Assembly: GCA_017504305.1 (NCBI GenBank)
Contig: JAFVRJ010000008.1
Location: 3,477-67,476 of the forward strand
Length of the DNA: 64,000 nt
Reading direction: 5' to 3'
Source of the DNA: Clostridia bacterium
Lineage (GTDB): Bacteria; Bacillota; Clostridia; Christensenellales; DTU072
Positions 1-64,000 of this stretch are shown piece by piece. The notes beneath the pieces are model-generated. The model was not told the origin of the DNA. It worked only from the letters and a program-made list of their open reading frames with translations, and searched no databases. Position numbers and translations under genes: made by a program. How positions within the stretch are numbered: position 1 is the stretch's first letter; the number at the start of each line of letters is the position of its first letter.

Positions 1-192
1 GCCGATATTCTCGAAAAGATCGTTAACGACGTAGCGAAATATGCTAAAGAGGGGACAATAATGATTTCTTCCGGCATATTGGATACGCGTGTAGACGATT
101 TACTTAATATTTATCAAGCCCATGGCTTCAAATTGTTGTCAAGAATTGACGAGGGCGAGTGGGTAGGTGTAAAATTTGTTTATGGAACTTAA
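1..192 (+). CDS. prmA: 3' fragment of ribosomal protein L11 methyltransferase (PrmA-like); 5' end lies outside the window
   Basis: Frame 1 is open from the window edge to TAA at 190-192 (...AKEGTIMISSGILDTRVDDLLNIYQAHGFKLLSRIDEGEWVGVKFVYGT*). The ending resembles PrmA C-termini, and prmA-rsmE adjacency is conserved. It is absent from the ORF track because it has no start in the window. Confidence 0.55.
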   Translation, partial: ADILEKIVNDVAKYAKEGTIMISSGILDTRVDDLLNIYQAHGFKLLSRIDEGEWVGVKFVYGT

Positions 193-889
193 AAGATTTT
201 ACGGCTCGAAAATAGGCGATAAATTGCTATTAACCGATCGCGAATATTATCACTGTGTAAAGGTAACCCGACATAAATCGGGTTATTCGCTTATAGTGTG
301 CATTGGTGATGGAAAGGATTATTACGCTACTATTGATAAGATTACTAACGACGAGGTTATTTGTTCTGTCGAGTCTATTGTAGATAATAATAGCGAAACC
401 CGAGCTCCGTTGATATTATGTCAAGCGGTATGTAAAGAACTTGATTTTATTGTTCAAAAATCTGTTGAACTTGGCGTGACGGATATTATTCCCTTCTATT
501 CAGAGAGAACTAACGTTAAAAAGGTTTCGCAAGAAAGACTTGAAAATATCATTGTTGATGCCGCAAAACAGTGTGGTAGAGCGAAATTACCTATAGTTCA
601 TGAAGTAACTGATTTTAAGGGGGCTTTATCTAAGACGGCAAGTTGTGGTAATAAAGTCTTTTGCTATGAAAACGAGCGTAATCAAACTATAGAAAGCGTT
701 ATAGCAAATAGAGATGAAGCAACGGTCGTCATAATTGGCAGTGAAGGCGGTTTCAGCGAAAGTGAAGTAGAATACGCCGTGGCGCAAGGATATAAGGTAG
801 TAACGCTCGGAAGAAGAATTTTGCGTGCCGAAACTGCTGCAATAGTTGCATTAGCACTTACGTTGGATGGTATTAACGATATATGTTAA
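182..889 (+). CDS. rsmE: 16S rRNA (uracil1498-N3)-methyltransferase RsmE
   Basis: Track ORF 176-889. ATG at 182 (MELKRFYG) is the preferred start. C-terminal SPOUT-type motif 'IGSEGGFSESE...LGRRILRAETAA'. Lies downstream of prmA. Confidence 0.85.
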   Translation: MELKRFYGSKIGDKLLLTDREYYHCVKVTRHKSGYSLIVCIGDGKDYYATIDKITNDEVICSVESIVDNNSETRAPLILCQAVCKELDFIVQKSVELGVTDIIPFYSERTNVKKVSQERLENIIVDAAKQCGRAKLPIVHEVTDFKGALSKTASCGNKVFCYENERNQTIESVIANRDEATVVIIGSEGGFSESEVEYAVAQGYKVVTLGRRILRAETAAIVALALTLDGINDIC

Positions 890-2130
890 AGGCGGTAGTT
901 TTTAATTTAGGATGCAAGGTTAACCAATACGAGTGCGATGTATTGGTATCCGAACTGCGCAATTTAGGTTATCAAACCGCAGAAGATTTGGAGTATGCTG
1001 ATCTTTATGTTATTAACACATGCGCAGTAACCAACGAGGCCGAACGCAAGTCAAGACAGATTATTGCACGAATTAAAAAATTTAATCCGGATGCTGAAAT
1101 TATCATAACCGGATGCGCTTCTCAAAAGAATAAAGATTTTTATTTGAATAGTGGCGTAAAATACGTTAGTGGGGTTGGCGGAAAGGATAAGATTCTATCT
1201 GACGTTAGATTAGGCCTTAACGTTGGCAGTTTCCAATCTCCAAATAGTTACGAAGAACCTAACGCAATACCAAGCGGTGACCGCACTCGTGCTTACGTTA
1301 AGATTCAAGATGGATGCAACAATTTTTGCTCTTACTGCATAATACCTTATTTGCGTGGTAGATCTCGTTCGAGGGCTATTTCTAACGTTGTTGACGAGAT
1401 TAACGAGGTTGCACGTACTACTAAAGAGATCGTTATCACGGGCATAAATTTGGCCCAATACGGTATCGATAACGGTGAAACTCTTGCTGATTTAATTAAA
1501 GCAATTAAGGACGTCAACGTACGTATAAGATTAGGCTCTTTTTACGTTGAGGGTATTACGGATGAACTCTTAAAAGCGCTCAAAGAGCTGAAGGATTTTT
1601 GTCCTCACTTCCATCTCTCGTTGCAACATGGTGACGACGGAGTATTAAAATCCATGAATAGGCATTACACCTCCGCAGAGTACGTACAAAAGGTGGATTT
1701 AATACGTAAGTATTTTCCGTTAGCGGCTATTACTACCGATATAATCGTAGGATTTTCAACCGAAACAGAAGAAGCTTTTAATAACACTTTAGACTTTGTC
1801 AAAAAGGTTGAGTTTTCTGATATTCATATATTCCCGTATTCACCACGTGAGGGAACCAAGGCTTACAATTTACCCAGAATTAATTCGGAAATTGTAAATC
1901 AAAGAAAAAAATTATTAAAAGATATAAAAGATCAATTGAATCAAAATTATATCAAAAAGCTTATTAACGTGCCACAAAAGACGTTGTTTGAAACGGAATC
2001 CGATGGTTACAAAGTGGGCTATAGCCAATATTATATTAGAATTTATGCGCGCACGTGCAAAAATTATGTTATAATAAATCCAACCGCTTTATTTAAAGAC
2101 GGTTTGATAGGAGAAGTTATCTATGAATGA
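883..2130 (+). CDS. mtaB: MiaB-like radical-SAM tRNA methylthiotransferase (MtaB type)
   Basis: N-terminal MTTase Cys region (NLGCKVNQYE...NTCAVT...TGCA) and radical SAM motif 'CNNFCSYCIIP'. The start overlaps the rsmE stop. Confidence 0.85.
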   Translation: MLKAVVFNLGCKVNQYECDVLVSELRNLGYQTAEDLEYADLYVINTCAVTNEAERKSRQIIARIKKFNPDAEIIITGCASQKNKDFYLNSGVKYVSGVGGKDKILSDVRLGLNVGSFQSPNSYEEPNAIPSGDRTRAYVKIQDGCNNFCSYCIIPYLRGRSRSRAISNVVDEINEVARTTKEIVITGINLAQYGIDNGETLADLIKAIKDVNVRIRLGSFYVEGITDELLKALKELKDFCPHFHLSLQHGDDGVLKSMNRHYTSAEYVQKVDLIRKYFPLAAITTDIIVGFSTETEEAFNNTLDFVKKVEFSDIHIFPYSPREGTKAYNLPRINSEIVNQRKKLLKDIKDQLNQNYIKKLINVPQKTLFETESDGYKVGYSQYYIRIYARTCKNYVIINPTALFKDGLIGEVIYE

Positions 2131-2464
2131 TTGTATTTTTTGTAAGATAGCAAACGGGATAATCCCTTCAAAGAAGTTCTATGAAGATGAGAACATGGTT
2201 ATTATCGCAGATATCAATCCGCAAGCGACCAAACACTATTTGCTTATACCCAAGGAGCATTATGCCAATATCATCGAAATGACCGACGAGCAAGCTATTG
2301 TTTTAGGCAAGTGCCTTAAAAAGCTCTCGACTTTAGTAGATGAGCTTGGATTGCAAGATGGTTTTAGAATTGTTTCGAACAAAGGTGAAAACGGTTGCCA
2401 ATCGGTTGGTCATTTGCACGTTCATATTCTTGGCGGAGAAAAGCTATCTGACCGTATGGCATAG
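2123..2464 (+). CDS. HIT family protein (histidine triad nucleotide-binding)
   Basis: 113 aa with histidine triad 'HLHVHILGG'. Overlaps the mtaB stop. Confidence 0.85.
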   Translation: MNDCIFCKIANGIIPSKKFYEDENMVIIADINPQATKHYLLIPKEHYANIIEMTDEQAIVLGKCLKKLSTLVDELGLQDGFRIVSNKGENGCQSVGHLHVHILGGEKLSDRMA

Positions 2465-2486
2465 CTCTCTTTAGGAGATATTTAAA

Positions 2487-5171
2487 ATGTTAAAACTCAC
2501 AAACGTTACAAAAATTTATGAAATGGGAGAATATCGCGTTAATGCATTGCGCGGTGTTTCGATTGCTTTTAGAGAAAGTGAATTCGTATCAATAATAGGT
2601 GCATCCGGTTGTGGTAAGTCTACAATGCTAAACATTATAGGTGGCCTTGATAGATACACTACCGGTGATCTTGTCATCGGAGATACTTCTACTAAAGATT
2701 TCCATGCCGAACAATGGGATGCGTATCGTAATGCGACTATAGGCTTTGTTTTCCAAAACTATAATCTTATACCTCACTTAACCGTACTTGAAAACGTAGC
2801 GCTTGCTTTGAGCCTTTCAGGTGTAGACAAAGCAGAGCGTAACAAGAGGGCCATTGCTGCGCTTGAAAGAGTTGGCATGGGCAATGAATTGCGTAAAAAG
2901 CCATCGCAAATCAGTGGCGGTCAAATGCAGAGAGTTGCGATTGCACGTGCGCTTGTAAACGATCCGAAAATCGTGCTTGCAGACGAGCCTACCGGTGCGC
3001 TTGACTCCGAACTCAGCGTACAAGTTATGGAGGTTTTACAAGAGGTATCTCGCGATCGTTTGGTTATTATGGTTACCCACAATAACGAGCTTGCCAATAG
3101 CTATAGCACGCGTATCGTCAAGCTTAAAGACGGCTTGATCGACTATGACACCAACCCGTACGAGCAAGAAGAGGTTGCTGAACCTAACGTTCAATACGTA
3201 TATTCCAAAAAGTCCGGCAAGAAGGTAGAATCAGTAAACGATGTAGCTGAACAACCTGAAACTGTTACCGAAAACAAAAAAGTCGCGTTGCTAAATAAAC
3301 TTGGTATTAGCATTAAGCAAAAGGGCGCGCAATCACCGTTCAAAGCTACTTCGATGAAAGCTAAAACTGCTTTCCAACTTTCTTTTAAAAACCTTATTAC
3401 CAAAAAACGTCGTACTTTCCTTACCGCGTTTGCCGGTAGTATAGGCATTATAAGCCTCGCACTGGTGCTTTCGATGTCGAACGGCTTTAACCTATTTATC
3501 GACAATATGCAAACGTCTATTTTAGCAAGTGTTCCGATAGGTATTTACGAATATCGTTTGGATTATGAACAATTGCTATCAAGCGTTAGTGGTGGAGCAC
3601 TTATGGACCCCAATGCATCAGGACCGTCTTTCCCCGATGAAAAGGAAGTTTATATTTCCACTAAAGACGAGGGTGCCGGCGCTATGGGAGATATGATCGG
3701 CTTAATTACCGATACGGTAGGCCGTAACGAGATTAACGCTGAATTTATGCAATATCTATCGCAAATGGATGAGGATTGGGCTAAAACCGTGCATAATTTC
3801 TATGGTGTCCAAATGAATATTCTTGCAAAAAACAAGGGAGCTGACGGCGCCGTACAATACGTAGACGTTTCTCCCGATACAAAGGTGACAAATGCATTGA
3901 ATATTGCAACCCAAGTTCTTGGTGAAAACGGACAAGAGCCGGATAACTGGTATCAACTTGCGGGTACAAAAGATTTCGTTGGATATTATTATGACGTCAT
4001 AGCCGGTAAATATCCTTCTGCATATAATGAAATCGTTTTAGTTATTGACGGTAATAACAAAATTAACGTTAAGGCATTGGCGGATTTTGGCATCGACGTT
4101 TATCAAAGAGCGGAAGATGGTTCCTATATTTTAGATGACGAAAACAAGCCCGTTTATAGAAAGAGTATTTCATTTGACGAGATACTTTCACAAGAATTTA
4201 AACTTGTACCAAATAATAACTACTATGCAAAAGAAAGCGATACCAAGTTTGTTAGAAAGAGTGCAAGTGCGGACCTATATGATGCGGACGGCAACGTTAC
4301 TCTCAAGGTAGTAGGTATTCTTCGTACAAAACAAAACGCAACAGCTTCGTTGGTCGGTACTGCCCTTTGCTACACTAGCGAGCTTGGTGAGTACGTTTTG
4401 AATAACGCCAAGAATTCTGACGTAACTATTGCTCAAAAAGCTCAACTTGATGCGGGTAATGAAGTAAGCGTTATCAAAGGAACCTCTGTCGGACAAGATA
4501 CCGGTATCGGTGGCGATATATTTGGCTTTATGATGAACGGCTTAAATAAAACTCACTTTTTAAAAGCGTTAGGTATTGATACCAACCCCGTATATATCAA
4601 TATTTATCCCGTTGATTTTAATACCAAAGTCGAAATAACCGAGTACCTTGATGCATGGAACCGGTTGGACGGCGAAGTAGATGAAAAAGGCAATCATGAT
4701 ATCGAAGTAAAATACTTTGACGTATCGGAAATGTTTATTTCTAACATACGTTTGGTAATAAACTTGATGACATATGTACTTATTGCGGTAGCATCGATTT
4801 CACTTATCGTTTCTTGCGTAATGATCAGTATTATTACCTCAAACTCGGTAGTAGAGCGTACAAGAGAAATTGGTATCCTTCGTAGTTTGGGCGCGCGTAA
4901 ACGTGATATTTCCCGAGTGTTCGATGCAGAAACTTCTCTTATCGGATTATTCAGCGGTGTTCTTGGTATAGCTATTGCATATGCGTTAGTTCCGCTTATT
5001 AACCTTATTATCGGCAACGCCACAGGCGGTATCGATTCGCTCTTAAGACTAAGTCCATTACATGCAGGATTGTTGATAGTTTTAAGTTTAGGTCTTACCG
5101 TATTAAGTGGCTTAATCCCCAGTCAGTCCGCCGCAAACAAGAACGTTGTAGATGCGTTGAGAATAGAATAG
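2487..5171 (+). CDS. Fused ABC transporter: ATP-binding domain + FtsX/MacB-type permease with a large extracytoplasmic domain
   Basis: Walker A 'GASGCGKST', signature 'ISGGQMQRV', Walker B 'VLADEPT'. One TM lies near aa ~310, followed by a ~400-aa hydrophilic region and a C-terminal FtsX-like 3-TM block. RBS is AGGAGA. Confidence 0.85.
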   Translation: MLKLTNVTKIYEMGEYRVNALRGVSIAFRESEFVSIIGASGCGKSTMLNIIGGLDRYTTGDLVIGDTSTKDFHAEQWDAYRNATIGFVFQNYNLIPHLTVLENVALALSLSGVDKAERNKRAIAALERVGMGNELRKKPSQISGGQMQRVAIARALVNDPKIVLADEPTGALDSELSVQVMEVLQEVSRDRLVIMVTHNNELANSYSTRIVKLKDGLIDYDTNPYEQEEVAEPNVQYVYSKKSGKKVESVNDVAEQPETVTENKKVALLNKLGISIKQKGAQSPFKATSMKAKTAFQLSFKNLITKKRRTFLTAFAGSIGIISLALVLSMSNGFNLFIDNMQTSILASVPIGIYEYRLDYEQLLSSVSGGALMDPNASGPSFPDEKEVYISTKDEGAGAMGDMIGLITDTVGRNEINAEFMQYLSQMDEDWAKTVHNFYGVQMNILAKNKGADGAVQYVDVSPDTKVTNALNIATQVLGENGQEPDNWYQLAGTKDFVGYYYDVIAGKYPSAYNEIVLVIDGNNKINVKALADFGIDVYQRAEDGSYILDDENKPVYRKSISFDEILSQEFKLVPNNNYYAKESDTKFVRKSASADLYDADGNVTLKVVGILRTKQNATASLVGTALCYTSELGEYVLNNAKNSDVTIAQKAQLDAGNEVSVIKGTSVGQDTGIGGDIFGFMMNGLNKTHFLKALGIDTNPVYINIYPVDFNTKVEITEYLDAWNRLDGEVDEKGNHDIEVKYFDVSEMFISNIRLVINLMTYVLIAVASISLIVSCVMISIITSNSVVERTREIGILRSLGARKRDISRVFDAETSLIGLFSGVLGIAIAYALVPLINLIIGNATGGIDSLLRLSPLHAGLLIVLSLGLTVLSGLIPSQSAANKNVVDALRIE

Positions 5172-5190
5172 GTGTAGTAGAAACACTAAA

Positions 5191-5216
5191 AGAGGTGCCA
5201 GCGCACCTCTTTTTTA
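5191..5216 (+). terminator. Rho-independent terminator after the ABC transporter gene
   Basis: Hairpin agaggtgc-cagc-gcacctct followed by TTTTT. Confidence 0.75.
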
Positions 5217-5220
5217 AAAC

Positions 5221-5249
5221 AAAAGCATCGGCTAATGCCGATGCTTTTT
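5221..5249 (-). terminator. Rho-independent terminator of rpsU (minus strand)
   Basis: 12-bp hairpin aaaagcatcggc-taat-gccgatgctttt with a T-run on the minus strand, directly downstream of the rpsU stop. Confidence 0.75.
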
Positions 5250-5262
5250 AGTTTAGTACCAA

Positions 5263-5439
5263 TTATTTGTACATTCTCTTGCGAGCAGCTTCTGCCTTCT
5301 TTTTACGGCGAACGCTGGGTTTTTCGTAAGCTTCTTTACGACGGAGGTCACCGATGATGCCGTCATTAGCGCACTTCTTCTTCCATCTACGAATAGCGGA
5401 ATCGAGGTTTTCGTTCTCTTTTACGATTACGGTCGACAT
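5263..5439 (-). CDS. rpsU: 30S ribosomal protein S21
   Basis: Not in the ORF track (58 aa). The reverse-strand translation is [58 protein letters not shown], a canonical S21. RBS GGAGGTG lies 7 nt upstream. Confidence 0.9.
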
Positions 5440-5623
5440 TCAAATTCACCTCCTTGTAACTTACTTCCGATTTATAATACTAAATTATTTTTATTTTGTC
5501 AAACGTTAACTGCGTTATTTTCTTTTATTAGGTTATTTTTGTCTTTATTTGTCGAATCACCTTAAATTTTATTAAGTCGCTATATAATGTTTAGTGAATT
5601 TTGAACGATTAGGAGATTTAATT

Positions 5624-5965
5624 ATGGCTACACAACGCACAAGAAGTGTTATTTTCAAAGAAATGCGGGAGCGCATGACCAATAGGGACTATTCTACGAT
5701 ACAAAAGCTTCGTTCGATTAAGAACGTTGATAGGGTTGTTATGTTAGGTGGAAAAAGGCTAACAGCCGACGAAATTTACGCATACTATGAAAGAGTTTCT
5801 GAGATTCAGCGCTCGGATAACCTTTGTCTTAAAGCAATTGGGTGTTTGATAGATCACGCCGTTTTCGACAAAATGGATGATAGCGCAAAACAACGTTACG
5901 TTTTAGATTTGTCGTCGTTTTATTTAAGTTTAAAAGAGGAATATTTAACAAAAGAACACTCATAA
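5624..5965 (+). CDS. Hypothetical protein (113 aa from ATG 5624)
   Basis: Track ORF 5594-5965. ATG at 5624 is preceded by AGGAGA. I recognise no family. Confidence 0.5.
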   Translation: MATQRTRSVIFKEMRERMTNRDYSTIQKLRSIKNVDRVVMLGGKRLTADEIYAYYERVSEIQRSDNLCLKAIGCLIDHAVFDKMDDSAKQRYVLDLSSFYLSLKEEYLTKEHS

Positions 5966-6068
5966 TACATATATTATTATTTAATAAAATAATATAAGGA
6001 CTTTTTTGCGTATCGTCGTATTATCTATTGTAATTTGATTACGTACTACGCATTAACGAGGTTTTTTT

Positions 6069-7802
6069 GTGCCACAATTCCCCGAAAGATGGCTTGAAGA
6101 GCTAAAAGCTAAATCCGATATTGTCTCGATTCTTGGTAAATTTATGTATTTGCAAAGGAAGGGCAATAAGTATTGGGCCTGCTGTCCTTTTCATAATGAG
6201 AAGACAGCCTCTTTCGTCGTTAACGCAGATGATCAATACTATCATTGTTTTGGTTGTCACAAGAGTGGTAATGTAATTACTTTTTTGATGGAACACGAGC
6301 GAATGACCTACCCCGAAGCGGTAGAATATCTTGCCAAAGAAGCTCGCATGGAAATCCCCGAAAGCGACGATCCTGAGTTTACTGCGCGTAAAGTCAAGCT
6401 TGATAAGCTTGTTGCCGTCAACCGCGCTGCCGCTAAATACTATTATTCCAATCTATCCTGTCCCGAAGCCCAATCTGCTATTGCTTATATGGATAAGCGC
6501 AATCTTCGTAACGATATAAGAGTATCGTTCGGTTTGGGCTACTCGATAGATGGTGACGGACTTATTAAAACGTTAACCGCACAAGGTTTTGCAAAAGAAA
6601 CAATGATAAGTGCAGGCCTTGTTAATGAAGACGGATATGATCCACTGGCTAAACGATTGATTATACCTATTATCAATGCAAAAGGGCAGGTCGTAGGATT
6701 TGGCGGTAGAACGCTTCAAAAGGACGTAAAACCTAAATATCGCAATACTAAGGGAACGCCAATATTTGATAAGCGAAAAAACCTATATAACATTAACTTG
6801 TTTAAACGTACTCAAGCTGATGAAAAACACTCGTCGGTTATTTTAACCGAAGGTTATATGGACGTAATTAGCTTATATCAAAGCGGTTTGCACAACGTTG
6901 TTGCATCGATGGGTACTTCGTTAACTATCGAACAATGTAACGAGCTACGCAAGTACGTGCCGAGAGTTTACGTTTGCTACGACGGTGACGCCGCCGGTCA
7001 AATGGCAACTTGGCGTTCGCTTGATATGCTTTCAAGCGTGGGCTTGGAAGTTAAGGTTATGAGTTTACCGGACGGCATGGACCCCGATGATACCGTTAAT
7101 AAGCTTGGCATCGAGGGCTTCAATAAGCTTATGGCAGAGGCGTTACCTCTTACGGAGTTTAAGATTAGGTCTCTTGCAAGTAGGCAAGATCGTTCTACAC
7201 TTGATGGACGTGAAAAGTTTGCGTTATCTACCGTTAAGGTTCTTGCAGAATTAGAGCCTATTTCGCGTGACGTCTACGTTAAGTTGGTTTCGGAGTTAAG
7301 TGGGCTTTCAACTGATAGTATATTAAGTTCCATAGATAAATTTTTAAGTGGTGAAGCACTTGAAAAACCTGCGGTTGTCAAGCCCAAGCAAACTGAAGTC
7401 TCAAGCATTAACCTTCAAATGTGCAGGTTTGTGCTTGCATCTATGGTAGAGCTTAAGGATTACGTCACGTTGTCGGATTTAAAGGAAGAATTATTTGAAA
7501 ACGAGGTTCATAAAGCCGTTTACAAATACATAATTGACCGCATTGAGGCCAAAATAAGACCTAAAAAAGGTGACTTATATGATTTGGCTTTAGAGGATAA
7601 ATCGGAAATTGATGCCATCATAGCAAGCTTGGATGCGGTACCGTTTGATAAGCAAGGCGAGCATTTTGCTCAATATATGAAAAAGCTTACGCAAAGTGCA
7701 AAGCAGGCGGAAATTGATAAGGTGCTTGAGGAAATTAAGACTGCAACACCCGAGCAACAAGTAATATTAAAGCAACAGCTATTGAAGCTGTTAAATAAGT
7801 AA
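6069..7802 (+). CDS. dnaG: DNA primase
   Basis: CHC2 zinc finger 'CCPFHNEKTASF...YHCFGCHKSG' and TOPRIM 'ILTEGYMDV...CYDGDAAG'. GTG start with GAGG upstream. Confidence 0.92.
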   Translation: MPQFPERWLEELKAKSDIVSILGKFMYLQRKGNKYWACCPFHNEKTASFVVNADDQYYHCFGCHKSGNVITFLMEHERMTYPEAVEYLAKEARMEIPESDDPEFTARKVKLDKLVAVNRAAAKYYYSNLSCPEAQSAIAYMDKRNLRNDIRVSFGLGYSIDGDGLIKTLTAQGFAKETMISAGLVNEDGYDPLAKRLIIPIINAKGQVVGFGGRTLQKDVKPKYRNTKGTPIFDKRKNLYNINLFKRTQADEKHSSVILTEGYMDVISLYQSGLHNVVASMGTSLTIEQCNELRKYVPRVYVCYDGDAAGQMATWRSLDMLSSVGLEVKVMSLPDGMDPDDTVNKLGIEGFNKLMAEALPLTEFKIRSLASRQDRSTLDGREKFALSTVKVLAELEPISRDVYVKLVSELSGLSTDSILSSIDKFLSGEALEKPAVVKPKQTEVSSINLQMCRFVLASMVELKDYVTLSDLKEELFENEVHKAVYKYIIDRIEAKIRPKKGDLYDLALEDKSEIDAIIASLDAVPFDKQGEHFAQYMKKLTQSAKQAEIDKVLEEIKTATPEQQVILKQQLLKLLNK

Positions 7803-7827
7803 CAATTAAACCAAGGAGGACGCGTTA

Positions 7828-8895
7828 ATGTCTGACCGTGAACAAAAAATCAAGGCAGAAGTACAACGTATTGTTGATTCCTACAAAGAAAAGGAAGTCA
7901 AAACTATCAACGAAGAAGATCTTTTAAATAAGCTTGATAAACTCGCGCTCGATCCGCAAGATATCGAAAATATTTATAAAGAGTTAGAGGAAAGTGGAAT
8001 TACCATAGCAGAGCAATCCAGCGTAAAAAACGACCAACTTCTTCAAAAAATAATGAACGAAGTCAATATTGACGACTCCGTTAAAATGTATTTGAAGGAT
8101 ATTGGTAGGGTTCCGCTACTCACCGCTGAAGAGGAGCTTTCTCTTGCAAAAGAGATGTCCGAAGGCAATGCTGCTGCAAAGGACAAGCTCATCAATGCTA
8201 ACTTACGTCTTGTAGTAAGTATTGCAAAACGTTACGTTGGTAGAGGCATGGCGTTCCTCGACTTGATCCAAGAGGGTAACCTCGGTCTTATGAAAGCCGT
8301 TGACAAGTTTGACTATACCAAGGGGTTTAAATTCTCGACGTATGCAACGTGGTGGATTAGGCAAGCTATCACTCGTTCAATAGCCGATCAAGCTCGTACC
8401 ATCCGTATTCCCGTTCATATGGTTGAAACCATCAACAAGCTCATCAAGGTTTCACGTTCCCTTCTTCAACAATTAGGTAGAGAGCCCACTTCGGAAGAAA
8501 TCGCCGAAGCTATGGGAATATCTGAAGCTCGTGTTATTGAAATCCAAAAGATAGCACAAGATCCCGTTTCATTGGAAACTCCTATTGGCGAAGAAGATGA
8601 TAGCCATTTGGGTGATTTTATCGAGGATACCAGTGCGACTGCACCTATCGATGCAGCAGAAGCTAATATGCTTAAAGAACAAGTAAACGAGATTCTTGGT
8701 ACTCTTGCTCCTCGCGAAGCGATGGTATTGATTTTACGTTACGGCCTACGCGACAATCGTCCGCGTACTCTTGAAGAAGTTGGTAAAGTCTTTAACGTAA
8801 CCCGTGAAAGAATTCGTCAAATCGAGGCAAAGGCTTTAAGACGCTTAAAGCACCCCAACAAGACTAAAAAGCTACGCGACTTTTTAGATAAATAA
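7828..8895 (+). CDS. rpoD: Primary RNA polymerase sigma factor (sigma-70 / SigA)
   Basis: Region 2 '[15 protein letters not shown]' and region 4.2 '[29 protein letters not shown]'. Follows dnaG. Confidence 0.95.
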
Positions 8896-8896
8896 T

Positions 8897-9538
8897 ATGA
8901 TTAAGTTAGATAGTAGGCTCAAAGCTCTTTTGAGTGAAATAGTCGGCCCTATAGTTGCCGACGTTGGGTGCGATCATGGTAAGCTTTCGGTTGAAGCGTT
9001 AATTGGTGATTATGCCGAAAAAGTTATTGCCGTAGATATTAGCCCCTTGAGCCTAAATAAGACCATTGAGCTTGCAAATGAAAAGGGTGTATCTCAAAGA
9101 ATAGATTGCAGAGTTAGTAATGGCTTTGAGACTATTACCGAATCGTTGGATACCGCGGTTATAGCTGGGCTCGGTGGTTATGAGATAAAAGACATATTGT
9201 CAAAAAAGGTTCCTGATATTAAGCGTTTGGTTATCTGTCCTCACCAAAATACGGCAGTTGCTCGTAAGGCAATTAATGAATTTGGATATGGTGCAGTGAG
9301 GGACTACGTTGTTAAATCGGGCAGTAAATTTTACCAAATAATCGTTGCGGAAAAGGGACTCATGCCGTATTCGCAAAAGGAATTAAGGTTTGGTAAAAAC
9401 TTGCCTAAAAGTAAGGACTTTGACGATATGATTATCTCTCGGAAAAAAGTGTTGGAAGATCGCTTTGCAGGCAAAGAAATACCTGAAGGCGAAATGTTAA
9501 ACGAATACGAGGAGTTAGTTGCGATATGCTCAAGATAA
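8897..9538 (+). CDS. trmK: tRNA (adenine22-N1)-methyltransferase TrmK-like
   Basis: SAM-MTase motif 'VADVGCDHGKL'. Conserved position after rpoD (yqfN-like). Confidence 0.75.
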   Translation: MIKLDSRLKALLSEIVGPIVADVGCDHGKLSVEALIGDYAEKVIAVDISPLSLNKTIELANEKGVSQRIDCRVSNGFETITESLDTAVIAGLGGYEIKDILSKKVPDIKRLVICPHQNTAVARKAINEFGYGAVRDYVVKSGSKFYQIIVAEKGLMPYSQKELRFGKNLPKSKDFDDMIISRKKVLEDRFAGKEIPEGEMLNEYEELVAICSR

Positions 9539-10299
9539 AAGACGTTATCAATGTAATGGAGCAATACGCACCGCTTGAAAATCAAGCGGAGTATGACAAT
9601 TGTGGCCTTTTGTACGGCGACTTAAACTGGGATTATAAAGGGGTATTGATTACGTTAGATACTTCAGAACAGGTAGTTAAAGAAGCGATTGAAAAAGGTG
9701 CTAATTTAATTATTGAGCATCATCCCAGTATCTTTATGCCTATCAAAAAGATAAGCCTTAATATACCCAAGCATCGTGCTATTGCTTTAGCAATCAAAAA
9801 CGATATAGCCATCTATAGCGCGCATACGAGCGTTGACTTTACAGAAGGTGGTCTTAATGATAAGGTTATGGATCTTATAGGTTGCGTAGAGTACGATACT
9901 TCTTCGGGAAGAGCTTCAGATATGCGCGTAGGTATACTTAAAGAAAGTAAAACGCTTTCGCAATTATCCGATAGCATCAAAGCGACTTTTAACGATTCTC
10001 ACGTAGTAACGGTAGGGGATCTCAACAAACAAATAAATAAAATAGCCGTAGTAAACGGAGGCGGTGGTGGCCGTGAGGGCGAAGTAATTGAAGCAATCAA
10101 CGCAGGAGCCGACGTTTATATTTCAGGTGATTTTAAGTATAACGTACTTCGTCTTGCTAAAGATCTTGGCTATGCTTGCATAGTATTTGGTCATTACGAA
10201 AGCGAAATGCCGTTTATAAAATTAGTTAAAGAACAATTAGTTAAAGGTGGCATAGGTAACGTATGCGAAACCACGTGTTGCACTAACCCCTTGAATTAA
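9526..10299 (+). CDS. Nif3-like dinuclear metal centre protein (YqfO/YbgI family)
   Basis: 257 aa with 'LIIEHHPSIF', 'SAHTSVD' and 'GHYESE' motifs. Synteny after trmK. Confidence 0.8.
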   Translation: MLKIKDVINVMEQYAPLENQAEYDNCGLLYGDLNWDYKGVLITLDTSEQVVKEAIEKGANLIIEHHPSIFMPIKKISLNIPKHRAIALAIKNDIAIYSAHTSVDFTEGGLNDKVMDLIGCVEYDTSSGRASDMRVGILKESKTLSQLSDSIKATFNDSHVVTVGDLNKQINKIAVVNGGGGGREGEVIEAINAGADVYISGDFKYNVLRLAKDLGYACIVFGHYESEMPFIKLVKEQLVKGGIGNVCETTCCTNPLN

Positions 10300-10309
10300 G
10301 GAGTACAAT

Positions 10310-11008
10310 ATGAATATTGCTAAAATTTTAGAGTACCAAAAGCTTGATTTAGTTATTTATAAGGCGGATAGAGATTACGTCAATAGTAACGAAAACAAAA
10401 AGTATCAAGCAGTAAGAGCCAATATTATCGAGATCACCGAATCGTTAATTAAACTCGATAAAGAGGCTGCAGACATTTTTGCTGATATCGAAAAGCTTAA
10501 GACTTTGCTTGACGCATTTGTAAAAAAGTCAAAATCCACTCCATTGACCGGAGCAAAAACGCTTGACCAAGCAGATAAGCTTGATGAAACTATCGGCGCT
10601 CTTGACAGTGAGCTAAACGGCCTTGATAAAGAGTTACAAAAGTCGTTTAAGCGTCTTAATGAGATCTCCCGCGAGGCTAAAGAGTTGAGTAGTAAGTATG
10701 CTGCACTCAAGGTTGAACTCAAAAAGGTTGAGGAATTACGTAAACAAAAGAGAACTGAAATCATCAACTCAATCAACAAAGAGGGCAATCTTTTGAACGA
10801 GATGAAAGAGACCATGGATCCCAAGGATCTTGCAATTTACTCTCGTGCACGCGCAGCGAAAGTGAAGATGCCTATCGTTGTTGAGTATAAAGATGGACAC
10901 TGTGCAGCTTGCGGTATGGAGATTAAATCTGAAGTTGAGAATAAACTTCAAAACCCAGGCGATATAGCAGAGTGCCCAAACTGTAGGAGAATCGTTTATA
11001 AAAAATAA
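10310..11008 (+). CDS. Coiled-coil protein with C-terminal C4 zinc ribbon (COG1579/DUF164 type)
   Basis: Long heptad-rich region plus 'CAACGMEI...CPNCRRIV'. Usual neighbour of nif3. Confidence 0.75.
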   Translation: MNIAKILEYQKLDLVIYKADRDYVNSNENKKYQAVRANIIEITESLIKLDKEAADIFADIEKLKTLLDAFVKKSKSTPLTGAKTLDQADKLDETIGALDSELNGLDKELQKSFKRLNEISREAKELSSKYAALKVELKKVEELRKQKRTEIINSINKEGNLLNEMKETMDPKDLAIYSRARAAKVKMPIVVEYKDGHCAACGMEIKSEVENKLQNPGDIAECPNCRRIVYKK

Positions 11009-11047
11009 TCCCCAAACTGCCTTCATATAATAATATACCGAGGTGGC

Positions 11048-11830
11048 ATGTTATTTTATAAAATGAACGGTTTGGGTAACGATTACATATTTATTGATAC
11101 CGAAAAGGTCAATAAACGTGAATTGGATTTTTTATATGATAATCTAAATTCCGTTATTGTAAGACTCTCCGATAGGCACTTTGGAATCGGCGGTGACGGC
11201 GTTGTAATAATTGGAAGCTCTGATACCGCGGATGCCAAAATGCGCATTTTCAACGCTGATGGTTCGGAGGGGAAAACTTGCGGTAACGCGTTAAGATGCG
11301 TGGGTAAGTTATTAAGCGATAAGAGTTCAGGTCGCCTAAAAGAAATGGCTATAGAAACTCTTTCCGGTATCAAATCCTTAATGATAATCGAAAACAGTAA
11401 AGTTAACGCAACGGTTAAAGTCAATATGGGCTTTTGTAACCACTACAGGAGCGAAAAAGACTTTGACTACGTGGACGTCGGTAATCCTCACGCAGTATTG
11501 TATTGTAACGTACTTGATGATAATGCTATTATCGAGGCTAAAAAGATTTCCGATCGATACGACGTTAACGCAGAAATTGTAAAGGTTTTAAATCACGATC
11601 AAATAGAGATGCGAGTTTGGGAACGTGGCTCCGGCGAAACGTTAGCATGCGGAAGTGGTGCTTGTGCCGTAACCTACTCGGCTCACAAACGTGGTTTGAT
11701 CAAAAATAAAATCGAAGTTATGCTTAAGGGTGGCATACTTCACACGGAGCTCATCGATAATATCATTTATATGACAGGGCCTACCGCATTAAACTTTATA
11801 GGAGAAATTAATATATACAACTATGGTTAA
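11048..11830 (+). CDS. dapF: Diaminopimelate epimerase
   Basis: 'GLGNDYIFID' and catalytic Cys motifs 'CGNALRC' and 'ACGSGA'. Confidence 0.9.
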   Translation: MLFYKMNGLGNDYIFIDTEKVNKRELDFLYDNLNSVIVRLSDRHFGIGGDGVVIIGSSDTADAKMRIFNADGSEGKTCGNALRCVGKLLSDKSSGRLKEMAIETLSGIKSLMIIENSKVNATVKVNMGFCNHYRSEKDFDYVDVGNPHAVLYCNVLDDNAIIEAKKISDRYDVNAEIVKVLNHDQIEMRVWERGSGETLACGSGACAVTYSAHKRGLIKNKIEVMLKGGILHTELIDNIIYMTGPTALNFIGEINIYNYG

Positions 11831-13007
11831 GATTAATCAAAATTATTTTGCATTAAAAGAGAGTTACTTATTTTCAACTACCGCTCGTAAGATAAGAGAA
11901 TATCAAGCAGCAAATCCGGATAAACCCGTTATTAAAATGGGTATCGGTGACGTAACCAAGCCTTTGACGCCTTCCGTAGTTAAAGCTCTTGAAAAAGCAA
12001 GTGCCGAAATGGGTGTTGCTGAAACCTTCCGCGGATATGGTGACGAGCAAGGTTATGCTTTTTTACGTAACGCAATCGTAGATTACTATAAAAAAATAGG
12101 TAACGTTACTCTTGAAGCTGACGAAATATTTGTAGCTGACGGCGCAAAAAGCGACATCGCTAACTTTACCGATTTGTTCTCTAACGATAACGTAATAGTT
12201 ATACCAGATCCCGTATACCCTGTATATCTTGATAGCAACATGATGCTCGGTAGAAAGATCGTTTATATCGAGGGTAATGAAGAAAACGGTTTCTTGCCCA
12301 TGCCTTATGAAGGATTGGAAGGGGATATCGTTTATCTTTGCTCACCAAATAATCCTACCGGTGCGGTCTATACCCGTGAGCAATTGAAGGTTTGGGTTGA
12401 TTTTGCTATTGCAAATAATATGCTACTTTTCTTTGATGCTGCATACGAAGCGTTTATAGCAGATAAAACACTCCCGCGCTCTATATATGAAGTGGAAGGG
12501 GCAAGAAAGTGTGCTGTAGAATTCTGCTCTTTATCTAAAACGGCAGGATTCACTGGTACTCGTTGCGGTTACACTGTCGTACCGAAGGATATTGAAATCG
12601 AAGGCAGATCGCTTAATAAGATGTGGCTCCGTAGACAAACTACAAAGTTTAACGGCACCTCTTATATTGTACAACGCGGTGCAGAAGCAGTATTTGGCGA
12701 CGAGGGCATTCGCGATTGTTATGCTAACATTGAATACTATAAAGAAAACGCACGTATCATTACCAAAGCACTTGACGAGGTAGGCGTATGGTACACGGGC
12801 GGTCTTAACTCACCTTACGTATGGCTTAAGTGTGGTATGGATTCATGGGAGTTCTTTGATCTCTTATTAAACGACGCTCAAGTAGCAGGCACTCCCGGTA
12901 GTGGCTTTGGTAAGTGTGGTGAGGGGTACTTCCGTTTAACTGCATTTAATACTCACGAGAACACCATTGAGGCTATGGAAAGAATTAAGAAGATATTTAA
13001 AAAATAG
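11823..13007 (+). CDS. dapL: LL-diaminopimelate aminotransferase
   Basis: Class I aminotransferase with PLP-lysine motif 'SLSKTAGFTGTRCGY' and an N-terminus typical of DapL. Overlaps the dapF stop. Confidence 0.85.
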   Translation: MVKINQNYFALKESYLFSTTARKIREYQAANPDKPVIKMGIGDVTKPLTPSVVKALEKASAEMGVAETFRGYGDEQGYAFLRNAIVDYYKKIGNVTLEADEIFVADGAKSDIANFTDLFSNDNVIVIPDPVYPVYLDSNMMLGRKIVYIEGNEENGFLPMPYEGLEGDIVYLCSPNNPTGAVYTREQLKVWVDFAIANNMLLFFDAAYEAFIADKTLPRSIYEVEGARKCAVEFCSLSKTAGFTGTRCGYTVVPKDIEIEGRSLNKMWLRRQTTKFNGTSYIVQRGAEAVFGDEGIRDCYANIEYYKENARIITKALDEVGVWYTGGLNSPYVWLKCGMDSWEFFDLLLNDAQVAGTPGSGFGKCGEGYFRLTAFNTHENTIEAMERIKKIFKK

Positions 13008-13051
13008 TTAAATAGTATCCTCGGATACAAAATAGCTATAATTTGATGATT

Positions 13052-13083
13052 AATGCGTGACCACAAGTGTCACGCATTTCTTA
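13052..13083 (+). terminator. Rho-independent terminator after dapL
   Basis: Hairpin aatgcgtgac...gtcacgcatt followed by a T-rich tail. Confidence 0.65.
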
Positions 13084-13105
13084 CGTTAAGCATTAATATT
13101 TGTTA

Positions 13106-16226
<3,121 letters not shown>

Positions 16227-16227
<1 letters not shown>

Positions 16228-17372
16228 TGAGAGGCCTTGTCCTTGAAGGTGGAGGAGCCAAAGGCTCCTTCCACGTCGGCGCTCTTAAAGCGCTTTACGA
16301 AAGGGGTTATACCTTCGATGGAGTAACGGGTACGTCGATAGGGGCGTTAAACGGCGCTTTTATCGCTCAAAACGATTTCGATACGCTATACGAAGTATGG
16401 TATAATGCAACACCCTCGATGCTTTTTGAAGTCGATGAAAGTATGTTTTGTCGTATTCTTAACAAAGATTACGATAAAGACGTATTCAAATATGCCTTTA
16501 GGCTTTTTAAATCTACTTTATCAACTAATGGGGTGCCCCTTGACAAAGCGCAGGCACTCCTTGCTAAATATATCGATGAAGATAGAATTAGAAAGTCCAA
16601 TATCGACTTTGGTATCGTTACTGTATTGACTTCCGACGATTGGAAGCCTCTTGAATTATTTAAAGAGGATATTCCAGAAGGCGAACTAAAGGATTACTTG
16701 TTAACCAGTGCATATTTACCGATTTTCAATCGTCCTTTAGTCGGTGGCAAGCAATATCTTGACGGCGGTTTATATGATAATTGTCCGGTAAATCCGCTCA
16801 TTTATCGTGGTTATGATAACATTATTGCGATACGAACGGGCAGTAATATGCCAAGGCAACAGGTTATCGATGGTACGGTAAAAGTTGATTACATCGAGCC
16901 CTCGGATACACTTGGTAAACTACTTGATTTCAGGACGGAGCGAATTAGAGAAAACATCCGTCTTGGATACTTTGATGCATTGAGGTATACCGACCGTTTG
17001 CTCGGCGTTAAGTACTACGTTAAGCCGTTATCGCGTGCCGAAGGTATTAACTTTATTGAGAATTTAGGTCATAACGTATATGTTGAGTGGGCAAAAATCT
17101 TAGGTGTTACAGGTACTCGACAAGAATTGCTTTCTCGAGCAATCGAAGCGGTTACGTACGAACTTGGCTTGAATTGGAATCTTGAAAAAGTAGACGTTAT
17201 AATTGCTATTCTTGAATCCGTTGCGTTAGATTTAAATTTGGAAAAATTCAAAATTTATAGCTTGGATGAGTTTATTAAGGCAATCATAGAAAATTGGAGA
17301 GCCGATTATAAACCAAAACACGAGTTAAGTTATAACTTGGTTAAAATATTGATTGAAAATTACGTTAATTAG
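16227..17372 (+). CDS. Patatin-like phospholipase
   Basis: Oxyanion 'LEGGGAKG', lipase serine 'GTSIGA' (GxSxG) and downstream 'DGG'. The start overlaps the lacZ stop. Confidence 0.85.
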
Positions 17373-17383
17373 GAGATAGTAAA

Positions 17384-18538
17384 ATGAAATCTTTACAATC
17401 CGACGTAGCAACAAAAGACAAAATTTTAAGCACAATAAAATTTCTTTCAAAACGCTGGTTTATTGATGCGTTTACCGGCATGGCACAGGGCTTGTTTTGT
17501 ACGCTTATAGCAGGTACTATTCTTGCTCAATTCGGAGGATGGATTCTTTCCGCCGGTACAGAGGCAGGTATTGCCGTCGGTACTTTTGTAAATAGCGTAG
17601 CAAATATTGCCAAAATGCTAATGGGCGCAGGGATTGGCGTTGGTATTGCCAACCAATTAAAAGCACCTAAACTCGTTATGTTTACAGCGGCAGTTGCCGG
17701 CTTAGCAGGCGCTTTTTCTGATAAAATTATAGCAGGTGCTTTTGTTGCAAGTTTTGCTCCCGGTAATCCTATAGGTTCTTACATCGTTAGCTTAATCACT
17801 ATCGAAATCGGTATGTTGATTTGCGGTAAAACAAAACTTGATATAGTAGTGGTTCCGCTTTCTATGATGATTCTTGCAATGCTATCCCTTTACGTTGCAT
17901 GGCCCTTTATTCAATTTGTTAATCTATTGAGTCAAGGCATTGCGCTTGCAACTGATATCGCTCCGTTTGCTATGGGTATAATAGTAGCGGTTGTAATGGG
18001 TATACTTTTGACGTTACCGACTTCATCTGCAGCGATGTGGGTTGCTATTGCAACGCCTATACTTACTTCCTCGACGGCGACGCCCGAAGTTATCAACGCT
18101 ATGTATTTGGCCGGTGGGGCTGCAACCGTTGGTTGCGCCTGCCAAATGGTAGGATTTGCGGTACAAAGTTTCCGCGAAAACAAGTGGGGTGGTTTGATTG
18201 CACAAGGACTTGGCACTTCGATGTTACAAATTCCCAATTTAATGCGTCATCCTATGATAATTGTTCCCCCGATTATAGCAAGTGCAATAGCAGGGCCTCT
18301 TTCGACGGTTGTGTTTAAATTGCGTTGCGGTGCAGCCGGCGGTGGTATGGGAACTTCCGGTTTGGTTGGCGTTTTTGACGTAATCAGTGCATCTTCAGGC
18401 GTTATTGCCGATTGGCAAATCGGTGTGGGAATTACCGTTTGTATGTTTATTATTCCGGTTGTCGTATGCGTTGTTGTTAGCGAAATCTTCCGCAAATATA
18501 AGTTGATCAACTATGGTGATATGCAGTTAGACTTATAA
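17384..18538 (+). CDS. Polytopic membrane protein, PTS EIIC_2-like
   Basis: 384 aa that is almost entirely hydrophobic and Gly/Ala-rich. It resembles the PTS_EIIC_2 family. There are no EIIA/EIIB genes nearby. Confidence 0.55.
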   Translation: MKSLQSDVATKDKILSTIKFLSKRWFIDAFTGMAQGLFCTLIAGTILAQFGGWILSAGTEAGIAVGTFVNSVANIAKMLMGAGIGVGIANQLKAPKLVMFTAAVAGLAGAFSDKIIAGAFVASFAPGNPIGSYIVSLITIEIGMLICGKTKLDIVVVPLSMMILAMLSLYVAWPFIQFVNLLSQGIALATDIAPFAMGIIVAVVMGILLTLPTSSAAMWVAIATPILTSSTATPEVINAMYLAGGAATVGCACQMVGFAVQSFRENKWGGLIAQGLGTSMLQIPNLMRHPMIIVPPIIASAIAGPLSTVVFKLRCGAAGGGMGTSGLVGVFDVISASSGVIADWQIGVGITVCMFIIPVVVCVVVSEIFRKYKLINYGDMQLDL

Positions 18539-18546
18539 GGTGATTA

Positions 18547-21150
18547 ATGACCAAGATTCTACTATTAGATAGCAATAGCTTAATAAATCGTGCCTTTTAC
18601 GCATTACCTCCTCTCGAAAATAAGAAAGGGGTGGTTACCAATGCAATATTTGGTTATCTCTCGATGCTTGCAAGATTAATAGTCGATCACGAGCCGACTC
18701 ACGTTTGTGCCGTTTTCGACTTAAAAGCACCTACTTTTAGACATTTAAGATACGATCAGTATAAGGCTACTCGTAAGCCGATGCCTCACGAGCTTGCAAG
18801 TCAACTACCGATACTAAAAGAGCTACTTAAGGAGCTTGGCGTTAAGATTTGTGAGAAAGAAGGCTTTGAAGCCGATGATATTATCGGTACTATTGCAAAG
18901 CGTTACGACCGCGACACAATTATAGTAAGTGGCGACAGGGACGTATTACAACTCGTTGATGAAAATACCACCGTATTCAATACCAAACGCGGTGTTACAG
19001 ATATCAAGGTATATACTCCCGAAAGTATGGCGGAAGAGGACTTTACGGCAGATAAAGTTATAGAGTATAAGGCTTTAGCGGGGGACACCTCCGATAATAT
19101 ACCGGGTTGCCCTGGCGTTGGAGAAAAAACCGCTCTCAATCTTTTGCGCGACTACGGCAATCTTGACGGAGTTTACCAAAACGTAGACTCAATCAAAGGA
19201 AAACTTGGAGAACGTTTGCGTGATAACAAAGAGTTGGTTTATTTGTCAAAGGAGCTTGCTACTATCAATACCAAAGTTCCGCTTGACGTTACGTTGGATG
19301 AATTAGAGTTTAACAAGGATGCCATTGGCGATGAGTTTTTTGCGCACCTAAATGAGCTTGAGTGTTTTAAGCTTATTCATCGATTTGATTTCAAAAAACG
19401 CTTTGAGGGTAAAGACGTCACAAAAGTGCTTTCTCAAGCGACCAAAGTTAAACCTTTGGGTGATGAAAGCTTGCCGTTCGACACGCTACCAAAAACGGTT
19501 GAGGTTAAGGAAGTATCGGACGTAACGGAGCTTAATAAACTCTTAAATGGAGCGTCTAACGTTATAGCGGTAGATTTTGGTCAAGATATAACCTTTACTT
19601 TTGATGGACAAACGGAATATAAAGTCGTATGTCAACAAACGTTATTGGATTTAGGCTTGAATTATGATCAAGCGGTTGACTGTTTTAGAGAGATACTACA
19701 AAGTTCCATTAAGAAAGTAATGTTTGACGTCAAAGACAAGATGCACGCATTATCTGCTTATGGTATTGAAATCGCACCACCGTATGATGACGTTCTTCTT
19801 AAGTCTTATTTGTCAAATTCAAATTATACTTATAAGAGCGTAAGTGAGTTGATGGCGGCTAACGGTTATACTGAAGTGGCTTGTGCTTTATATTCCCTCA
19901 ATTCAAAGTTGAGCTTGGAGCTTAAAGAAAAAGATCTTCAAAAGCTGTATGACGATATTGAACTCCCTCTCATAAAAGTTTTATTCGATACCGAAACCAA
20001 CGGCTTTAGCGTAGACATAGACGTTCTTGATAAATTATCTATAAAATATACCGAAGAAATTAGGAGCTTAACTGAAGAAATTTACGCCTTAACAGGGGAG
20101 TCGTTTAATATTAACTCGGTACAACAACTCGGCGAAATCCTCTTTGAGAAGCTTGGTTTGCCTCATGGCAAAAAGACAAAGACGGGCTATAGCGTTGCTG
20201 CCGAAATTTTAGAAGAAATCGATCATCCCGTTGTAACCTTAATACTTCGTTATCGTCAACTCAAGAAGTTGCAGTCTACCTATATCGACGGTATGCGCGG
20301 TTTAATAAATCGTACTACCGGTAAAGTTCATACCATTTTTAAACAGTGCTTGACTACCACCGGAAGACTTTCTTCAACCGAACCCAATTTGCAAAACATA
20401 CCGATCAGAACGGAGGAAGGCAGAGAAATTCGACGCATGTTCGTGCCGTCAAAGGGCAACGTTTTGGTATCTGCCGATTACTCACAGATAGAGCTTCGTT
20501 TGCTTGCTCATTTTAGCGAGGATGAGGTTTTACTTAACGCATATCGAAACGGCGACGATATCCATGCTTTAACTGCTGCAAAAATTCATGACGTTCCACT
20601 TGATGAGGTAACTAAATCCATGCGCCGTAGCGCCAAGGCGGTTAACTTTGGTATTATTTACGGCATAAGTGCCTTTGGACTTGCCAAAAACATAGGCATA
20701 CGTCCTTATGAAGCTAAAGTATTTGTAGAGAAATATTTTGAGACTTACCCCTCCGTTAAAGCTTACATGGATAGCAACGTCAAAGAGGCTGACGATAAGG
20801 GCTATATCAGAACGATAGGCGGTAGAGTAAGGTACTTCCCGGAATTCCGTTCTTCTAATAAAAATATTAGAGAATTCGGTAAGCGTGCAGCTATGAATAT
20901 GCCTTTACAAGGCTCAGCTGCAGACATTATGAAAATTGCTATGATAAAGGTTTATAACGCGCTCAAAGAGGGCGGTTATAAAGCTCAAATTATACTGCAA
21001 GTTCACGATGAACTGGTTATAGATTGTCCCGCGTCTGAAGTAAAAGAGGTAAAACAACTTTTGGTTAATTGCATGGAGGGTGCGGTAAGCCTCAACGTGC
21101 CGTTAATTGCAGACGCCAAAGAAGGTAACGATTGGTATTCCGTTGAATAA
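18547..21150 (+). CDS. polA: DNA polymerase I
   Basis: N-terminal 5' nuclease domain. Pol motif A 'VSADYSQIELRLLAH', motif B 'RRSAKAVNFGIIYG' and motif C 'LQVHDELV'. Confidence 0.95.
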   Translation: MTKILLLDSNSLINRAFYALPPLENKKGVVTNAIFGYLSMLARLIVDHEPTHVCAVFDLKAPTFRHLRYDQYKATRKPMPHELASQLPILKELLKELGVKICEKEGFEADDIIGTIAKRYDRDTIIVSGDRDVLQLVDENTTVFNTKRGVTDIKVYTPESMAEEDFTADKVIEYKALAGDTSDNIPGCPGVGEKTALNLLRDYGNLDGVYQNVDSIKGKLGERLRDNKELVYLSKELATINTKVPLDVTLDELEFNKDAIGDEFFAHLNELECFKLIHRFDFKKRFEGKDVTKVLSQATKVKPLGDESLPFDTLPKTVEVKEVSDVTELNKLLNGASNVIAVDFGQDITFTFDGQTEYKVVCQQTLLDLGLNYDQAVDCFREILQSSIKKVMFDVKDKMHALSAYGIEIAPPYDDVLLKSYLSNSNYTYKSVSELMAANGYTEVACALYSLNSKLSLELKEKDLQKLYDDIELPLIKVLFDTETNGFSVDIDVLDKLSIKYTEEIRSLTEEIYALTGESFNINSVQQLGEILFEKLGLPHGKKTKTGYSVAAEILEEIDHPVVTLILRYRQLKKLQSTYIDGMRGLINRTTGKVHTIFKQCLTTTGRLSSTEPNLQNIPIRTEEGREIRRMFVPSKGNVLVSADYSQIELRLLAHFSEDEVLLNAYRNGDDIHALTAAKIHDVPLDEVTKSMRRSAKAVNFGIIYGISAFGLAKNIGIRPYEAKVFVEKYFETYPSVKAYMDSNVKEADDKGYIRTIGGRVRYFPEFRSSNKNIREFGKRAAMNMPLQGSAADIMKIAMIKVYNALKEGGYKAQIILQVHDELVIDCPASEVKEVKQLLVNCMEGAVSLNVPLIADAKEGNDWYSVE

Positions 21151-21719
21151 TGAAGATAGCTATTGTAGGTGGAATAGGCACCGGTAAGTCTACGGTGATG
21201 AAAATAATTAAGGAGCTCGGCGGTAACACTATTTTAACCGACGAGCTTAACCGTACGCTTTTATCGGATCCTAAATACGTTAAGCTGATTGACGTTAACT
21301 TTAAGGGCGTTGTTAACGACAATGTAATTGATAAAGCTAAGCTTAAAAATATAATTTTTAACGATGACGTTGCTCGCCAAAAGCTAAATTCAATTGCCCA
21401 TCCGCTCATATATAAAATGATCGACCAAATGACCGCGAAAAACGGGCTTTATTTTGTTGAAATCCCTTTGTTTGAGGAATCGTCCAAAGCCATAGTATTT
21501 GATAAAATTTGCGCCGTCAAAGCCTCGCGACTATTAAGGGCTAAAAGAGTATCTGCTCGCGATAACATATCGGAAGAGAATGCCCTTAAAATTATTGATT
21601 TACAATCAAAGGAAGAGCGTGTTTACGATTATGCCGATTACGTCATTGAAAACGACGGCAATTACGATAATCTATATTTAAAAGTTAAAGATTTCTATTC
21701 ACAATGCAAGATAGGGTAA
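21150..21719 (+). CDS. coaE: Dephospho-CoA kinase
   Basis: P-loop 'GGIGTGKST'. Conserved polA-coaE adjacency. Confidence 0.85.
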   Translation: MKIAIVGGIGTGKSTVMKIIKELGGNTILTDELNRTLLSDPKYVKLIDVNFKGVVNDNVIDKAKLKNIIFNDDVARQKLNSIAHPLIYKMIDQMTAKNGLYFVEIPLFEESSKAIVFDKICAVKASRLLRAKRVSARDNISEENALKIIDLQSKEERVYDYADYVIENDGNYDNLYLKVKDFYSQCKIG

Positions 21720-22978
21720 TTTTACATTGTGATTTAAATAATTTTTACGCATCGGTTGAGCAGGTGTTAAACCCCGATCTTATAGGCAAACCGATTGCAG
21801 TTTGTGGCGATCCCGAAAAACGTCACGGCATTGTGCTTGCAAAGTCTACCGTTGCCAAACAAGCAGGCGTTCAGACGGCAGAGCCAATTTGGCAAGCAAA
21901 AAGAAAATGCCCCGATCTTATTATTGTTCCACCTCATTATAACGAGTACGTTAAGTATTCGAAAATCGTTAGAGAAATCTACGTAGAATTTACAGCGGAA
22001 GTTGAAAGCTTCGGCTTGGATGAGTGTTGGCTTGACGTAACGGGCTCGCAAAAATTATTTGGGACTCCCAAGGAAATTGCCGAAAAGATCCGTGAAGAAG
22101 TCAAACGTCGTACCGGTGGCTTAACCGTTTCAATAGGCGTATCATTTACAAAGGTATTTGCAAAACTTGGTAGTGATTTAAAAAAGCCCGATGCCGTTAC
22201 CGTGATTGATCGAAACAACTACAAAAAGGTTGCTTGGAGTTTGGACGTTGGCGAGATGCTTTACGTTGGTAGATCCACTCGACAAAAATTAAAAATGCTC
22301 AATATTAATACTATTGGCGACCTTGCTAATGCCGATACGGCGTTAATTAAGCGTTTATTTGGTAAAAGCGGTGAAAGTATGCTCCAAAATGCCCGCGGGA
22401 TCGAAACCGACGCTGTCCGTTGTTATACCGATAGACACATACCCGAAAGTATTGGTAATGGAACGACTACTCCGGATGATATTGCAAGTAGGATGGATGC
22501 GTCTTCGGTGATTTACGCTTTAAGTGAAATGGTCGCGTTTAGGATGCGTTCTCACGGCGCGGTTGGCGACGTGGTTACTATTTCAGTGCGAGATAAAGAA
22601 CTAAAGCATTGCTCCAGACAAGCCAAATTACATACGCCTACAAATGCTTCCGACGTTATTGCTAAAAAAGCTCTTGCGTTATTAGACGAGTTTTATGATT
22701 TTAGACGCAAACTCCCCATTAGAACAATAACCGTTACGATGCACGGCTTATCTATGGGTGGAGATTTTATTCAAGTTGATTTTTTGGATGATAGTAATGA
22801 TAAGAACGAAAAGCTTGATCAAGCCATTGATAAATTACGTAGTAAATTCGGTTATAACATTATAAAAAGGGCTTTGAATATAGGTACTATCTATAGTTGT
22901 GATAGGAGCGATGATGAAGAAGATTTTATACCCTTTGACAAACGCATGAATGCTCAAGAAGGGGATAAAATTTTATAA
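21704..22978 (+). CDS. dinB: Y-family DNA polymerase (Pol IV / ImpB-UmuC type)
   Basis: 'ILHCDLNNFYASVE' and 'GLDECWLDVT'. 424 aa. Confidence 0.85.
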   Translation: MQDRVILHCDLNNFYASVEQVLNPDLIGKPIAVCGDPEKRHGIVLAKSTVAKQAGVQTAEPIWQAKRKCPDLIIVPPHYNEYVKYSKIVREIYVEFTAEVESFGLDECWLDVTGSQKLFGTPKEIAEKIREEVKRRTGGLTVSIGVSFTKVFAKLGSDLKKPDAVTVIDRNNYKKVAWSLDVGEMLYVGRSTRQKLKMLNINTIGDLANADTALIKRLFGKSGESMLQNARGIETDAVRCYTDRHIPESIGNGTTTPDDIASRMDASSVIYALSEMVAFRMRSHGAVGDVVTISVRDKELKHCSRQAKLHTPTNASDVIAKKALALLDEFYDFRRKLPIRTITVTMHGLSMGGDFIQVDFLDDSNDKNEKLDQAIDKLRSKFGYNIIKRALNIGTIYSCDRSDDEEDFIPFDKRMNAQEGDKIL

Positions 22979-23473
22979 TTTTTTCGGTAGATACTTAATT
23001 AAAACGTACGTTATTACACCGGTAGCAAGACCGGCTAAAAATCCTGTTAAGGCAAGTTGAGGTGCAAGGCCAATAACGCTTAAAGTTTCAGTCATTATGA
23101 GCGCTACCGCCAATTGAGTAAGGTTATGAACAACCGCGCCGACTATTGATACCGTCGGTATTCCTACCTTTTTAGTGTATAGCAGAAGGAAAATTATCAG
23201 TAACGAAACTACCGCTGCGCTTAACGAGTAGATTATCATTATCGGATTGCCGATAAATAGGGGCACCAATATTGATTTTAGAGCGGTGATGATAAGCGCC
23301 GGTGCAAAGCCAAGAGTAACCAACGTAAATACTATAACAACGTTTGAAAAACCTATTCTAACGAAAGGTAGCGTTGGGAATATCGGAGGGATAGAGTGTT
23401 CGATTGCGCCGATAATTAATGCAAGAGCAAGCAGTAAGCCGGTAAGCGCGATTTTTTTTGTATTATTCTTCAT
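22973..23473 (-). CDS. Small polytopic membrane protein, Gx transporter / Hpre_diP_synt_I-like
   Basis: 166 aa with ~5 TM segments. Overlaps the upstream NusG_II-like gene by 11 nt. Confidence 0.55.
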   Translation of the reverse strand: MKNNTKKIALTGLLLALALIIGAIEHSIPPIFPTLPFVRIGFSNVVIVFTLVTLGFAPALIITALKSILVPLFIGNPIMIIYSLSAAVVSLLIIFLLLYTKKVGIPTVSIVGAVVHNLTQLAVALIMTETLSVIGLAPQLALTGFLAGLATGVITYVLIKYLPKKL

Positions 23474-23882
23474 AAGCGCCTCCGGTTACTATTACCTCAT
23501 CATTTTCCCCTTCAATAGTGACGGTAAGCTTGTTTGGAGTGCATACAATGCGCTCACCGACCATTTTAATTTTACCTGAATTAACACAGATTTGAGTAGG
23601 GCAATCGCTATCTAAAATATAAACTTGACCGTCCTCGACAACCAAATGCATTTTCTCATCCAATAAACCTACTTTTACGTTCTTGTTTAGATCGTATCTG
23701 CCGATGATTTGACCTTGGTGATATACTATTGCATAACTACCTTCTCCTCTAAAAGTAAAAGCGCAAGAAAGTATAATTGCAACCAAAAGTATTGCAATTA
23801 TGATTGCATCTAAAGCATAAAATAATTTACTTTTACGGTAAAATTCAATTAAGCTTTTCGAGGGAGTGGTCGTTGATTTCAA
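23463..23882 (-). CDS. NusG domain II-containing membrane-anchored protein
   Basis: N-terminal TM plus a beta-rich domain with 'CPTQICVNSGKI...GERIVCTPNKL'. Confidence 0.6.
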   Translation of the reverse strand: MKSTTTPSKSLIEFYRKSKLFYALDAIIIAILLVAIILSCAFTFRGEGSYAIVYHQGQIIGRYDLNKNVKVGLLDEKMHLVVEDGQVYILDSDCPTQICVNSGKIKMVGERIVCTPNKLTVTIEGENDEVIVTGGAYEE

Positions 23883-24837
23883 AAGAAGTATCTCCTACGG
23901 TATAATAGCCGTTTTCAGTAATTATGAGTGCAGAGCAATCATAATGAGATAATAGGCTGATACTATTTTCATACCCTAGCACGAATACCGCGGTTGACAA
24001 AGCATCCGCAATTGTGGCACTTTCCCCTACGATGGTGACGGAGTGAACGGGATCGTCTTGAAAGATGCCTGCGGGATATCCATTTTTGTCAATGATATGG
24101 TGATAACGTTTATCGTTTACCATATAAAAACGCTCGTAGTCACCGCTTGTTGCAACTGCTTGGTTATTGAGCGTAGCCGAAGCTACATAATCATTGCCAC
24201 GAGGCGAGGCAATTAGCAAGTTAATGGAATCTTTTATTTTAAACGTTCTACCAACGTCTATAACCGATTTTTTTGAGTCTGATGCTACTTCGTATGCTTT
24301 ATCCGCAGCATACCCCTTTGCAATGGCGCCAAAATCCAACTTTGCATTGGCATTGAGCTTGGTAATGGTTTGATTTTGTTCATCTAAAACAAATTGTTCC
24401 AAACCGCAATAAGGAAGTATAGCATCAATTTCTTCGTTGCTCGGTATAGAATTGGCAACGCCAACGTAGGTTGAGGGCGAAAACTTCCAAAGCTCTGTTA
24501 GAGGAAAGGATGCCGGGTTAAAAGCTCCGTTTGATAGGTCGTAGATTTCTTTAGATATCTTAAATAACTCTATCGTGTATTTGCTAACTGTAATCGGTTG
24601 GTTTTCGGTAGCGTTGTTTATTAAATATAAATCGCTATCCGCTTTTGAGGTTGATAAAGCATTGTCAAGTTCAATAAATAGGCTATCGATTGATTTGCCA
24701 ATTTTTTGAGAACCGTAACCCTCTATTTTTATACTATAATAAGTGCCGAAAACATAGTTTTCAGCACGATAAGTACACCCACACAGCATTAAAACCGATA
24801 GGGTAATTATTAAAAATAGAGGAATAATCTTTTTCAT
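23845..24837 (-). CDS. apbE: FAD:protein FMN transferase (ApbE family) lipoprotein
   Basis: Lipobox 'VLMLCGC'. ApbE motifs 'DFGAIAKGYAADK', 'ATSGDYERF' and 'HHIIDKNGYP'. Confidence 0.85.
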   Translation of the reverse strand: MKKIIPLFLIITLSVLMLCGCTYRAENYVFGTYYSIKIEGYGSQKIGKSIDSLFIELDNALSTSKADSDLYLINNATENQPITVSKYTIELFKISKEIYDLSNGAFNPASFPLTELWKFSPSTYVGVANSIPSNEEIDAILPYCGLEQFVLDEQNQTITKLNANAKLDFGAIAKGYAADKAYEVASDSKKSVIDVGRTFKIKDSINLLIASPRGNDYVASATLNNQAVATSGDYERFYMVNDKRYHHIIDKNGYPAGIFQDDPVHSVTIVGESATIADALSTAVFVLGYENSISLLSHYDCSALIITENGYYTVGDTSFEINDHSLEKLN

Positions 24838-25730
24838 TAGTCGTTAATAGGTGCGGGACGAGCTTCTCCTACGTAAATGATGGCTAAAGTGCCGGGACCG
24901 CAGTGTGCGCCGATAATCGGACCTACGAATAAAGGAAGTATTGTTGCATCAGGCATCATTGAACCTAATTTTTGACAAACTCTTTCGGTGTCTTGATCAC
25001 AGTCACCATTCATAATTATGATCGGATATTTATCAAGATCTTTAGCTTGTTCAGCGGTTTCCTTCATAACAGTCATTAAAGCTTTATTTCTGCCTGCAAC
25101 GTTAGTTGTGGGTATTAAAGTTCCGCCGGAAGTAAGTTTAATTATGGGCTTTAATTGTAGCATTGTGCCGAGTAGGGCTTTCAAAGCGGTTAGTCTTCCA
25201 CCTCTTTTGAGATACATAAGATCGTCTGCGATAATACTGCAGTTTATATAGGGAACTACTTTGTCTAATTCGGCAACAATTTCTTCCATTGATTTACCTT
25301 GATCGATTAGTTGCTTGGCAATTATTACAGCAAGGCCTGCAGACATACTTATTGCTTTGGTGTCGTATCTTACGAATTTTGCTTTGGGATATTTAGCCTC
25401 GAGTTCTTTAAGAGCCATATTGAGGTTGTTAAAGGTTCCGCTCATAGCTGAGCTAAAGGCTACGTAAAGCATTTCATCGCCGTTTGCGAAGTAAGGCTCT
25501 AATTTGTTTATGTATTCTTGAGCGTTGAGAGCCGCGGTAGAAGGCATATTGCCTGCTTTAACTTCCTCAAAGAAGGATTTTGACATTTCTTCGGTGATCA
25601 ATTCACAAAGATGTTGCTCGTTTTTGATAATATAGGGCATTTTTATAAGATGCTCTTCGCCGTCGATGCCGTATTGTTTAGCTAAATTGTAATCTAATTC
25701 GCAGTCGCTATCATAAAATAAACGTATCAT
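24837..25730 (-). CDS. degV: DegV family fatty-acid-binding protein
   Basis: 297 aa. The 'YDSDCEL' N-terminus and 'MPSTAALN' region are typical of DegV. Confidence 0.8.
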   Translation of the reverse strand: MIRLFYDSDCELDYNLAKQYGIDGEEHLIKMPYIIKNEQHLCELITEEMSKSFFEEVKAGNMPSTAALNAQEYINKLEPYFANGDEMLYVAFSSAMSGTFNNLNMALKELEAKYPKAKFVRYDTKAISMSAGLAVIIAKQLIDQGKSMEEIVAELDKVVPYINCSIIADDLMYLKRGGRLTALKALLGTMLQLKPIIKLTSGGTLIPTTNVAGRNKALMTVMKETAEQAKDLDKYPIIIMNGDCDQDTERVCQKLGSMMPDATILPLFVGPIIGAHCGPGTLAIIYVGEARPAPIND

Positions 25731-25739
25731 ATAATTCTC

Positions 25740-28700
25740 CTAATTGTTTGCGTTGATTTTTTCGCGTAATACCGACTTTTGGCGTTCGATAACGTTGACT
25801 AATTCGGTAAGCACTTTATCTCTTGAAAGCCACCAATCGCGTGACCAAACTCTAACTATAAGCCAACCACGGCTTTCGAGGAATTTGAAGCGATATATAT
25901 CGCGTTCTAATACGCTCGGAGAGGAATGGAAAGCTCTGTAGTCGCACTCTACGCCTAAAACGTAGCTTTGGAGTTCTCTATCGTATATTCCAAGAGATAG
26001 CTTATAATCGGTATTACCGAGGTTGATGTCGACCTCATAGCCAAGCTTTTCGAGTTGTTCTTTAATTTGCACCTCGTATGCTCCTATGGGGTCTATGGTA
26101 GTGGTTGTGCGATGTAAAGTTGCAAGAATATCTTTTGCCTCTTTAGGTTTGTTTTCAGATATTGCTCTTGCATATTGAAGATACTTTTTAAGTAGTTTAG
26201 GACCATTGTTTTTAGTAGTTTCCGCTCTATCAAGTTCTTCAGGCTCTATACTGGTTACTACGTAAACTTTCTTTTTGGCGCGCGTAATTGCAACGTTAAG
26301 ACGGTTTTCGCCCCCTTCGTTAGATAGCGAACCGAATTGTGCAACGACACGGTCGTAATCATTGCGTGCGTATCCTACGCTAAATATGATTATGTCGCGC
26401 TCTTCGCCTTGAACGTTTTCGAGGTTTTTGACAAATAAGCTTGCATTTTCACCATCAATAAACCTATTGCGTTCTTTAAAGAGTTGTTTGCGGAAGGTTT
26501 GAGATTTGTCGGCTTCTGCATCGAGTAAATCCTCAATGTATTCCTTTTGGTCCATATTAAAGGTGACTATGCCGACAGTTTCGTTGCTTGTACGATTATT
26601 AAAGATCTGTTTGACAAGCTTAACGACGGCCACCGCTTCCTCATGGTTATGTCTGTTCTGCCAAGTGCCCTTGACTTTAATTCTCGTAATGGGGGGCTCT
26701 TTGGTATTTTTAACGGTATTAGGTGCTATTTGAAGCTTGTTTTCATAGAACGCCGCGTTACTAAAGTCGATAAGTTCGGCGTATTGGCTACGATAGTGGT
26801 ATGAAAGGTGTACGGGGTAGTATCTTGCAGTAGCCAGATCGAGTAAACTCTCAACCTCAAGAGCGGCTTGCGTTGATAAATCGAAGTTTTCACCGGAATA
26901 ATCGCCAAAATACTTCTTGACAAAACCGGCTGTCGGACGCAATTGCTTGTTATCGCCTGCAATAACGATCTTGCTTCCACGATAAATAGTGGGCAATGCG
27001 TTTTCAATAAATATTTGAGATGCTTCGTCAAATACCACCAAGTCGAATAAATCGCGCTTCAACGGGAAGATTGTGCTGACAACTTCAGGGGAAAGCAACC
27101 AACACGGGAATAGTCTTAACAATAGCTCGTCAAAGTACTCGAACATTATGCGAATTGGGCGTAATCCACGTTGTTTTTGGATTTCGTATAAATAGTCTTT
27201 CGCGTGTTCAGCCGACTTAAAGTATTCAGCGTATTCTCGACTGAATTTGCTTTGTGCAAGAGAACGAGACAATTCGCGTTGATCGGCTTTAAGCTTAACG
27301 ATGCGATTGCGTAGATCATCAAAGGTTATCGTTTTTGACAAGAAGGGCTCTATCATCTTATCCATCGATATAATTTCGTGGTAAATTCTGATGGGCATTA
27401 TCTTATCAAGTACGGTGGACATTGATTGTAGCGTTTGCTCTGAATTTTGATATGCAAAACATAAGAGCTCGCGCACTCCGTCGCTCAATGCGTTGAGCGC
27501 ATTGTTCATATCGCGTAGTTTAACGTAATCGTTAAGAGCTTCGCGTAGCTTTATAAGTAAGGTAACGTTACCGTTAATTAATCCGCCTACGGCAAGAGCA
27601 TAACCTTCTTTATCTAAAACTTTATTAAGTTTTACGTAGTCGTTAGAGTAATCCTCGAGTGCCTTTTTGGCAACGTTCAAGTCAATTTTAACGTTTTCGT
27701 AATACTCGTTATACTTGGTTTGCAAGAAGGGGTATGCCGGCCAGAATAGGGGGAAGTACGATAGACGTAATCCCCTTGCAAGCGAGGGATGCTCAAAGTC
27801 GGTTACAATGCGTGCAACTCGTTTTAAGCTACGTCTGTCGGTCGAGGCGTTTTCAAGATAGAAAGTAGTTAAATATCGACTGTAAGGATATTTTGAGCAA
27901 TCGAAGGGCGCAACGTTACTCGATAGGATTTTGTCGATAAGAGCTTGTGACTCTTTTAACTGATTCATATCGATATCGGGTAAAATGTGCGATACCATTT
28001 CGTTACTCTTTACAAGCTCAATTTGATTGATATAGAATTTTGCAAGATTCTTATCGTCGATAAGCTTAAGATTCTCGCTTAAATCGGCATATTGAGCATT
28101 GATTATACTCGTTTTCTTGAGTTTGTCGTATAATTTATAGTCTTTGGTATCCTTGCCAATATTGTAGCTTCCCGCATACATTTCTTGGAGAGTTAGACCA
28201 AAGTCTGTTTTTGTAAATAACGTATCACTTATCGATTGAAGTACCGTAAGCTCTTGGTTGATATTGCCTTCTACCTTTTGATACTTTGAAGAACTATCTG
28301 CAAAGTTTGAGGTCAAAGTAGCAGAGTGCATTGTGCGTACTCTTTCAAAGAAAGCCATTTTATCCTTTTCAGGATTGGGTATAAGCATAGCCTTATTGTT
28401 GAGTTTGCCAAGACGGGAGTATACTACGTCGAGAGCAGCTCTTTTTTGGCTGACTACCAACACTCTTTTACCTTTGCAAAGAGCATCGCTAATAATATTG
28501 ACAATCGTTTGAGATTTGCCGGTGCCGGGAGGTCCGTAAATGACGACGTTGTTTTCTCGATCAATGACCGAAAGTGCGTTTTCTTGAGCGTAGTCAAGAT
28601 CGTTGATTGAGTAATACGAAGGGGTTAAAAGATTGTTTTGCTTTTTTAAATCACGGCGTTTTCTTTTACGTTCCGCACGCGATTCTTTAGCATTAGGGGT

Positions 28701-29588
28701 AAGCAATGCGTTAATTGCAGGCGTGGAAAGATTATTCTTTTCAAGGGCTAAATAGTCGTTATAAATGGCATTTGCAAGAGGGAATTTACCGATAACGGCG
28801 TAATTGCGAACCTCAAGCCCTTCTAAAGGCATACCGCAACTATCAAAAGTTTGTAGTGTTTTACGTCTTGCCGTACGTAGCTTAAAGCCGTTAGCATTAA
28901 GATATTCTACTACGTCGTAAGGGTTGCTGAACGCATCGTCTGAAAGGGGGTCGAATTCTTGAATCAGTTTATCGGTATTTAGATTATGTTCCTTTGCGTA
29001 TGCAAGGATAAGTGCTTTGTTTAACATTATCGGTTGATTGGGCGATAGCGTTAAAGTGGCTTCTTCTCTTTCAATATTTACGTGAGCGGGGAATAATAAG
29101 AGGGGGGCTTTGAGTTGAATGTCTTTTGATAAAGTGCCGATTACAAAAGGATAACCGATGTAAAGGTCGTATAAGCCCGTTTCCTTTTCTACTTCTTCGG
29201 CCTCGCGTTTGAGATATTTTAAAGCTCCGATTTGCGGAGTTATAATTTTATTGGTCGGAGTAGTTACTTTTTGCTTTTTAACAGGAATTACTTCTTCAGT
29301 TTGAGTTGCAAGCGCTTCAGTTTGGGCAAGCTTTTGAAGCTCAATTTGTGACTCATCAGTTTTTGTGGCTTGCTTTACCATTTTGGCAACAACTTTTTCA
29401 TTTATCAAAGAGAAAGTACGCCTTTCGTGCCATAAAAACTCTAAAAACTCATCGGTATCTTGACGAGTTTCCATAATTGCACCGATATCGTAACTATACT
29501 TTTTTACGATACCTTTTAAGTACAAACTGCGGTTGCTACCGCTGATTTGAATAAAGCGTTCTTTGTATTTGCCGTAAATGGGATTCAT
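25740..29588 (-). CDS. DUF4011-type N-terminus + Upf1-like SF1 helicase + C-terminal DUF559/Vsr-like PD-(D/E)xK nuclease
   Basis: 1282 aa. Walker A 'YGPPGTGKSQT' (~28515-28538), motif II 'VVFDEASQ', 'GDNKQLRPT', 'NVQGEERDIIIFS' and 'RLNVAITRAKKKVYVV'. C-terminus 'LGIYD...LGVECDYRAFHSS...ERDIYRFKFLESRGWLIVRVWSRDWW'. Confidence 0.85.
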   Translation of the reverse strand: MNPIYGKYKERFIQISGSNRSLYLKGIVKKYSYDIGAIMETRQDTDEFLEFLWHERRTFSLINEKVVAKMVKQATKTDESQIELQKLAQTEALATQTEEVIPVKKQKVTTPTNKIITPQIGALKYLKREAEEVEKETGLYDLYIGYPFVIGTLSKDIQLKAPLLLFPAHVNIEREEATLTLSPNQPIMLNKALILAYAKEHNLNTDKLIQEFDPLSDDAFSNPYDVVEYLNANGFKLRTARRKTLQTFDSCGMPLEGLEVRNYAVIGKFPLANAIYNDYLALEKNNLSTPAINALLTPNAKESRAERKRKRRDLKKQNNLLTPSYYSINDLDYAQENALSVIDRENNVVIYGPPGTGKSQTIVNIISDALCKGKRVLVVSQKRAALDVVYSRLGKLNNKAMLIPNPEKDKMAFFERVRTMHSATLTSNFADSSSKYQKVEGNINQELTVLQSISDTLFTKTDFGLTLQEMYAGSYNIGKDTKDYKLYDKLKKTSIINAQYADLSENLKLIDDKNLAKFYINQIELVKSNEMVSHILPDIDMNQLKESQALIDKILSSNVAPFDCSKYPYSRYLTTFYLENASTDRRSLKRVARIVTDFEHPSLARGLRLSYFPLFWPAYPFLQTKYNEYYENVKIDLNVAKKALEDYSNDYVKLNKVLDKEGYALAVGGLINGNVTLLIKLREALNDYVKLRDMNNALNALSDGVRELLCFAYQNSEQTLQSMSTVLDKIMPIRIYHEIISMDKMIEPFLSKTITFDDLRNRIVKLKADQRELSRSLAQSKFSREYAEYFKSAEHAKDYLYEIQKQRGLRPIRIMFEYFDELLLRLFPCWLLSPEVVSTIFPLKRDLFDLVVFDEASQIFIENALPTIYRGSKIVIAGDNKQLRPTAGFVKKYFGDYSGENFDLSTQAALEVESLLDLATARYYPVHLSYHYRSQYAELIDFSNAAFYENKLQIAPNTVKNTKEPPITRIKVKGTWQNRHNHEEAVAVVKLVKQIFNNRTSNETVGIVTFNMDQKEYIEDLLDAEADKSQTFRKQLFKERNRFIDGENASLFVKNLENVQGEERDIIIFSVGYARNDYDRVVAQFGSLSNEGGENRLNVAITRAKKKVYVVTSIEPEELDRAETTKNNGPKLLKKYLQYARAISENKPKEAKDILATLHRTTTTIDPIGAYEVQIKEQLEKLGYEVDINLGNTDYKLSLGIYDRELQSYVLGVECDYRAFHSSPSVLERDIYRFKFLESRGWLIVRVWSRDWWLSRDKVLTELVNVIERQKSVLREKINANN

Positions 29589-29634
29589 TTGCTCTCCTAA
29601 TTAGTGACACTTCGCGATATGCTCATACGAAATT

Positions 29635-29663
29635 ATTATAGCATACCCGCGCGCGTTTGTAAA
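29635..29663 (-). promoter_or_regulatory. Sigma-A-type promoter of the helicase gene (minus strand)
   Basis: The minus strand reads TTTACA, 17 nt (aaCGCGCGCGggtatgc), TATAAT. The -10 lies ~47 nt upstream of ATG 29588. Confidence 0.6.
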
Positions 29664-29824
29664 TTGAAAACTTTGTAAAATTATTGCCATGATTATGACC
29701 ATTAATCTCAAAAAAACTATCGGAAAATGGTAAAAAATTAAAAATATTTATATTGGGGCAAAAAGTATTTTATTTTGATTAAAATTGTGTTACAATTAAT
29801 TGATTTTTGTTTACGGAGGTCAAA

Positions 29825-30655
29825 ATGAGTTACGCCGATAAAATTTTTGTCGAAAATATTAAAGATATTCTTGAAAACGGTTATTCGGATGAGGGATTAG
29901 ACGTTCGTCCTCGTTGGGAAGACGGTACCCCTGCACATACTATCAAAAAGTTTTGTATTGTTAACCGTTACGATTTGCAAAAAGAATTCCCCATAATTAC
30001 CGTTCGCAAAACTTTCTTTAAGTCTTGCATTGACGAACTTTTATGGATTTGGCAAAAAAAGTCCAATCGAGTAAGCGAACTGCGTACTAAAATTTGGGAT
30101 TCATGGGCTGATGAAAACGGTACCATAGGTAAGGCTTATGGATATCAACTCGGCGTTAAGCACAAATATAAAGAAGGTGAGTTCGATCAAGTTGATCGCG
30201 TTTTGTATGATCTCAAAAACAATCCTCAATCTCGTCGTATTATGACCAACATATTCGTTCATCAGGATTTACACGAAATGGGCTTGTATCCTTGTGCTTA
30301 TTCCGTTACGTTTAACGTTTCGGGTGATACTTTGAATTGCATCCTCAATCAACGCTCTCAAGATATGCTTACTGCAAACAATTGGAACGTTTGTCAATAT
30401 GCAGTTTTACAACATATGATGGCTCAAGTTAGCGGTCTTAAGGTAGGTGAGTTTGTTCACGTTATCGCAGATGCTCACATCTATGATAGACACATTCCGA
30501 TCGTCAAAGAAATGATTGAAAGACCGCAATATCCTGCACCCAAGTTCGTTATGAATAAAGACGTCAAAAACTTCTATGATTTTACCGTAGATGATTTTGC
30601 TCTTGAAGACTATCAAGCAACGCCTCTTGACAAGGCCGTTGAAGTTGCTATTTAG
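29825..30655 (+). CDS. thyA: Thymidylate synthase (ThyA)
   Basis: ATG 29825 (MSYADK) preceded by GGAGG. Catalytic Cys motif 'LYPCAYSVTF', plus 'SRRIMTNIF' and 'DAHIYDRH'. Confidence 0.92.
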   Translation: MSYADKIFVENIKDILENGYSDEGLDVRPRWEDGTPAHTIKKFCIVNRYDLQKEFPIITVRKTFFKSCIDELLWIWQKKSNRVSELRTKIWDSWADENGTIGKAYGYQLGVKHKYKEGEFDQVDRVLYDLKNNPQSRRIMTNIFVHQDLHEMGLYPCAYSVTFNVSGDTLNCILNQRSQDMLTANNWNVCQYAVLQHMMAQVSGLKVGEFVHVIADAHIYDRHIPIVKEMIERPQYPAPKFVMNKDVKNFYDFTVDDFALEDYQATPLDKAVEVAI

Positions 30656-30663
30656 AGGAAAAT

Positions 30664-31161
30664 ATGAAAGCTATCGTAGCCGTTGATAAAGAGTGGGGCA
30701 TCGGTAAGAATAACGGGATGTTATTTCACATGCCCAAAGATTTACAGTTTTTCAAGGAAAAAACTTTAGGTAAGGTTGTCGTTATGGGAGGAAATACTTT
30801 GCTTTCTTTCCCTGGTTCAAAGCCACTACCTAAACGTAAAAACATTGTATTGAGCGACGTTTTTACTCGTGATGATTGCGAAGTCTTTGCTACTTTGGAC
30901 GAGTTAATTCAAGAGCTTAAAAAATATCCGACCGACGATTTATTTATAGTTGGCGGAGCAATGTTTTACAGCACAATGATAGATTACTGCGATACCGCTT
31001 ATATAACTAAAGTTGATGCGGTTGGCGGAGCAACGGTCTTCTTCCCTAATCTTGATGAAAAAGATAATTGGACAATGGTAGACGCCGGATCGCCCATCGA
31101 AGATAACGGCGTCCAAATTTCATTTACTACGTACGTTAACAATAGCGTTAAGGAGCTTTAA
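30664..31161 (+). CDS. folA: Dihydrofolate reductase
   Basis: '[31 protein letters not shown]' and 'VVMGGNT'. thyA-folA pair. Confidence 0.9.
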
Positions 31162-31162
31162 C

Positions 31163-32353
31163 ATGCAAAAAATTAAAATGCTTACACCGATCGTTGAGCT
31201 CGACGGTGACGAAATGACAAGAATTCTATGGCAAAAGATAAAAGATATTCTTATTCTGCCTTACGTTGATCTTAAGAGTGAATACTATGATTTAGGCTTG
31301 CCTGAACGTGATAAAACCAGAGATCAAGTTACCGTTGATGCTGCTAACGCAATTAAGAAATACGGCGTAGGTGTTAAGTGCGCAACCATCACTCCCAATG
31401 CTCAACGCGTTAAAGAATATAACCTTACCGAGATGTGGAAATCTCCCAACGGAACAGTTAGATCCATATTGGATGGCACCGTGTTCCGTGCACCGATTTT
31501 AGTAAACGGAATTAACCCGTTAGTAGGCAATTGGAATAAGCCCATAACCATTGCTCGTCATGCATACGGGGACGTTTACGCAGGTGTCGAGGCATACGTT
31601 CCAGAGGGCGGCAAGGTATATATTAGCTTACCAAATGGCGAGCAAAAACTTATTAAAGATTTACCCTCTGCAGGTATAATCCAAGCAATGCACAACACCG
31701 ATAAAAGTATTAAGAGTTTTGCAAGAAGTTGCTTTAATTACGCTTTATCTACAAAGCAAGATTTATGGTTTTCTTCTAAAGATACCATTAGCAAAACTTA
31801 TGACCATCGCTTCAAGGACATTTTCCAAGAAATCTATGATTCGGAATACAAACAAGCATTTACGGATGCCGGAATAGAGTATTTCTACACTTTGATTGAC
31901 GATGCGGTTGCTCGTGTAATGCGTTCGAACGGCGGATATATTTGGGCTTGCAAAAACTATGACGGTGACGTTATGAGTGATATGCTCGCAACCGCTTTTG
32001 GCTCGCTTGCTATGATGACGTCGGTACTTGTTTCTCCTGATGGAAATTATGAATTTGAAGCAGCCCACGGCACGGTAACTCGTCACTATTATAAGCACTT
32101 AAAAGGGGAAGAAACTTCTACTAACTCTGTTGCTACCATTTTTGCATGGACAGGCGCTCTTGCAAAACGCGGTGAGCTTGATAATTTACCTGAACTTGTA
32201 GCGTTTGCAAAAAGGCTCGAAAAGGCAACGATCGATACCATCGAGAGCGGAACTATGACAAAAGACTTGGTCGGCTTATTTAACCTTGATGGTGTTACTC
32301 CGAAGGGCGTAAACAGCTTCGAGTTCTTGAACGCAATTGCTTCTCGTTTATAA
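31163..32353 (+). CDS. icd: NADP-dependent isocitrate dehydrogenase (eukaryote-like ~400-aa type)
   Basis: '[13 protein letters not shown]', 'KCATITPN' and '[13 protein letters not shown]...[12 protein letters not shown]'. Confidence 0.9.
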
Positions 32354-32967
32354 TGGCAAACGTAAGGCGGATAACTTATACGGCATTCGGTAACGCCAAC
32401 ACCTATTTGGTAAGCTTTGACGGTGAGTCAGAGGCATTGTTGGTCGATTGTAGCAGATCATATAAAACTGTAAAAAAGATATGTGAGGATTGTGGCCTTC
32501 AAGTTAAATTGATTCTTTTAACGCATGGCCACATCGACCATATATTAGACGTTAACAAGTTTAAAGCGGACGGTGCTAAAATCGCGATTCATCCGTTAGA
32601 TGCGGATAAGCTTTATACCGATAAAAACCTCGGATCAAGATTTGGTCTTTACATCGATCCAGTTGAGCCGGATCTTTTGCTCCAAGAAGGCGTTATCGAT
32701 TTCAACGGACATAGTATTAAGGTGATTCATACTCCCGGTCATACTGATGGTGGCGTTTCTTTTGAGATTGATGGAATGCTTTTTACCGGAGATACCTTGT
32801 TCAAAGGCACGATAGGTAGAACAGATTTTGAAGACGGTGATTACGCCACTTTGATGCACTCGCTTGATAAGTTAAAATCATACCCAGATGACACGATAGT
32901 TTACCCAGGTCATGAGTATGAGACCACGATTTTAATCGAGAAGAAATATAACCCGTATTTTAAATAA
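32353..32967 (+). CDS. MBL-fold metallo-hydrolase (glyoxalase II-like)
   Basis: Intact 'LLTHGHIDH' motif and downstream 'HTPGHT'. 204 aa. Confidence 0.8.
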   Translation: MANVRRITYTAFGNANTYLVSFDGESEALLVDCSRSYKTVKKICEDCGLQVKLILLTHGHIDHILDVNKFKADGAKIAIHPLDADKLYTDKNLGSRFGLYIDPVEPDLLLQEGVIDFNGHSIKVIHTPGHTDGGVSFEIDGMLFTGDTLFKGTIGRTDFEDGDYATLMHSLDKLKSYPDDTIVYPGHEYETTILIEKKYNPYFK

Positions 32968-34359
32968 ATGAAACTGAAGTTGGACTATTCAAATTTACCT
33001 TCGTATATGAACGACGTGCCCGAAGTAATGAGGGCATTTTCTCCGCATATCGTTATTGACAACGATGCGGAGGATTTGGTTAAGTTAAACGTTGTTGAAA
33101 AAGAAGGCGAGGTCTACGTTGAAATTATTAGTGATAAATTTGATAATTCTAATGGAAGCTTCTATATTGATGCCAAGTTTGCCTCCCTTGAATACAAGCG
33201 TATTGCTAAGCGCGAGGTCAAAAGGCTACTTTATGCTTACTGCAATAAATTAAGTGGTATTGACTTGCCTTACGGATGCCTGACCGGCGTACGCCCGACA
33301 AAGCTATATTATGACTTAATCGGTAGCCATAGCAACATAAAACAATATTTTATTGATAATTTTTCAGTAGAACCTAAGCGTGCTGAATTGATTGAAAACG
33401 TTGTTCTAAATCAAAGCGGTATATATTCGATTGAGGATGGCGAGGTCGATATTTTCGTAAATATCCCAATTTGTCCTACAAGATGCAGATATTGTTCGTT
33501 TATTTCTACTGAAATTGGCAGAGTTAAAAAACTTGTGCCGAGTTACGTGGAAGCAGTGCTCGAAGAAGTCATTGCGCTTAAGTGCCGTATTGCTGATGAA
33601 GGACTTAAGGTTCGCAGTATTTACGTGGGAGGAGGTACACCTACTTCATTGACTGCAGATCAACTAAAGACGATAATCGAGCCACTTTCCGAATATAACG
33701 TAGAATTTACTGTTGAAGCTGGTCGCCCTGATAGTATTACGGAAGATAAGCTTAAAGCACTTGCTGATTGCTGTGTAACAAGAATTTCAATTAATCCACA
33801 AACCTTCAAAGACCAAACTTTAGATATTTTGGGTAGGGGGCATAACACAGCTCAATTGTACGACGCATACGAGCTTGCGCGTAAATTCAAATTTGATATA
33901 AACATGGATTTGATTGCAGGTCTTCCCGGAGAAACATTTTTAGATTTTAAAGATTCTTTAAGCCGTGCGGTAGCGCTTAATCCTGAAAACATTACCGTCC
34001 ATACTTTGTCGCTAAAACGTGGCTCGACGCTTACGGTTGAAGGCGCTCAAAAAACCATGGACGGAACAATTAAGGAAATGACGGATTTTTCTATCGATTA
34101 TCTTACGCAAAACGAATACGTTCCTTACTATATGTACCGTCAAAAGAATATGGCGGATGGACTTGAAAACGTCGGATGGTGCAAAAAGGGCAAACAATGT
34201 ATCTACAATATCGACTATATGGAAGAAACGACTACCGTTCTATCGGCAGGTGCCGGTGCAATGAGTAAATTCGTCTATCATAAGGATGGTAGAATCGAGC
34301 GTGATTGTAATGCTAAAGGCTTTGAAGAGTACCTGCGCAGAAAAGGAAAATTAATTTAA
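32968..34359 (+). CDS. hemZ: Radical SAM protein, HemN/HemZ-like (oxygen-independent coproporphyrinogen oxidase family)
   Basis: 'CPTRCRYCSF' cluster motif and 'GGGTPTSL'. 463 aa. Confidence 0.75.
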   Translation: MKLKLDYSNLPSYMNDVPEVMRAFSPHIVIDNDAEDLVKLNVVEKEGEVYVEIISDKFDNSNGSFYIDAKFASLEYKRIAKREVKRLLYAYCNKLSGIDLPYGCLTGVRPTKLYYDLIGSHSNIKQYFIDNFSVEPKRAELIENVVLNQSGIYSIEDGEVDIFVNIPICPTRCRYCSFISTEIGRVKKLVPSYVEAVLEEVIALKCRIADEGLKVRSIYVGGGTPTSLTADQLKTIIEPLSEYNVEFTVEAGRPDSITEDKLKALADCCVTRISINPQTFKDQTLDILGRGHNTAQLYDAYELARKFKFDINMDLIAGLPGETFLDFKDSLSRAVALNPENITVHTLSLKRGSTLTVEGAQKTMDGTIKEMTDFSIDYLTQNEYVPYYMYRQKNMADGLENVGWCKKGKQCIYNIDYMEETTTVLSAGAGAMSKFVYHKDGRIERDCNAKGFEEYLRRKGKLI

Positions 34360-34509
34360 ATATTTATATTTATTTGGCTCGAATTTGCTTTACAATCCCG
34401 TCAATAATATGATATATTATTCAAGCAATTTACCTCACCCTCGGTTTTAAAGGTACATTTAAGACTGGGAGTAAGGCGGATTAGCTCATTTGAAAAGGAG
34501 TAAACTAAT

Positions 34510-34773
34510 ATGAACAAAGAAGTAAAACAAAGCATTATCGCTAAATACGGCAGATCCGAAAACGATACCGGTTCCCCCGAAGTTCAAATCGCTCTTATCA
34601 CCAAGAGAATCGAAGAACTCAACGTACACCTTTCCACCCATAAGAAAGACCACCACAGCCGTCGCGGACTTTTGAAGCTCGTTGGTCAAAGAAAGAACCT
34701 TTTACGTTACCTTATGGAAACTGATATCGAAAGCTACAGAAAGCTTATCGCAGAACTCGGAATCCGCAAATAG
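34510..34773 (+). CDS. rpsO: 30S ribosomal protein S15
   Basis: 87 aa. '[48 protein letters not shown]'. Confidence 0.95.
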
Positions 34774-34781
34774 TTCATATC

Positions 34782-34823
34782 GGGGTGGCACTTTGCCACC
34801 CCATTTTTTCGGCTTAAGCCGAC
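34782..34823 (+). terminator. rpsO terminator/attenuator hairpins in the rpsO-pnp spacer
   Basis: Hairpin ggggtggca-cttt-gccacccc followed by ATTTTTT, then a second hairpin tcggcttaagccga. Confidence 0.65.
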
Positions 34824-34891
34824 CAAAAAACGGTTATAATTAACAAAAATATAAATTTTTTATGTTTCCGCGGATGGAAACAGGAGGCAAA

Positions 34892-36991
34892 ATGAAAGAA
34901 AGCAGAATTTTTAAAACTACTATCGGTGGTCGCGAAGTTAGCGCGGAAATCGGCGGTTATTGCTCTCACAGCAATGGAGAAGTTTTGATCCGTTGTGGCG
35001 ATACCGTTGTTCTTACCAACGTAACCATGTCCAAATCTCCCCGTGACGGCATGGATTACTTCCCCCTCGGAGTTGACTTCGAAGAGAAGATGTATGCAGT
35101 TGGCAAAATCCCCGGCGGCTACAAGAAGAGAGAAGGTCGTCCCGGCGACAAAGCTATCCTTACCTCTCGTCTAATCGATAGACCTATCCGTCCTTTATTC
35201 CCCAAGGGCCTTTATAATGACGTTACCGTTATTGCAACCGCTCTTTCCGTAGACTACAATATTCCTCCGGAAGTATTCGGTATGCTCGGTAGCTCTATAG
35301 CACTTTCCGTATCCGATATTCCCTTCAACGGACCTACCGGTAGCGTTATGATCGGTTACGTTGACGGCGAATACATCATCAACCCCGATAGCGCACAACG
35401 CGAAGTATCTCGTCTTAACCTTGCATTAAGCGGAACTAAAGATGCTATCATGATGGTTGAAGCAGGCGCAAACGAGCTTACTGAAGAAGAAATGCTCAAT
35501 GCTATCCTTTTCGGTCACGAAGAAATCAAGAAGATCGTTGCTTGGATAGAGGAAATCCAAAAAGAAGTTGGCAAACCCAAGAAGCAAGTTGAGCTTTATC
35601 ATGCTCCCGAAGATATCGAAAAGGAAGTTAAAGCATACGCTCAAGATAAGATTAACTACATGTTCGATACTTTCGATCGCAACGTCCGTGAAGAAAGAGA
35701 AGAAGAAATCATGGCTGACATCATGGCACACTTCGACGAAATCTATCCCGACAACAGACGTGACGTAGCAGATATTCTTTACGCGATGAAGAAGGAATGC
35801 GTACGCGCAATGATCGCAGATAGAGGCGTACGTCCCGATGGCAGAACTCTTACCGAAATTCGTCCCATTTGGTGCGAAGCAGGTCTTCTCCCCAGAGTAC
35901 ATGGCTCCGCAGTATTTACCAGAGGCCAAACTCAAGTATTGACCACCGCAACTCTCGGCACCATCTCCGAGGCTCAAAAGCTCGAAGGTCTTGACGACGA
36001 AGTATTCAAGAGATATATCCACCATTACAACATGCCCGGATACAGCACCGGCGAAGCTAAACCCCTCCGTAGCCCCGGCAGACGTGAAATCGGCCATGGC
36101 GCACTTGCAGAACGTGCTTTAGAGCCCGTTTTACCGAGCGAGGAGTTCTTCCCTTACGCTATCAGAACTGTTTCTGAAGTTATCAGCTCTAACGGTTCTA
36201 CCTCTCAAGCATCCGTTTGCGGATCCACCCTTGCTCTTATGGATGCAGGTGTTCCGATCAAGGCTCCCGTAGCAGGTGTTGCAATGGGTCTTATCAAGGA
36301 CGACGTTAACGATAAGCTTCACATCCTTACCGACATCCAAGGTATCGAAGACTTCTTCGGCGATATGGACTTCAAAGTAGCAGGTACCAAAGATGGTATT
36401 ACCGCTATCCAAATGGATATTAAAATTAAGGGCATCAATAGAGAAATTCTTACCCGCGCTCTCGAGCAAGCAAGACAAGGCAGATTGCATATTTTAGGCA
36501 AAATGCTCGAAGTTTTACCCGCTCCCCGCAAGGAACTCAGCCCCTTTGCTCCCAAGATCGTTTCCTTCTCGATCAATCCTGATAAGATCAGAGAAGTTAT
36601 CGGTAGTGGTGGCAAGACTATCAATAAGATTATCGAAGATACCGGCGTTAAGATCGATATCAGCGACGACGGCACCATCTTTGTTGCATCCAATGATTCT
36701 CAAGCAATTGCAAACGCACGTCAAATCATTGAAGATATCGTTCGCGAATACGAAGTAGGAGAAGAGTTCGAAGGCACCGTTGTTAAAATCATGGAAAATG
36801 AGAAGGGCCAATTCGGTGCATCTGTAAAAATTGCATCCAATAAGGACGGCATGATCCACATCAGCAAGTTTTCAAAAGAACGCGTTGAAAAGGTTACCGA
36901 CGTAGTTAACGTAGGCGATAGAGTTAAAGTTAAGATCATTAAGATCGACGAGAAACAAAGAATCGACCTCAAACTTATCAAAAAATTATAA
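34892..36991 (+). CDS. pnp: Polyribonucleotide nucleotidyltransferase (PNPase)
   Basis: ATG 34892 (MKESRIF) after AGGAGG. Two RNase PH repeats, KH 'IREVIGSGGKTINKI' and an S1 domain (GEEFEGTVVKI...). Confidence 0.95.
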   Translation: MKESRIFKTTIGGREVSAEIGGYCSHSNGEVLIRCGDTVVLTNVTMSKSPRDGMDYFPLGVDFEEKMYAVGKIPGGYKKREGRPGDKAILTSRLIDRPIRPLFPKGLYNDVTVIATALSVDYNIPPEVFGMLGSSIALSVSDIPFNGPTGSVMIGYVDGEYIINPDSAQREVSRLNLALSGTKDAIMMVEAGANELTEEEMLNAILFGHEEIKKIVAWIEEIQKEVGKPKKQVELYHAPEDIEKEVKAYAQDKINYMFDTFDRNVREEREEEIMADIMAHFDEIYPDNRRDVADILYAMKKECVRAMIADRGVRPDGRTLTEIRPIWCEAGLLPRVHGSAVFTRGQTQVLTTATLGTISEAQKLEGLDDEVFKRYIHHYNMPGYSTGEAKPLRSPGRREIGHGALAERALEPVLPSEEFFPYAIRTVSEVISSNGSTSQASVCGSTLALMDAGVPIKAPVAGVAMGLIKDDVNDKLHILTDIQGIEDFFGDMDFKVAGTKDGITAIQMDIKIKGINREILTRALEQARQGRLHILGKMLEVLPAPRKELSPFAPKIVSFSINPDKIREVIGSGGKTINKIIEDTGVKIDISDDGTIFVASNDSQAIANARQIIEDIVREYEVGEEFEGTVVKIMENEKGQFGASVKIASNKDGMIHISKFSKERVEKVTDVVNVGDRVKVKIIKIDEKQRIDLKLIKKL

Positions 36992-37019
36992 TCACATAAA
37001 TACATTAACGGAGGCAATA

Positions 37020-37715
37020 ATGCAATACACTCACGAAGTTGAAAAAATGGTTTGTGTAGCAAAGGGTCCTAACCACGGTCCCGCACCCATCCCTGAAGAG
37101 GGCAAATGGATTAAAGCTAAAGAAATTAGCGACATTAGTGGTCTTACCCACGGTGTAGGCTGGTGTGCTCCTCAACAAGGCGCTTGCAAGCTTACCCTTA
37201 ACATCAAAGACGGCATCATCGAAGAAGCTCTCGTAGAAACTCTTGGTTGCTCCGGCATGACTCACTCTGCAGCTATGGCAGCAGAAATCCTTCCCGGCAA
37301 AACCATCCTCGAGGCTCTTAACACCGACCTCGTTTGCGATGCTATCAACACCGCAATGCGCGAACTCTTCCTCCAAATCGTATACGGCAGAAGCCAATCC
37401 GCTTTCTCGGAGAACGGTCTTTCTATCGGTGCAGGTCTTGAAGACCTCGGTAAAGGACTTCGTAGCCAAATCGGTACTATGTACTCCACCAAGGCAAAGG
37501 GCGTAAGATACCTTGAAATGGCAGAAGGTTACGTTACCCGCATCGGCCTTGACGAAGACGGTGAAGTTATCGGTTACGAATTCATCCGTCTCGGCCAAAT
37601 GCTCGAGCAAATCACTGTTAAAGGCGTTGACCCCGCAGAAGCTCTTAAGAAGTGCACCGGTACTTATGGTCGCTTTGCTGATGCAGTTAACAAGATTAAC
37701 CCCAGAATTCAATAG
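37020..37715 (+). CDS. NifU/IscU-like domain protein (partner of the GGGtGRT protein)
   Basis: 'LVETLGCSGMTHSAAMAAEILPGKTILEAL' resembles the IscU scaffold core. RBS GGAGG. The mirror minus-strand ORF 37005-37712 has no RBS and is rejected. Confidence 0.7.
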   Translation: MQYTHEVEKMVCVAKGPNHGPAPIPEEGKWIKAKEISDISGLTHGVGWCAPQQGACKLTLNIKDGIIEEALVETLGCSGMTHSAAMAAEILPGKTILEALNTDLVCDAINTAMRELFLQIVYGRSQSAFSENGLSIGAGLEDLGKGLRSQIGTMYSTKAKGVRYLEMAEGYVTRIGLDEDGEVIGYEFIRLGQMLEQITVKGVDPAEALKKCTGTYGRFADAVNKINPRIQ

Positions 37716-37726
37716 GGAGGCACACT

Positions 37727-38728
37727 ATGGATATCAGATTTGAAGGTTTTGATAGAAGAATAGATAAAATCAATGCATTCCTCGCAAGCATCGGCGTTAA
37801 AGATCTTGCAGAAGCAAAGAGCATCTGCGATGCAAAAGGCATCGACGTTGAAGCAATCGTAAAGGGAGTTCAACCCATTGCTTTCGAAAACGCAGTTTGG
37901 GCATACACCATTGGTTGTGCAAACGCAATCGTAAAGGGCGCTAAAAAAGCAGCTGATGCAGCTGAAGCTATTGGCGCTGGCTTACAAGCTTTCTGCGTAC
38001 CCGGATCCGTTGCAGACACCCGTAAGGTAGGTCTTGGACACGGTAACCTCGCAGCTAAACTTCTCCGTGAAGAAACCAAGTGCTTTGCATTTGTAGCAGG
38101 TCACGAAAGCTTTGCAGCAGCTGAAGGTGCAATCGGTATTGCACGTTCTGCTAACAAAGTTCGTAAAGAGCCCCTCCGCGTTATCCTTAACGGTCTTGGT
38201 AAGGATGCAGCATTCATCATTAGCCGTATCAATGGCTTCACCTACGTAGAAACCGATTATAACCAATTTACCGATGAACTCACCGTTGTAAGAGAAAAGG
38301 CTTACTCTAACGGCGAAAAAGCAAAGGTAAGATGCTATGGTGCTAACGACGTTAACGAAGGTGTTGCTATCATGATTAAGGAAGGCGTTGACGTAGGTAT
38401 TACCGGCAACAGTACCAACCCCACCCGTTTCCAACACCCCGTAAGTGGTACCTATAAGAAATGGTGTATTGAGAACGGCAAGACTTACTTCTCCGTTGCT
38501 TCTGGTGGCGGTACCGGCAGAACCCTCCACCCCGACAATATGGCAGCAGGTCCCGCTTCCTATGGTATGACCGATACTATGGGTAGAATGCACAGTGATG
38601 CTCAATTCGCAGGTTCTTCGTCCGTACCCGCTCACGTAGAAATGATGGGCCTTATCGGTATGGGTAACAACCCCATGGTTGGCGCAACTGTTGCAGTAGC
38701 AGTTGCTATTGAAGAAGCAAGCAAATAA
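37727..38728 (+). CDS. GGGtGRT family protein (uncharacterised)
   Basis: The eponymous motif 'SGGGTGRTLHPDN' is encoded at 38504-38524. 333 aa. RBS GGGAGG. Confidence 0.8.
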   Translation: MDIRFEGFDRRIDKINAFLASIGVKDLAEAKSICDAKGIDVEAIVKGVQPIAFENAVWAYTIGCANAIVKGAKKAADAAEAIGAGLQAFCVPGSVADTRKVGLGHGNLAAKLLREETKCFAFVAGHESFAAAEGAIGIARSANKVRKEPLRVILNGLGKDAAFIISRINGFTYVETDYNQFTDELTVVREKAYSNGEKAKVRCYGANDVNEGVAIMIKEGVDVGITGNSTNPTRFQHPVSGTYKKWCIENGKTYFSVASGGGTGRTLHPDNMAAGPASYGMTDTMGRMHSDAQFAGSSSVPAHVEMMGLIGMGNNPMVGATVAVAVAIEEASK

Positions 38729-38743
38729 TTAAACCATTAAAAT

Positions 38744-38780
38744 AAAAAATCAGACCTCGAAAGGGGTCTGATTTTTATTT
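38744..38780. terminator. Bidirectional terminator between the GGGtGRT gene and the convergent kinase gene
   Basis: AAAAAA, hairpin atcagacc...ggtctgat, then TTTTTATTT. Confidence 0.75.
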
Positions 38781-38795
38781 GTCTTGTACTAAAAA

Positions 38796-40172
38796 TTAAA
38801 AATATTTAATATCGTTTTTAAAAGTATCTATAACAATCGATCTGGCCTGTTGAAGATTGATGTTTTTATTGAGGTACATCATTTGAGAAATTAAATTACC
38901 TGTGGCAGTACACTCAGTGGGCCCGGCAGATACTCTCTTGCCAGTGTATTTAGCTGTTAGCGTATTTAGATAAATATCTTTAGAGCCACCTCCAACAATA
39001 TATATCGTACTATAGCTATTTTCGGTAATATGCTCTATTTCTGCAATTGCTTTAGCGTATGAGGAGGCTAACGAGTGATATACGCAGTTGAGCACGTCCG
39101 CTAATGACATTTCTTCAAGTCCGTTAAGATTTTTGATAGCGTTTATCATGCTATCTGGTTTTAAAAGAGTAGGGGAAGTAATGTCTATTACATGGCTATA
39201 TTCGCTTTGCATCGCAAGTTTCATCATGTCGTCGTACGAATAGGCACCTTTAAGCTCTTTCTTGATGGATTGGAATATCCACATGCCGGTAATATTCTTT
39301 AGGAAGCGATAGCGATAATCAATACCGCCTTCGTTAGCTAAATTATTTAACATAGCTGTAGGGGTGGTGATTGGGCTTAATATCTCTGCTCCAACAAGGC
39401 TCCACGTTCCCGATGATATAAATATTCCATCCTCAACAATCGGTAGAGCAGTAACTGCGGAGGCTGTATCGTGCGATGGACAAAAGACTACTTCCGCATT
39501 AAACCCAACTCGTTTAGCTATTTCATTTTGCAAATAACCAACCGAAGTGCAGGGTGGCGCAACTTCTGTAAAGAGACCTTTTCTAAAACCAATGGCCTCT
39601 ATAATATCTTCATCCCAAGCACGATTTTTAGCGTTCAAAAGATTGCTTGTAGAGCAAATTGTATACTCGTGTTTTTTGACTCCGGTAAGTTTATACGACA
39701 GGTATTCCGGCATCATTAAAAAGTCGGCTGCTCGATTTAATTTGCCGGAAATCTTATCACAATAAAGCTGATATAGGGTATTATATTCGGCTTTTTGGAT
39801 ACCTGTACTTTCATATAATGATTGCTCGGGGATAATGTTAAAAACCTTATCGGGCATACCACAAGTGCGTTTATCGCGATAGGAATAGCAGGGTAAAATT
39901 TCGTTGTAGTTTTTATCAAGAAGAACGTAATCTACGCCCCAAGTATCTATAGCGATAGTGCGCGGAATCTTACCGTTTTTTTGACACTCTGCAATACCTT
40001 CAACCACGTGGTTGAATAGTTTTTCGAGGTTCCAACTACAAACTCCGTCATGTTCATCTATACCGTTTTCAAAACGGTATATTTCCTCCATATTGAGCTT
40101 GCCGTTTGTAAGTTGCCCGAGGATGTGCCTTCCGCTTGAGGCACCGATATCTATAGCTAAATAGTAGGTCAT
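38796..40172 (-). CDS. FGGY-family sugar kinase (rhamnulokinase / L-fuculokinase type)
   Basis: 'LAIDIGASSGRH' N-terminus and 'IYIVGGGSKD'. The operon context with fucI suggests L-fuculose is the substrate. Confidence 0.8.
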   Translation of the reverse strand: MTYYLAIDIGASSGRHILGQLTNGKLNMEEIYRFENGIDEHDGVCSWNLEKLFNHVVEGIAECQKNGKIPRTIAIDTWGVDYVLLDKNYNEILPCYSYRDKRTCGMPDKVFNIIPEQSLYESTGIQKAEYNTLYQLYCDKISGKLNRAADFLMMPEYLSYKLTGVKKHEYTICSTSNLLNAKNRAWDEDIIEAIGFRKGLFTEVAPPCTSVGYLQNEIAKRVGFNAEVVFCPSHDTASAVTALPIVEDGIFISSGTWSLVGAEILSPITTPTAMLNNLANEGGIDYRYRFLKNITGMWIFQSIKKELKGAYSYDDMMKLAMQSEYSHVIDITSPTLLKPDSMINAIKNLNGLEEMSLADVLNCVYHSLASSYAKAIAEIEHITENSYSTIYIVGGGSKDIYLNTLTAKYTGKRVSAGPTECTATGNLISQMMYLNKNINLQQARSIVIDTFKNDIKYF

Positions 40173-40855
40173 TATTTATCAAATTTCTTATAGCCGGGAT
40201 GCTTACCGCTGACGTGATAATAATTGTCGCGCAAGTATAGGAGTTTATCAATTTGCGGTTTGGAAATTTCTTGAGCTCCGCCAAGCAAATGAGCTGTTAG
40301 GGAAATTTTAGCGAAAAGCTCCAAAGTTTCCATTCTGTAGTATGCTGTAATAAGATCTGCACCCACAGTTAACGCACCATGGTTTTGGAGCAAGAACACG
40401 TCGTGTTCTTGGAGATAGGGGGCTATCGCTTCGGGCACTTCGTTTGTGCTGGGTGTTCCGTATGGGGTAAGAGGAATTGATCCTATTGCGATAACCGTTT
40501 CAATCATAGAATACTCATCCATGCTTTTGCCAGCTACAGCATAACCTGTTGCCGTTGGCGGATGTGCGTGTACTACTGCTCCAACGTCTTCGCGTTCTTG
40601 ATAACAACGTAGGTGCATTTTGATTTCACTTGAGGGTTTGTAGCCGGGGAGTCCGTCTAAAACTTCACCTTTATTGTTTATAATCACAAGCTTTTCGGGC
40701 GTTATGAAGCTTTTGCTGATGCCGGTTGGCGTTGCCATATAGTTACCGTCGGGAAGCTTAACCGATACGTTACCATCGTTTGCTGCAACCCAACCTAATT
40801 GCCACATTTTATGACAAACGTCACAAAGTTGTTCTCTTATTTCCATGTATTTCAT
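40172..40855 (-). CDS. fucA: Class II aldolase (L-fuculose-1-phosphate / rhamnulose-1-phosphate aldolase family)
   Basis: 'VVHAHPPTATGYA' and 'LLQNHGALTVG'. 227 aa. Its stop overlaps the kinase start. Confidence 0.8.
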   Translation of the reverse strand: MKYMEIREQLCDVCHKMWQLGWVAANDGNVSVKLPDGNYMATPTGISKSFITPEKLVIINNKGEVLDGLPGYKPSSEIKMHLRCYQEREDVGAVVHAHPPTATGYAVAGKSMDEYSMIETVIAIGSIPLTPYGTPSTNEVPEAIAPYLQEHDVFLLQNHGALTVGADLITAYYRMETLELFAKISLTAHLLGGAQEISKPQIDKLLYLRDNYYHVSGKHPGYKKFDK

Positions 40856-40864
40856 ACTATCACC

Positions 40865-42661
40865 TTATTTTTTAAATTGCGGTCCAAAGTTTTTGCAAGC
40901 ACGGAAGTCTTGTCCTTCTTTATCCATGCCAAATGCGTTCCAAACAGCAGGGCGGAAGATATCCTTATCTTCAACGTTATGCATACATACAGGTATACGC
41001 AACATTGAGCAAAGTGTAATAACGTCAGCGCCGATGTGTCCATAAGAAATCGCACCGTGGTTAGCACCCCAATTGTTCATTACGTCGTAAGCGGATTTGA
41101 AAGCGTGCTTTTCGGAAATACGAGGAGCGAACCAAGTGCACGGCCAAGTAAAGTCAGTTCTCTTCCATAGAATATCATTGACGTCTTCGGGGAGATTGAC
41201 CGTCCAACCTTCTACTATTTGCATAACCGGTCCAAGTCCTTTAACAAGGTTAAGTCTTATCATGGTAGCCGGCATTTCCGCTTTAGTAACAAATCTTGAG
41301 GAATATCCACCTCCTCTAAAAGAGCCGAGGTCGGCATAGTTCCAAGTAGAGTTTTGGCATATTGCTCTAACGTCTGCATCGGTTACGTTGTACCACTCTT
41401 TGATTTCAGATTCACCTTTATCGTTTTTCGCTTCGCCGTTAGCATCCAAACAACATGCGCCGGAATTAATTAGGTGAATAAAGCCGTTTGCTTCTTTTGC
41501 GTGTCCTTCGATATCATAACCGGTAACGCGTTTAACGGATTCGCCGTTCCAACAAGTACGTACGTCGGCAAACATTTGAGGACGATTGGTTAATAGCTTC
41601 ATAAACAACATGCTCAAGCCGTTCAAAACGTCGTTTTCGGTTGCTAAAATATAAGGTTCTCGGGTCCCGTTCCAGTCAAAAGAGGAATTTAGGAGTGATT
41701 CGGGGAAATCGCAGTTAGGGTAAAAGTCTGTCCATTGACGTTGACCTTGGAAGCCAGCTGCAATTGCATTGTGTCCAACCATTTCTTCTTCACAGCCTTT
41801 GGGAAGATTGGGATTACCGTTCATAAGATCCTTGATAATAAGCATCATTTTTACAACGAATTCCCATTCCTCATCCTTTTTAGCTCTGCTACGTTGATAT
41901 TCAATCGGATTTTTATCAAAACCTTCTATACAATTGGCTTTAGTCCAAGCAAGAGCTTTCTTGTATTCTTCCTCATCGTAAATGCCCTCGGACATGCGAC
42001 GTATAATCTCTACTTCATCAATTGATTCTACTCTCATACCGAGATAGTCCTCGATAAAGTTACTATCTATAATTGATCCGCCGATACCCATGCATATCGA
42101 ACCAATTTGTAAATATGACTTACCGCGCATGGTAGCAACCGCAATAGCAGCTCTACCAAAACGTAATAGTTTTTCTTTTACGTCATCAGGAATCTCGGTG
42201 TCGTTAGCGTCTTTGACGTTTTTACCGTATATGCCAAACGCAGGTAGACCTTTTTGTGCGTGGGTTGCTAATACCGAGGCAAGGTAAACGGCACCCGGTC
42301 TTTCGGTTCCGTTGAAGCCCCATACCGCCTTGATGGTGTTGGGGTCGGTGTCCATTGTTTCGGCACCATAGCACCAGCAGGGGGTTACGGTGATAGTAAT
42401 GTCTACACCTTCTTTTCTAAATTTATTTGCACAAGCTGCGGCTTCAGCAACTCTTGCTATAGTGGTATCTGCTATAACGACTTTTACCGGTTCGCCATTT
42501 GAATATTTTAGATTTTCTTCAAGAAGTTTCGCGGCACTTTTTGCCATATTCATTGTTTGATCTTCGAGCGACTCGCGTACTTGCATAAATCCTCTTCGAC
42601 CGTCAATTGTGGGGCGTATGCCGATTACGGGATAATCGCCGATAAGTCTTGATTTTGCCAT
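40865..42661 (-). CDS. fucI: L-fucose isomerase
   Basis: 598 aa. '[11 protein letters not shown]' N-terminus, with length and composition typical of FucI. RBS GGAGGT. Confidence 0.85.
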
Positions 42662-42689
42662 ATATTACCTCCGAATGGTCATTTCTTTA

Positions 42690-42718
42690 ATTATACATTA
42701 AATCTAATGAATGTTCAA
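42690..42718 (-). promoter_or_regulatory. Sigma-A-type promoter of the fucI operon (minus strand)
   Basis: The minus strand reads TTGAAC, 17 nt, TATAAT. The -10 lies ~29 nt upstream of ATG 42661. Confidence 0.6.
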
Positions 42719-42755
42719 TACTGAAAAACATATTTTAAAAAGTTATAAAAAACGA

Positions 42756-42784
42756 TTGCTTTTTTATCATTTCCAATTTACAAT
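42756..42784 (+). promoter_or_regulatory. Putative promoter of tRNA-Thr
   Basis: TTGCTT, 17 nt, TACAAT. The -10 ends 12 nt before the tRNA 5' end. Confidence 0.5.
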
Positions 42785-42796
42785 ACATAAGAAGAT

Positions 42797-42872
42797 GCTA
42801 ATGTAGCACAGTAGGTAGTGCGGTTCACTCGTAATGAACAGGTCGCCGGTTCGAGTCCGGCCATTAGCTCCA
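42797..42872 (+). tRNA. tRNA-Thr (anticodon CGT)
   Basis: Manual cloverleaf, 76 nt: GCTAATG/CATTAGC acceptor, GCAC/GTGC D stem, GTTCA-CTCGTAA-TGAAC anticodon arm, GCCGG-TTCGAGT-CCGGC T arm, encoded CCA. Confidence 0.9.
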
Positions 42873-42873
42873 A

Positions 42874-42896
42874 AGCCGTCCTATGACGGCTTTTTG
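42874..42896 (+). terminator. Terminator after tRNA-Thr
   Basis: Hairpin agccgtc-ctat-gacggct followed by TTTTT. Confidence 0.75.
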
Positions 42897-42961
42897 TATA
42901 TAAATCGTTTGTTTGTCAAAAATTCTAAAACAAAAATAATTAAATAATTTTGCATATTTGA

Positions 42962-42990
42962 TAGACAACAAAAATAAGTTATGGTATACT
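42962..42990 (+). promoter_or_regulatory. Putative promoter of tRNA-Cys
   Basis: TAGACA, 17 nt, TATACT with TGn immediately upstream of the -10. The tRNA starts 17 nt downstream. Confidence 0.5.
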
Positions 42991-43007
42991 ACATGAGAAA
43001 TAAATAT

Positions 43008-43082
43008 GGCGCCATAGCCAAGTGGTAAGGCACGGGTCTGCAAAACCTCTATTCCCCAGTTCAAATCTGGGTGGCGCCTCCA
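43008..43082 (+). tRNA. tRNA-Cys (anticodon GCA)
   Basis: Manual cloverleaf, 75 nt: GGCGCCA/TGGCGCC acceptor, anticodon loop CTGCAAA, CCCAG-TTCAAAT-CTGGG T arm, encoded CCA. Confidence 0.88.
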
Positions 43083-43085
43083 AAA

Positions 43086-43117
43086 AATTCCGAAAGTTTT
43101 TGCTTTCGGAATTTTTT
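43086..43117 (+). terminator. Terminator after tRNA-Cys
   Basis: 11-bp hairpin aattccgaaag-tttttg-ctttcggaatt followed by TTTTT. Confidence 0.8.
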
Positions 43118-43120
43118 ATC

Positions 43121-43330
43121 CAAGCCGACGACGGAGGCTTGGTATGTAATCTACACGCTTGCGCGTTGTATGTAATTGCGACGAAGGCGCGTAGGGCATC
43201 AGGCTGGGGCGTGCAATTTTCGTCGGCTTGATAACATACAACACTATGTGTTGATTCCATACAGCCCTTATGGGCTGAGGACATACCGCCTGCGGCGGAT
43301 TTCATCCACGGCCACGCCGTGATTTGGATG
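43121..43330 (+). ncRNA. Candidate structured RNA / structured 5' leader (unclassified), GC-rich hairpin series
   Basis: Perfect 10-bp outer stem CAAGCCGACG (43121-30) / CGTCGGCTTG (43221-30). Further hairpins at 43155-66, 43239-53, 43262-77, 43286-98 and 43307-21. Clearly more GC-rich than its flanks. No credible ORF. Confidence 0.3.
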
Positions 43331-43354
43331 CAAAGGATGCGAAAGGAGAACCAA

Positions 43355-43708
43355 ATGGCAAAGAATTTATTGCTCGAGTATTCTGAAGAACTTGCTACAA
43401 AATGTGAACTACTCTGCGAATCTATCGGCGGAAATTCCAACACCGTTTTTCAGCTTCGCAAATCCTCGTCGAGTGTGTTTGCTAATATTACCGAAGCGCA
43501 ATATCCTCAAAGCCTTGCCGACATGCTTTCAAAATTCAAGATCGCAAGAAAAGAGTGCGCGGAAACAGAAAGCTGGCTCAAATTGCTTTATAACACAAAA
43601 ACAATAGATGAAGAAACCTTCAAAACCTATTGCAACTTCTGTGGCAGAATACACCGAATGCTCACCTCGTCGTGTATTACAATTGAAAAGAAAATTGATA
43701 ACAAATAA
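43355..43708 (+). CDS. Four-helix-bundle protein (23S rRNA intervening-sequence protein / Avd-like family)
   Basis: ATG 43355 after AAAGGAG. 'QLRKSSSSVFANITEAQYPQSLADMLSKFKIARKECAETESWLKLL' matches the family pattern (R-S..S...NI.E.........F....A..E..ET..WL). Confidence 0.75.
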   Translation: MAKNLLLEYSEELATKCELLCESIGGNSNTVFQLRKSSSSVFANITEAQYPQSLADMLSKFKIARKECAETESWLKLLYNTKTIDEETFKTYCNFCGRIHRMLTSSCITIEKKIDNK

Positions 43709-43954
43709 TTTTCAAAACTTATCCGGACTTATGACTTCCTTTCGGTATAATGGCGTTATCCAACCAAAAGGAAGTCTTTTTTTGTTAAAATGATATAGAC
43801 AAGGCGATTTATTTGTGCTAACATAAATATGATACACAAAAGCTAATTAACAGTTTTATGTAAGTTTTGTGTAGCAACAATCGAAGTTTGCGTTTTTGGT
43901 GTGCGTAGCTTCGGTTGTGCACACTTTTTATTTTATTTTTTGGGAGGAAAAATC

Positions 43955-44254
43955 ATGGAATCTAAGTTTTCTGGCGGACTTCTTGGAATGATCGGCATTG
44001 GCATTTTGCAGGCTCTTATCACTGTCTGTACCCTTGGTTTGGGCGTTCCGTGGGCTGTCTGTTTAAAGGAGCGTTGGTACGTAAATCACACCACAATCGA
44101 CGGACATCAGCTCACTTTTGACGGAACCGGGGGACAGCTTTTTGGCAACTACATCAAATGGTTCCTTTTGTGCATTATCACTTTTGGTATCTATTGCTTC
44201 TGGCTCGCAATCAAAATGAAGCAGTGGGTAACAAAACATACTCATATGGTATAA
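43955..44254 (+). CDS. DUF898 (YjgN)-like small membrane protein
   Basis: ATG 43955 after GGGAGG. Two hairpin TM pairs with 'TLGLGVPWA' and 'ITFGIYCFW' signatures. Confidence 0.65.
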   Translation: MESKFSGGLLGMIGIGILQALITVCTLGLGVPWAVCLKERWYVNHTTIDGHQLTFDGTGGQLFGNYIKWFLLCIITFGIYCFWLAIKMKQWVTKHTHMV

Positions 44255-44314
44255 TCGCAACACGTTAACACCGAAGAAATAGTGGCATCTTTTTTGTCAA
44301 TACATCTCAAAAAT

Positions 44315-44345
44315 AAAGCACTGCAACGCAGTGCTTTTATTTTTC
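44315..44345 (+). terminator. Terminator after the DUF898 gene
   Basis: Hairpin aaagcactgc-aac-gcagtgcttt followed by a T-rich run. Confidence 0.75.
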
Positions 44346-44436
44346 AATTCTCTATTTGAAGCGGATTGTTTTTTATTAATTATGCAAAATACTATTAAGT
44401 CCGCTATTAATTTACTTTTTCTTAATTTTGCCAATA

Positions 44437-44465
44437 TTGACACGTAGCGCGCGCGTATGTATAAT
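44437..44465 (+). promoter_or_regulatory. Consensus sigma-A promoter of the lipoprotein-RND operon
   Basis: TTGACA, 17 nt (cgtaGCGCGCGCGtatg), TATAAT. Lies 30 nt before ATG 44495. Confidence 0.7.
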
Positions 44466-44494
44466 GAATTATATATACATATTTTGGGTGGCGT

Positions 44495-45895
44495 ATGAAA
44501 TTTTTAAAAAAATATGTTATTATTACACTTCTTATTTCTATGGTTGCATGTCTTTTTGCATGTAACGACAATGAAGATGGTGGGACTTTAGTAAAAGAAG
44601 CATTTGCGACAGCAGTAGCCAATACTGACAACGCAAACGTTAAACAAATCAACTCGAATTTTGATTTAAAGTTTATTTTCTATGATGCTTCGGGTGTACC
44701 CTGTACCATCCACGAGAACCTTGCTTTACGTCGTATTAACGATGGACAAACCCAATATATGGATGGTTCTATTAAAACCGTAGAATTAGGCGGTTATATA
44801 GCTGATCTGCTTAATATGGCCTCCGGTTCTTTAGGTGAGCTTACACAAGAACCTGCTTTCATGGCGATGCTCAACTTTATAAACGGTATCGATTACGTAG
44901 CCTTCCGTGCCGCATTGCATGAAGACTCTTTAAATGTACAACTTGAAAGGGTGCCGGTTACCGAACAACCTCAATATAATTTTAGTGATACCGGTGCAGA
45001 GATGCTTGAGCTTAAGGGCGGTTGGTTTGGCGCAAGTTATGCTGAATTTAAAACCTTTCAAGCAGAAAGCGATTTTAAAGTTATGAGGGAGTTCGATCTA
45101 CTTGACACCGTCATGATGCTTTCATTGCTTCCTGCCGACTGGTCTAAAGCCGTTGACTCTGCAGATGCTCAAAAAGTAGATTATAACGGCGTTGAAGCAA
45201 ATCAATATAGGCTTGCTCTTAATAGGGACGTTATTATTCCCTTCGTCAGATCAACTATTGAGCAAGGTATGCTCGATTTGTTTGGTGAAGATCAAGAGTT
45301 TTATAATGAACTAAACGGCTATTATACTCGCCACGCTGATAAGGTAGTCGATATGTTCACTGTGCCGGATCATACGGTTATTGCTTATACCGATGCATCC
45401 AATCGATTAATGCATACCGAATCCAATTGGGATCTTAAATTCTCAATCAATGTAGATGAAATAGTTGCGATCATGAGAGAAGAAGGCGTTAAGGAGGAAG
45501 AAATCACTGAATTTTCTTCGGTTTTGACGCTTGCTAACACTTTGTTCTTTGGTAGTAGCAATCAATTGAAAGGCGAGTTTGAGTTCGGCTTTAAGATTAC
45601 CATTACCGAAGATTATGCCTACGACAATATTTCTATCGACAAGAGTACTTCATTATTTACTCCGTATGAACAAACTGTTCCCGGCAGATATACTTTTGGC
45701 ATAACGAAGGACGATAAGGGTGAATATAAGTACGTTGAAACCAACGTTCCTTCTGCAGTAGCGGAATATAAAGCTCAAAAGAAGGCTGAAGAAGAAGCTA
45801 AAAAGGCCGAGGAAGAGGCTAAAAAGAAAGCTGAAGAGGAAGCTAAAAAAGAAAACGGTAGCACACAAGAAGGTGGCGGAACCGCGACGACTTAA
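44495..45895 (+). CDS. Lipoprotein of unknown function with a C-terminal (AEEEAKK)n tail
   Basis: Signal peptide plus lipobox 'VACLFAC'. 466 aa. C-terminal 'KKAEEEAKKAEEEAKKKAEEEAKKENG'. Confidence 0.75.
   Translation: MKFLKKYVIITLLISMVACLFACNDNEDGGTLVKEAFATAVANTDNANVKQINSNFDLKFIFYDASGVPCTIHENLALRRINDGQTQYMDGSIKTVELGGYIADLLNMASGSLGELTQEPAFMAMLNFINGIDYVAFRAALHEDSLNVQLERVPVTEQPQYNFSDTGAEMLELKGGWFGASYAEFKTFQAESDFKVMREFDLLDTVMMLSLLPADWSKAVDSADAQKVDYNGVEANQYRLALNRDVIIPFVRSTIEQGMLDLFGEDQEFYNELNGYYTRHADKVVDMFTVPDHTVIAYTDASNRLMHTESNWDLKFSINVDEIVAIMREEGVKEEEITEFSSVLTLANTLFFGSSNQLKGEFEFGFKITITEDYAYDNISIDKSTSLFTPYEQTVPGRYTFGITKDDKGEYKYVETNVPSAVAEYKAQKKAEEEAKKAEEEAKKKAEEEAKKENGSTQEGGGTATT
45785..45853 (+). 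repeat. Three tandem 21-24-nt units encoding AEEEAKK
   Basis: gctgaagaagaagctaaaaag / gccgaggaagaggctaaaaagaaa / gctgaagaggaagctaaaaaagaa. Confidence 0.8.
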
Positions 45896-45960
45896 ACGCT
45901 TTTTATAATTTGTAGTTTGTTTTGGGGGAGAATTATAGAATAACAGTTTAAGGAGCACAT

Positions 45961-48900
45961 ATGCTTTCCAAATATAGCGTTAAGAAGCCTCTTACCGTAG
46001 TTGTTGCGGTAATTATAGTAATTTTATTAGGTGTCGTTTCATATACAAGCCTTGGCGTTGATTTATTGCCGGAAATGGAGCTTCCGTATTTAATTGTTGT
46101 CACTGTTTACGCCGGCGCCGAGCCAGATACAGTTGATAACGAAGTAACCACCCCTTTAGAGGAGTCTTTTGCGACTGTTTCAGGCGTTAAAAGGATAAAT
46201 TCTACCTCTAACGAGCATTACTCGATGATTATTTTAGAGCTTGAGCCGGATAAGGATTCCGCGGCGATGAAGGCGAACCTTAAGGATGCTATTGATTTAA
46301 CTACGCTCCCTGATTCCGATATGCTTGTCGATCCGATGATTATTGAGCTTGATCCCAGTATGCTACCGGTTATGAGCATGAGTGTTAGTTACGATAGCGA
46401 TGACAACGATGCTAAAAATGCATATTTAAAAGAGGTTATTTCTAAACTTAACGCAGTTGATGGCGTTGCTAATATTTCGGAAAGCGGTTTTGTTTCCAAT
46501 TACGTATATTTAAATGCTAATTCTCAAAAGACTTCCAAGCATTTGATCGAGGCATTGGAAGAAAAATTCGGTATTCAATTTGAAATTTCCGAGGAGCTAA
46601 AAGAACAGATACGTGTTGAGCTACGCGATATCGTCAAGGATGCCGAGTCTAACGACTCGCTAAAAACCGAGGGAGAAGTTGATCCTCAAAAGGTTTTAGA
46701 TGCTTTATTAAAAGAGCTTGTTAAAGGCACGGGCGCCGATAGTACCAATAAAGATAATATTATAGGTGAATTCGTTAACGATTACGTTATAAGCGAGTTC
46801 GGTGTAGATGGTGCCGCTCGTACTGCTGCAATTGCTTTTATTAAGATTGCGCTTGAAAACTCATATATTTTAGAAGATGGAGAGGAAAACCAAGCGATTT
46901 ATAACAGTTTGGTCGACGGGCTAATTGATACTACGGTTACCAACTTTGTTGAAGGCTATATGGGGTCGATGCTCAACGTTTTGAGTGAAGACATATTTAA
47001 ACAACTTATTTATGCACAAGACTTCGACATGCCCGCAGGCAGTCTTAAAGAAGGTGCAACGAGTTCGGTTGTAAAGGTCGGCGATAATATTGAAAACCGT
47101 GAAGACTTTATGACTCTACCTGTCTTTACTGTTGACGTTGCACAAGTGCTTCAAGACTATATCGAAAGAATTCGTACCATTTTGTCGCTTGTCGCGACTA
47201 TGAGCGAAGACGGTAAAATAAGTCTTTCGGATGATGATTTAAAGTCTCTTGCATACTCTATCGCAAAGCAAACGCAATCTAACGTTGATTATGCGGAGTG
47301 GGTTGTTGATACCTTAACTTCAGAAAGCGCATATAGCGTTTATTACATATCAAATCCCGCTCAAAAACAATGGGTTGATATGCTCAAGGCAGAGTATCTT
47401 GATGCAGAAAAGACGCTCAACAATCCGTTTTACGATTTAACCGCATCGTGGTCCGATGTTGTACCTATAGAGTGGCGTACAAAGCTTTTAGATTGTGTTG
47501 ATGAAAACGACCTTTTCTTACCCGATGGTGCGATTATTTCGGAAGCCGTTAATTGGGACCAAAGCTACTCTGAATATTATGCCAATAGGTTTGCTTTGAG
47601 CGCTACCGCTTCGATAGCGGATAAACCTCAAGCGGGTAATTACAGAGCATATGCTGATTTAGTAACTTCGCAAGTAACAACGCTTTCACAAGAAAAGGTA
47701 TTGGTTTGGCATGCATATTTGCTTGAAAATGCTTCTTTTAAGTCAGCGGTGGATAATATTACCAATACACCTAAAGCGGATTGGCAAGTAAGTATTTTAG
47801 ATGCTGTGTTGGATGATAGGATTTATCCCGATGATTGGTCTTTTGCTGATAGAACAGGGACGTATCTCGCACTTCAAGTTGCTAAAAATACTCTTACTGC
47901 CAATAGACCCTCCGGCGCAGAAGCCTATGCACGTCTTGCTATTTACAGCGTTGCGGTAACGCAACCGGAAGGCGATTATTACATTTCGCAATCGGCTCGC
48001 GAAGCGTGGGTTCAAACTATTGCTTCAAACGAAGCATTTGTTTCTTTTATTGATACCATTGCCGATAGCGACGACTATATGTATATGGTTTACGACTATC
48101 TTGCAAAGGATGCTAAAGCATACGTTGATGCCGAGAATAAAGAGGGGCTTTCGACGTTATTGCCCGTTGGCTCTGTTGTAAAAGAAGCAAACGTTTGGGA
48201 TGATACGGACAAAGCATTATTCAAAGCAGCAATTGCAAGCAATAAGGTCAATTTTGCATCTGTCGAAGCTTCTCAAAACGAACTAAAGGAAGCCATGGGC
48301 GAAGAACTTTATAACGATTATTATAATTTCTTCCGTAATCGCTCGGCAGAAGACGTATATCAACTATTTAAGGACGTTCTTAACGTCATAGGCGACTTTG
48401 GTGGAGAGGGTGCTGTAACCGAGACCAAAGACACTGAAAGTGGTAAAATAACCCATAAGATTGACGTCCGCAAAATAGAAAACGCGTTAGAACAAAAGAG
48501 TGATGATATTAAAATCACTTTAAAAATGTACGGCCTTTGCGACGTTACTTTCCTCGATGATCTTTCGACACAAGTAACAAAACTTATCCTTGGCATCGAT
48601 AAGGATGACGTTAATATTAGTAACTCTATTCAATTGAGCGTTGATAAAGAGCCGAGCGCTTCAAGTGCCGAGGTTACCAAAGAGCTTAAAGCTGTTCTTG
48701 AAGATATAGCTAAAAAAGATAGTAAATTCAGCTATACCGTTTTAACGGACGATGGCTTGATTATCGACTTTATGTTGGATTCCGTTTTATCAAGCTTATT
48801 GATAGGCGGTTTACTTGCTCTTATAATACTTATATTCTTCCTTAAGGACATCAAGGCTACCCTTGTTATAGGAAGCTCGATTTTGATTAGCGTTTTGACG

Positions 48901-51900
48901 GCAGTAACGCTTATGTATTTTACCGGCGTAAGCCTAAACGTTATATCTCTTGGTGGCTTAACGCTTGGTGTTGGTATGCTTGTAGATAACTCTATTGTTG
49001 TTCTTGAAAACACATATAGGTTAAGGGCAAAGGGCTTTACCGTGTTACAAGCAGCAGTACAGGGCGCGAAGCAAATGCTACCTGCAATCTTCGCTTCAAC
49101 CTTAACTACTATTGTAGTATTCTTGCCGATAGTATTTATTTCCGGTCTTGTAAAAGAAATCTTTTTAGATTTCGCATTGACGATTATTTACTCATTGGGC
49201 GCATCTCTTATTGTGTCGACGACAGTAGTGCCTATGGCTTATAACAGCTTTATGAATCCTTTAGATCTTGGCAAGCAATCTGCTTTAGGTAAAAAGATTA
49301 GGGGCAATAAGCTTTATAAAGCGTTTAATTCCGGCGGTGTTTTGGTAGAAGGTAAAATAGCCCTTAGCGTTAAAAAGGCTTACGTTAAACTATTGAATTG
49401 GTCTTTAAGATTTAAGTTTGTTCCGATCATATTGGTTATTGCTTTGTTTGCAAGCAGTATATACCTTGCATTTACAGGTGGCACGGAATATTTCCCCGAT
49501 TCATACATGGGCTATATCTCAGTTAGTGTAAGTATCGATACTACTAAAATTGATAAAATTAATGAAGGATTAGAGCCTTCCAGTGATAAGTATTATACAT
49601 ATTCGGATGCCGAACAAGACGTTGTAGATACCTTAATTCAAACATTTAGTAAATATAAAGATATTAACGCGGTGGGCGTATCTCGCTCAACCGGCATGTC
49701 GATCGGCGGTATGAATCTTGGTTCGGGTAATATCAATGCAACACTAACTTTGATTGACGAAAAGGATCGTGAGCTTACCGCTCAACAAATTGTTAACGAG
49801 CTTGACAAGGAACTCGATAAGAATGCCAACGGATTGTTTACGTCTTCAGTTTCGATGTATTCATTGTCTTCGTTAATATCGATGTCTGGTGGTTCAATGA
49901 GTTTGTATCTGTACGGTGACGACTACTCGAAGATGCAACAAGAATCGAAAGCTCTTGCGGAAATACTATCAAAAATCGATGGCGTAATTTCCGTTGACGA
50001 CGGCGTCGATGAGGCCAATAAAGAATACAAAATAATAATTGATAAAAATAAAGCAAACCTTTATGGCTTAACGGTTGCTCAAGTTTATTTGCAAGTAAGT
50101 GCAGCTCTTACCGAACCTGCATCTTTGCATACTCTTAAGCTCGACGGCTCTGATAATTCAGGAATAGAAAACTTAAACGTTTATCTATATGACTCTGAAT
50201 ATAATTCGAAGTATTGGTACGCCGGCGTAGATCAAAACGGTAATGATTTGAAAGTATATTTTAAAAACAACGTGTCCGATAATGATTCCGGCTCGTTCAA
50301 CACTTACTACATTAAGAGCGGATTCAATCAAGACACTTACGTTCGTTCAACTATAAACGGTGTACAAAAAGTTCAGCTTGTTCAAAAGGGTGATTTAATA
50401 GAATGTTCACGCGTTGGTAATAAAATTTCTTATGAGTACGCAAACGTCGTTGAACAAGAGGACGGAACTCACCTCATAAACTATACTCCGGTTGAGGTTA
50501 CAATAAACGAGGAGATTAAGTATTACTCTAACGTACGTAATGACATCGATATTTTGACTTTGCCCATTACGTCCGCAAATATGCTTGATGAAAACGCCGA
50601 AACCGAGCAAGTTCCGTTATATAAATTATTGAGCGACGACTGTCTCTTGCGTGATAATAACGGCAATATAATGTATCGCTCATCTATAAACGATGAATTA
50701 ATACCTGTTGGCATACAGCTTGTGGACGGTTACACCTCGATACATCACCAAGAAAGACAAAAATGCATTACACTGACAGTCAATTACAACGAGGATATTA
50801 ATAGTGATACTATTAAGGGTCTTGTGGACGTTGAAGTAGCTAAATACAATAAAACCAAGCCTGTTGGAATCACCGTTTCGACTACGAGATCTCAAGGCGT
50901 TATGGACGGCGTATTTGAAGATTTATTTATGGTGCTTGGTGTTGCAATCATACTAATATTCCTTGTTATGGTTGCTCAGTTCCAATCCTGGAAGTCACCC
51001 TTCATTGTCATGGGAACGGTTGTGCTTGCGTTTACGGGAAGCTTTATAATGTTATGGGCGACCGGGGAGAAGTTGAGCATTATGGCTCTAATCGGTCTTA
51101 TAATTTTGATGGGCGTTGTCGTAAACAACGGGATAGTATTCGTTGATTATGCTAACAACTTGATTGAAAAGGGTTATAGTCGTAGAGAAGCCATGTTAAA
51201 GACAGGCGCAGATAGATTACGTCCGATTATAATGACGGCAATTACCACAGTTTTAGGTATGATGGGTATGGCGCTTGATGGAAGTGACTATGGCTCGTTG
51301 CTACAACCGCTTGCAATTACTTCAATAGGCGGTATGGTGTACGCTACAATTATGACTCTCTTTATCGTCCCGATATTGTACGAATTATTCAATCGTAAGA
51401 CTGGTAAACGTGCGGCTCGTGCTGCTGAATACCGCAACTCTACCCTTGATTTCAAAGAGGATGAGTTTGATCAAGTTGAAAACGACGTTGATAGATTTAT
51501 TAAGTCTGTCGTCAACACCAAAACGGAGGCAAAGGAGCAAGTTTCTGTATCTAAAGATACGGAAAAGCCCGAAAATGCCAAGAACTCGATACGTAAGACG
51601 TCGGCATTATTGCGAGCAATCAAAGGTGGAAAAATAAGAATATATCCGCTCATTGTTGGTTACGTAACTGAAAAATCTAAATGCTTAAGTAAAAAACGTC
51701 ATATAGCCGAAAAGAAAGCCGTTAATGCGTATTTAATAGAATCGCCTAATGGCATTATTCTTGTAAATGCAGGTGTTTCCAACGAGATTCGCTCAAGTAA
51801 AAAAGTTGCAAAACTTTACAAAAAGTATTATGCTAACGTAGAGCTTCCGCAAGGAACTGCAATTAACGAACAATTGTCGGCGCGGGGATATAGTTCTTCA

Positions 51901-52278
51901 GATATTGATTGCGTAGTACTCACCGATTTATCACTGATTAATGCAGGCGGACTTCAATTGGTTAAAAATGCAAAAAAGGTGGTCTACGTTAAAGATAACT
52001 TTAAGAAGCTTGATAAAAAATCGAATAAGCTACTTAAAGAATATTCAGCTGAATTAAACGTTGAGGTTCTCGATTGTTCTATGCCCCATGACTTACTTGG
52101 CGATTCAAAGATATTAATTGATTCTGTTAAAGTAAAAAAATCCGACGTTAATTTCCTAAAAGTTATCGGAGCGGAACAATCAGTTGCTTTAGGGGTACCT
52201 TCTGACGTTGTAGTTGAAGCCACTAAAGTGCTTAATACTTACTTAAAGGATACCAATCTAAAAATGTTGGAAATTTAA
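45961..52278 (+). CDS. Giant RND-superfamily transporter (AcrB/HAE-like) with expanded loops and a C-terminal degenerate MBL (AHL-lactonase-like) domain
   Basis: The N-terminus 'KKPLTVVVAVIIVILLGVVSYTSLGVDLLPEMELPYLIVVTVYAGAEPDTVDNEVTTPLEE' is typical of RND permeases. TM clusters lie at aa ~940-1150 and ~1653-1813. 2105 aa, against ~1040 for AcrB. RBS AAGGAG. Confidence 0.85.
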   Translation: MLSKYSVKKPLTVVVAVIIVILLGVVSYTSLGVDLLPEMELPYLIVVTVYAGAEPDTVDNEVTTPLEESFATVSGVKRINSTSNEHYSMIILELEPDKDSAAMKANLKDAIDLTTLPDSDMLVDPMIIELDPSMLPVMSMSVSYDSDDNDAKNAYLKEVISKLNAVDGVANISESGFVSNYVYLNANSQKTSKHLIEALEEKFGIQFEISEELKEQIRVELRDIVKDAESNDSLKTEGEVDPQKVLDALLKELVKGTGADSTNKDNIIGEFVNDYVISEFGVDGAARTAAIAFIKIALENSYILEDGEENQAIYNSLVDGLIDTTVTNFVEGYMGSMLNVLSEDIFKQLIYAQDFDMPAGSLKEGATSSVVKVGDNIENREDFMTLPVFTVDVAQVLQDYIERIRTILSLVATMSEDGKISLSDDDLKSLAYSIAKQTQSNVDYAEWVVDTLTSESAYSVYYISNPAQKQWVDMLKAEYLDAEKTLNNPFYDLTASWSDVVPIEWRTKLLDCVDENDLFLPDGAIISEAVNWDQSYSEYYANRFALSATASIADKPQAGNYRAYADLVTSQVTTLSQEKVLVWHAYLLENASFKSAVDNITNTPKADWQVSILDAVLDDRIYPDDWSFADRTGTYLALQVAKNTLTANRPSGAEAYARLAIYSVAVTQPEGDYYISQSAREAWVQTIASNEAFVSFIDTIADSDDYMYMVYDYLAKDAKAYVDAENKEGLSTLLPVGSVVKEANVWDDTDKALFKAAIASNKVNFASVEASQNELKEAMGEELYNDYYNFFRNRSAEDVYQLFKDVLNVIGDFGGEGAVTETKDTESGKITHKIDVRKIENALEQKSDDIKITLKMYGLCDVTFLDDLSTQVTKLILGIDKDDVNISNSIQLSVDKEPSASSAEVTKELKAVLEDIAKKDSKFSYTVLTDDGLIIDFMLDSVLSSLLIGGLLALIILIFFLKDIKATLVIGSSILISVLTAVTLMYFTGVSLNVISLGGLTLGVGMLVDNSIVVLENTYRLRAKGFTVLQAAVQGAKQMLPAIFASTLTTIVVFLPIVFISGLVKEIFLDFALTIIYSLGASLIVSTTVVPMAYNSFMNPLDLGKQSALGKKIRGNKLYKAFNSGGVLVEGKIALSVKKAYVKLLNWSLRFKFVPIILVIALFASSIYLAFTGGTEYFPDSYMGYISVSVSIDTTKIDKINEGLEPSSDKYYTYSDAEQDVVDTLIQTFSKYKDINAVGVSRSTGMSIGGMNLGSGNINATLTLIDEKDRELTAQQIVNELDKELDKNANGLFTSSVSMYSLSSLISMSGGSMSLYLYGDDYSKMQQESKALAEILSKIDGVISVDDGVDEANKEYKIIIDKNKANLYGLTVAQVYLQVSAALTEPASLHTLKLDGSDNSGIENLNVYLYDSEYNSKYWYAGVDQNGNDLKVYFKNNVSDNDSGSFNTYYIKSGFNQDTYVRSTINGVQKVQLVQKGDLIECSRVGNKISYEYANVVEQEDGTHLINYTPVEVTINEEIKYYSNVRNDIDILTLPITSANMLDENAETEQVPLYKLLSDDCLLRDNNGNIMYRSSINDELIPVGIQLVDGYTSIHHQERQKCITLTVNYNEDINSDTIKGLVDVEVAKYNKTKPVGITVSTTRSQGVMDGVFEDLFMVLGVAIILIFLVMVAQFQSWKSPFIVMGTVVLAFTGSFIMLWATGEKLSIMALIGLIILMGVVVNNGIVFVDYANNLIEKGYSRREAMLKTGADRLRPIIMTAITTVLGMMGMALDGSDYGSLLQPLAITSIGGMVYATIMTLFIVPILYELFNRKTGKRAARAAEYRNSTLDFKEDEFDQVENDVDRFIKSVVNTKTEAKEQVSVSKDTEKPENAKNSIRKTSALLRAIKGGKIRIYPLIVGYVTEKSKCLSKKRHIAEKKAVNAYLIESPNGIILVNAGVSNEIRSSKKVAKLYKKYYANVELPQGTAINEQLSARGYSSSDIDCVVLTDLSLINAGGLQLVKNAKKVVYVKDNFKKLDKKSNKLLKEYSAELNVEVLDCSMPHDLLGDSKILIDSVKVKKSDVNFLKVIGAEQSVALGVPSDVVVEATKVLNTYLKDTNLKMLEI

Positions 52279-52288
52279 AGGGTGAATT

Positions 52289-53524
52289 ATGCAATTACGA
52301 TATGATAAGGAAATTGTAAATTTTGAGGTTAGTAATAGTCGTCTAATTCGAGAGCTTTTACCCAATCCTGTTGAAGTGGATTCAATAGGGGTTGATGAAG
52401 TCAGACGCGCCCTTCTTAATCCTATAGGTTCTAAAAAGTTATCAGAGCTTGTAAAAGCCGGTGAAAAGGTATGCATTATAACAAGTGATATTACAAGGCC
52501 TATGCCGTCTAAAGTGTGCTTACCTCCGTTATTGGATGAGCTTAATCAATCTGGAGTAAAAGATAGTGATATTTTGATCGTTTTTGCTCTTGGATCTCAT
52601 CGCAACCATACCGAGGAAGAAATGCGTTATTTGGTTGGTGACGAAGTTTATGATAGGATAGAGTGCGTTGACTCCAATCCCGATCGTTGTAAGCGAATAG
52701 GTGTAACATCTAAAGGCACCGTCGTTGATATATTTGATAGGGTTGTCGACTCCGATTTTATCATTTGCATGGGGAATATAGAGTACCATTATTTTGCCGG
52801 GTATAGCGGTGGTGCTAAAGCCATAATGCCCGGGGTTTCAACCAAAGAAGCAATTAGGCAAAACCATAAGATGATGGTTGACCCGAGTGCTTATGCAGGC
52901 AATCTCAATAGCCCGGTTAGACTTGATATTGAGGAAGCTGGCGAACTTCTTGGCATTGATTTTATCCTTAACGTTGTACTTGATGAGCATAAACAAATTA
53001 TTAAAGCCGTTGCAGGGCATCCGGTAAAAGCGCATAGAGTTGGTTGTGCGTTTTTAGATGAACTTTATAGTGTCGGTATCAAGGAAAAAGCAAATATTGT
53101 TGTCGTTAGTGCAGGCGGTTATCCTAAAGACCAAAATATGTACCAAGCACAAAAGGCGTTGGACAACGCAAAGCACGCAGTAAAAGATGGCGGTATCATC
53201 ATATGGCTTGCTTCTTGTAAAGAAGGTTTGGGTAGCGCAGTCTTTGAACAATGGATGACGACTAAGTCGCCAAAGCAAATGATAGAAGATATTAAAAAGG
53301 ATTTTAAACTCGGTGGTCATAAAGCCGCAGCAATCTCTTTAGTGCTCGAAAACGCACGAATCTTTATGGTATCCGATCTTCCAGATGAACTGATTAAAGG
53401 CATCCATTTAGAGCCATTTGGTAGCCTTAACGATGCTTTTATCGAGGCGACTAAAATTCTCGGAGAAGATAGTACCGTTTACGTTATGCCTTATGGTGGC
53501 TCCACTTTGCCCAAGGAGTTATAA
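52289..53524 (+). CDS. larA: LarA-like protein (nickel-pincer-dependent lactate racemase family, DUF2088 N-terminus)
   Basis: 411 aa. 'ALGSHRNH' and 'HYFAGYSGGAKAIMPG' (cofactor-tethering Lys context), then 'NHKMM'. Confidence 0.75.
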   Translation: MQLRYDKEIVNFEVSNSRLIRELLPNPVEVDSIGVDEVRRALLNPIGSKKLSELVKAGEKVCIITSDITRPMPSKVCLPPLLDELNQSGVKDSDILIVFALGSHRNHTEEEMRYLVGDEVYDRIECVDSNPDRCKRIGVTSKGTVVDIFDRVVDSDFIICMGNIEYHYFAGYSGGAKAIMPGVSTKEAIRQNHKMMVDPSAYAGNLNSPVRLDIEEAGELLGIDFILNVVLDEHKQIIKAVAGHPVKAHRVGCAFLDELYSVGIKEKANIVVVSAGGYPKDQNMYQAQKALDNAKHAVKDGGIIIWLASCKEGLGSAVFEQWMTTKSPKQMIEDIKKDFKLGGHKAAAISLVLENARIFMVSDLPDELIKGIHLEPFGSLNDAFIEATKILGEDSTVYVMPYGGSTLPKEL

Positions 53525-54351
53525 TGAACTTTTTTGAATTAAAAGATGCATCTTTAAATGGCAAAACTATTGTATGTGCCCACCGTGGATCAATGGGCGC
53601 TAACGTTCCGTGCAATACGTTAGAGGCATTTCAAATTGCTCTTAATCAAGGAACGGATATTATAGAGCTTGACGTTACCAAGAGTAGGGACGGGGAGTTA
53701 TTTGTGTTTCATCCATACATGGATTTTGCACATCTCGGCAAGCTAATTCCCATGCAACTTAAAAGCAGTAAAGCTATCAAAAAGTTAAAGTATCGCAATT
53801 TTGATTTTGCTTTAACTCAATATGGTATACCTACTTTAGATGAAGCTTTTGAACTGCTAAAAGGTAGGTGCGTTATTAACATTGATAAGTTTTGGACTTG
53901 CCCTAAAGAAATAACAAAAAAGATTTACCAGCATGGTATAGAGAATAGCGTTATAATCAAGAGCAACGTTAACGAAAAAGACTTAAATGCCGTAGCAGAA
54001 ATCGCCCCCAAGTTACCATATATGCCTATGGTTAAAAGTTACTCGCAAGGGCTTGAGGATTATATAATCAATAAAGGCATCAAACTTGTTGCAGAGGAGC
54101 TTATATTTGAAGATTCTTCCAGCCCATTAGTATCTGATGAAAATCTTAAGATGCTAAATGATAGAGGTCTTTTAACTTGGGTAAACACCATTGTGTATTA
54201 TTATAAACGTGTTATTTCGGGAGGATATACCGACGATAAAGCGGTTGTTGGTAATCCTCACGATATATGGGGTTGGTGTCAACAAAAAGGCTTTAACGTT
54301 ATACAAACCGACTGGGTAGGTGAGTTAAAAAAATATCTAAATAACAATTAA
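53524..54351 (+). CDS. Glycerophosphodiester phosphodiesterase family protein
   Basis: 'VCAHRGS', 'IELDVTKSRDGELFVFHP'. The start overlaps the larA-like stop. Confidence 0.8.
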   Translation: MNFFELKDASLNGKTIVCAHRGSMGANVPCNTLEAFQIALNQGTDIIELDVTKSRDGELFVFHPYMDFAHLGKLIPMQLKSSKAIKKLKYRNFDFALTQYGIPTLDEAFELLKGRCVINIDKFWTCPKEITKKIYQHGIENSVIIKSNVNEKDLNAVAEIAPKLPYMPMVKSYSQGLEDYIINKGIKLVAEELIFEDSSSPLVSDENLKMLNDRGLLTWVNTIVYYYKRVISGGYTDDKAVVGNPHDIWGWCQQKGFNVIQTDWVGELKKYLNNN

Positions 54352-54355
54352 TATA

Positions 54356-54384
54356 TTGACTTTAAATTCTTCATTTGATATAAT
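54356..54384 (+). promoter_or_regulatory. Near-consensus promoter of tRNA-Ala
   Basis: TTGACT (54356-61), 17 nt, TGaTATAAT (-10 at 54379-84). The tRNA starts 15 nt downstream. Confidence 0.7.
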
Positions 54385-54399
54385 TCACTCGCTACCGAT

Positions 54400-54475
54400 G
54401 GGGATATGGCTCAGTTGGTAGAGCGATGCGTTCGCAACGCATAGGCCAGGGGTTCGAATCCCCTTATCTCCACCA
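54400..54475 (+). tRNA. tRNA-Ala (anticodon CGC)
   Basis: Manual cloverleaf, 76 nt: GGGGATA/TATCTCC acceptor with the G3:U70 identity pair, ATGCG-TTCGCAA-CGCAT anticodon arm, AGGGG-TTCGAAT-CCCCT T arm, encoded CCA. Confidence 0.9.
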
Positions 54476-54935
54476 CATACGAAAGGACGAACATAAAGTT
54501 CGTCTTTTTTGTGTGTGGTGGAGATAAGGAGAGTGGTTAGCCCTTTTGCAAAGCAAATGGGGTGCGCAAGTTTGCTTTAGCAAACCTGGCGAAAGTGAAC
54601 GCATTAGCGTTCAGGATCATTTATTGACTGAAGATATTACAAGTATTTTATTATTTTATTTTAATTACTATAGTTGAGACAATCTTTCGCAATCCCTTAA
54701 CTTTGTTACACGAAAAACGAACATAAAGTTCGTCTTTTTTTGTGTGTGGTGGAGATAAGGGGAGTGCTTACCCCTTTTTCAAAGCAAATGGGGTGCGCAA
54801 GTTGCGTTAGTAACCTGGCGAAAGAAAATGCTTACATTTTTATTTATCTCACAAACTATCCCCAATTACAAGTTTTTATTTGTTCTATTGATATCTAATG
54901 AATGAGACAGTCTTACGCGTCACCCTTGTCGACAT
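54455..54935 (+). repeat. Tandem ~231-nt repeat (about 2 units plus a decayed third start) seeded by the 3' end of tRNA-Ala
   Basis: Unit 1 is ~54455-54690 and unit 2 is ~54690-54920. The 54486-54606 vs 54717-54835 core is ~88% identical by eye. Trailing parts also align (attacaagtattttatt vs attacaagtttttattt; gagacaatctttcgcaatccc vs gagacagtcttacgcgtcaccc). Confidence 0.75.
54486..54510 (+). terminator. Terminator after tRNA-Ala
   Basis: Hairpin gacgaac-ataaa-gttcgtc followed by TTTTTT. The same hairpin plus T-run recurs at 54717-54741. Confidence 0.75.
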
Positions 54936-55042
54936 CGATTATTTCAAAGCCAGCACACAATACGTCTATTGCCTTCTTTATTTTTGTGTGATATATTAAA
55001 TTTGAAGTTATTAGTCAAATAAGAATTTTTTGGAGATACAAT

Positions 55043-55405
55043 ATGAAACTGAAGAACATTTTGATTGTAGTTAAAGATATAGAGAAATCGAGAGAATTCT
55101 ATCACAAATTATTTGGTATAGACTTAGTTCTTGACAACGATGGCAATATGATTTTAACAGAAGGTTTAGTTCTTCAAGATGAGAAAATATGGAGATCGTT
55201 TTTAAATAAAGATATTATTCCAAAAAGCAATTCTTGCGAATTGTATTTTGAAGAGCAAGATATCGAATCTTTTATTGAAAAATTAGAAAGACTATACCCA
55301 AAAATTGAATATGTAAATCATCTTATGACACATAGTTGGGGACAACGAGTAATCCGCTTCTACGATTTGGATGGTAATTTAATAGAAGTAGGAACACCAA
55401 TATGA
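55043..55405 (+). CDS. VOC (glyoxalase/bleomycin-resistance/dioxygenase) family protein
   Basis: 120 aa. 'ILIVVKDIEKSREFYHKLFG' and a C-terminal 'RVIRFYDLDGNLIEVG' beta-alpha-beta-beta-beta signature. Confidence 0.75.
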   Translation: MKLKNILIVVKDIEKSREFYHKLFGIDLVLDNDGNMILTEGLVLQDEKIWRSFLNKDIIPKSNSCELYFEEQDIESFIEKLERLYPKIEYVNHLMTHSWGQRVIRFYDLDGNLIEVGTPI

Positions 55406-55635
55406 TTTTCAAATTCCAATTATCTATTGGATTAATTCGTACGACTTTTATGTGTTCGATTATGCCTACCACTACTCCACAACACACATAAAGACGAACT
55501 TGATGTTCGTTTTTTTCTTTTTGGTGAGTATATTTAAAGCTGTAAATTGGCATTACACTATATCATGACTTGCTATTTTAGTAATTTAGTGTTAAAATTT
55601 CATTTATATTTAAACAATAATATAGTGAGGTCTAT

Positions 55636-56241
55636 ATGGCATATTATTTAATAGATTTTGAAAACGTAAAAAATGTTCAAGGCGTTAATGCTTTGTCGAA
55701 AGATGATAAGGTTGTGTTTTTCTATAGTAAAAATGCAAATTCTCTTAATTTTTCTTTGCACGTTGAGATTTCAAAGTCTCAAGCGAGCTTTGAGTATTTT
55801 GAGATAGTTAATAGTGGTAAAAATGCTCTTGATTTTCAATTATCAACATATTTAGGTAATTTGATAGCTAAATATCCGCAAGAGAAAATTTATATCGTTT
55901 CTAAAGATACCGGATTTGATAACGTTATTGCGTTTTGCTCAAAATATTTAAGCTATTCAAAAGTTGCACGAATAGAGAATTTTGTTAGCGTTAAGCCTAA
56001 TCAAAAGGTAATCAAAGAAGCTACTTCCGACACAGACGCTTTATCTATGGTTGAAATTTTAACATTGAAGAGCGCAGATCTTGATATAAATCATGATGAG
56101 ATTATAAAAATTTCGGAAATTTTTGATCAATATAAAACCCGTCAAGCCATCAACGGAAATATGGTTAAGTTCTTCAAAAATAGCGAAAAGGTCGGCAAGA
56201 TTAACAAAGTTATAAAACCCTTCCTCAAAACTAAAAGTTAA
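55636..56241 (+). CDS. NYN/PIN-like (LabA-type) domain protein with an unknown C-terminal domain
   Basis: 'YLIDFENV', 'SGKNALDFQL' and 'IYIVSKDTGFDNVI' follow the order of NYN catalytic-Asp motifs. 201 aa. Confidence 0.55.
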   Translation: MAYYLIDFENVKNVQGVNALSKDDKVVFFYSKNANSLNFSLHVEISKSQASFEYFEIVNSGKNALDFQLSTYLGNLIAKYPQEKIYIVSKDTGFDNVIAFCSKYLSYSKVARIENFVSVKPNQKVIKEATSDTDALSMVEILTLKSADLDINHDEIIKISEIFDQYKTRQAINGNMVKFFKNSEKVGKINKVIKPFLKTKS

Positions 56242-56254
56242 TAATCAAAAATAT

Positions 56255-56283
56255 AGACCTCGCAAATGCGAGGTCTTGTTTTG
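56255..56283. terminator. Bidirectional terminator between convergent genes
   Basis: Hairpin agacctcgca-aa-tgcgaggtct flanked by A-rich and T-rich runs. Confidence 0.7.
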
Positions 56284-56291
56284 ATAGGGGA

Positions 56292-57188
56292 TTAATCTTC
56301 GTATAGGTGATACAATTCCATTTGGCGTATTACGTCGGGAATCGAGGTGATAACCGGACCAAGAGTACCGAGCTTAATAGATCCCATTGCCGCTGCATAG
56401 CTTAAAGAGTTTTGTGTTCCTCCAAAAAGTCTACCTAAAATATAAGTGGTAAAAATGGTAGTACCTCTGCCAATTCTACCGGCCCTGACCTTACTGTATA
56501 AATTTTCCTTATAGAAGTTATCTTCCTCGTCTAAAACGTACACCTCGTTACCCTTGGTGATCATAACTTCGTTTGCACCCCAAGACTTTATTATATCGCA
56601 AGCTTCCCTAATGTCGGTAGTTCCGGTGAGAATCTCTGCTTCAAAGCCGTTTGCCTTTACAAAATCACAATATGGAAGTAGTTCCTTTTTATGTTTATAA
56701 TCTTTTATCGTAATCCGACCTGACGTAGGGTCAACGTGATTCATAAACGCTTGCATATCGACAGCAATCATGCCCTTTGTGGCGTAATACTTTATGGTGT
56801 CAAGAGGAAAGTCGCCGTATACGTCGCCTGCAAAATAATATAGGAAGGTATCAACTTCCGGAATATTATCGATTTGAAATGGCGCGCCCTTTTGCAAACA
56901 TACTTTTTCTACCGCTTCTCTATCGGAATTAGGCATGTTGTTTTCAAAAGCGGCAGTCCTTCCATTGAATTTTGAGTACAAGCAACCTGAGATTCCCCAT
57001 ACCTTTTTTAACATCTTTTCGTCATGTTTTGATAATTTAGTAACCAAGGCATAATCTTTTTGTAATGATGCTGCAACGTAAGAAGCATACAAACAAGCAC
57101 CGCCTTCTATTACCACGTAATTATCGTAGCAGTCGGTGTTTTGCTCCATTGCAATATTGCCTATGATTACTATTTCATGCTTTGTCAT
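56292..57188 (-). CDS. PfkB/ribokinase-like carbohydrate kinase family protein (atypical C-terminal motif)
   Basis: 298 aa. N-terminal 'VIEGGACLYAS' (GG motif region). The C-terminus has 'GRIGRGTTIFTTY' where GAGD is expected. Confidence 0.55.
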   Translation of the reverse strand: MTKHEIVIIGNIAMEQNTDCYDNYVVIEGGACLYASYVAASLQKDYALVTKLSKHDEKMLKKVWGISGCLYSKFNGRTAAFENNMPNSDREAVEKVCLQKGAPFQIDNIPEVDTFLYYFAGDVYGDFPLDTIKYYATKGMIAVDMQAFMNHVDPTSGRITIKDYKHKKELLPYCDFVKANGFEAEILTGTTDIREACDIIKSWGANEVMITKGNEVYVLDEEDNFYKENLYSKVRAGRIGRGTTIFTTYILGRLFGGTQNSLSYAAAMGSIKLGTLGPVITSIPDVIRQMELYHLYED

Positions 57189-57877
57189 TATAGATTGTAC
57201 GTTTTTAATTCCTCAACTGCGATAATAGCGTCGTTACCGTTAAAAAATTCATCGGGGGATTGATAGGGCGTAACGTGCGTTGCCAAAATTTTGACGCCCG
57301 TTTTATCAACAATCTCGAGTGCTTTATCAGCGCTCATGTGTGGTCCCTTGAAGCCAATAGGCTTGGAACAATCTGCTAAAAGGTAATCGGATTTACTTGC
57401 AAGGCGCAATACGTTATCACAAAAGACCGTGTCACCAGTAATTCCTAATCGCTTATTTCCGGTTATTAAAACGCCGTGATTGGTTACCGGATGTTGCATT
57501 TTATAAAACTCAAGCTTAAGTTCACCAATTTGTAAATTAGTGTTTTCGTCGACATGATGCACCTCGAATCGTTTGTGTTCGAGTAGCGTTTTTGCCCAAG
57601 GAGTATCTTCTAAATGGGTATAGACTTTTAGTGTGTGGTTAAGGTCATCGAGTAGGTATCGCATGGGTAAAAGGTCTGAAGTGTGATCAAAGTGCAAATG
57701 GGTTAGGTATATTGCGCTTATGGTTTTTAGGTCACATATCTCCATTAGTCGCCCGAGTACCCCCGTGCCACAATCAACTAATATTTTAGTATCGCCTTGC
57801 CTTATCAAATAGCCACTACAAGCGCCGTTTTTACCTTGGGGATAGGGGCCGTATTTGCCCAAAATAGTTAGCTTCAT
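57188..57877 (-). CDS. MBL-fold metallo-hydrolase
   Basis: Intact 'LTHLHFDHTSD'. 229 aa. Its stop overlaps the start of the downstream PfkB-like gene. Confidence 0.8.
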   Translation of the reverse strand: MKLTILGKYGPYPQGKNGACSGYLIRQGDTKILVDCGTGVLGRLMEICDLKTISAIYLTHLHFDHTSDLLPMRYLLDDLNHTLKVYTHLEDTPWAKTLLEHKRFEVHHVDENTNLQIGELKLEFYKMQHPVTNHGVLITGNKRLGITGDTVFCDNVLRLASKSDYLLADCSKPIGFKGPHMSADKALEIVDKTGVKILATHVTPYQSPDEFFNGNDAIIAVEELKTYNL

Positions 57878-57975
57878 AGTTCCTCCTTCGATTCCTTTTG
57901 AATTATATAACGAATTTAATAAAATTTCAATACCTTTTTTGGCGGTCGGTCAATTTATATTATTAAATATAGGTA

Positions 57976-58004
57976 TTGACTTTTTATATAAATAGTTGTA
58001 AGAT
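57976..58004 (+). promoter_or_regulatory. Putative promoter of the surface-protein gene
   Basis: TTGACT, 17 nt, TAAGAT. Lies ~38 nt upstream of ATG 58042. Confidence 0.4.
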
Positions 58005-58041
58005 TTATACATAAAACTATGTCTTTGACAAGGTGACTCGT

Positions 58042-61000
58042 ATGCGAAAAGAACACAAACTTACAATTTTATTAGCTTTTATTCTCATTTTGGTCGTATG
58101 CATGGCTGCTTGCACTACAGGCGGTGGTAGTGATTATACGCTCAAACTTGTTGATGAAGTGGAATATTTTGAGTTTACTGCCGGTCAAATCGATTGGTCC
58201 AAAATCGTCTTTAACGTTCTTGATAAGGATGGCTATTTGATAAGTGTTGTTACCGCTACCGAGTCTATGGTATCAAGCGAGGACCTTGCAAAGCTTACCA
58301 CCAGTGGTATCAAAACGATCACCATAACTTACCAAGGAAGTAAATTAGAATTAGATTTTCATCTTATTCCCGCAGATGCAGCCACCGAGTTTACCGTAGT
58401 CTTTAATGCAGGCCTTGGCACTTTTAACGAAGATGGAAGCGTTACTGAAGGATCTAACATTAAAACATTTGTTGGATCAACTCTTGATGCTATTCCTGTT
58501 CCTACTCGCGCAGGTTACGATTTTGTAGGTTGGTTTGAGGACGAAAACGCTACCGGCGATATATTAGTTACGCCTTATGCGCTCAAGCGTAATATGAATC
58601 TATATGCTAAATGGTCCGATCAACGCAAATTTACCGTTAGCTACTATTTGTTCCATGACGACGTTAGTCTTGGCTTGGTAAGTAGCGTTAATAGAATTGA
58701 ATATGGCACTAAAGTATCCTTTATAAGCGCTGAACAAAAGCAAGGGCTTACCTTTGAAGGATACGAAGTTTGGAATAGCGATGAGGTTTATGACAGCGAA
58801 ACCTCTACCTTTATTCCCGCAAATCAACAAGATGCCTTCAACTGGGTTGTTACTTCCAACGTTTCAGTTAAGTTGCAATACTCAACCCACATGATAACTA
58901 TTTCATACGTATCTTCTGCATGGAAAGAAGGGGATGTCGTTGACGGAGTTACCATTATCGATGGTGGCACGGTCAATGGCGAAAAACTTGGGAAATATAC
59001 TACTCAAGTACCGTATGGCACCAATTTAGTTGCTAACCAATCACCCGTTCCCGTACTTCCTGAGAAAGATGGTCATAGCGGACTTTGGATTGACGACGTA
59101 ACCGGCAAAGAACCAATCTATGGTGTTTTAACTACCGAAATCAACGTTACTGCTCGTTATACGATTAATCAATACTCGATGTATTTCTACGACGAGAATT
59201 TGAATTTGCTTGAAAATTTAACTCGTACCGTTGATTACAATTCCTATATTGCTACAGAACCTAACGTCCCCACTAAAACCGGTCATATTGGTCTGTGGAT
59301 GGTATATAACGATGGTTTTGATGACTCGGTATTGGATGGACAACTTATCCAAATTTCTCTTAAACAACTTGCAATGACTAAAGATATTAACGTTTATGCG
59401 ATTTATAATCCCGAACGTTATCCCATCAATTTCTATTATAAAATGCAAGGTATGGACGAATTCCATAAAGAATCTTTCACTTATTCGTATGGAACTACTA
59501 TCGATAGAGCAATTGACATGACTTCCGACAAAGTCATAGACGGCATTACTTATAAGGGATATGATCCAAAATATTATGATTTCGAGTGGTATACTAACGA
59601 TGCTTATTTGAAGCAAGTAGTATTCCCCGACGACGTAGTTGCGGAAGCTCAATACTACTGTAAAGTAGTTGTTAAACCTTATCAAGTAGAATTCCGCTTG
59701 CCTTCAAACATCCAAAATTCAACAATCAGACCTGAAATTAAGACGATTCCCGTAGGCGAAAGAGTGGTTCCGCCGTCGTGGATTTTGGATTCACACACCA
59801 TTATGGGTTGGTATTATACTGCGGAAACACCTGACTACGATGCAGATAAGTCCTATAAAGTTGGCGACTACGTATATTACTATGAGCAAAGCTATAAATG
59901 CATTTCGGCTGCTACCGCTGGCGTACTACCTACCAATACTCTCTATTGGAAGCAAGAGGTTAACACCGTTCGTTTCTTTAATAGTTCGGGAGCAAGCGAT
60001 GGCATCGAGGTTAACGACTTCCATCTCTATGACGAAATCGAAAGAAATGATAGGGCTTTCTATGCTATATTACAAATTAAGAAGTTTAACGTAAGCTTCT
60101 ATAATATGACTTTTAATGCTGATAACCAAAAAGCATTTACTCAAGTAGCTTCAGCACAATTCGATTACGGCACTACAGACGTTCAGTCTGCAGTAGCTTC
60201 AGTCGTATTAAATAAGCCCGAATATACCAACGGCGTCGTTTCTTCTTTTGAATTTGAAAATTGGTATCTTGATGAAGAATTTAAAACGTTAGCCGTCGAG
60301 CTTGACAACCTTGCGCCTATTACCGGCGACGTAAAGATTTATGCTAAATGGGTTGATGCAATGGTCGGTACTGAGGGTCTTATTTATGAAGCATACAACG
60401 ATGGTCTTGCCGTAGTTGGCTTTGAGCCGGATATCGCAGAGTACTCTGTAATCAAATTGCGTATACCCGAAACCTACGACGGAAAGAATGTTCTTGCTAT
60501 TGGTAGTGAAGTATTCAATAACTTTGCCAAAGTTATCTTTATCGAGTCGATGGTATTGCCCTCAACTCTTGTTGATATTGCAGAAAATGCCTTTGCTGGT
60601 TGTTATGCACTTAAGAGTATCGAGAATAATTCGAATAGTTTTGTTGTTGAAAACGGCGTATTGTATAATGCAGATAAGTCGGTAATTATCTTGGCTATAC
60701 CTCAATATGAAAACGGCTTAGACGCATTTACCGTTCCTGCATCCGTTAAGAAGATTGGCATAGGTGCTTTCAATAATGTTGCTTCGCTTACCGAGATTTC
60801 GTTTGAAGCTAACTCTCAATTAACTGAAATTGGCGACTATGCGTTTGATGGATGTATCAACTTATCAAAGATAGCTCTCACCGAAAGTTTAGTACGTATT
60901 GGTGACTATGCTTTCCGTGGATGCGTATCTCTTGGAACTCAATCAATCAGTATTCCCGGAAGTAACAATCTTAAGAAAGTTGGATTCGGTTCCTTCGACG

Positions 61001-61413
61001 ATTGTTTGAGCGCTCTCAATAAGATTGGCAACTACCTTGTCATTGGTGGAGTCTTGGTCAAATACGTTGGAACAGAAACTAATCTTGTACTCGATAACTC
61101 AATAGTTGCGATTGCAGACGGCGCCTTCGCATATTCTCAATCTGATGCGGCAAGTTCTAACTTTGAAATTACAAATATTGAGGTTGGGCCTGATTCCAAA
61201 CTTGTCTACATTGGTAGTAAAGCTTTTGCTAACTGTTCTGCTCTTGCTCGTATTGATTTGAAAACAGCTTCAATGGTTGAAGTTGAAAATGATACTTTTG
61301 TTAACGTATCTTACTCTTGCAAGCTATACGTAAAAACTTCATTGGTTAGCATATATGAAGCCAATGAATATTATTTGAATAGTTTTGGTGCAGAAAATAT
61401 TATAGGAGCATAA
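58042..61413 (+). CDS. Large surface lipoprotein: Listeria-Bacteroides (InlB B-repeat/Flg_new) repeats + BspA-type leucine-rich repeats
   Basis: ATG 58042. Lipobox 'CMAAC'. Repeated 'GY.F.GW...........LYAKW'-type modules (e.g. AGYDFVGWFEDENATGD...LYAKW, FEFENWYLDEEF...IYAKW). The C-terminal ~350 aa has a '...IG..AF..C..L..I.'-type LRR. Confidence 0.8.
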   Translation: MRKEHKLTILLAFILILVVCMAACTTGGGSDYTLKLVDEVEYFEFTAGQIDWSKIVFNVLDKDGYLISVVTATESMVSSEDLAKLTTSGIKTITITYQGSKLELDFHLIPADAATEFTVVFNAGLGTFNEDGSVTEGSNIKTFVGSTLDAIPVPTRAGYDFVGWFEDENATGDILVTPYALKRNMNLYAKWSDQRKFTVSYYLFHDDVSLGLVSSVNRIEYGTKVSFISAEQKQGLTFEGYEVWNSDEVYDSETSTFIPANQQDAFNWVVTSNVSVKLQYSTHMITISYVSSAWKEGDVVDGVTIIDGGTVNGEKLGKYTTQVPYGTNLVANQSPVPVLPEKDGHSGLWIDDVTGKEPIYGVLTTEINVTARYTINQYSMYFYDENLNLLENLTRTVDYNSYIATEPNVPTKTGHIGLWMVYNDGFDDSVLDGQLIQISLKQLAMTKDINVYAIYNPERYPINFYYKMQGMDEFHKESFTYSYGTTIDRAIDMTSDKVIDGITYKGYDPKYYDFEWYTNDAYLKQVVFPDDVVAEAQYYCKVVVKPYQVEFRLPSNIQNSTIRPEIKTIPVGERVVPPSWILDSHTIMGWYYTAETPDYDADKSYKVGDYVYYYEQSYKCISAATAGVLPTNTLYWKQEVNTVRFFNSSGASDGIEVNDFHLYDEIERNDRAFYAILQIKKFNVSFYNMTFNADNQKAFTQVASAQFDYGTTDVQSAVASVVLNKPEYTNGVVSSFEFENWYLDEEFKTLAVELDNLAPITGDVKIYAKWVDAMVGTEGLIYEAYNDGLAVVGFEPDIAEYSVIKLRIPETYDGKNVLAIGSEVFNNFAKVIFIESMVLPSTLVDIAENAFAGCYALKSIENNSNSFVVENGVLYNADKSVIILAIPQYENGLDAFTVPASVKKIGIGAFNNVASLTEISFEANSQLTEIGDYAFDGCINLSKIALTESLVRIGDYAFRGCVSLGTQSISIPGSNNLKKVGFGSFDDCLSALNKIGNYLVIGGVLVKYVGTETNLVLDNSIVAIADGAFAYSQSDAASSNFEITNIEVGPDSKLVYIGSKAFANCSALARIDLKTASMVEVENDTFVNVSYSCKLYVKTSLVSIYEANEYYLNSFGAENIIGA

Positions 61414-61418
61414 TTTCT

Positions 61419-64000
61419 ATGGCACCAAGATCTGGTAGGTTTTTAAACGATAATAGGGGAAAGTCCGCTTGTCCGGACTTTTCTGCCTATCCGTTGCACA
61501 AAAGACTTGCCGATTTCAAAGGTTATTCGACTGACGTTTTAGCCGTATTAAAGGCGTTTTTAAAACTAAAAATTAGTATAAGTTCCCTTCAAAAACTACA
61601 GAAACGTTTACTTTTACCACCAACGTTGTTTGAACTAAAAGTTCTTAATTCATTTTGGTCGAGTGGTAAAGGACACCTCAACAGGAAGATATCGGAAATC
61701 CAAATAGTAACGGAAAACCCACATCTTTTGAAAGCTTTAGAGCTATATAATGGATTGCGTAAAGATAACGTAATTGATGGTAGACCTCGTACTCTTAACG
61801 ATCTGACCAATATGGCTTATATAGCCGCTAAAGACAGCGGGGCGGAAATGATAACCGACGTTTACGGTAACTTGGTAATGCAACGTAACGCTTTTGATAG
61901 GGGTGTTGCAAGCAAATACTACTTATCGTTAAATACAGTTTGGGATAAGCTTGGTTTTTCGGCATGTAACAAAGCGATACTTGATAATTTAGCCAAAGGT
62001 TATTTACCTTTTGGCGCCATTTATAAGGAGTACGGAGAGTCTGACGTATATGGTAGGTTTTTGTCTGCTAAAGAGATTGACGGATTGGAAATCCCCGTAT
62101 TAGAGTCAAACGAGTGCCACGACGTTAACTTTGATAACTCTGCAGTAAAGTTTTCATTGCTCGGAATTTCGGATAAGGCTTGCGTTAACGGCGGTTATTT
62201 GAGCGGAACTGAAAAGATTCTTCTCATAAAACCCAATTATTCACAAAAAACGGTTAAGGATTTTTATAAGATTGTTGAGGAAGGTTTATCAGGACTCGCT
62301 ACAAGAGTGGTAACTTGTACAAGCGGTATTCTTAACGATTTGATAGCGGTTTCCGAAGGCTTTGATATCAACATGAATCAATTTCCGCTTAAAGAAATGG
62401 ATATTGAAGATTTTGTGCTATCGCCGACAAATTCTTATTTAATCGTTTTATGCAAAGGTCAAAACGTCAAAAAGCTCAAAGAAATTTTAAAATCTTTAGA
62501 TTTTAGTAGTTACGTTATCGGCAGGTTAACTACCAGAAAGCTTTATCGATTTGTTAATGCTGACGTGGAATTTATGCGCTTAAATTCCAGTGTTGTCAAA
62601 TACCGCGTTCACGATTATACAATATGCCGTTTGGAAGATTCAACCTTTGAGCTTGGCGATAAACTTTATGATAATTTTGACGAGAGTAAGGTTGAAGATT
62701 ATTTGATAAAGCAACTCGAGCTGGGATACTTTAAAGCCGATGACGTCTTGAGCGGAGTAAGCTCCGGTGATAGCGTATACCCGCCGTATCTTGGTAAGAA
62801 TCAACTAACCCCGATGCAAAGCATAATTTTGTCACCTGCTAATGGTAGATATGGTGAAAATTGTGTTTTGATGGCATCTAACAACGTAATGAAGATAGGC
62901 AAGGATGACTTTTCCGTCACTATCAACGAGATTGTTTCCGCATTAATGAAGTTGGTTGTAAGTGGCGTACCGCTATGCGATATTGCAATTAATACAAATC
63001 TTTTATATGATGCTCACGTCAATCGCTATATGCGCGGTACGGTATTAAGCGTGTGCCTTGCTTCATTATATGCCCAAAAATATCTTGCAATCGGTACGCT
63101 TGGGAACTCGGTCGATCTTATTGCGCTTGGCTCGAATATGGTCGTTTCCGACGTAACGGCGGTCGGTACTGCAAGTCGTGATCATATTATCACGTCTGCA
63201 TTTAAGAGTGGTGATATGCTATATCGCTTCCGTATACCACGCGACGAGTACGACGTACCCGACTTCAAGTTTGTTATTAAATTTGCTTCTCACGTCTATA
63301 TGAACATAAACGTCGGCAATATTACGGCCGGTTGCGTTGTTGAAAATAACGTTATTGATTCTATTGTTAAGGGTACGATTGGCGATAGATTAGGTTTTTC
63401 ATTTGCTAAAATCGATGAAGAAACGTTTAAGAACGCTACGGGCGATATTATTCTTGCCGTAAATGAAGAGTGGGATTTTGATTCGTTTGGTGGTGAATAT
63501 TTGGGGGTTGTAGACGATACCGGTGCTATTAAAGGCGCTGATTCTACAATAAAACATAGCGAAATCGAGCGCTACGTAACGGTTTATCCTTTTAAAAACG
63601 ATATATATAGGCGTGTTGGAACAATTGTTAGCGTTGATAAGCCCACACCAAAAGCAATGGCATCTCACGTCGAAATCAACGCGCTTATACTTCATACTGA
63701 CAGTGCCTCGGAGCGGGCTTTTGCTTCTACTTTAAACTCACTTGGTTATGCTGTTAGGTCGGTAGCTATTCCTGACTCAGGTAATCGCAGTAGTAACTTC
63801 GCTCGCAGTTTGCGTGAGCAGATTTTGTATGCCGATCTTATAATAGTATCAGGTAGAGGCAAGGCAGGTAGTACGCACGACGGCGTTTATAACGTACTCA
63901 AAAATCCCATTGTTTTGGATTCATTGAACGAGCAAATATTTAATAATTCCGCACTTGTATTAGGTACAGGTGAAGGGGCAAGAGCGCTACTTGAACTTGG
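61419..64000 (+). CDS. FGAM synthase (PurL/PurQ)-like protein with degenerate catalytic motifs; 3' end outside the window, start uncertain
   Basis: Not in the ORF track. A single frame is open from ATG 61419 (AGGAG 10 nt upstream) to the window end, ~860 codons. It is collinear with PurL: 'LFELKVLNSFWSSGKGHLNRK' aligns with 'WSEHCSYK', 'ESNECHDVNF' with 'ESHNHPSAIEP', and the terminal 'LVLGTGEGARALLELG' with PurQ 'LGVCNGFQIL'. Confidence 0.7.
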   Translation, partial: MAPRSGRFLNDNRGKSACPDFSAYPLHKRLADFKGYSTDVLAVLKAFLKLKISISSLQKLQKRLLLPPTLFELKVLNSFWSSGKGHLNRKISEIQIVTENPHLLKALELYNGLRKDNVIDGRPRTLNDLTNMAYIAAKDSGAEMITDVYGNLVMQRNAFDRGVASKYYLSLNTVWDKLGFSACNKAILDNLAKGYLPFGAIYKEYGESDVYGRFLSAKEIDGLEIPVLESNECHDVNFDNSAVKFSLLGISDKACVNGGYLSGTEKILLIKPNYSQKTVKDFYKIVEEGLSGLATRVVTCTSGILNDLIAVSEGFDINMNQFPLKEMDIEDFVLSPTNSYLIVLCKGQNVKKLKEILKSLDFSSYVIGRLTTRKLYRFVNADVEFMRLNSSVVKYRVHDYTICRLEDSTFELGDKLYDNFDESKVEDYLIKQLELGYFKADDVLSGVSSGDSVYPPYLGKNQLTPMQSIILSPANGRYGENCVLMASNNVMKIGKDDFSVTINEIVSALMKLVVSGVPLCDIAINTNLLYDAHVNRYMRGTVLSVCLASLYAQKYLAIGTLGNSVDLIALGSNMVVSDVTAVGTASRDHIITSAFKSGDMLYRFRIPRDEYDVPDFKFVIKFASHVYMNINVGNITAGCVVENNVIDSIVKGTIGDRLGFSFAKIDEETFKNATGDIILAVNEEWDFDSFGGEYLGVVDDTGAIKGADSTIKHSEIERYVTVYPFKNDIYRRVGTIVSVDKPTPKAMASHVEINALILHTDSASERAFASTLNSLGYAVRSVAIPDSGNRSSNFARSLREQILYADLIIVSGRGKAGSTHDGVYNVLKNPIVLDSLNEQIFNNSALVLGTGEGARALLEL
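61458..61483 (+). terminator. Possible intrinsic terminator (or intragenic hairpin) after the surface-protein gene
   Basis: ~10-bp stem ggaaagtccg / cggacttttc with the T-run inside the 3' arm, 45 nt after the stop at 61413. It lies inside the 5' end of the open PurL-like frame, so its role is ambiguous. Confidence 0.4.

Follow-up and report, generated by a model that had tools for sequence, protein, structure and literature searches.

Why should a membrane pump of the RND type end in what looks like a dead lactonase? The question is raised by an uncultured gut Clostridium that hosts a giant RND pump with such a tail. The gene lies in a window of 64,000 nucleotides, the whole stretch of DNA that was analysed, and its parts are as follows.

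45961..52278, + strand: RND permease with C-terminal tail, a single 2105-aa ORF with its stop codon at 52276-52278 (ORF list and Pfam ACR_tran)
45961..51399, + strand: RND body, aa 1-1813 (Pfam and NCBIfam stretches, hydropathy)
51400..51627, + strand: cytoplasmic linker of ~75 aa, common to tail-less orthologues
51628..52122, + strand: MBL-fold region homologous to AiiA-like lactonases, tail residues ~4-168 (NCBIfam, phmmer, BLASTP, hhalign, AF2, Foldseek)
51766..51768, + strand: Asn in place of the DTG Asp (LVNAG, AAT), from the alignment; also Asn in a second fused lineage (LVNSG)
51925..51942, + strand: degenerate HxHxDH, reading D-L-S-L-I-N (H104D, H106S, D108I and H109N in AiiA numbering)
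52123..52275, + strand: last 51 aa of the ORF, without detectable MBL-family homology

The 2105-aa ORF matches the Pfam ACR_tran profile (PF00873) in three stretches across both halves (E=5.8e-147, 491 bits, cut-off 28), which places it in the RND permease family. Its hydropathy follows the RND pattern, with one N-terminal segment (aa 4-37) and two clusters, at aa 932-1175 and 1646-1811, in which single helices were not counted. The first extracytoplasmic loop holds a Pfam-negative insertion of ~700 aa (aa ~180-880, nt ~46498-48600). The multidrug RND subfamilies NF033617 and NF000282 of NCBIfam give 421.9 and 281.5 bits, below the cut-off of 1250. The pump is a Gram-positive RND, divergent in sequence and enlarged by the 700-aa insertion, and its substrate class should not be inferred. 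The final hydrophobic segment stops at about aa 1811 (...PILYELFNRK) and 292 aa remain beyond it, much as an earlier note on this DNA had counted (~290 aa after the last RND helix). The first of these form the linker (pN/pS = 0.22), which terminates in a basic amphipathic segment (...IRKTSALLRAIKGG). The C-termini of tail-less orthologues (P0059-P0064) align with the linker and stop exactly where the MBL-like domain starts.

The genes and signals around the pump are the following.

44315-44337: bidirectional terminator-like hairpin, preceding the promoter
44437..44465, + strand: consensus sigma-70-type promoter, TTGACA-17-TATAAT, upstream of the operon
44495..45895, + strand: lipoprotein-like partner of 466 aa, with lipobox LFAC and C-terminal KKAEEEAKK repeats
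52289..53524, + strand: LarA-like gene (Lar_N and LarA_C; Pfam, synteny), starting 10 nt past the RND stop codon
53524..54351, + strand: GDPD-family phosphodiesterase gene (GDPD and DUF4996; Pfam), overlapping the LarA-like stop codon

The lipoprotein-like partner gene is kept upstream of the giant RND in most of the relatives examined.

The earlier note had proposed that an AiiA-like MBL-fold homologue is fused to the cytoplasmic C-terminus of the pump, and this is borne out by profiles, BLASTP, phmmer, hhalign and a Foldseek comparison of an AF2 model. BLASTP of the tail against AiiA of PDB 2a7m (E=8e-5) reproduced exactly both segments of the alignment proposed there, pairing YLIESPNGIILVNAGV with YLLETEEGPILVDTGMP and GYSSSDIDCVVLTDLSLINAGG with GYEPDDLLYIISSHLHFDHAGG. 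In NCBIfam, the tail matches AHLLactAiiA (E=9.3e-8), AttM (1.5e-4) and YtnP (2.4e-4). Searched exhaustively with phmmer, 1.84 billion representatives yielded 57 matches at E<=1e-3 (best 7e-15), all of them stand-alone; the full-length ones are ~235-325 aa long, mostly 245-295, and many others are shorter fragments. When the two fused tails were compared by hhalign with 32 stand-alone homologues, the probability was 99.75% (E=2.9e-27). Similarity to the AiiA-type lactonases is, in other words, far above chance level.

The family thresholds are another matter. Against the AiiA equivalog NF045699, the tail scores 31.6 bits (cut-off 375) and covers only profile positions 5-149 of 251. Against Pfam Lactamase_B (PF00753), it reaches 14.5 bits (E=0.034), under the gathering threshold of 22.7, which its nearest stand-alone homologues clear with 50-67 bits. 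Pfam-based annotation overlooks the tail domain because of this score below threshold. A phmmer search of PDB sequences with tail plus linker gave only one irrelevant weak match. A word-index protein search with the tail alone gave no match and missed even the 98%-identical P0058, i.e., it is blind to a small domain in a 2-kaa protein.

The AF2 model of the tail (pLDDT 78.8, pTM 0.79) was guided by an alignment dominated by true lactonases, and its last ~50 aa are unsupported; a single-sequence model was poor (pLDDT 47) and was set aside. The pLDDT is 74-97 over most of residues 4-168, ~55 at residues 21-30, ~64 at 131-140 and below 50 at 196-219. In Foldseek, the best matches of the model are AaL, AhlX, AiiA and GcL (E~1e-11, TMq 0.63-0.69). 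Demonstrable homology to members, together with the alpha-beta/beta-alpha sandwich fold of the predicted model, puts the tail in the MBL superfamily, and sequence and model together identify residues ~4-168 as a homologue of the AiiA-type MBL-fold lactonases. The first element of the domain is the N-terminal beta-strand with which the stand-alone enzymes also start. A nearby Apyc1/RNase Z-like MBL gene (57188-57877) was considered as the source of the tail and rejected, as the two have no meaningful similarity (E=0.08).

The collinearity with AiiA had been thought to extend over the last ~215 aa; it holds for ~165 of them (residues ~4-168), but not for the last ~50-65, which have no detectable similarity. 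The C-terminal 65 aa alone, compared with the family profile by hhalign, gave a probability of 0.1%, that is, no similarity. The last 51 aa contain no His and are ~34 aa shorter than the matching part of the stand-alone enzymes.

The active site is as degenerate as the earlier note had described it. Codons 51913-51951 read V-V-L-T-D-L-S-L-I-N-A-G-G, which confirms that all of the HxHxDH ligands are replaced and that the motif lies where it had been placed, and the codon for the 'DTG' Asp does specify Asn. A catalytically competent MBL has HxHxDH together with a distal His, Asp and His; here, the motif is D-L-S-L-I-N and the distal His is absent. As encoded, the tail cannot act as a canonical lactonase because the ligands of the dinuclear metal site are lost, as is roughly one-third of the fold's C-terminal half. 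A survey of homologues for this motif showed that the only other fused lineage found is also dead, rather than in possession of an intact HxHxDH: it reads T-S-A-E-N-Y-N, with S-A-E-N-Y-N at the six motif positions. Both fused tails have, then, lost their catalytic residues in the manner of a pseudoenzyme. Both are also strongly basic, with a net charge of +11 in the window (tail pI ~9.3) and +8 in the second lineage vs a median of -2 in stand-alone homologues.

The fusion is inherited and is not an artefact of assembly or of a stop codon, a doubt that had been raised when the tail was first noticed: it is intact in at least 13 independent assemblies from two lineages (ENA, NCBI and Logan). The window's lineage has identical or 98%-identical 2105-aa ORFs in five assemblies, with the identical protein on a 109-kb ENA contig and the 98%-identical variants in four further assemblies. 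The second lineage, Candidatus Stercoripulliclostridium, has fused ORFs of 2090 or 2091 aa in nine separate assemblies, and a GTDB species representative bears a 2090-aa fused ORF. A scan of genome collections found only one further fused locus and an unrelated Bacteroides lactonase-like fragment, and JGI metagenome contigs scanned with tail-derived patterns yielded no relative; a 50%-identity representative library hides such fusions, so their frequency may be undercounted. The pairing of an RND pump with a dead MBL-fold lactonase relic is a previously undescribed, narrowly distributed and weakly conserved domain architecture.

The two tails have the same junction, ...G-x-[IL]-R-I-Y-P-L. In both, the DTG Asp has changed to Asn, Asn also replaces the last His, the N-terminal loop is shortened and the sequence ends in the same way at the C-terminus; the fusion probably has a single origin. 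Five related lineages have no tail and, at the one locus examined, the gene order is the same; the tail was therefore probably gained once and lost once. No stand-alone lactonase gene that might have been the source of the fusion adjoins the outgroup giant RNDs at loci L011 and L012. On the + strand of the junction (51.4-51.7 kb), no promoter-like or terminator-like sites were found. The closest promoter-like match on that strand, at 51152-51180, falls within the RND body.

What, then, is the tail? We give about an even chance to the following explanation: the tail is a non-catalytic accessory domain, basic and cytoplasmic, that arose by gene fusion and whose importance is modest and varies with the lineage. 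Its descent is the part that the data show: the C-terminal ~220 aa derive from an AiiA-like lactonase-family gene, whose native N-terminus joins on where the disordered cytoplasmic stretch that the pump already had comes to an end. The metal ligands and part of the C-terminal half have decayed, the dead-motif fusion has been inherited in two lineages, and the sister clade of these two has dropped it. On the cytoplasmic face of the pump, such a basic, membrane-proximal domain probably has a docking or structural job, in which it would contact the membrane or other proteins, perhaps the LarA-like and GDPD proteins that are translated together with the pump; it would not be a lactone sensor. Its contribution to fitness would range from constrained in the window's lineage, through near-neutral in the Stercoripulliclostridium lineage, to dispensable in the crown group.

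The strongest competitor, which we regard as possible but distinctly less probable, is that the tail has no function: a neighbouring or inserted lactonase-like gene was fused by loss of a stop codon, and the passenger, now on its way out, is maintained only by selection against a truncated or misfolded pump. Several observations agree with this. Between the two fused lineages, the tails are 35% identical (BLASTP E=9e-23) vs 59% for the RND body, and dN is 0.77 in the tail vs 0.34 in the body, with dS saturated, i.e., the tail outpaces the pump. Within lineages, the polymorphism pN/pS is 0.41 in the tail vs 0.16 in the body, and so, the tail is less constrained (Fisher p=0.0097). The tail of the second lineage has three synonymous and 11 non-synonymous changes (pN/pS ~0.9), and the last ~95 aa have four and 10; neither can be distinguished from neutral. 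The catalytic residues are all gone and the C-terminal third is unrecognisable. The crown group dropped the tail cleanly, with synteny kept where examined. GC3 is AT-shifted (0.28 in the tail, 0.38 in the body), as either a foreign origin or a relaxation of selection would produce. Finally, a Shine-Dalgarno-like AAAGGTGGA is followed by ATA where the start codon of a stand-alone gene would be expected.

However, a passenger without function is difficult to reconcile with other results. Both tails have kept open frames of ~200 codons and 35% identity, and are recognisably homologous, across saturating synonymous divergence. The tail's pN/pS of 0.41 departs from neutrality (p=0.009) and in the window's lineage (11 synonymous and 10 non-synonymous changes), it falls to ~0.26, near the value for the body and significantly non-neutral (p=0.003). 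The fold-core residues are conserved, the extreme C-terminus KDxxxKxLE[IL] is kept in both fused lineages and the shift to a basic domain in both looks directional. The substitution patterns suggest that constraint on the tail is real but relaxed and lineage-dependent.

Rather unlikely, in our opinion, is a regulatory or docking pseudoenzyme that binds a metabolite or the LarA-like and GDPD enzymes and so links export to substrate supply or to a signal in the cell. The earlier note had favoured retention as a regulatory module; this is unsupported. The tail evolves faster than the pump, looks neutral in one lineage and is lost in the sister clade.

The hypothesis of the earlier note, in which a lactone-like or other small molecule is still bound by the dead domain and export by the RND pump is thereby gated or tuned allosterically, is more doubtful still. 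The ancestry of the tail among hydrolases of acyl-homoserine lactones and other lactones speaks for it, as does its conserved N-terminal half. However, lactone binding in enzymes of the AiiA type depends on the metal centre and on residues from the C-terminal half (His169, Asp191, Tyr194 and His235). In the tail, the metal ligands are gone and the C-terminal half is ~34 aa short and unalignable; the C-terminal third, home of the other ligands and of Tyr194, is truncated or unrecognisable. Little is left, therefore, of the ancestral pocket for the lactone, and lactone sensing is disfavoured. Related precedents exist in PqsE (PMC8056388) and QsdH (PMC3466314). The replacements in the motif differ between the fused lineages (DLSLI vs SAENY), and the sister clade does without the module.

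It is very improbable that the domain is still an enzyme with a non-canonical active site. About half of the nearest stand-alone homologues carry a variant HxDxDH motif in the alignment-based table, and so the family tolerates ligand changes, and the window's tail has Asp at the first His position. However, the other fused lineage has Ser in place of this Asp, and no conserved constellation of His, Asp, Glu or Cys was found at ligand positions between the two tails. The window's tail has only two His, both off the ligand positions and none in the C-terminal 60 aa, and the second lineage's has one. The least probable of all is that two genes have been joined artificially, by chimeric assembly or by overlooking a stop or frameshift, for which no support was found: the same junction occurs in a lineage only 59% identical, fused ORFs are present in 5 + 9 assemblies and the one assembly that splits the gene does so at ~aa 1738-1745, in the RND core and away from the junction.

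Several known systems resemble the accessory domain that we favour. The AiiA-type lactonases (AiiA 2a7m/3dha, AhlX, AaL 6cgy, GcL, AiiB and 4-pyridoxolactonase) are homologous to it over the N-terminal two-thirds and are the best structural matches to its predicted fold. However, they have HxHxDH and the DTG Asp, the region of His169, Asp191, Tyr194 and His235 is intact, and they are near-neutral in charge and not fused to a transporter, whereas the tail is basic and fused. QsdH of Pseudoalteromonas byunsanensis likewise unites a lactonase-type module, here an AHL lactonase, with an RND efflux permease in one polypeptide (PMC3466314). Its module has a GDSL-hydrolase fold, is active and lies at the N-terminus or in the first periplasmic loop of a Gram-negative protein, whereas the window's tail is MBL-fold, dead, C-terminal and cytoplasmic in a Clostridium. 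The ComEC/Rec2 DNA-uptake channel is a polytopic membrane transporter that also has an MBL-fold domain appended at its C-terminus (PMC8579336); unlike the tail, that domain is an active metal-dependent nuclease of a different MBL subfamily and is described as extracellular. CPSF100 and INTS9 are non-catalytic MBL-fold proteins (PMC4819959), and the key role of the MBL-fold enzyme PqsE, with RhlR, is independent of catalysis (PMC8056388). In these three, the catalytic residues are lost or catalysis is irrelevant and the fold is kept for protein-protein interaction or scaffolding, as proposed for the tail; unlike the tail, they are soluble, have known partners and belong to the beta-CASP nuclease and thioesterase subfamilies.

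To our knowledge, folded cytoplasmic add-on domains on RND pumps are rare, and the MmpL3 tail is the main example. The C-terminal domain of MmpL3, a member of the RND superfamily, extends ~200 aa past TM12 into the cytoplasm, is not needed for transport itself and serves in localisation and interactions (PMC6656915). Both are cytoplasmic extensions after the last TM of an RND-superfamily pump; the MmpL3 domain is not an MBL fold, and the organism and the transported substrate differ. It is a plausible functional analogy for the tail.

In conclusion, RND pumps are usually viewed as bare permeases under transcriptional regulation, and a heritable domain of enzymatic descent at the cytoplasmic end of a Gram-positive RND would give this class of transporter a new means of attaching partners or signals. 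If the pseudoenzyme reading were true, this would be the first pseudoenzyme-controlled RND transporter. The lineages also form a natural series for the decay or repurposing of a fused domain, from stand-alone enzyme to dead fusion, and from constrained to relaxed to lost.

The fusion under study is encoded by a single open reading frame (ORF), which consists of a giant RND permease body (aa 1-1813) and a C-terminal tail resembling the AiiA-type metallo-beta-lactamase (MBL)-fold lactonases.

Features of the RND operon and the tail (window positions)
44315-44337: bidirectional terminator-like hairpin before the promoter (consensus scan)
44437-44465: perfect TTGACA-17-TATAAT promoter, shortly before the lipoprotein gene (consensus scan)
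44495-45895: lipoprotein-like gene with lipobox LFAC and C-terminal KKAEEEAKK repeats
45961-52278, + strand: RND permease plus tail, 2105 aa, uninterrupted (ORF listing)
51619-51639: codons for K-G-G-K-I, which spell AAAGGTGGAAAAATA
51913-51951, + strand: degenerate motif region, reading VVLTDLSLINAGG (codon translation)
52289-53524, + strand: LarA-like gene
53524-54351, + strand: GDPD gene

Pfam ACR_tran matches the ORF with E=5.8e-147, and both halves are matched by several NCBIfam RND models. The hydropathy pattern is also that of an RND protein, with one N-terminal hydrophobic segment and clusters at aa 932-1175 and aa 1646-1811. In the established RND topology the region past the final membrane segment is cytoplasmic, and so the 292 aa that follow ...PILYELFNRK (aa 1813) are placed in the cytoplasm. 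The ORF listing has no alternative frame with an ORF of at least 80 aa at the tail region. The first extracytoplasmic loop has an insertion of about 700 aa (aa ~180-880, window 46498-48600) that lacks a match in Pfam or NCBIfam and is the quickest-evolving part of the body (46% identity between the two fused lineages); giant size (1.5-2.1 kaa) is common to a whole clade of Clostridia RNDs.

The earlier note had given an alignment of the tail with AiiA, and BLASTP against the AiiA sequence of 2a7m reproduces it (E=8e-5). The NCBIfam models for AiiA (E=9.3e-8), AttM, YtnP, AhlS and 4-pyridoxolactonase also match the tail; Pfam Lactamase_B scores 14.5 bits, under its 22.7 threshold. A phmmer search run exhaustively over 1.84 billion representatives returned 57 matches to the tail (best 7e-15), all of them stand-alone proteins; the full-length ones have ~235-325 aa (mostly 245-295), many others are shorter fragments, and those checked, a tested subset, are bona fide Lactamase_B members. 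A profile of the tails plus 11 stand-alone homologues, with the latter dominating, matches AiiA structures at 3.5e-35. When the two fused tails were compared, profile to profile and without circularity, with 32 stand-alone homologues, the probability was 99.75% (E=2.9e-27); the aligned span, tail residues 6-168, starts at the first beta-strand and reaches the DLLGD (DLFGDG) element. By these comparisons the tail is really lactonase-like over about three-quarters of its length, and the collinearity claimed for all of it is not seen in the last ~50-65 aa, for which a separate test found no similarity to the family.

An AlphaFold2 model of the tail, guided by a 13-sequence alignment dominated by true lactonases, has a pLDDT of 78.8 and a pTM of 0.79, with low confidence at residues 196-219; a model from the single sequence alone is poor. 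Foldseek places quorum-quenching lactonases (AaL, AhlX, AiiA and GcL) at the top of the PDB matches to this predicted structure (E~1e-11, TM 0.63-0.69). The tail fails membership of AiiA and Pfam Lactamase_B by score and motif, yet its sequence is clearly homologous to the MBL fold.

The codons at 51913-51951 translate as the earlier note had read them, and its statement that the metal ligands are replaced is borne out: in an alignment-based table the HxHxDH positions are D-L-S-L-I-N and DTG is NAG. The tail has only two His residues, neither at a ligand position nor within the C-terminal 60 aa. The equivalents of His169, Asp191, Tyr194 and His235 would lie in the C-terminal part, which lacks ~34 aa relative to the enzymes and is unalignable. 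Together, the motif, the His content and the shortened C-terminal part exclude a canonical dinuclear-metal lactonase site. Of the nearest stand-alone homologues (P0001-P0057), about half have HxDxDH instead of HxHxDH, and in a few the motif has degenerated, with NTG for DTG as well, namely P0017 (HLDADA), P0047 (HMETDV) and P0051 (DLRFYH), so that non-canonical or dead members occur as free proteins. In view of both groups, the gene that donated the tail may already have been non-canonical.

A chimeric assembly or a missed stop codon is not behind the fusion. The identical 2105-aa protein is present on a 109-kb ENA contig and as NCBI MBR2349471.1, variants of the same length (98% identical) are present in four further assemblies, and the junction recurs in a second fused lineage (P0061; ORFs of 2090 or 2091 aa in nine assemblies), which takes in the GTDB representative named Candidatus Stercoripulliclostridium sp. 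In one ENA contig of 15130 bp from the window's lineage, the RND gene yields two separate products, of 1738 aa and 361 aa (P0181/P0182); the break, at about aa 1738-1745, is within the RND core and reflects an assembly error or else a strain whose pump is broken.

The two fused lineages are 58.6% identical in the RND body and 35% identical in the tail (BLASTP E=9e-23), and the second tail also has a degenerate motif, T-S-A-E-N-Y-N. Both tails have the same derived features, i.e., the junction, both Asn substitutions, a shortened N-terminal loop and the C-terminal end KDxxxKxLE[IL], which argues for a single fusion event. Five tail-less lineages (P0059, P0060, P0062-P0064; about 1600-1900 aa, 59-61% identical) stop exactly at the start of the domain; P0059 (L004), the sole tail-less locus examined, keeps the gene order lipoprotein, RND, LarA-like, GDPD. 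A neighbor-joining tree built from the RND bodies makes the tail-bearers paraphyletic, (query,(P0061,(tail-less crown))), and gives their monophyly a bootstrap of 0/100, with long-branch effects possible. One gain followed by one loss is the simplest history. More distant giant RNDs (outgroup loci L011 and L012) have no tail and no adjoining lactonase gene. The distribution known so far is two uncultured species. Neither fused lineage appeared in the exhaustive phmmer search, and so the 50% representative library evidently stands tail-less relatives for both; a word-index protein search cannot see the tail domain.

Between the fused lineages dS is saturated, while both tails stay open and homologous, which would require purifying selection on the tails over most of that divergence. 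Polymorphism within the lineages was sampled from four genomes of each.

Polymorphism in body and tail (synonymous; non-synonymous; pN/pS)
Body, both lineages: 192; 110; 0.16
Tail, both lineages: 14; 21; 0.41 (against neutral p=0.009; against body Fisher p=0.0097)
Tail, window's lineage: 11; 10; ~0.26 (against neutral p=0.003; not different from body)
Tail, Stercoripulliclostridium lineage: 3; 11; ~0.9 (neutral-like)
Tail, C-terminal ~95 aa: 4; 10; 0.61 (compatible with neutral)

The tail (51619-52275) is also richer in AT than the remainder of the gene (45961-51399), with a GC of 0.350 versus 0.397 and a GC3 of 0.28 versus 0.38, consistent with relaxed codon selection or with a donor of lower GC. 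Both tails are basic (pI 9.2-9.4, net +8 and +11); for the stand-alone homologues the median pI is 6.65.

The hairpin, together with the consensus promoter that would drive transcription, marks out a predicted four-gene operon, lipoprotein, RND, LarA-like and GDPD. The LarA-like gene starts 10 nt past the RND stop codon (gap 52279-52288); in the tail-less orthologue a GC-rich hairpin and T-run, AAAGGGGTGATCACCCCTTTATTATATT, lies between these two points (L004 10700-10772). A consensus scan of the + strand at the junction (51.4-51.7 kb) found neither a promoter-like nor a terminator-like site; the closest promoter-like match on that strand is at 51152-51180, within the RND body. The codons at 51619-51639 include a Shine-Dalgarno-like AGGTGG with an ATA 5 nt downstream, where stand-alone homologues place Met. 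This element, which is weaker in the second fused lineage, may be the fossil of a former gene start.

The lipoprotein-like gene has no match in Pfam. A counterpart of 420-470 aa precedes the giant RND in four of the five relatives examined (L003; L004, 3590-4888; L005, 912-2249; and a distant outgroup, L012, 226-1494) and is absent from the outgroup L011; its product is probably the pump's extracytoplasmic partner. Five kb downstream of the fusion is a separate, apparently intact MBL-fold gene (57188-57877, - strand; Lactamase_B_2, Apyc1-like in precomputed Pfam), which is syntenic in tail-bearing and tail-less relatives. This gene was rejected as the source of the tail, to which it is unrelated (E=0.08). 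The window also encodes a predicted 1126-aa surface protein (58033-61413, + strand) with BspA-type leucine-rich repeats, a Listeria-Bacteroides repeat and a CBM_5_12 match.

The pump carries at its cytoplasmic end, within an operon, a fused and inherited MBL-fold domain that is catalytically dead and partly truncated. We infer that the tail would have an accessory role that is not catalytic, such as docking or a structural contact at the membrane or cytoplasmic face. Analogues are the C-terminal domain of MmpL3, which is not needed for transport and is required for localisation (PMC6656915), the inactive MBL-fold scaffolds CPSF100 and INTS9 (PMC4819959) and the catalysis-independent role of PqsE (PMC8056388). 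The main rival, that the tail is a functionless relic in slow decay, stays credible because constraint on the tail is relaxed and the crown clade has lost it. The dead domain proposed by the earlier note is real, but the regulation or sensing suggested for it stays hypothetical, and a lactone sensor is disfavoured because the lactone-holding elements of AiiA-type enzymes are gone, leaving little of the pocket, and different residues replace them in the two fused lineages.

We found no description of an RND permease that bears an MBL-fold domain at its C-terminus. Two precedents come closest in architecture: QsdH, in which an active GDSL-fold AHL lactonase is fused N-terminally, on the periplasmic side of an RND protein (PMC3466314), and ComEC, a membrane channel with an active MBL nuclease at its C-terminus (PMC8579336). 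We rate the fusion as a domain-fusion variant of the RND permeases and as a new context for an MBL-fold pseudoenzyme.

Follow-up and report, generated by a model that had tools for sequence, protein, structure and literature searches.

The 64,000-nt stretch of DNA analyzed here (the window) ends within a gene for a protein that kept the fold of the FGAM synthase PurL and lost its catalytic residues. The overall best explanation, to which we assign a probability of roughly 0.6, is a non-catalytic PurL-fold protein that works together with an LRR lipoprotein encoded directly upstream. The two genes and the signals close to them are located as follows:

57976 to 58004, plus strand: promoter-like sequence TTGACT-17-TAAGAT upstream of the LRR gene, within the divergent intergenic region, candidate operon promoter
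58033 to 61413, plus strand: partner gene, encoding a 1126-aa surface lipoprotein with Flg_new (Listeria-Bacteroides) and BspA-type LRR_5 repeats
61404 to 61408, plus strand: Shine-Dalgarno-like AGGAG, 10 nt before the ATG at 61419 and within the end of the LRR gene (direct reading)
61419 to 64000, plus strand: PurL-derived pseudo-enzyme gene, residues 1-860 of 1005, 3' end outside the window

As stated in the first-pass annotation, the frame starting at 61419 on the plus strand leaves the window at its edge, and all of its 860 codons are open. The fragment corresponds to the 5' 86% of a 1005-aa protein, for which a full-length copy with 99% identity to the window protein was available (P0001). 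The described 5-nt gap was also found: the TAA of the LRR gene occupies 61411-61413 and the ATG of the PurL-like gene lies at 61419. The window represents bacterial chromosome, with dnaG, polA, pnp, and tRNAs present. The earlier argument that a long frame in AT-rich DNA speaks against a pseudogene is weak, as the window has a GC content of 40%, and it is no longer needed.

The proposed collinearity with large PurL proteins is not a chance similarity. A phmmer search gave an E-value of 1e-28 against Clostridial single-chain PurLs, and hhalign against single-chain PurL a probability of 100% (E 1.1e-53, 951 columns). With an AF2 model (pLDDT 80, pTM 0.70), Foldseek retrieved StPurL of Salmonella and human PFAS (1T3T, 9N9W) with E-values of ~1e-45. 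A sequence search of the PDB with the window fragment alone as query gave no matches; homology at this level required the family profile or the predicted structure as query. The scores for NCBIfam TIGR01736/NF002290 (16.7 bits versus a cut-off of 525.75, and 14.6 versus 648) and for Pfam AIRS_C (14.8 bits versus 23.1) were below threshold. P0001 matched Pfam GATase_5 (PF13507) at residues 823-984 with 78.2 bits (7e-22; gathering threshold 27), a membership that concerns the fold only, the catalytic residues being absent. The homology of the PurL-like protein to single-chain (Clostridial, TIGR01857-type) FGAM synthase PurL is genuine. The direct evolutionary source of the family is represented by, e.g., P0011 and P0012 (1232 aa); the family shares ~24% identity with them in a collinear alignment that spans the linker domain to the C-terminus, as well as the A1-B1-A2-B2 and glutaminase fold. 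In contrast to these enzymes, the family lacks the N-domain and the catalytic motifs and is encoded outside a pur operon. In a comparable set, it evolves about twice as fast as genuine PurLs (50% versus 72-86% identity). The window protein retains the linker, the PurM-type pseudo-dimer (A1-B1-A2-B2), and, C-terminally, a glutaminase-like domain of class I, and it has discarded the N-domain and both active sites during descent from a Clostridial single-chain PurL. The segments of the window protein on which the following comparison is based are:

61491 to 61643, plus strand: linker-domain-like region, residues 25-75, marking the protein start relative to PurL
61656 to 61676, plus strand: WSSGKGH, remnant of WSDH(216)CRH, with the His216 position gapped or Gly
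61932 to 61958, plus strand: NTVWDK-LGF, deletion junction, ETH(296)NHP...GGAIRD removed
62103 to 62120, plus strand: ESNECH, family-specific insertion (ECPxCx in relatives) ~50 residues downstream of the deletion
62316 to 62336, plus strand: CTS-GILN, remnant of CNDFGAGG with FGAG deleted (motif table)
63102 to 63122, plus strand: GNSVDLI in place of GGKDSMSG of the A2 subdomain (motif table)
63240 to 63536, plus strand: B2 subdomain block; its motifs RDEYDVPDFK and YLGVVDDxGxIKG are the most conserved of the family
63675 to 64000, plus strand: start of the glutaminase-like (GATase_5) domain, from the PF13507 match of P0001
63846 to 63872, plus strand: VSGRGKAGS in place of PGGFSGGD
63915 to 63935, plus strand: LDSLNEQ, best-conserved family motif in the conservation profile
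63963 to 63983, plus strand: GTGEGAR in place of GIC(1135)NGFQ

We compared 10 close family members with nine genuine PurLs in a motif table, using StPurL residue numbers checked from the alignment. His216, His296, Cys1135, and His1260 were lost in all 10 members and retained in all nine PurLs. The PurS-like N-domain (~150 aa), which had been suspected to be absent, is missing in each of the 10: both MAFFT and hhalign match residue ~26 of the family to residue ~168 of PurL, and the N-domain columns hold 13-26 residues in class-4 proteins versus 130-150 in PurLs. In the synthetase part, the degenerate motif of WSEHCSYK type was confirmed as the peptide WSSGKGH with His216 lost. According to both alignment methods, ~35 residues were deleted at the junction of residues 175 and 176 (nt ~61941-61946), and the catalytic His296 was lost with them, together with the ATP/Mg motif; the ETHNHP block is absent in ~30 family representatives. 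Loss of the ATP/FGAR-site motif, as claimed previously, therefore holds in an even stronger form, as the block is deleted. The equation of 'ESNECHDVNFDNSAVKF' with 'ESHNHPSAIEPYQGAATG' does not hold, and ESNECH is ruled out as a degenerate ETHNHP, since MAFFT and hhalign locate ETHNHP in the upstream deletion. The C-loop GRDGCGGATGSS just upstream of CTS-GILN is deleted as well, SESQER is missing or replaced, and GGKDSMSG, which GNSVDLI replaces, is invariant in all genuine PurLs sampled. At the auxiliary ADP site (E718/N722), Clostridial PurLs already differ from StPurL. Several structural motifs are still present (PTxxE, GKxQLTP, LYAQ, PDF, NPxGS, SPDG).

The replacements GTGEGAR and VSGRGKAGS in the glutaminase-like part were likewise found as described, and the nucleophile Cys is gone. 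In close members, Cys1135 is changed to Gly, His1260 to Gln or Met, and PGGFS to SG[RK]S, so that only the Glu of the triad is kept. The change of His1260 to Gln and the retained Glu1262 lie beyond the window and were read in P0001. The His1260 column contains Gln or another non-His residue in most members and His in a few (e.g., P0175 and P0180-P0184). Glu1262 (Glu981) is present in every sequence of the family alignment and in all genuine PurLs aligned to it; deviations in this column occur in a few class-4 outliers. Profile alignments searched for catalytic His or Cys residues at shifted positions revealed none; the segments are deleted or replaced. Because the N-domain and both active sites are lost, neither FGAM synthesis nor glutamine hydrolysis is predicted, and the protein is almost certainly non-catalytic for the PurL reaction.

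The first-pass annotation regarded the gene as intact rather than as a pseudogene and suggested dN/dS among orthologues and a search for frameshifts or stops as checks. Six copies were all intact, with neither frameshifts nor stops. Between the window and L001, 18 synonymous and seven non-synonymous changes correspond to a dN/dS of 0.11, indicating purifying selection in this closest pair; in distant pairs synonymous sites are saturated (pS ~0.79 versus pN 0.13-0.36). We are highly confident that the protein is functional and under selection. With its catalytic segments gone, purifying selection, and intact orthologues, the earlier reading as a repurposed pseudo-enzyme is supported. Sub-threshold NCBIfam and Pfam matches to PurL and AIRS_C would fit a still-active FGAM synthase with shifted catalytic residues or a decaying pseudogene, but we consider either extremely improbable from the sequences: the profile-profile alignment shows deletions instead of shifts, ~30 representatives have no His or Cys at or near the catalytic columns save the His in the His1260 column of a few, and the gene is intact in all copies at a dN/dS of ~0.1.

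A conservation profile of 16 divergent members was highest in B2 and the glutaminase-like domain and lowest in A1/B1. Near-invariant residues number 44. Even at ~22-25% identity, family-specific polar residues remain unchanged, and they are concentrated in B2 and the glutaminase-like domain. Such residues could indicate a different activity gained through newly fixed positions, perhaps acting on or for the co-encoded lipoprotein. Candidates are the invariant Asp834, Asn837, and Arg799, the GEG elbow, and the retained Glu981 in the former glutaminase pocket, as well as Asp609, Asp615, and Asp699 around the B2 motifs. The conservation of the old-triad Glu and of the former pocket, which exceeds what a pure scaffold strictly needs, agrees with this idea. 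We nevertheless judge a new enzymatic activity to be unlikely, as no nucleophile or metal-binding constellation of known enzyme families is recognizable, Pfam, NCBIfam, and PADLOC gave nothing beyond PurL/GATase_5, and the PurM fold has lost its nucleotide-binding motifs by deletion. For a PurL-fold protein acting by binding, the functional surface would lie in B2 and in the altered pocket of the former glutaminase (GxGEGxR elbow, LDAxNEL helix, and retained Glu1262) rather than in the eroded synthetase cleft, because conservation is highest in the first two.

The main clue to function is the LRR gene, which had received no more than a brief mention before. Its product shows Pfam matches to LRR_5 (1.3e-30) and Flg_new (1.5e-14), has a lipoprotein signal with lipobox at its N-terminus (MRKEHKLTILLAFILILVVCMAAC), and lacks a C-terminal anchor. 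An LRR_5/Flg_new gene is located directly upstream of the PurL-like gene in all nine loci with readable upstream DNA (the window, L001-L005, L089, L096, and L097). These nine carry the complete two-gene module of LRR lipoprotein and PurL-like protein, defined by a PurL-like protein that has 900-1014 aa, lacks the N-domain, and has lost both sites, a gap of ≤17 nt or an overlap, and an orthologous Flg_new plus LRR_5 lipoprotein gene upstream. The junction ranges from -8 to +17 nt across four subgroups whose PurL-like proteins are 22-50% identical. The partners are orthologous lipoproteins and homologous end to end, with identities of 40, 28, and 24% versus 50, 27, and 22% for the PurL-like proteins. 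The pairing is specific, as no LRR gene adjoins that of P0185, a degenerate protein in which the N-domain is still present, and as genuine PurLs are encoded in pur operons. No terminator-like site was found between the LRR and PurL-like genes; in L001, a strong hairpin follows the third ORF. The upstream TTGACT-17-TAAGAT is a consensus match only, the promoter-like sites of the region being not significantly above shuffled expectation. Scans for promoters and terminators did not return more sites than shuffled controls, and only the positions are suggestive. The two genes would be co-transcribed and are probably translationally coupled, and the pair, whose adjacency is maintained across subgroups with 22-27% identity, appears to diverge in step. 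A functional link of the PurL-like protein to the LRR lipoprotein is likely on the basis of these gene arrangements.

All loci come from one broad clade in which four subgroups were sampled, and pnp lies near the pair in several of them, so synteny by inheritance could account for some of the adjacency. On that assumption the PurL-like gene would merely hitch-hike next to the LRR gene and serve an unrelated role. This is very improbable, because the surroundings are reshuffled, with a uxuA/uxaC cluster in L096 and rpsO-pnp in L097 among the varying neighbors, while the junction holds at -8 to +17 nt. Uncoupled bacterial gene order is rarely retained at 22-27% protein identity.

The LRR adjacency could also be incidental if the protein were a regulator or partner of a genuine purine enzyme, either in a heteromer with canonical PurL or as a sensor of a purine intermediate. 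The binding of host PFAS by herpesvirus vGAT provides a precedent (PMC7605207). A canonical partner is plausible in the same cells, as the closest genuine PurLs stem from related Christensenellaceae/Clostridia MAGs with full pur operons; these PurLs (P0011, P0026) belong to assemblies distinct from the three NCBI MAGs in which the family occurs, GCA_965346345.1, GCA_045577735.1, and GCA_965353945.1. Genuine relatives are located in purF-M-N-H-D-L operons, whereas no pur genes were found near any of the 10 class-4 loci fetched (L001-L005, L088, L089, L096, L097, and the window; nine with readable flanks). No second PurL was present in the window or among the loci fetched, and an Rfam scan of the window detected three tRNAs and neither a purine riboswitch nor any other element. 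The N-domain, which mediates allosteric coupling in PurL (PMC7124931), is deleted. The tight and conserved coupling to the LRR gene would be left unexplained, which makes a role in purine metabolism rather improbable. PurL is not known to oligomerize, which also counts against a heteromer.

In our preferred explanation, the PurL-like protein would be a partner of the lipoprotein in the cytoplasm that functions through binding instead of catalysis, e.g., as a chaperone, an assembly factor, or a regulator. It has neither a signal peptide nor a transmembrane segment, and the partner is exported; the two proteins are therefore predicted on opposite sides of the membrane, and they could form a stable complex only with the help of a third component or by acting before export. 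A small ORF with three transmembrane segments is found downstream in the closest subgroup only; owing to this limited occurrence it was rejected as a membrane adaptor belonging to the core. The scaffold might bind the precursor of the LRR lipoprotein and serve as its chaperone or as a pilot for its export. Alternatively, it might sense a metabolite in the altered former glutamine pocket and thereby connect adhesin production to this metabolite. Any such specific mechanism must be considered doubtful.

The gammaherpesvirus vFGARAT/vGAT proteins have a PurL/PFAS fold, have lost the catalytic triad, and act by binding proteins (PMC7605207). The parallel drawn in the first-pass annotation is structurally apt, with Foldseek E-values of 1e-38 to 1e-28 against the tegument FGARATs, and the bacterial family likewise keeps the fold without the triad. 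Its further statement that no bacterial equivalent has been characterized agrees with our literature search, in which none was found. The viral group comprises the tegument proteins ORF75, BNRF1, and ORF3, which are important for immune evasion. In contrast to the bacterial proteins, they have ~1300 aa, keep the N-terminal region, derive from eukaryotic host PFAS, and are virion components targeting host PML-NB, RIG-I, or PFAS, whereas the bacterial genes are chromosomal, encode no N-domain, and are coupled to a lipoprotein gene. As P0011-type PurLs are nearer to the family than any viral protein is, the family descends independently from Clostridial PurL, and the resemblance is convergent in kind and not due to shared descent.

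An exhaustive search yielded 62 representatives at E ≤ 1e-30, about 30 of which lack the N-domain and have 900-1014 aa. They form a broad uncharacterized family in uncultured gut-type Clostridia and Christensenellales-like bacteria. A profile search of genome contigs with the mixed alignment A1 gave, among the matches listed, only genuine PurLs at ≤27% identity, and a search of metagenome contigs with alignment A6 only six weak loci. In JGI metagenomes the family is nearly absent. Phage and plasmid records contained no close matches, only distant genuine PurLs, and an origin from mobile elements was rejected on this basis. A role in a defense system is without support, as PADLOC gave no match for the PurL-like protein, its partner, or the neighbors. 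NCBI PGAP names family members 'PurQ'. PurQ matches the same Pfam family GATase_5 as the C-terminal ~250 residues of these proteins, but it has ~230 aa and an intact Cys-His-Glu triad; for proteins of ~1000 aa with Gly at the Cys position the name is a misannotation. Proteins of classes 2 and 3 (e.g., P0178, P0185, and P0192) also descend from single-chain PurL and lost some or all catalytic residues. In contrast to the family, their N-domain is retained and their length is not reduced; a complete synthetase site is present in P0178-type proteins, and P0185 lies among housekeeping genes. These proteins are probably independent degenerations.

Public labels such as 'PurQ' or 'FGAM synthase-like' will overstate the purine-biosynthesis capacity in reconstructions of Christensenellales-like gut MAGs. 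Since our survey found many PurL relatives that lost the glutaminase site only, the synthetase site only, or both, PurL may be an unusually frequent source of pseudo-enzymes. To our knowledge, PurL/FGARAT pseudo-enzymes have so far been described only from gammaherpesviruses. Tentatively, the bacterial proteins might constitute a widespread new pseudo-enzyme family in which the PurL scaffold was recruited as a dedicated cytoplasmic component of a surface-adhesin module. If so, no FGARAT pseudo-enzyme of cellular (non-viral) origin with a defined partner would precede it, and its evolution would be independent of the herpesvirus vGATs. An independent bacterial family that is under selection and tied to a partner gene would offer a tractable system for studying the function of a dead amidotransferase scaffold of ~1000 residues.

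The PurL-like frame is stop-free for 860 codons up to the window edge, and its ATG lies 5 nt past the stop codon (TAA) of the 1126-aa ORF before it, the same spacing to the partner LRR gene as the first-pass annotation had given. An AGGAG is found 10 nt 5' of this ATG. The full-length protein P0001 (1005 aa, public data) is 99% identical to the window protein, so 86% of the gene lies inside the window. With a GC content of 40%, the window represents an ordinary bacterial chromosome (dnaG, polA, dinB, pnp, GH2 beta-galactosidase, fucose isomerase, RND transporter, larA, tRNAs); no purine genes are present within the 64 kb. Glycan-degrading neighbours and the source names of relatives point to an uncultured Clostridia lineage, probably Christensenellales-like.

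Features of the window
25740-29588 (-): 1282-aa protein in which DUF4011 and AAA_11/AAA_12 helicase domains are joined to a restriction-endonuclease-like domain (MTES_1575) at the C-terminus; possibly a defence or repair helicase-nuclease
34862-36991: pnp region
45961-52278 (+): 2105-aa AcrB/MMPL-type RND transporter ORF with three ACR_tran stretches, ~2x the usual length; also conserved in two related loci (L001, L003)
54400-54472: tRNA
55043-55405: glyoxalase/bleomycin-resistance-like gene
55636-56241: PIN7-domain gene
57188-57877 (-): metallo-beta-lactamase (MBL)-fold protein; orthologues match Pfam PF23023 (Anti-Pycsar Apyc1)
58033-61413 (+): Flg_new/LRR_5 (BspA-type) surface lipoprotein gene
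61419-64000 (+): PurL-like gene, 3' end outside the window

The segment 54400-56241, an insertion adjoining the tRNA, is shared with L001 and missing at the same position in the other close relatives (L002-L005), and is thus lineage-specific.

Curated models barely detect the window fragment (AIRS_C, E 0.03; TIGR01736, 16.7 bits with a cut-off of 525). A phmmer search with the window protein led to genuine single-chain Clostridia PurLs (1226-1237 aa) at E 1e-28, full-length P0001 clears the Pfam GATase_5 threshold (7e-22), and hhalign of the family profile with a PurL profile gave a probability of 100% (E 1.1e-53, 951 columns, 24% identity). With an AlphaFold2 model (mean pLDDT 80, pTM 0.70), Foldseek retrieved Salmonella PurL and human PFAS (E ~1e-45) at just 13-14% identity, then small PurLs and after these SelD, ThiL and HypE. 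The phmmer, hhalign, GATase_5 and Foldseek evidence is decisive for a real PurL homology, and Clostridial single-chain PurL is the evolutionary source of the family.

Alignment columns were tied to Salmonella PurL numbering (chain index minus 8 gives H216, H296, C1135, H1260, E1262 and R1263). H296 is a functional residue of PurL (PMC7124931), and the Cys of the glutaminase triad has been described (PMC13013826). All nine genuine PurLs aligned retain every motif, and the losses are present in 10 of 10 close family members.

PurL motifs and their state in the family
WSDH(216)CRH: WS--[SC]GKGH
ETH(296)NHP...GGAIRD, ~35 residues: deleted
C-loop GRDGCGGATGSS: deleted
NDFGAGG: ND----G
SESQER: lost
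GGKDSMSG: GNS[IV]ELM
FPGTNCE: deleted
PGGFSGGD: SG[RK]S..
GIC(1135)NGFQ: GTG[ED]GAR
SHGEG: xAGxK
GH(1260)SE(1262)R: [QM]PEL, Glu retained

The earlier claims that the active-site signatures and the PurS-like N-terminal region are lost were thus borne out: every listed motif is deleted or replaced, and an N-domain of ~150 residues is missing. The peptides quoted at that stage were all found where they had been placed. One of them, ESNECH (62103), had been read as a degenerate ETHNHP and belongs to a family-specific insertion further on; in the MAFFT and hhalign alignments alike, the ETHNHP position falls into the deletion that separates residue 175 from 176 (nt ~61941-61946). Judged from sequence, this PurL-fold protein is predicted to be unable to carry out either PurL half-reaction (probability about 95%).

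Six independent copies of the gene (window, L001-L005) are intact. The window copy differs from the closest one by 18 synonymous and seven non-synonymous changes (dN/dS 0.11); among distant copies, synonymous change has reached saturation (pS ~0.79; pN 0.13-0.36). The intact copies and the low dN/dS rule out a pseudogene, as had been argued initially, and show that the protein is under purifying selection. Together with the motif losses, this supports the proposed pseudo-enzyme. Across 16 divergent members, the B2 subdomain (RDEYDVPDFK, YLGVVDDxGxIKG) and the glutaminase-like domain (LDAxNEL, GxGEGxRxLxELG, SPxGRxLGxFxxPE) are best conserved and A1/B1, the former active-site half, and the inter-domain linkers least, which points to a function shifted away from the synthetase cleft. 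A neo-enzyme, with a new activity in the remodelled pocket that once bound glutamine, is conceivable and rather unlikely.

Searching 1.84 billion cluster representatives exhaustively with hmmsearch gave 787 matches, 62 of them at E<=1e-30. We sorted 133 of the top matches by their catalytic columns; since the Cys is missing from the query profile, the sample is skewed to sequences without it.

Classes of PurL relatives
Class 1: synthetase motifs and glutaminase site intact, N-domain present; canonical PurL
Class 2: synthetase motifs intact, nucleophile Cys replaced, N-domain present; ~20 representatives
Class 3: synthetase motifs lost, glutaminase lost (triad kept in few), N-domain present, full length
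Class 4: both sites lost, N-domain absent, 900-1014 aa; ~30 representatives (50% clustering level), including the window gene

P0178, P0202, P0207, P0212, P0228, P0250 and about 14 more are full-length single-chain PurLs with all synthetase motifs intact, in which the nucleophile is Gly, Asp, Ala, Ser or Asn (in a sample biased by the Cys-less profile); from their motifs they look glutaminase-dead and may draw on free ammonia or on a PurQ encoded separately. P0238, P0276 and P0299 show the reverse pattern, being full-length PurL-like proteins with the Cys-His-Glu triad kept and the synthetase motifs lost. P0185 (1239 aa, L098:9001-12720) keeps the N-domain, is degenerate at both sites and probably represents an independent PurL-derived pseudo-enzyme lineage. 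Class-4 members, from Clostridia or Christensenellaceae MAGs, are named "phosphoribosylformylglycinamidine synthase subunit PurQ" at source, and P0172, P0181, P0187, P0197 and P0351 carry NCBI PGAP/JGI labels of PurQ or 'FGAM synthase-like amidotransferase', although they are ~1000 aa long and triad-less. This is a systematic misannotation, which could distort purine-pathway predictions for MAGs carrying such proteins. In the 90%-identity cluster of P0167, PurL-like proteins of 1004 aa stand beside 744-aa entries titled 'DUF3987 domain-containing protein [Bacilli bacterium]'; this looks like a clustering artefact of the protein collection.

Gene context was compared in four subgroups. The five closest genomes share the order MBL-fold gene (minus strand, divergent from the lipoprotein gene in all five), Flg_new/LRR_5 protein, PurL-like gene and a ~170-aa ORF with three predicted TM helices. 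Chromosomal Apyc1-like nucleases are unusual. These genomes are syntenic across the whole region, so the pairing there proves little by itself. In three very divergent subgroups (P0169, 27% identical to P0001; P0181, Christensenellaceae, 22%; P0182, 902 aa, 23%), the gene immediately 5' of the PurL-like gene again codes for a Flg_new + LRR_5 product, ~1000-1137 aa long, and the other neighbours are unrelated (uxuA/uxaC/kdgK cluster in L096, rpsO-pnp in L097). Non-functional synteny as the reason for the adjacency is thus highly improbable. Orthology of the partners extends over their full length (40, 28 and 24% identity to the window copy), and their divergence parallels that of the PurL-like proteins (50, 27 and 22%). 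Every complete copy starts with a lipobox-bearing lipoprotein signal and lacks an anchor at the C-terminus. Junctions at nine loci range from -8 to +17 nt, with no terminator-like site between the two genes. These data show a tight, persistent link of the PurL-like gene to the lipoprotein gene. Only class 4 shows this pairing: class-3 P0185 lies among parE/parC-like, flavin reductase, recX and dnaX genes with no LRR partner, and genuine PurLs sit in purF-M-N-H-D-L operons.

The third ORF (L001:13033-13545 and orthologues in L002-L005; weak DUF5673 match) is followed in L001 by a strong 15-bp terminator hairpin (13586-13618) and is limited to the closest subgroup; L089, a divergent locus, has a 141-aa soluble ORF in its place. 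In L097, rpsO-pnp (2624-5410) lies directly 5' of the pair; the pnp region is ~9 kb 5' in L004 and L005 (1-660) and ~21 kb in the window. These positions point to an ancestral place beside pnp, with later separation by GGGtGRT, larA, GDPD, fucose gene and RND pump insertions.

We infer that the PurL-like protein acts by binding, jointly with the LRR lipoprotein. Topology is an obstacle: no export signal is found in the PurL-like protein, whereas its partner is predicted to be exported. Three options seem likeliest: the protein would act on the lipoprotein precursor before export, as chaperone or pilot; it would have a regulatory role; or it would join the lipoprotein in a complex that depends on an additional membrane component. 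A candidate for this component is the small TM ORF, but it occurs in the closest subgroup alone.

The vFGARAT/vGAT tegument proteins of gammaherpesviruses are PurL-type pseudo-enzymes (PMC7605207), and the bacterial model matches them structurally (Foldseek E 1e-38 to 1e-28). The viral proteins derive from host PFAS and keep the N-terminal region, whereas the bacterial family derives from Clostridial PurL and has lost it; the two arose independently. A vGAT-like regulator of canonical PurL is quite improbable. No bacterial PurL pseudo-enzyme turned up in the literature searched, and PADLOC, Rfam, phage and plasmid records yielded nothing on the gene. The gammaherpesvirus proteins are the sole known analogues in kind, and the class-4 family is a bacterial version of a pseudo-enzyme known just from herpesviruses, with a specific, testable partner.
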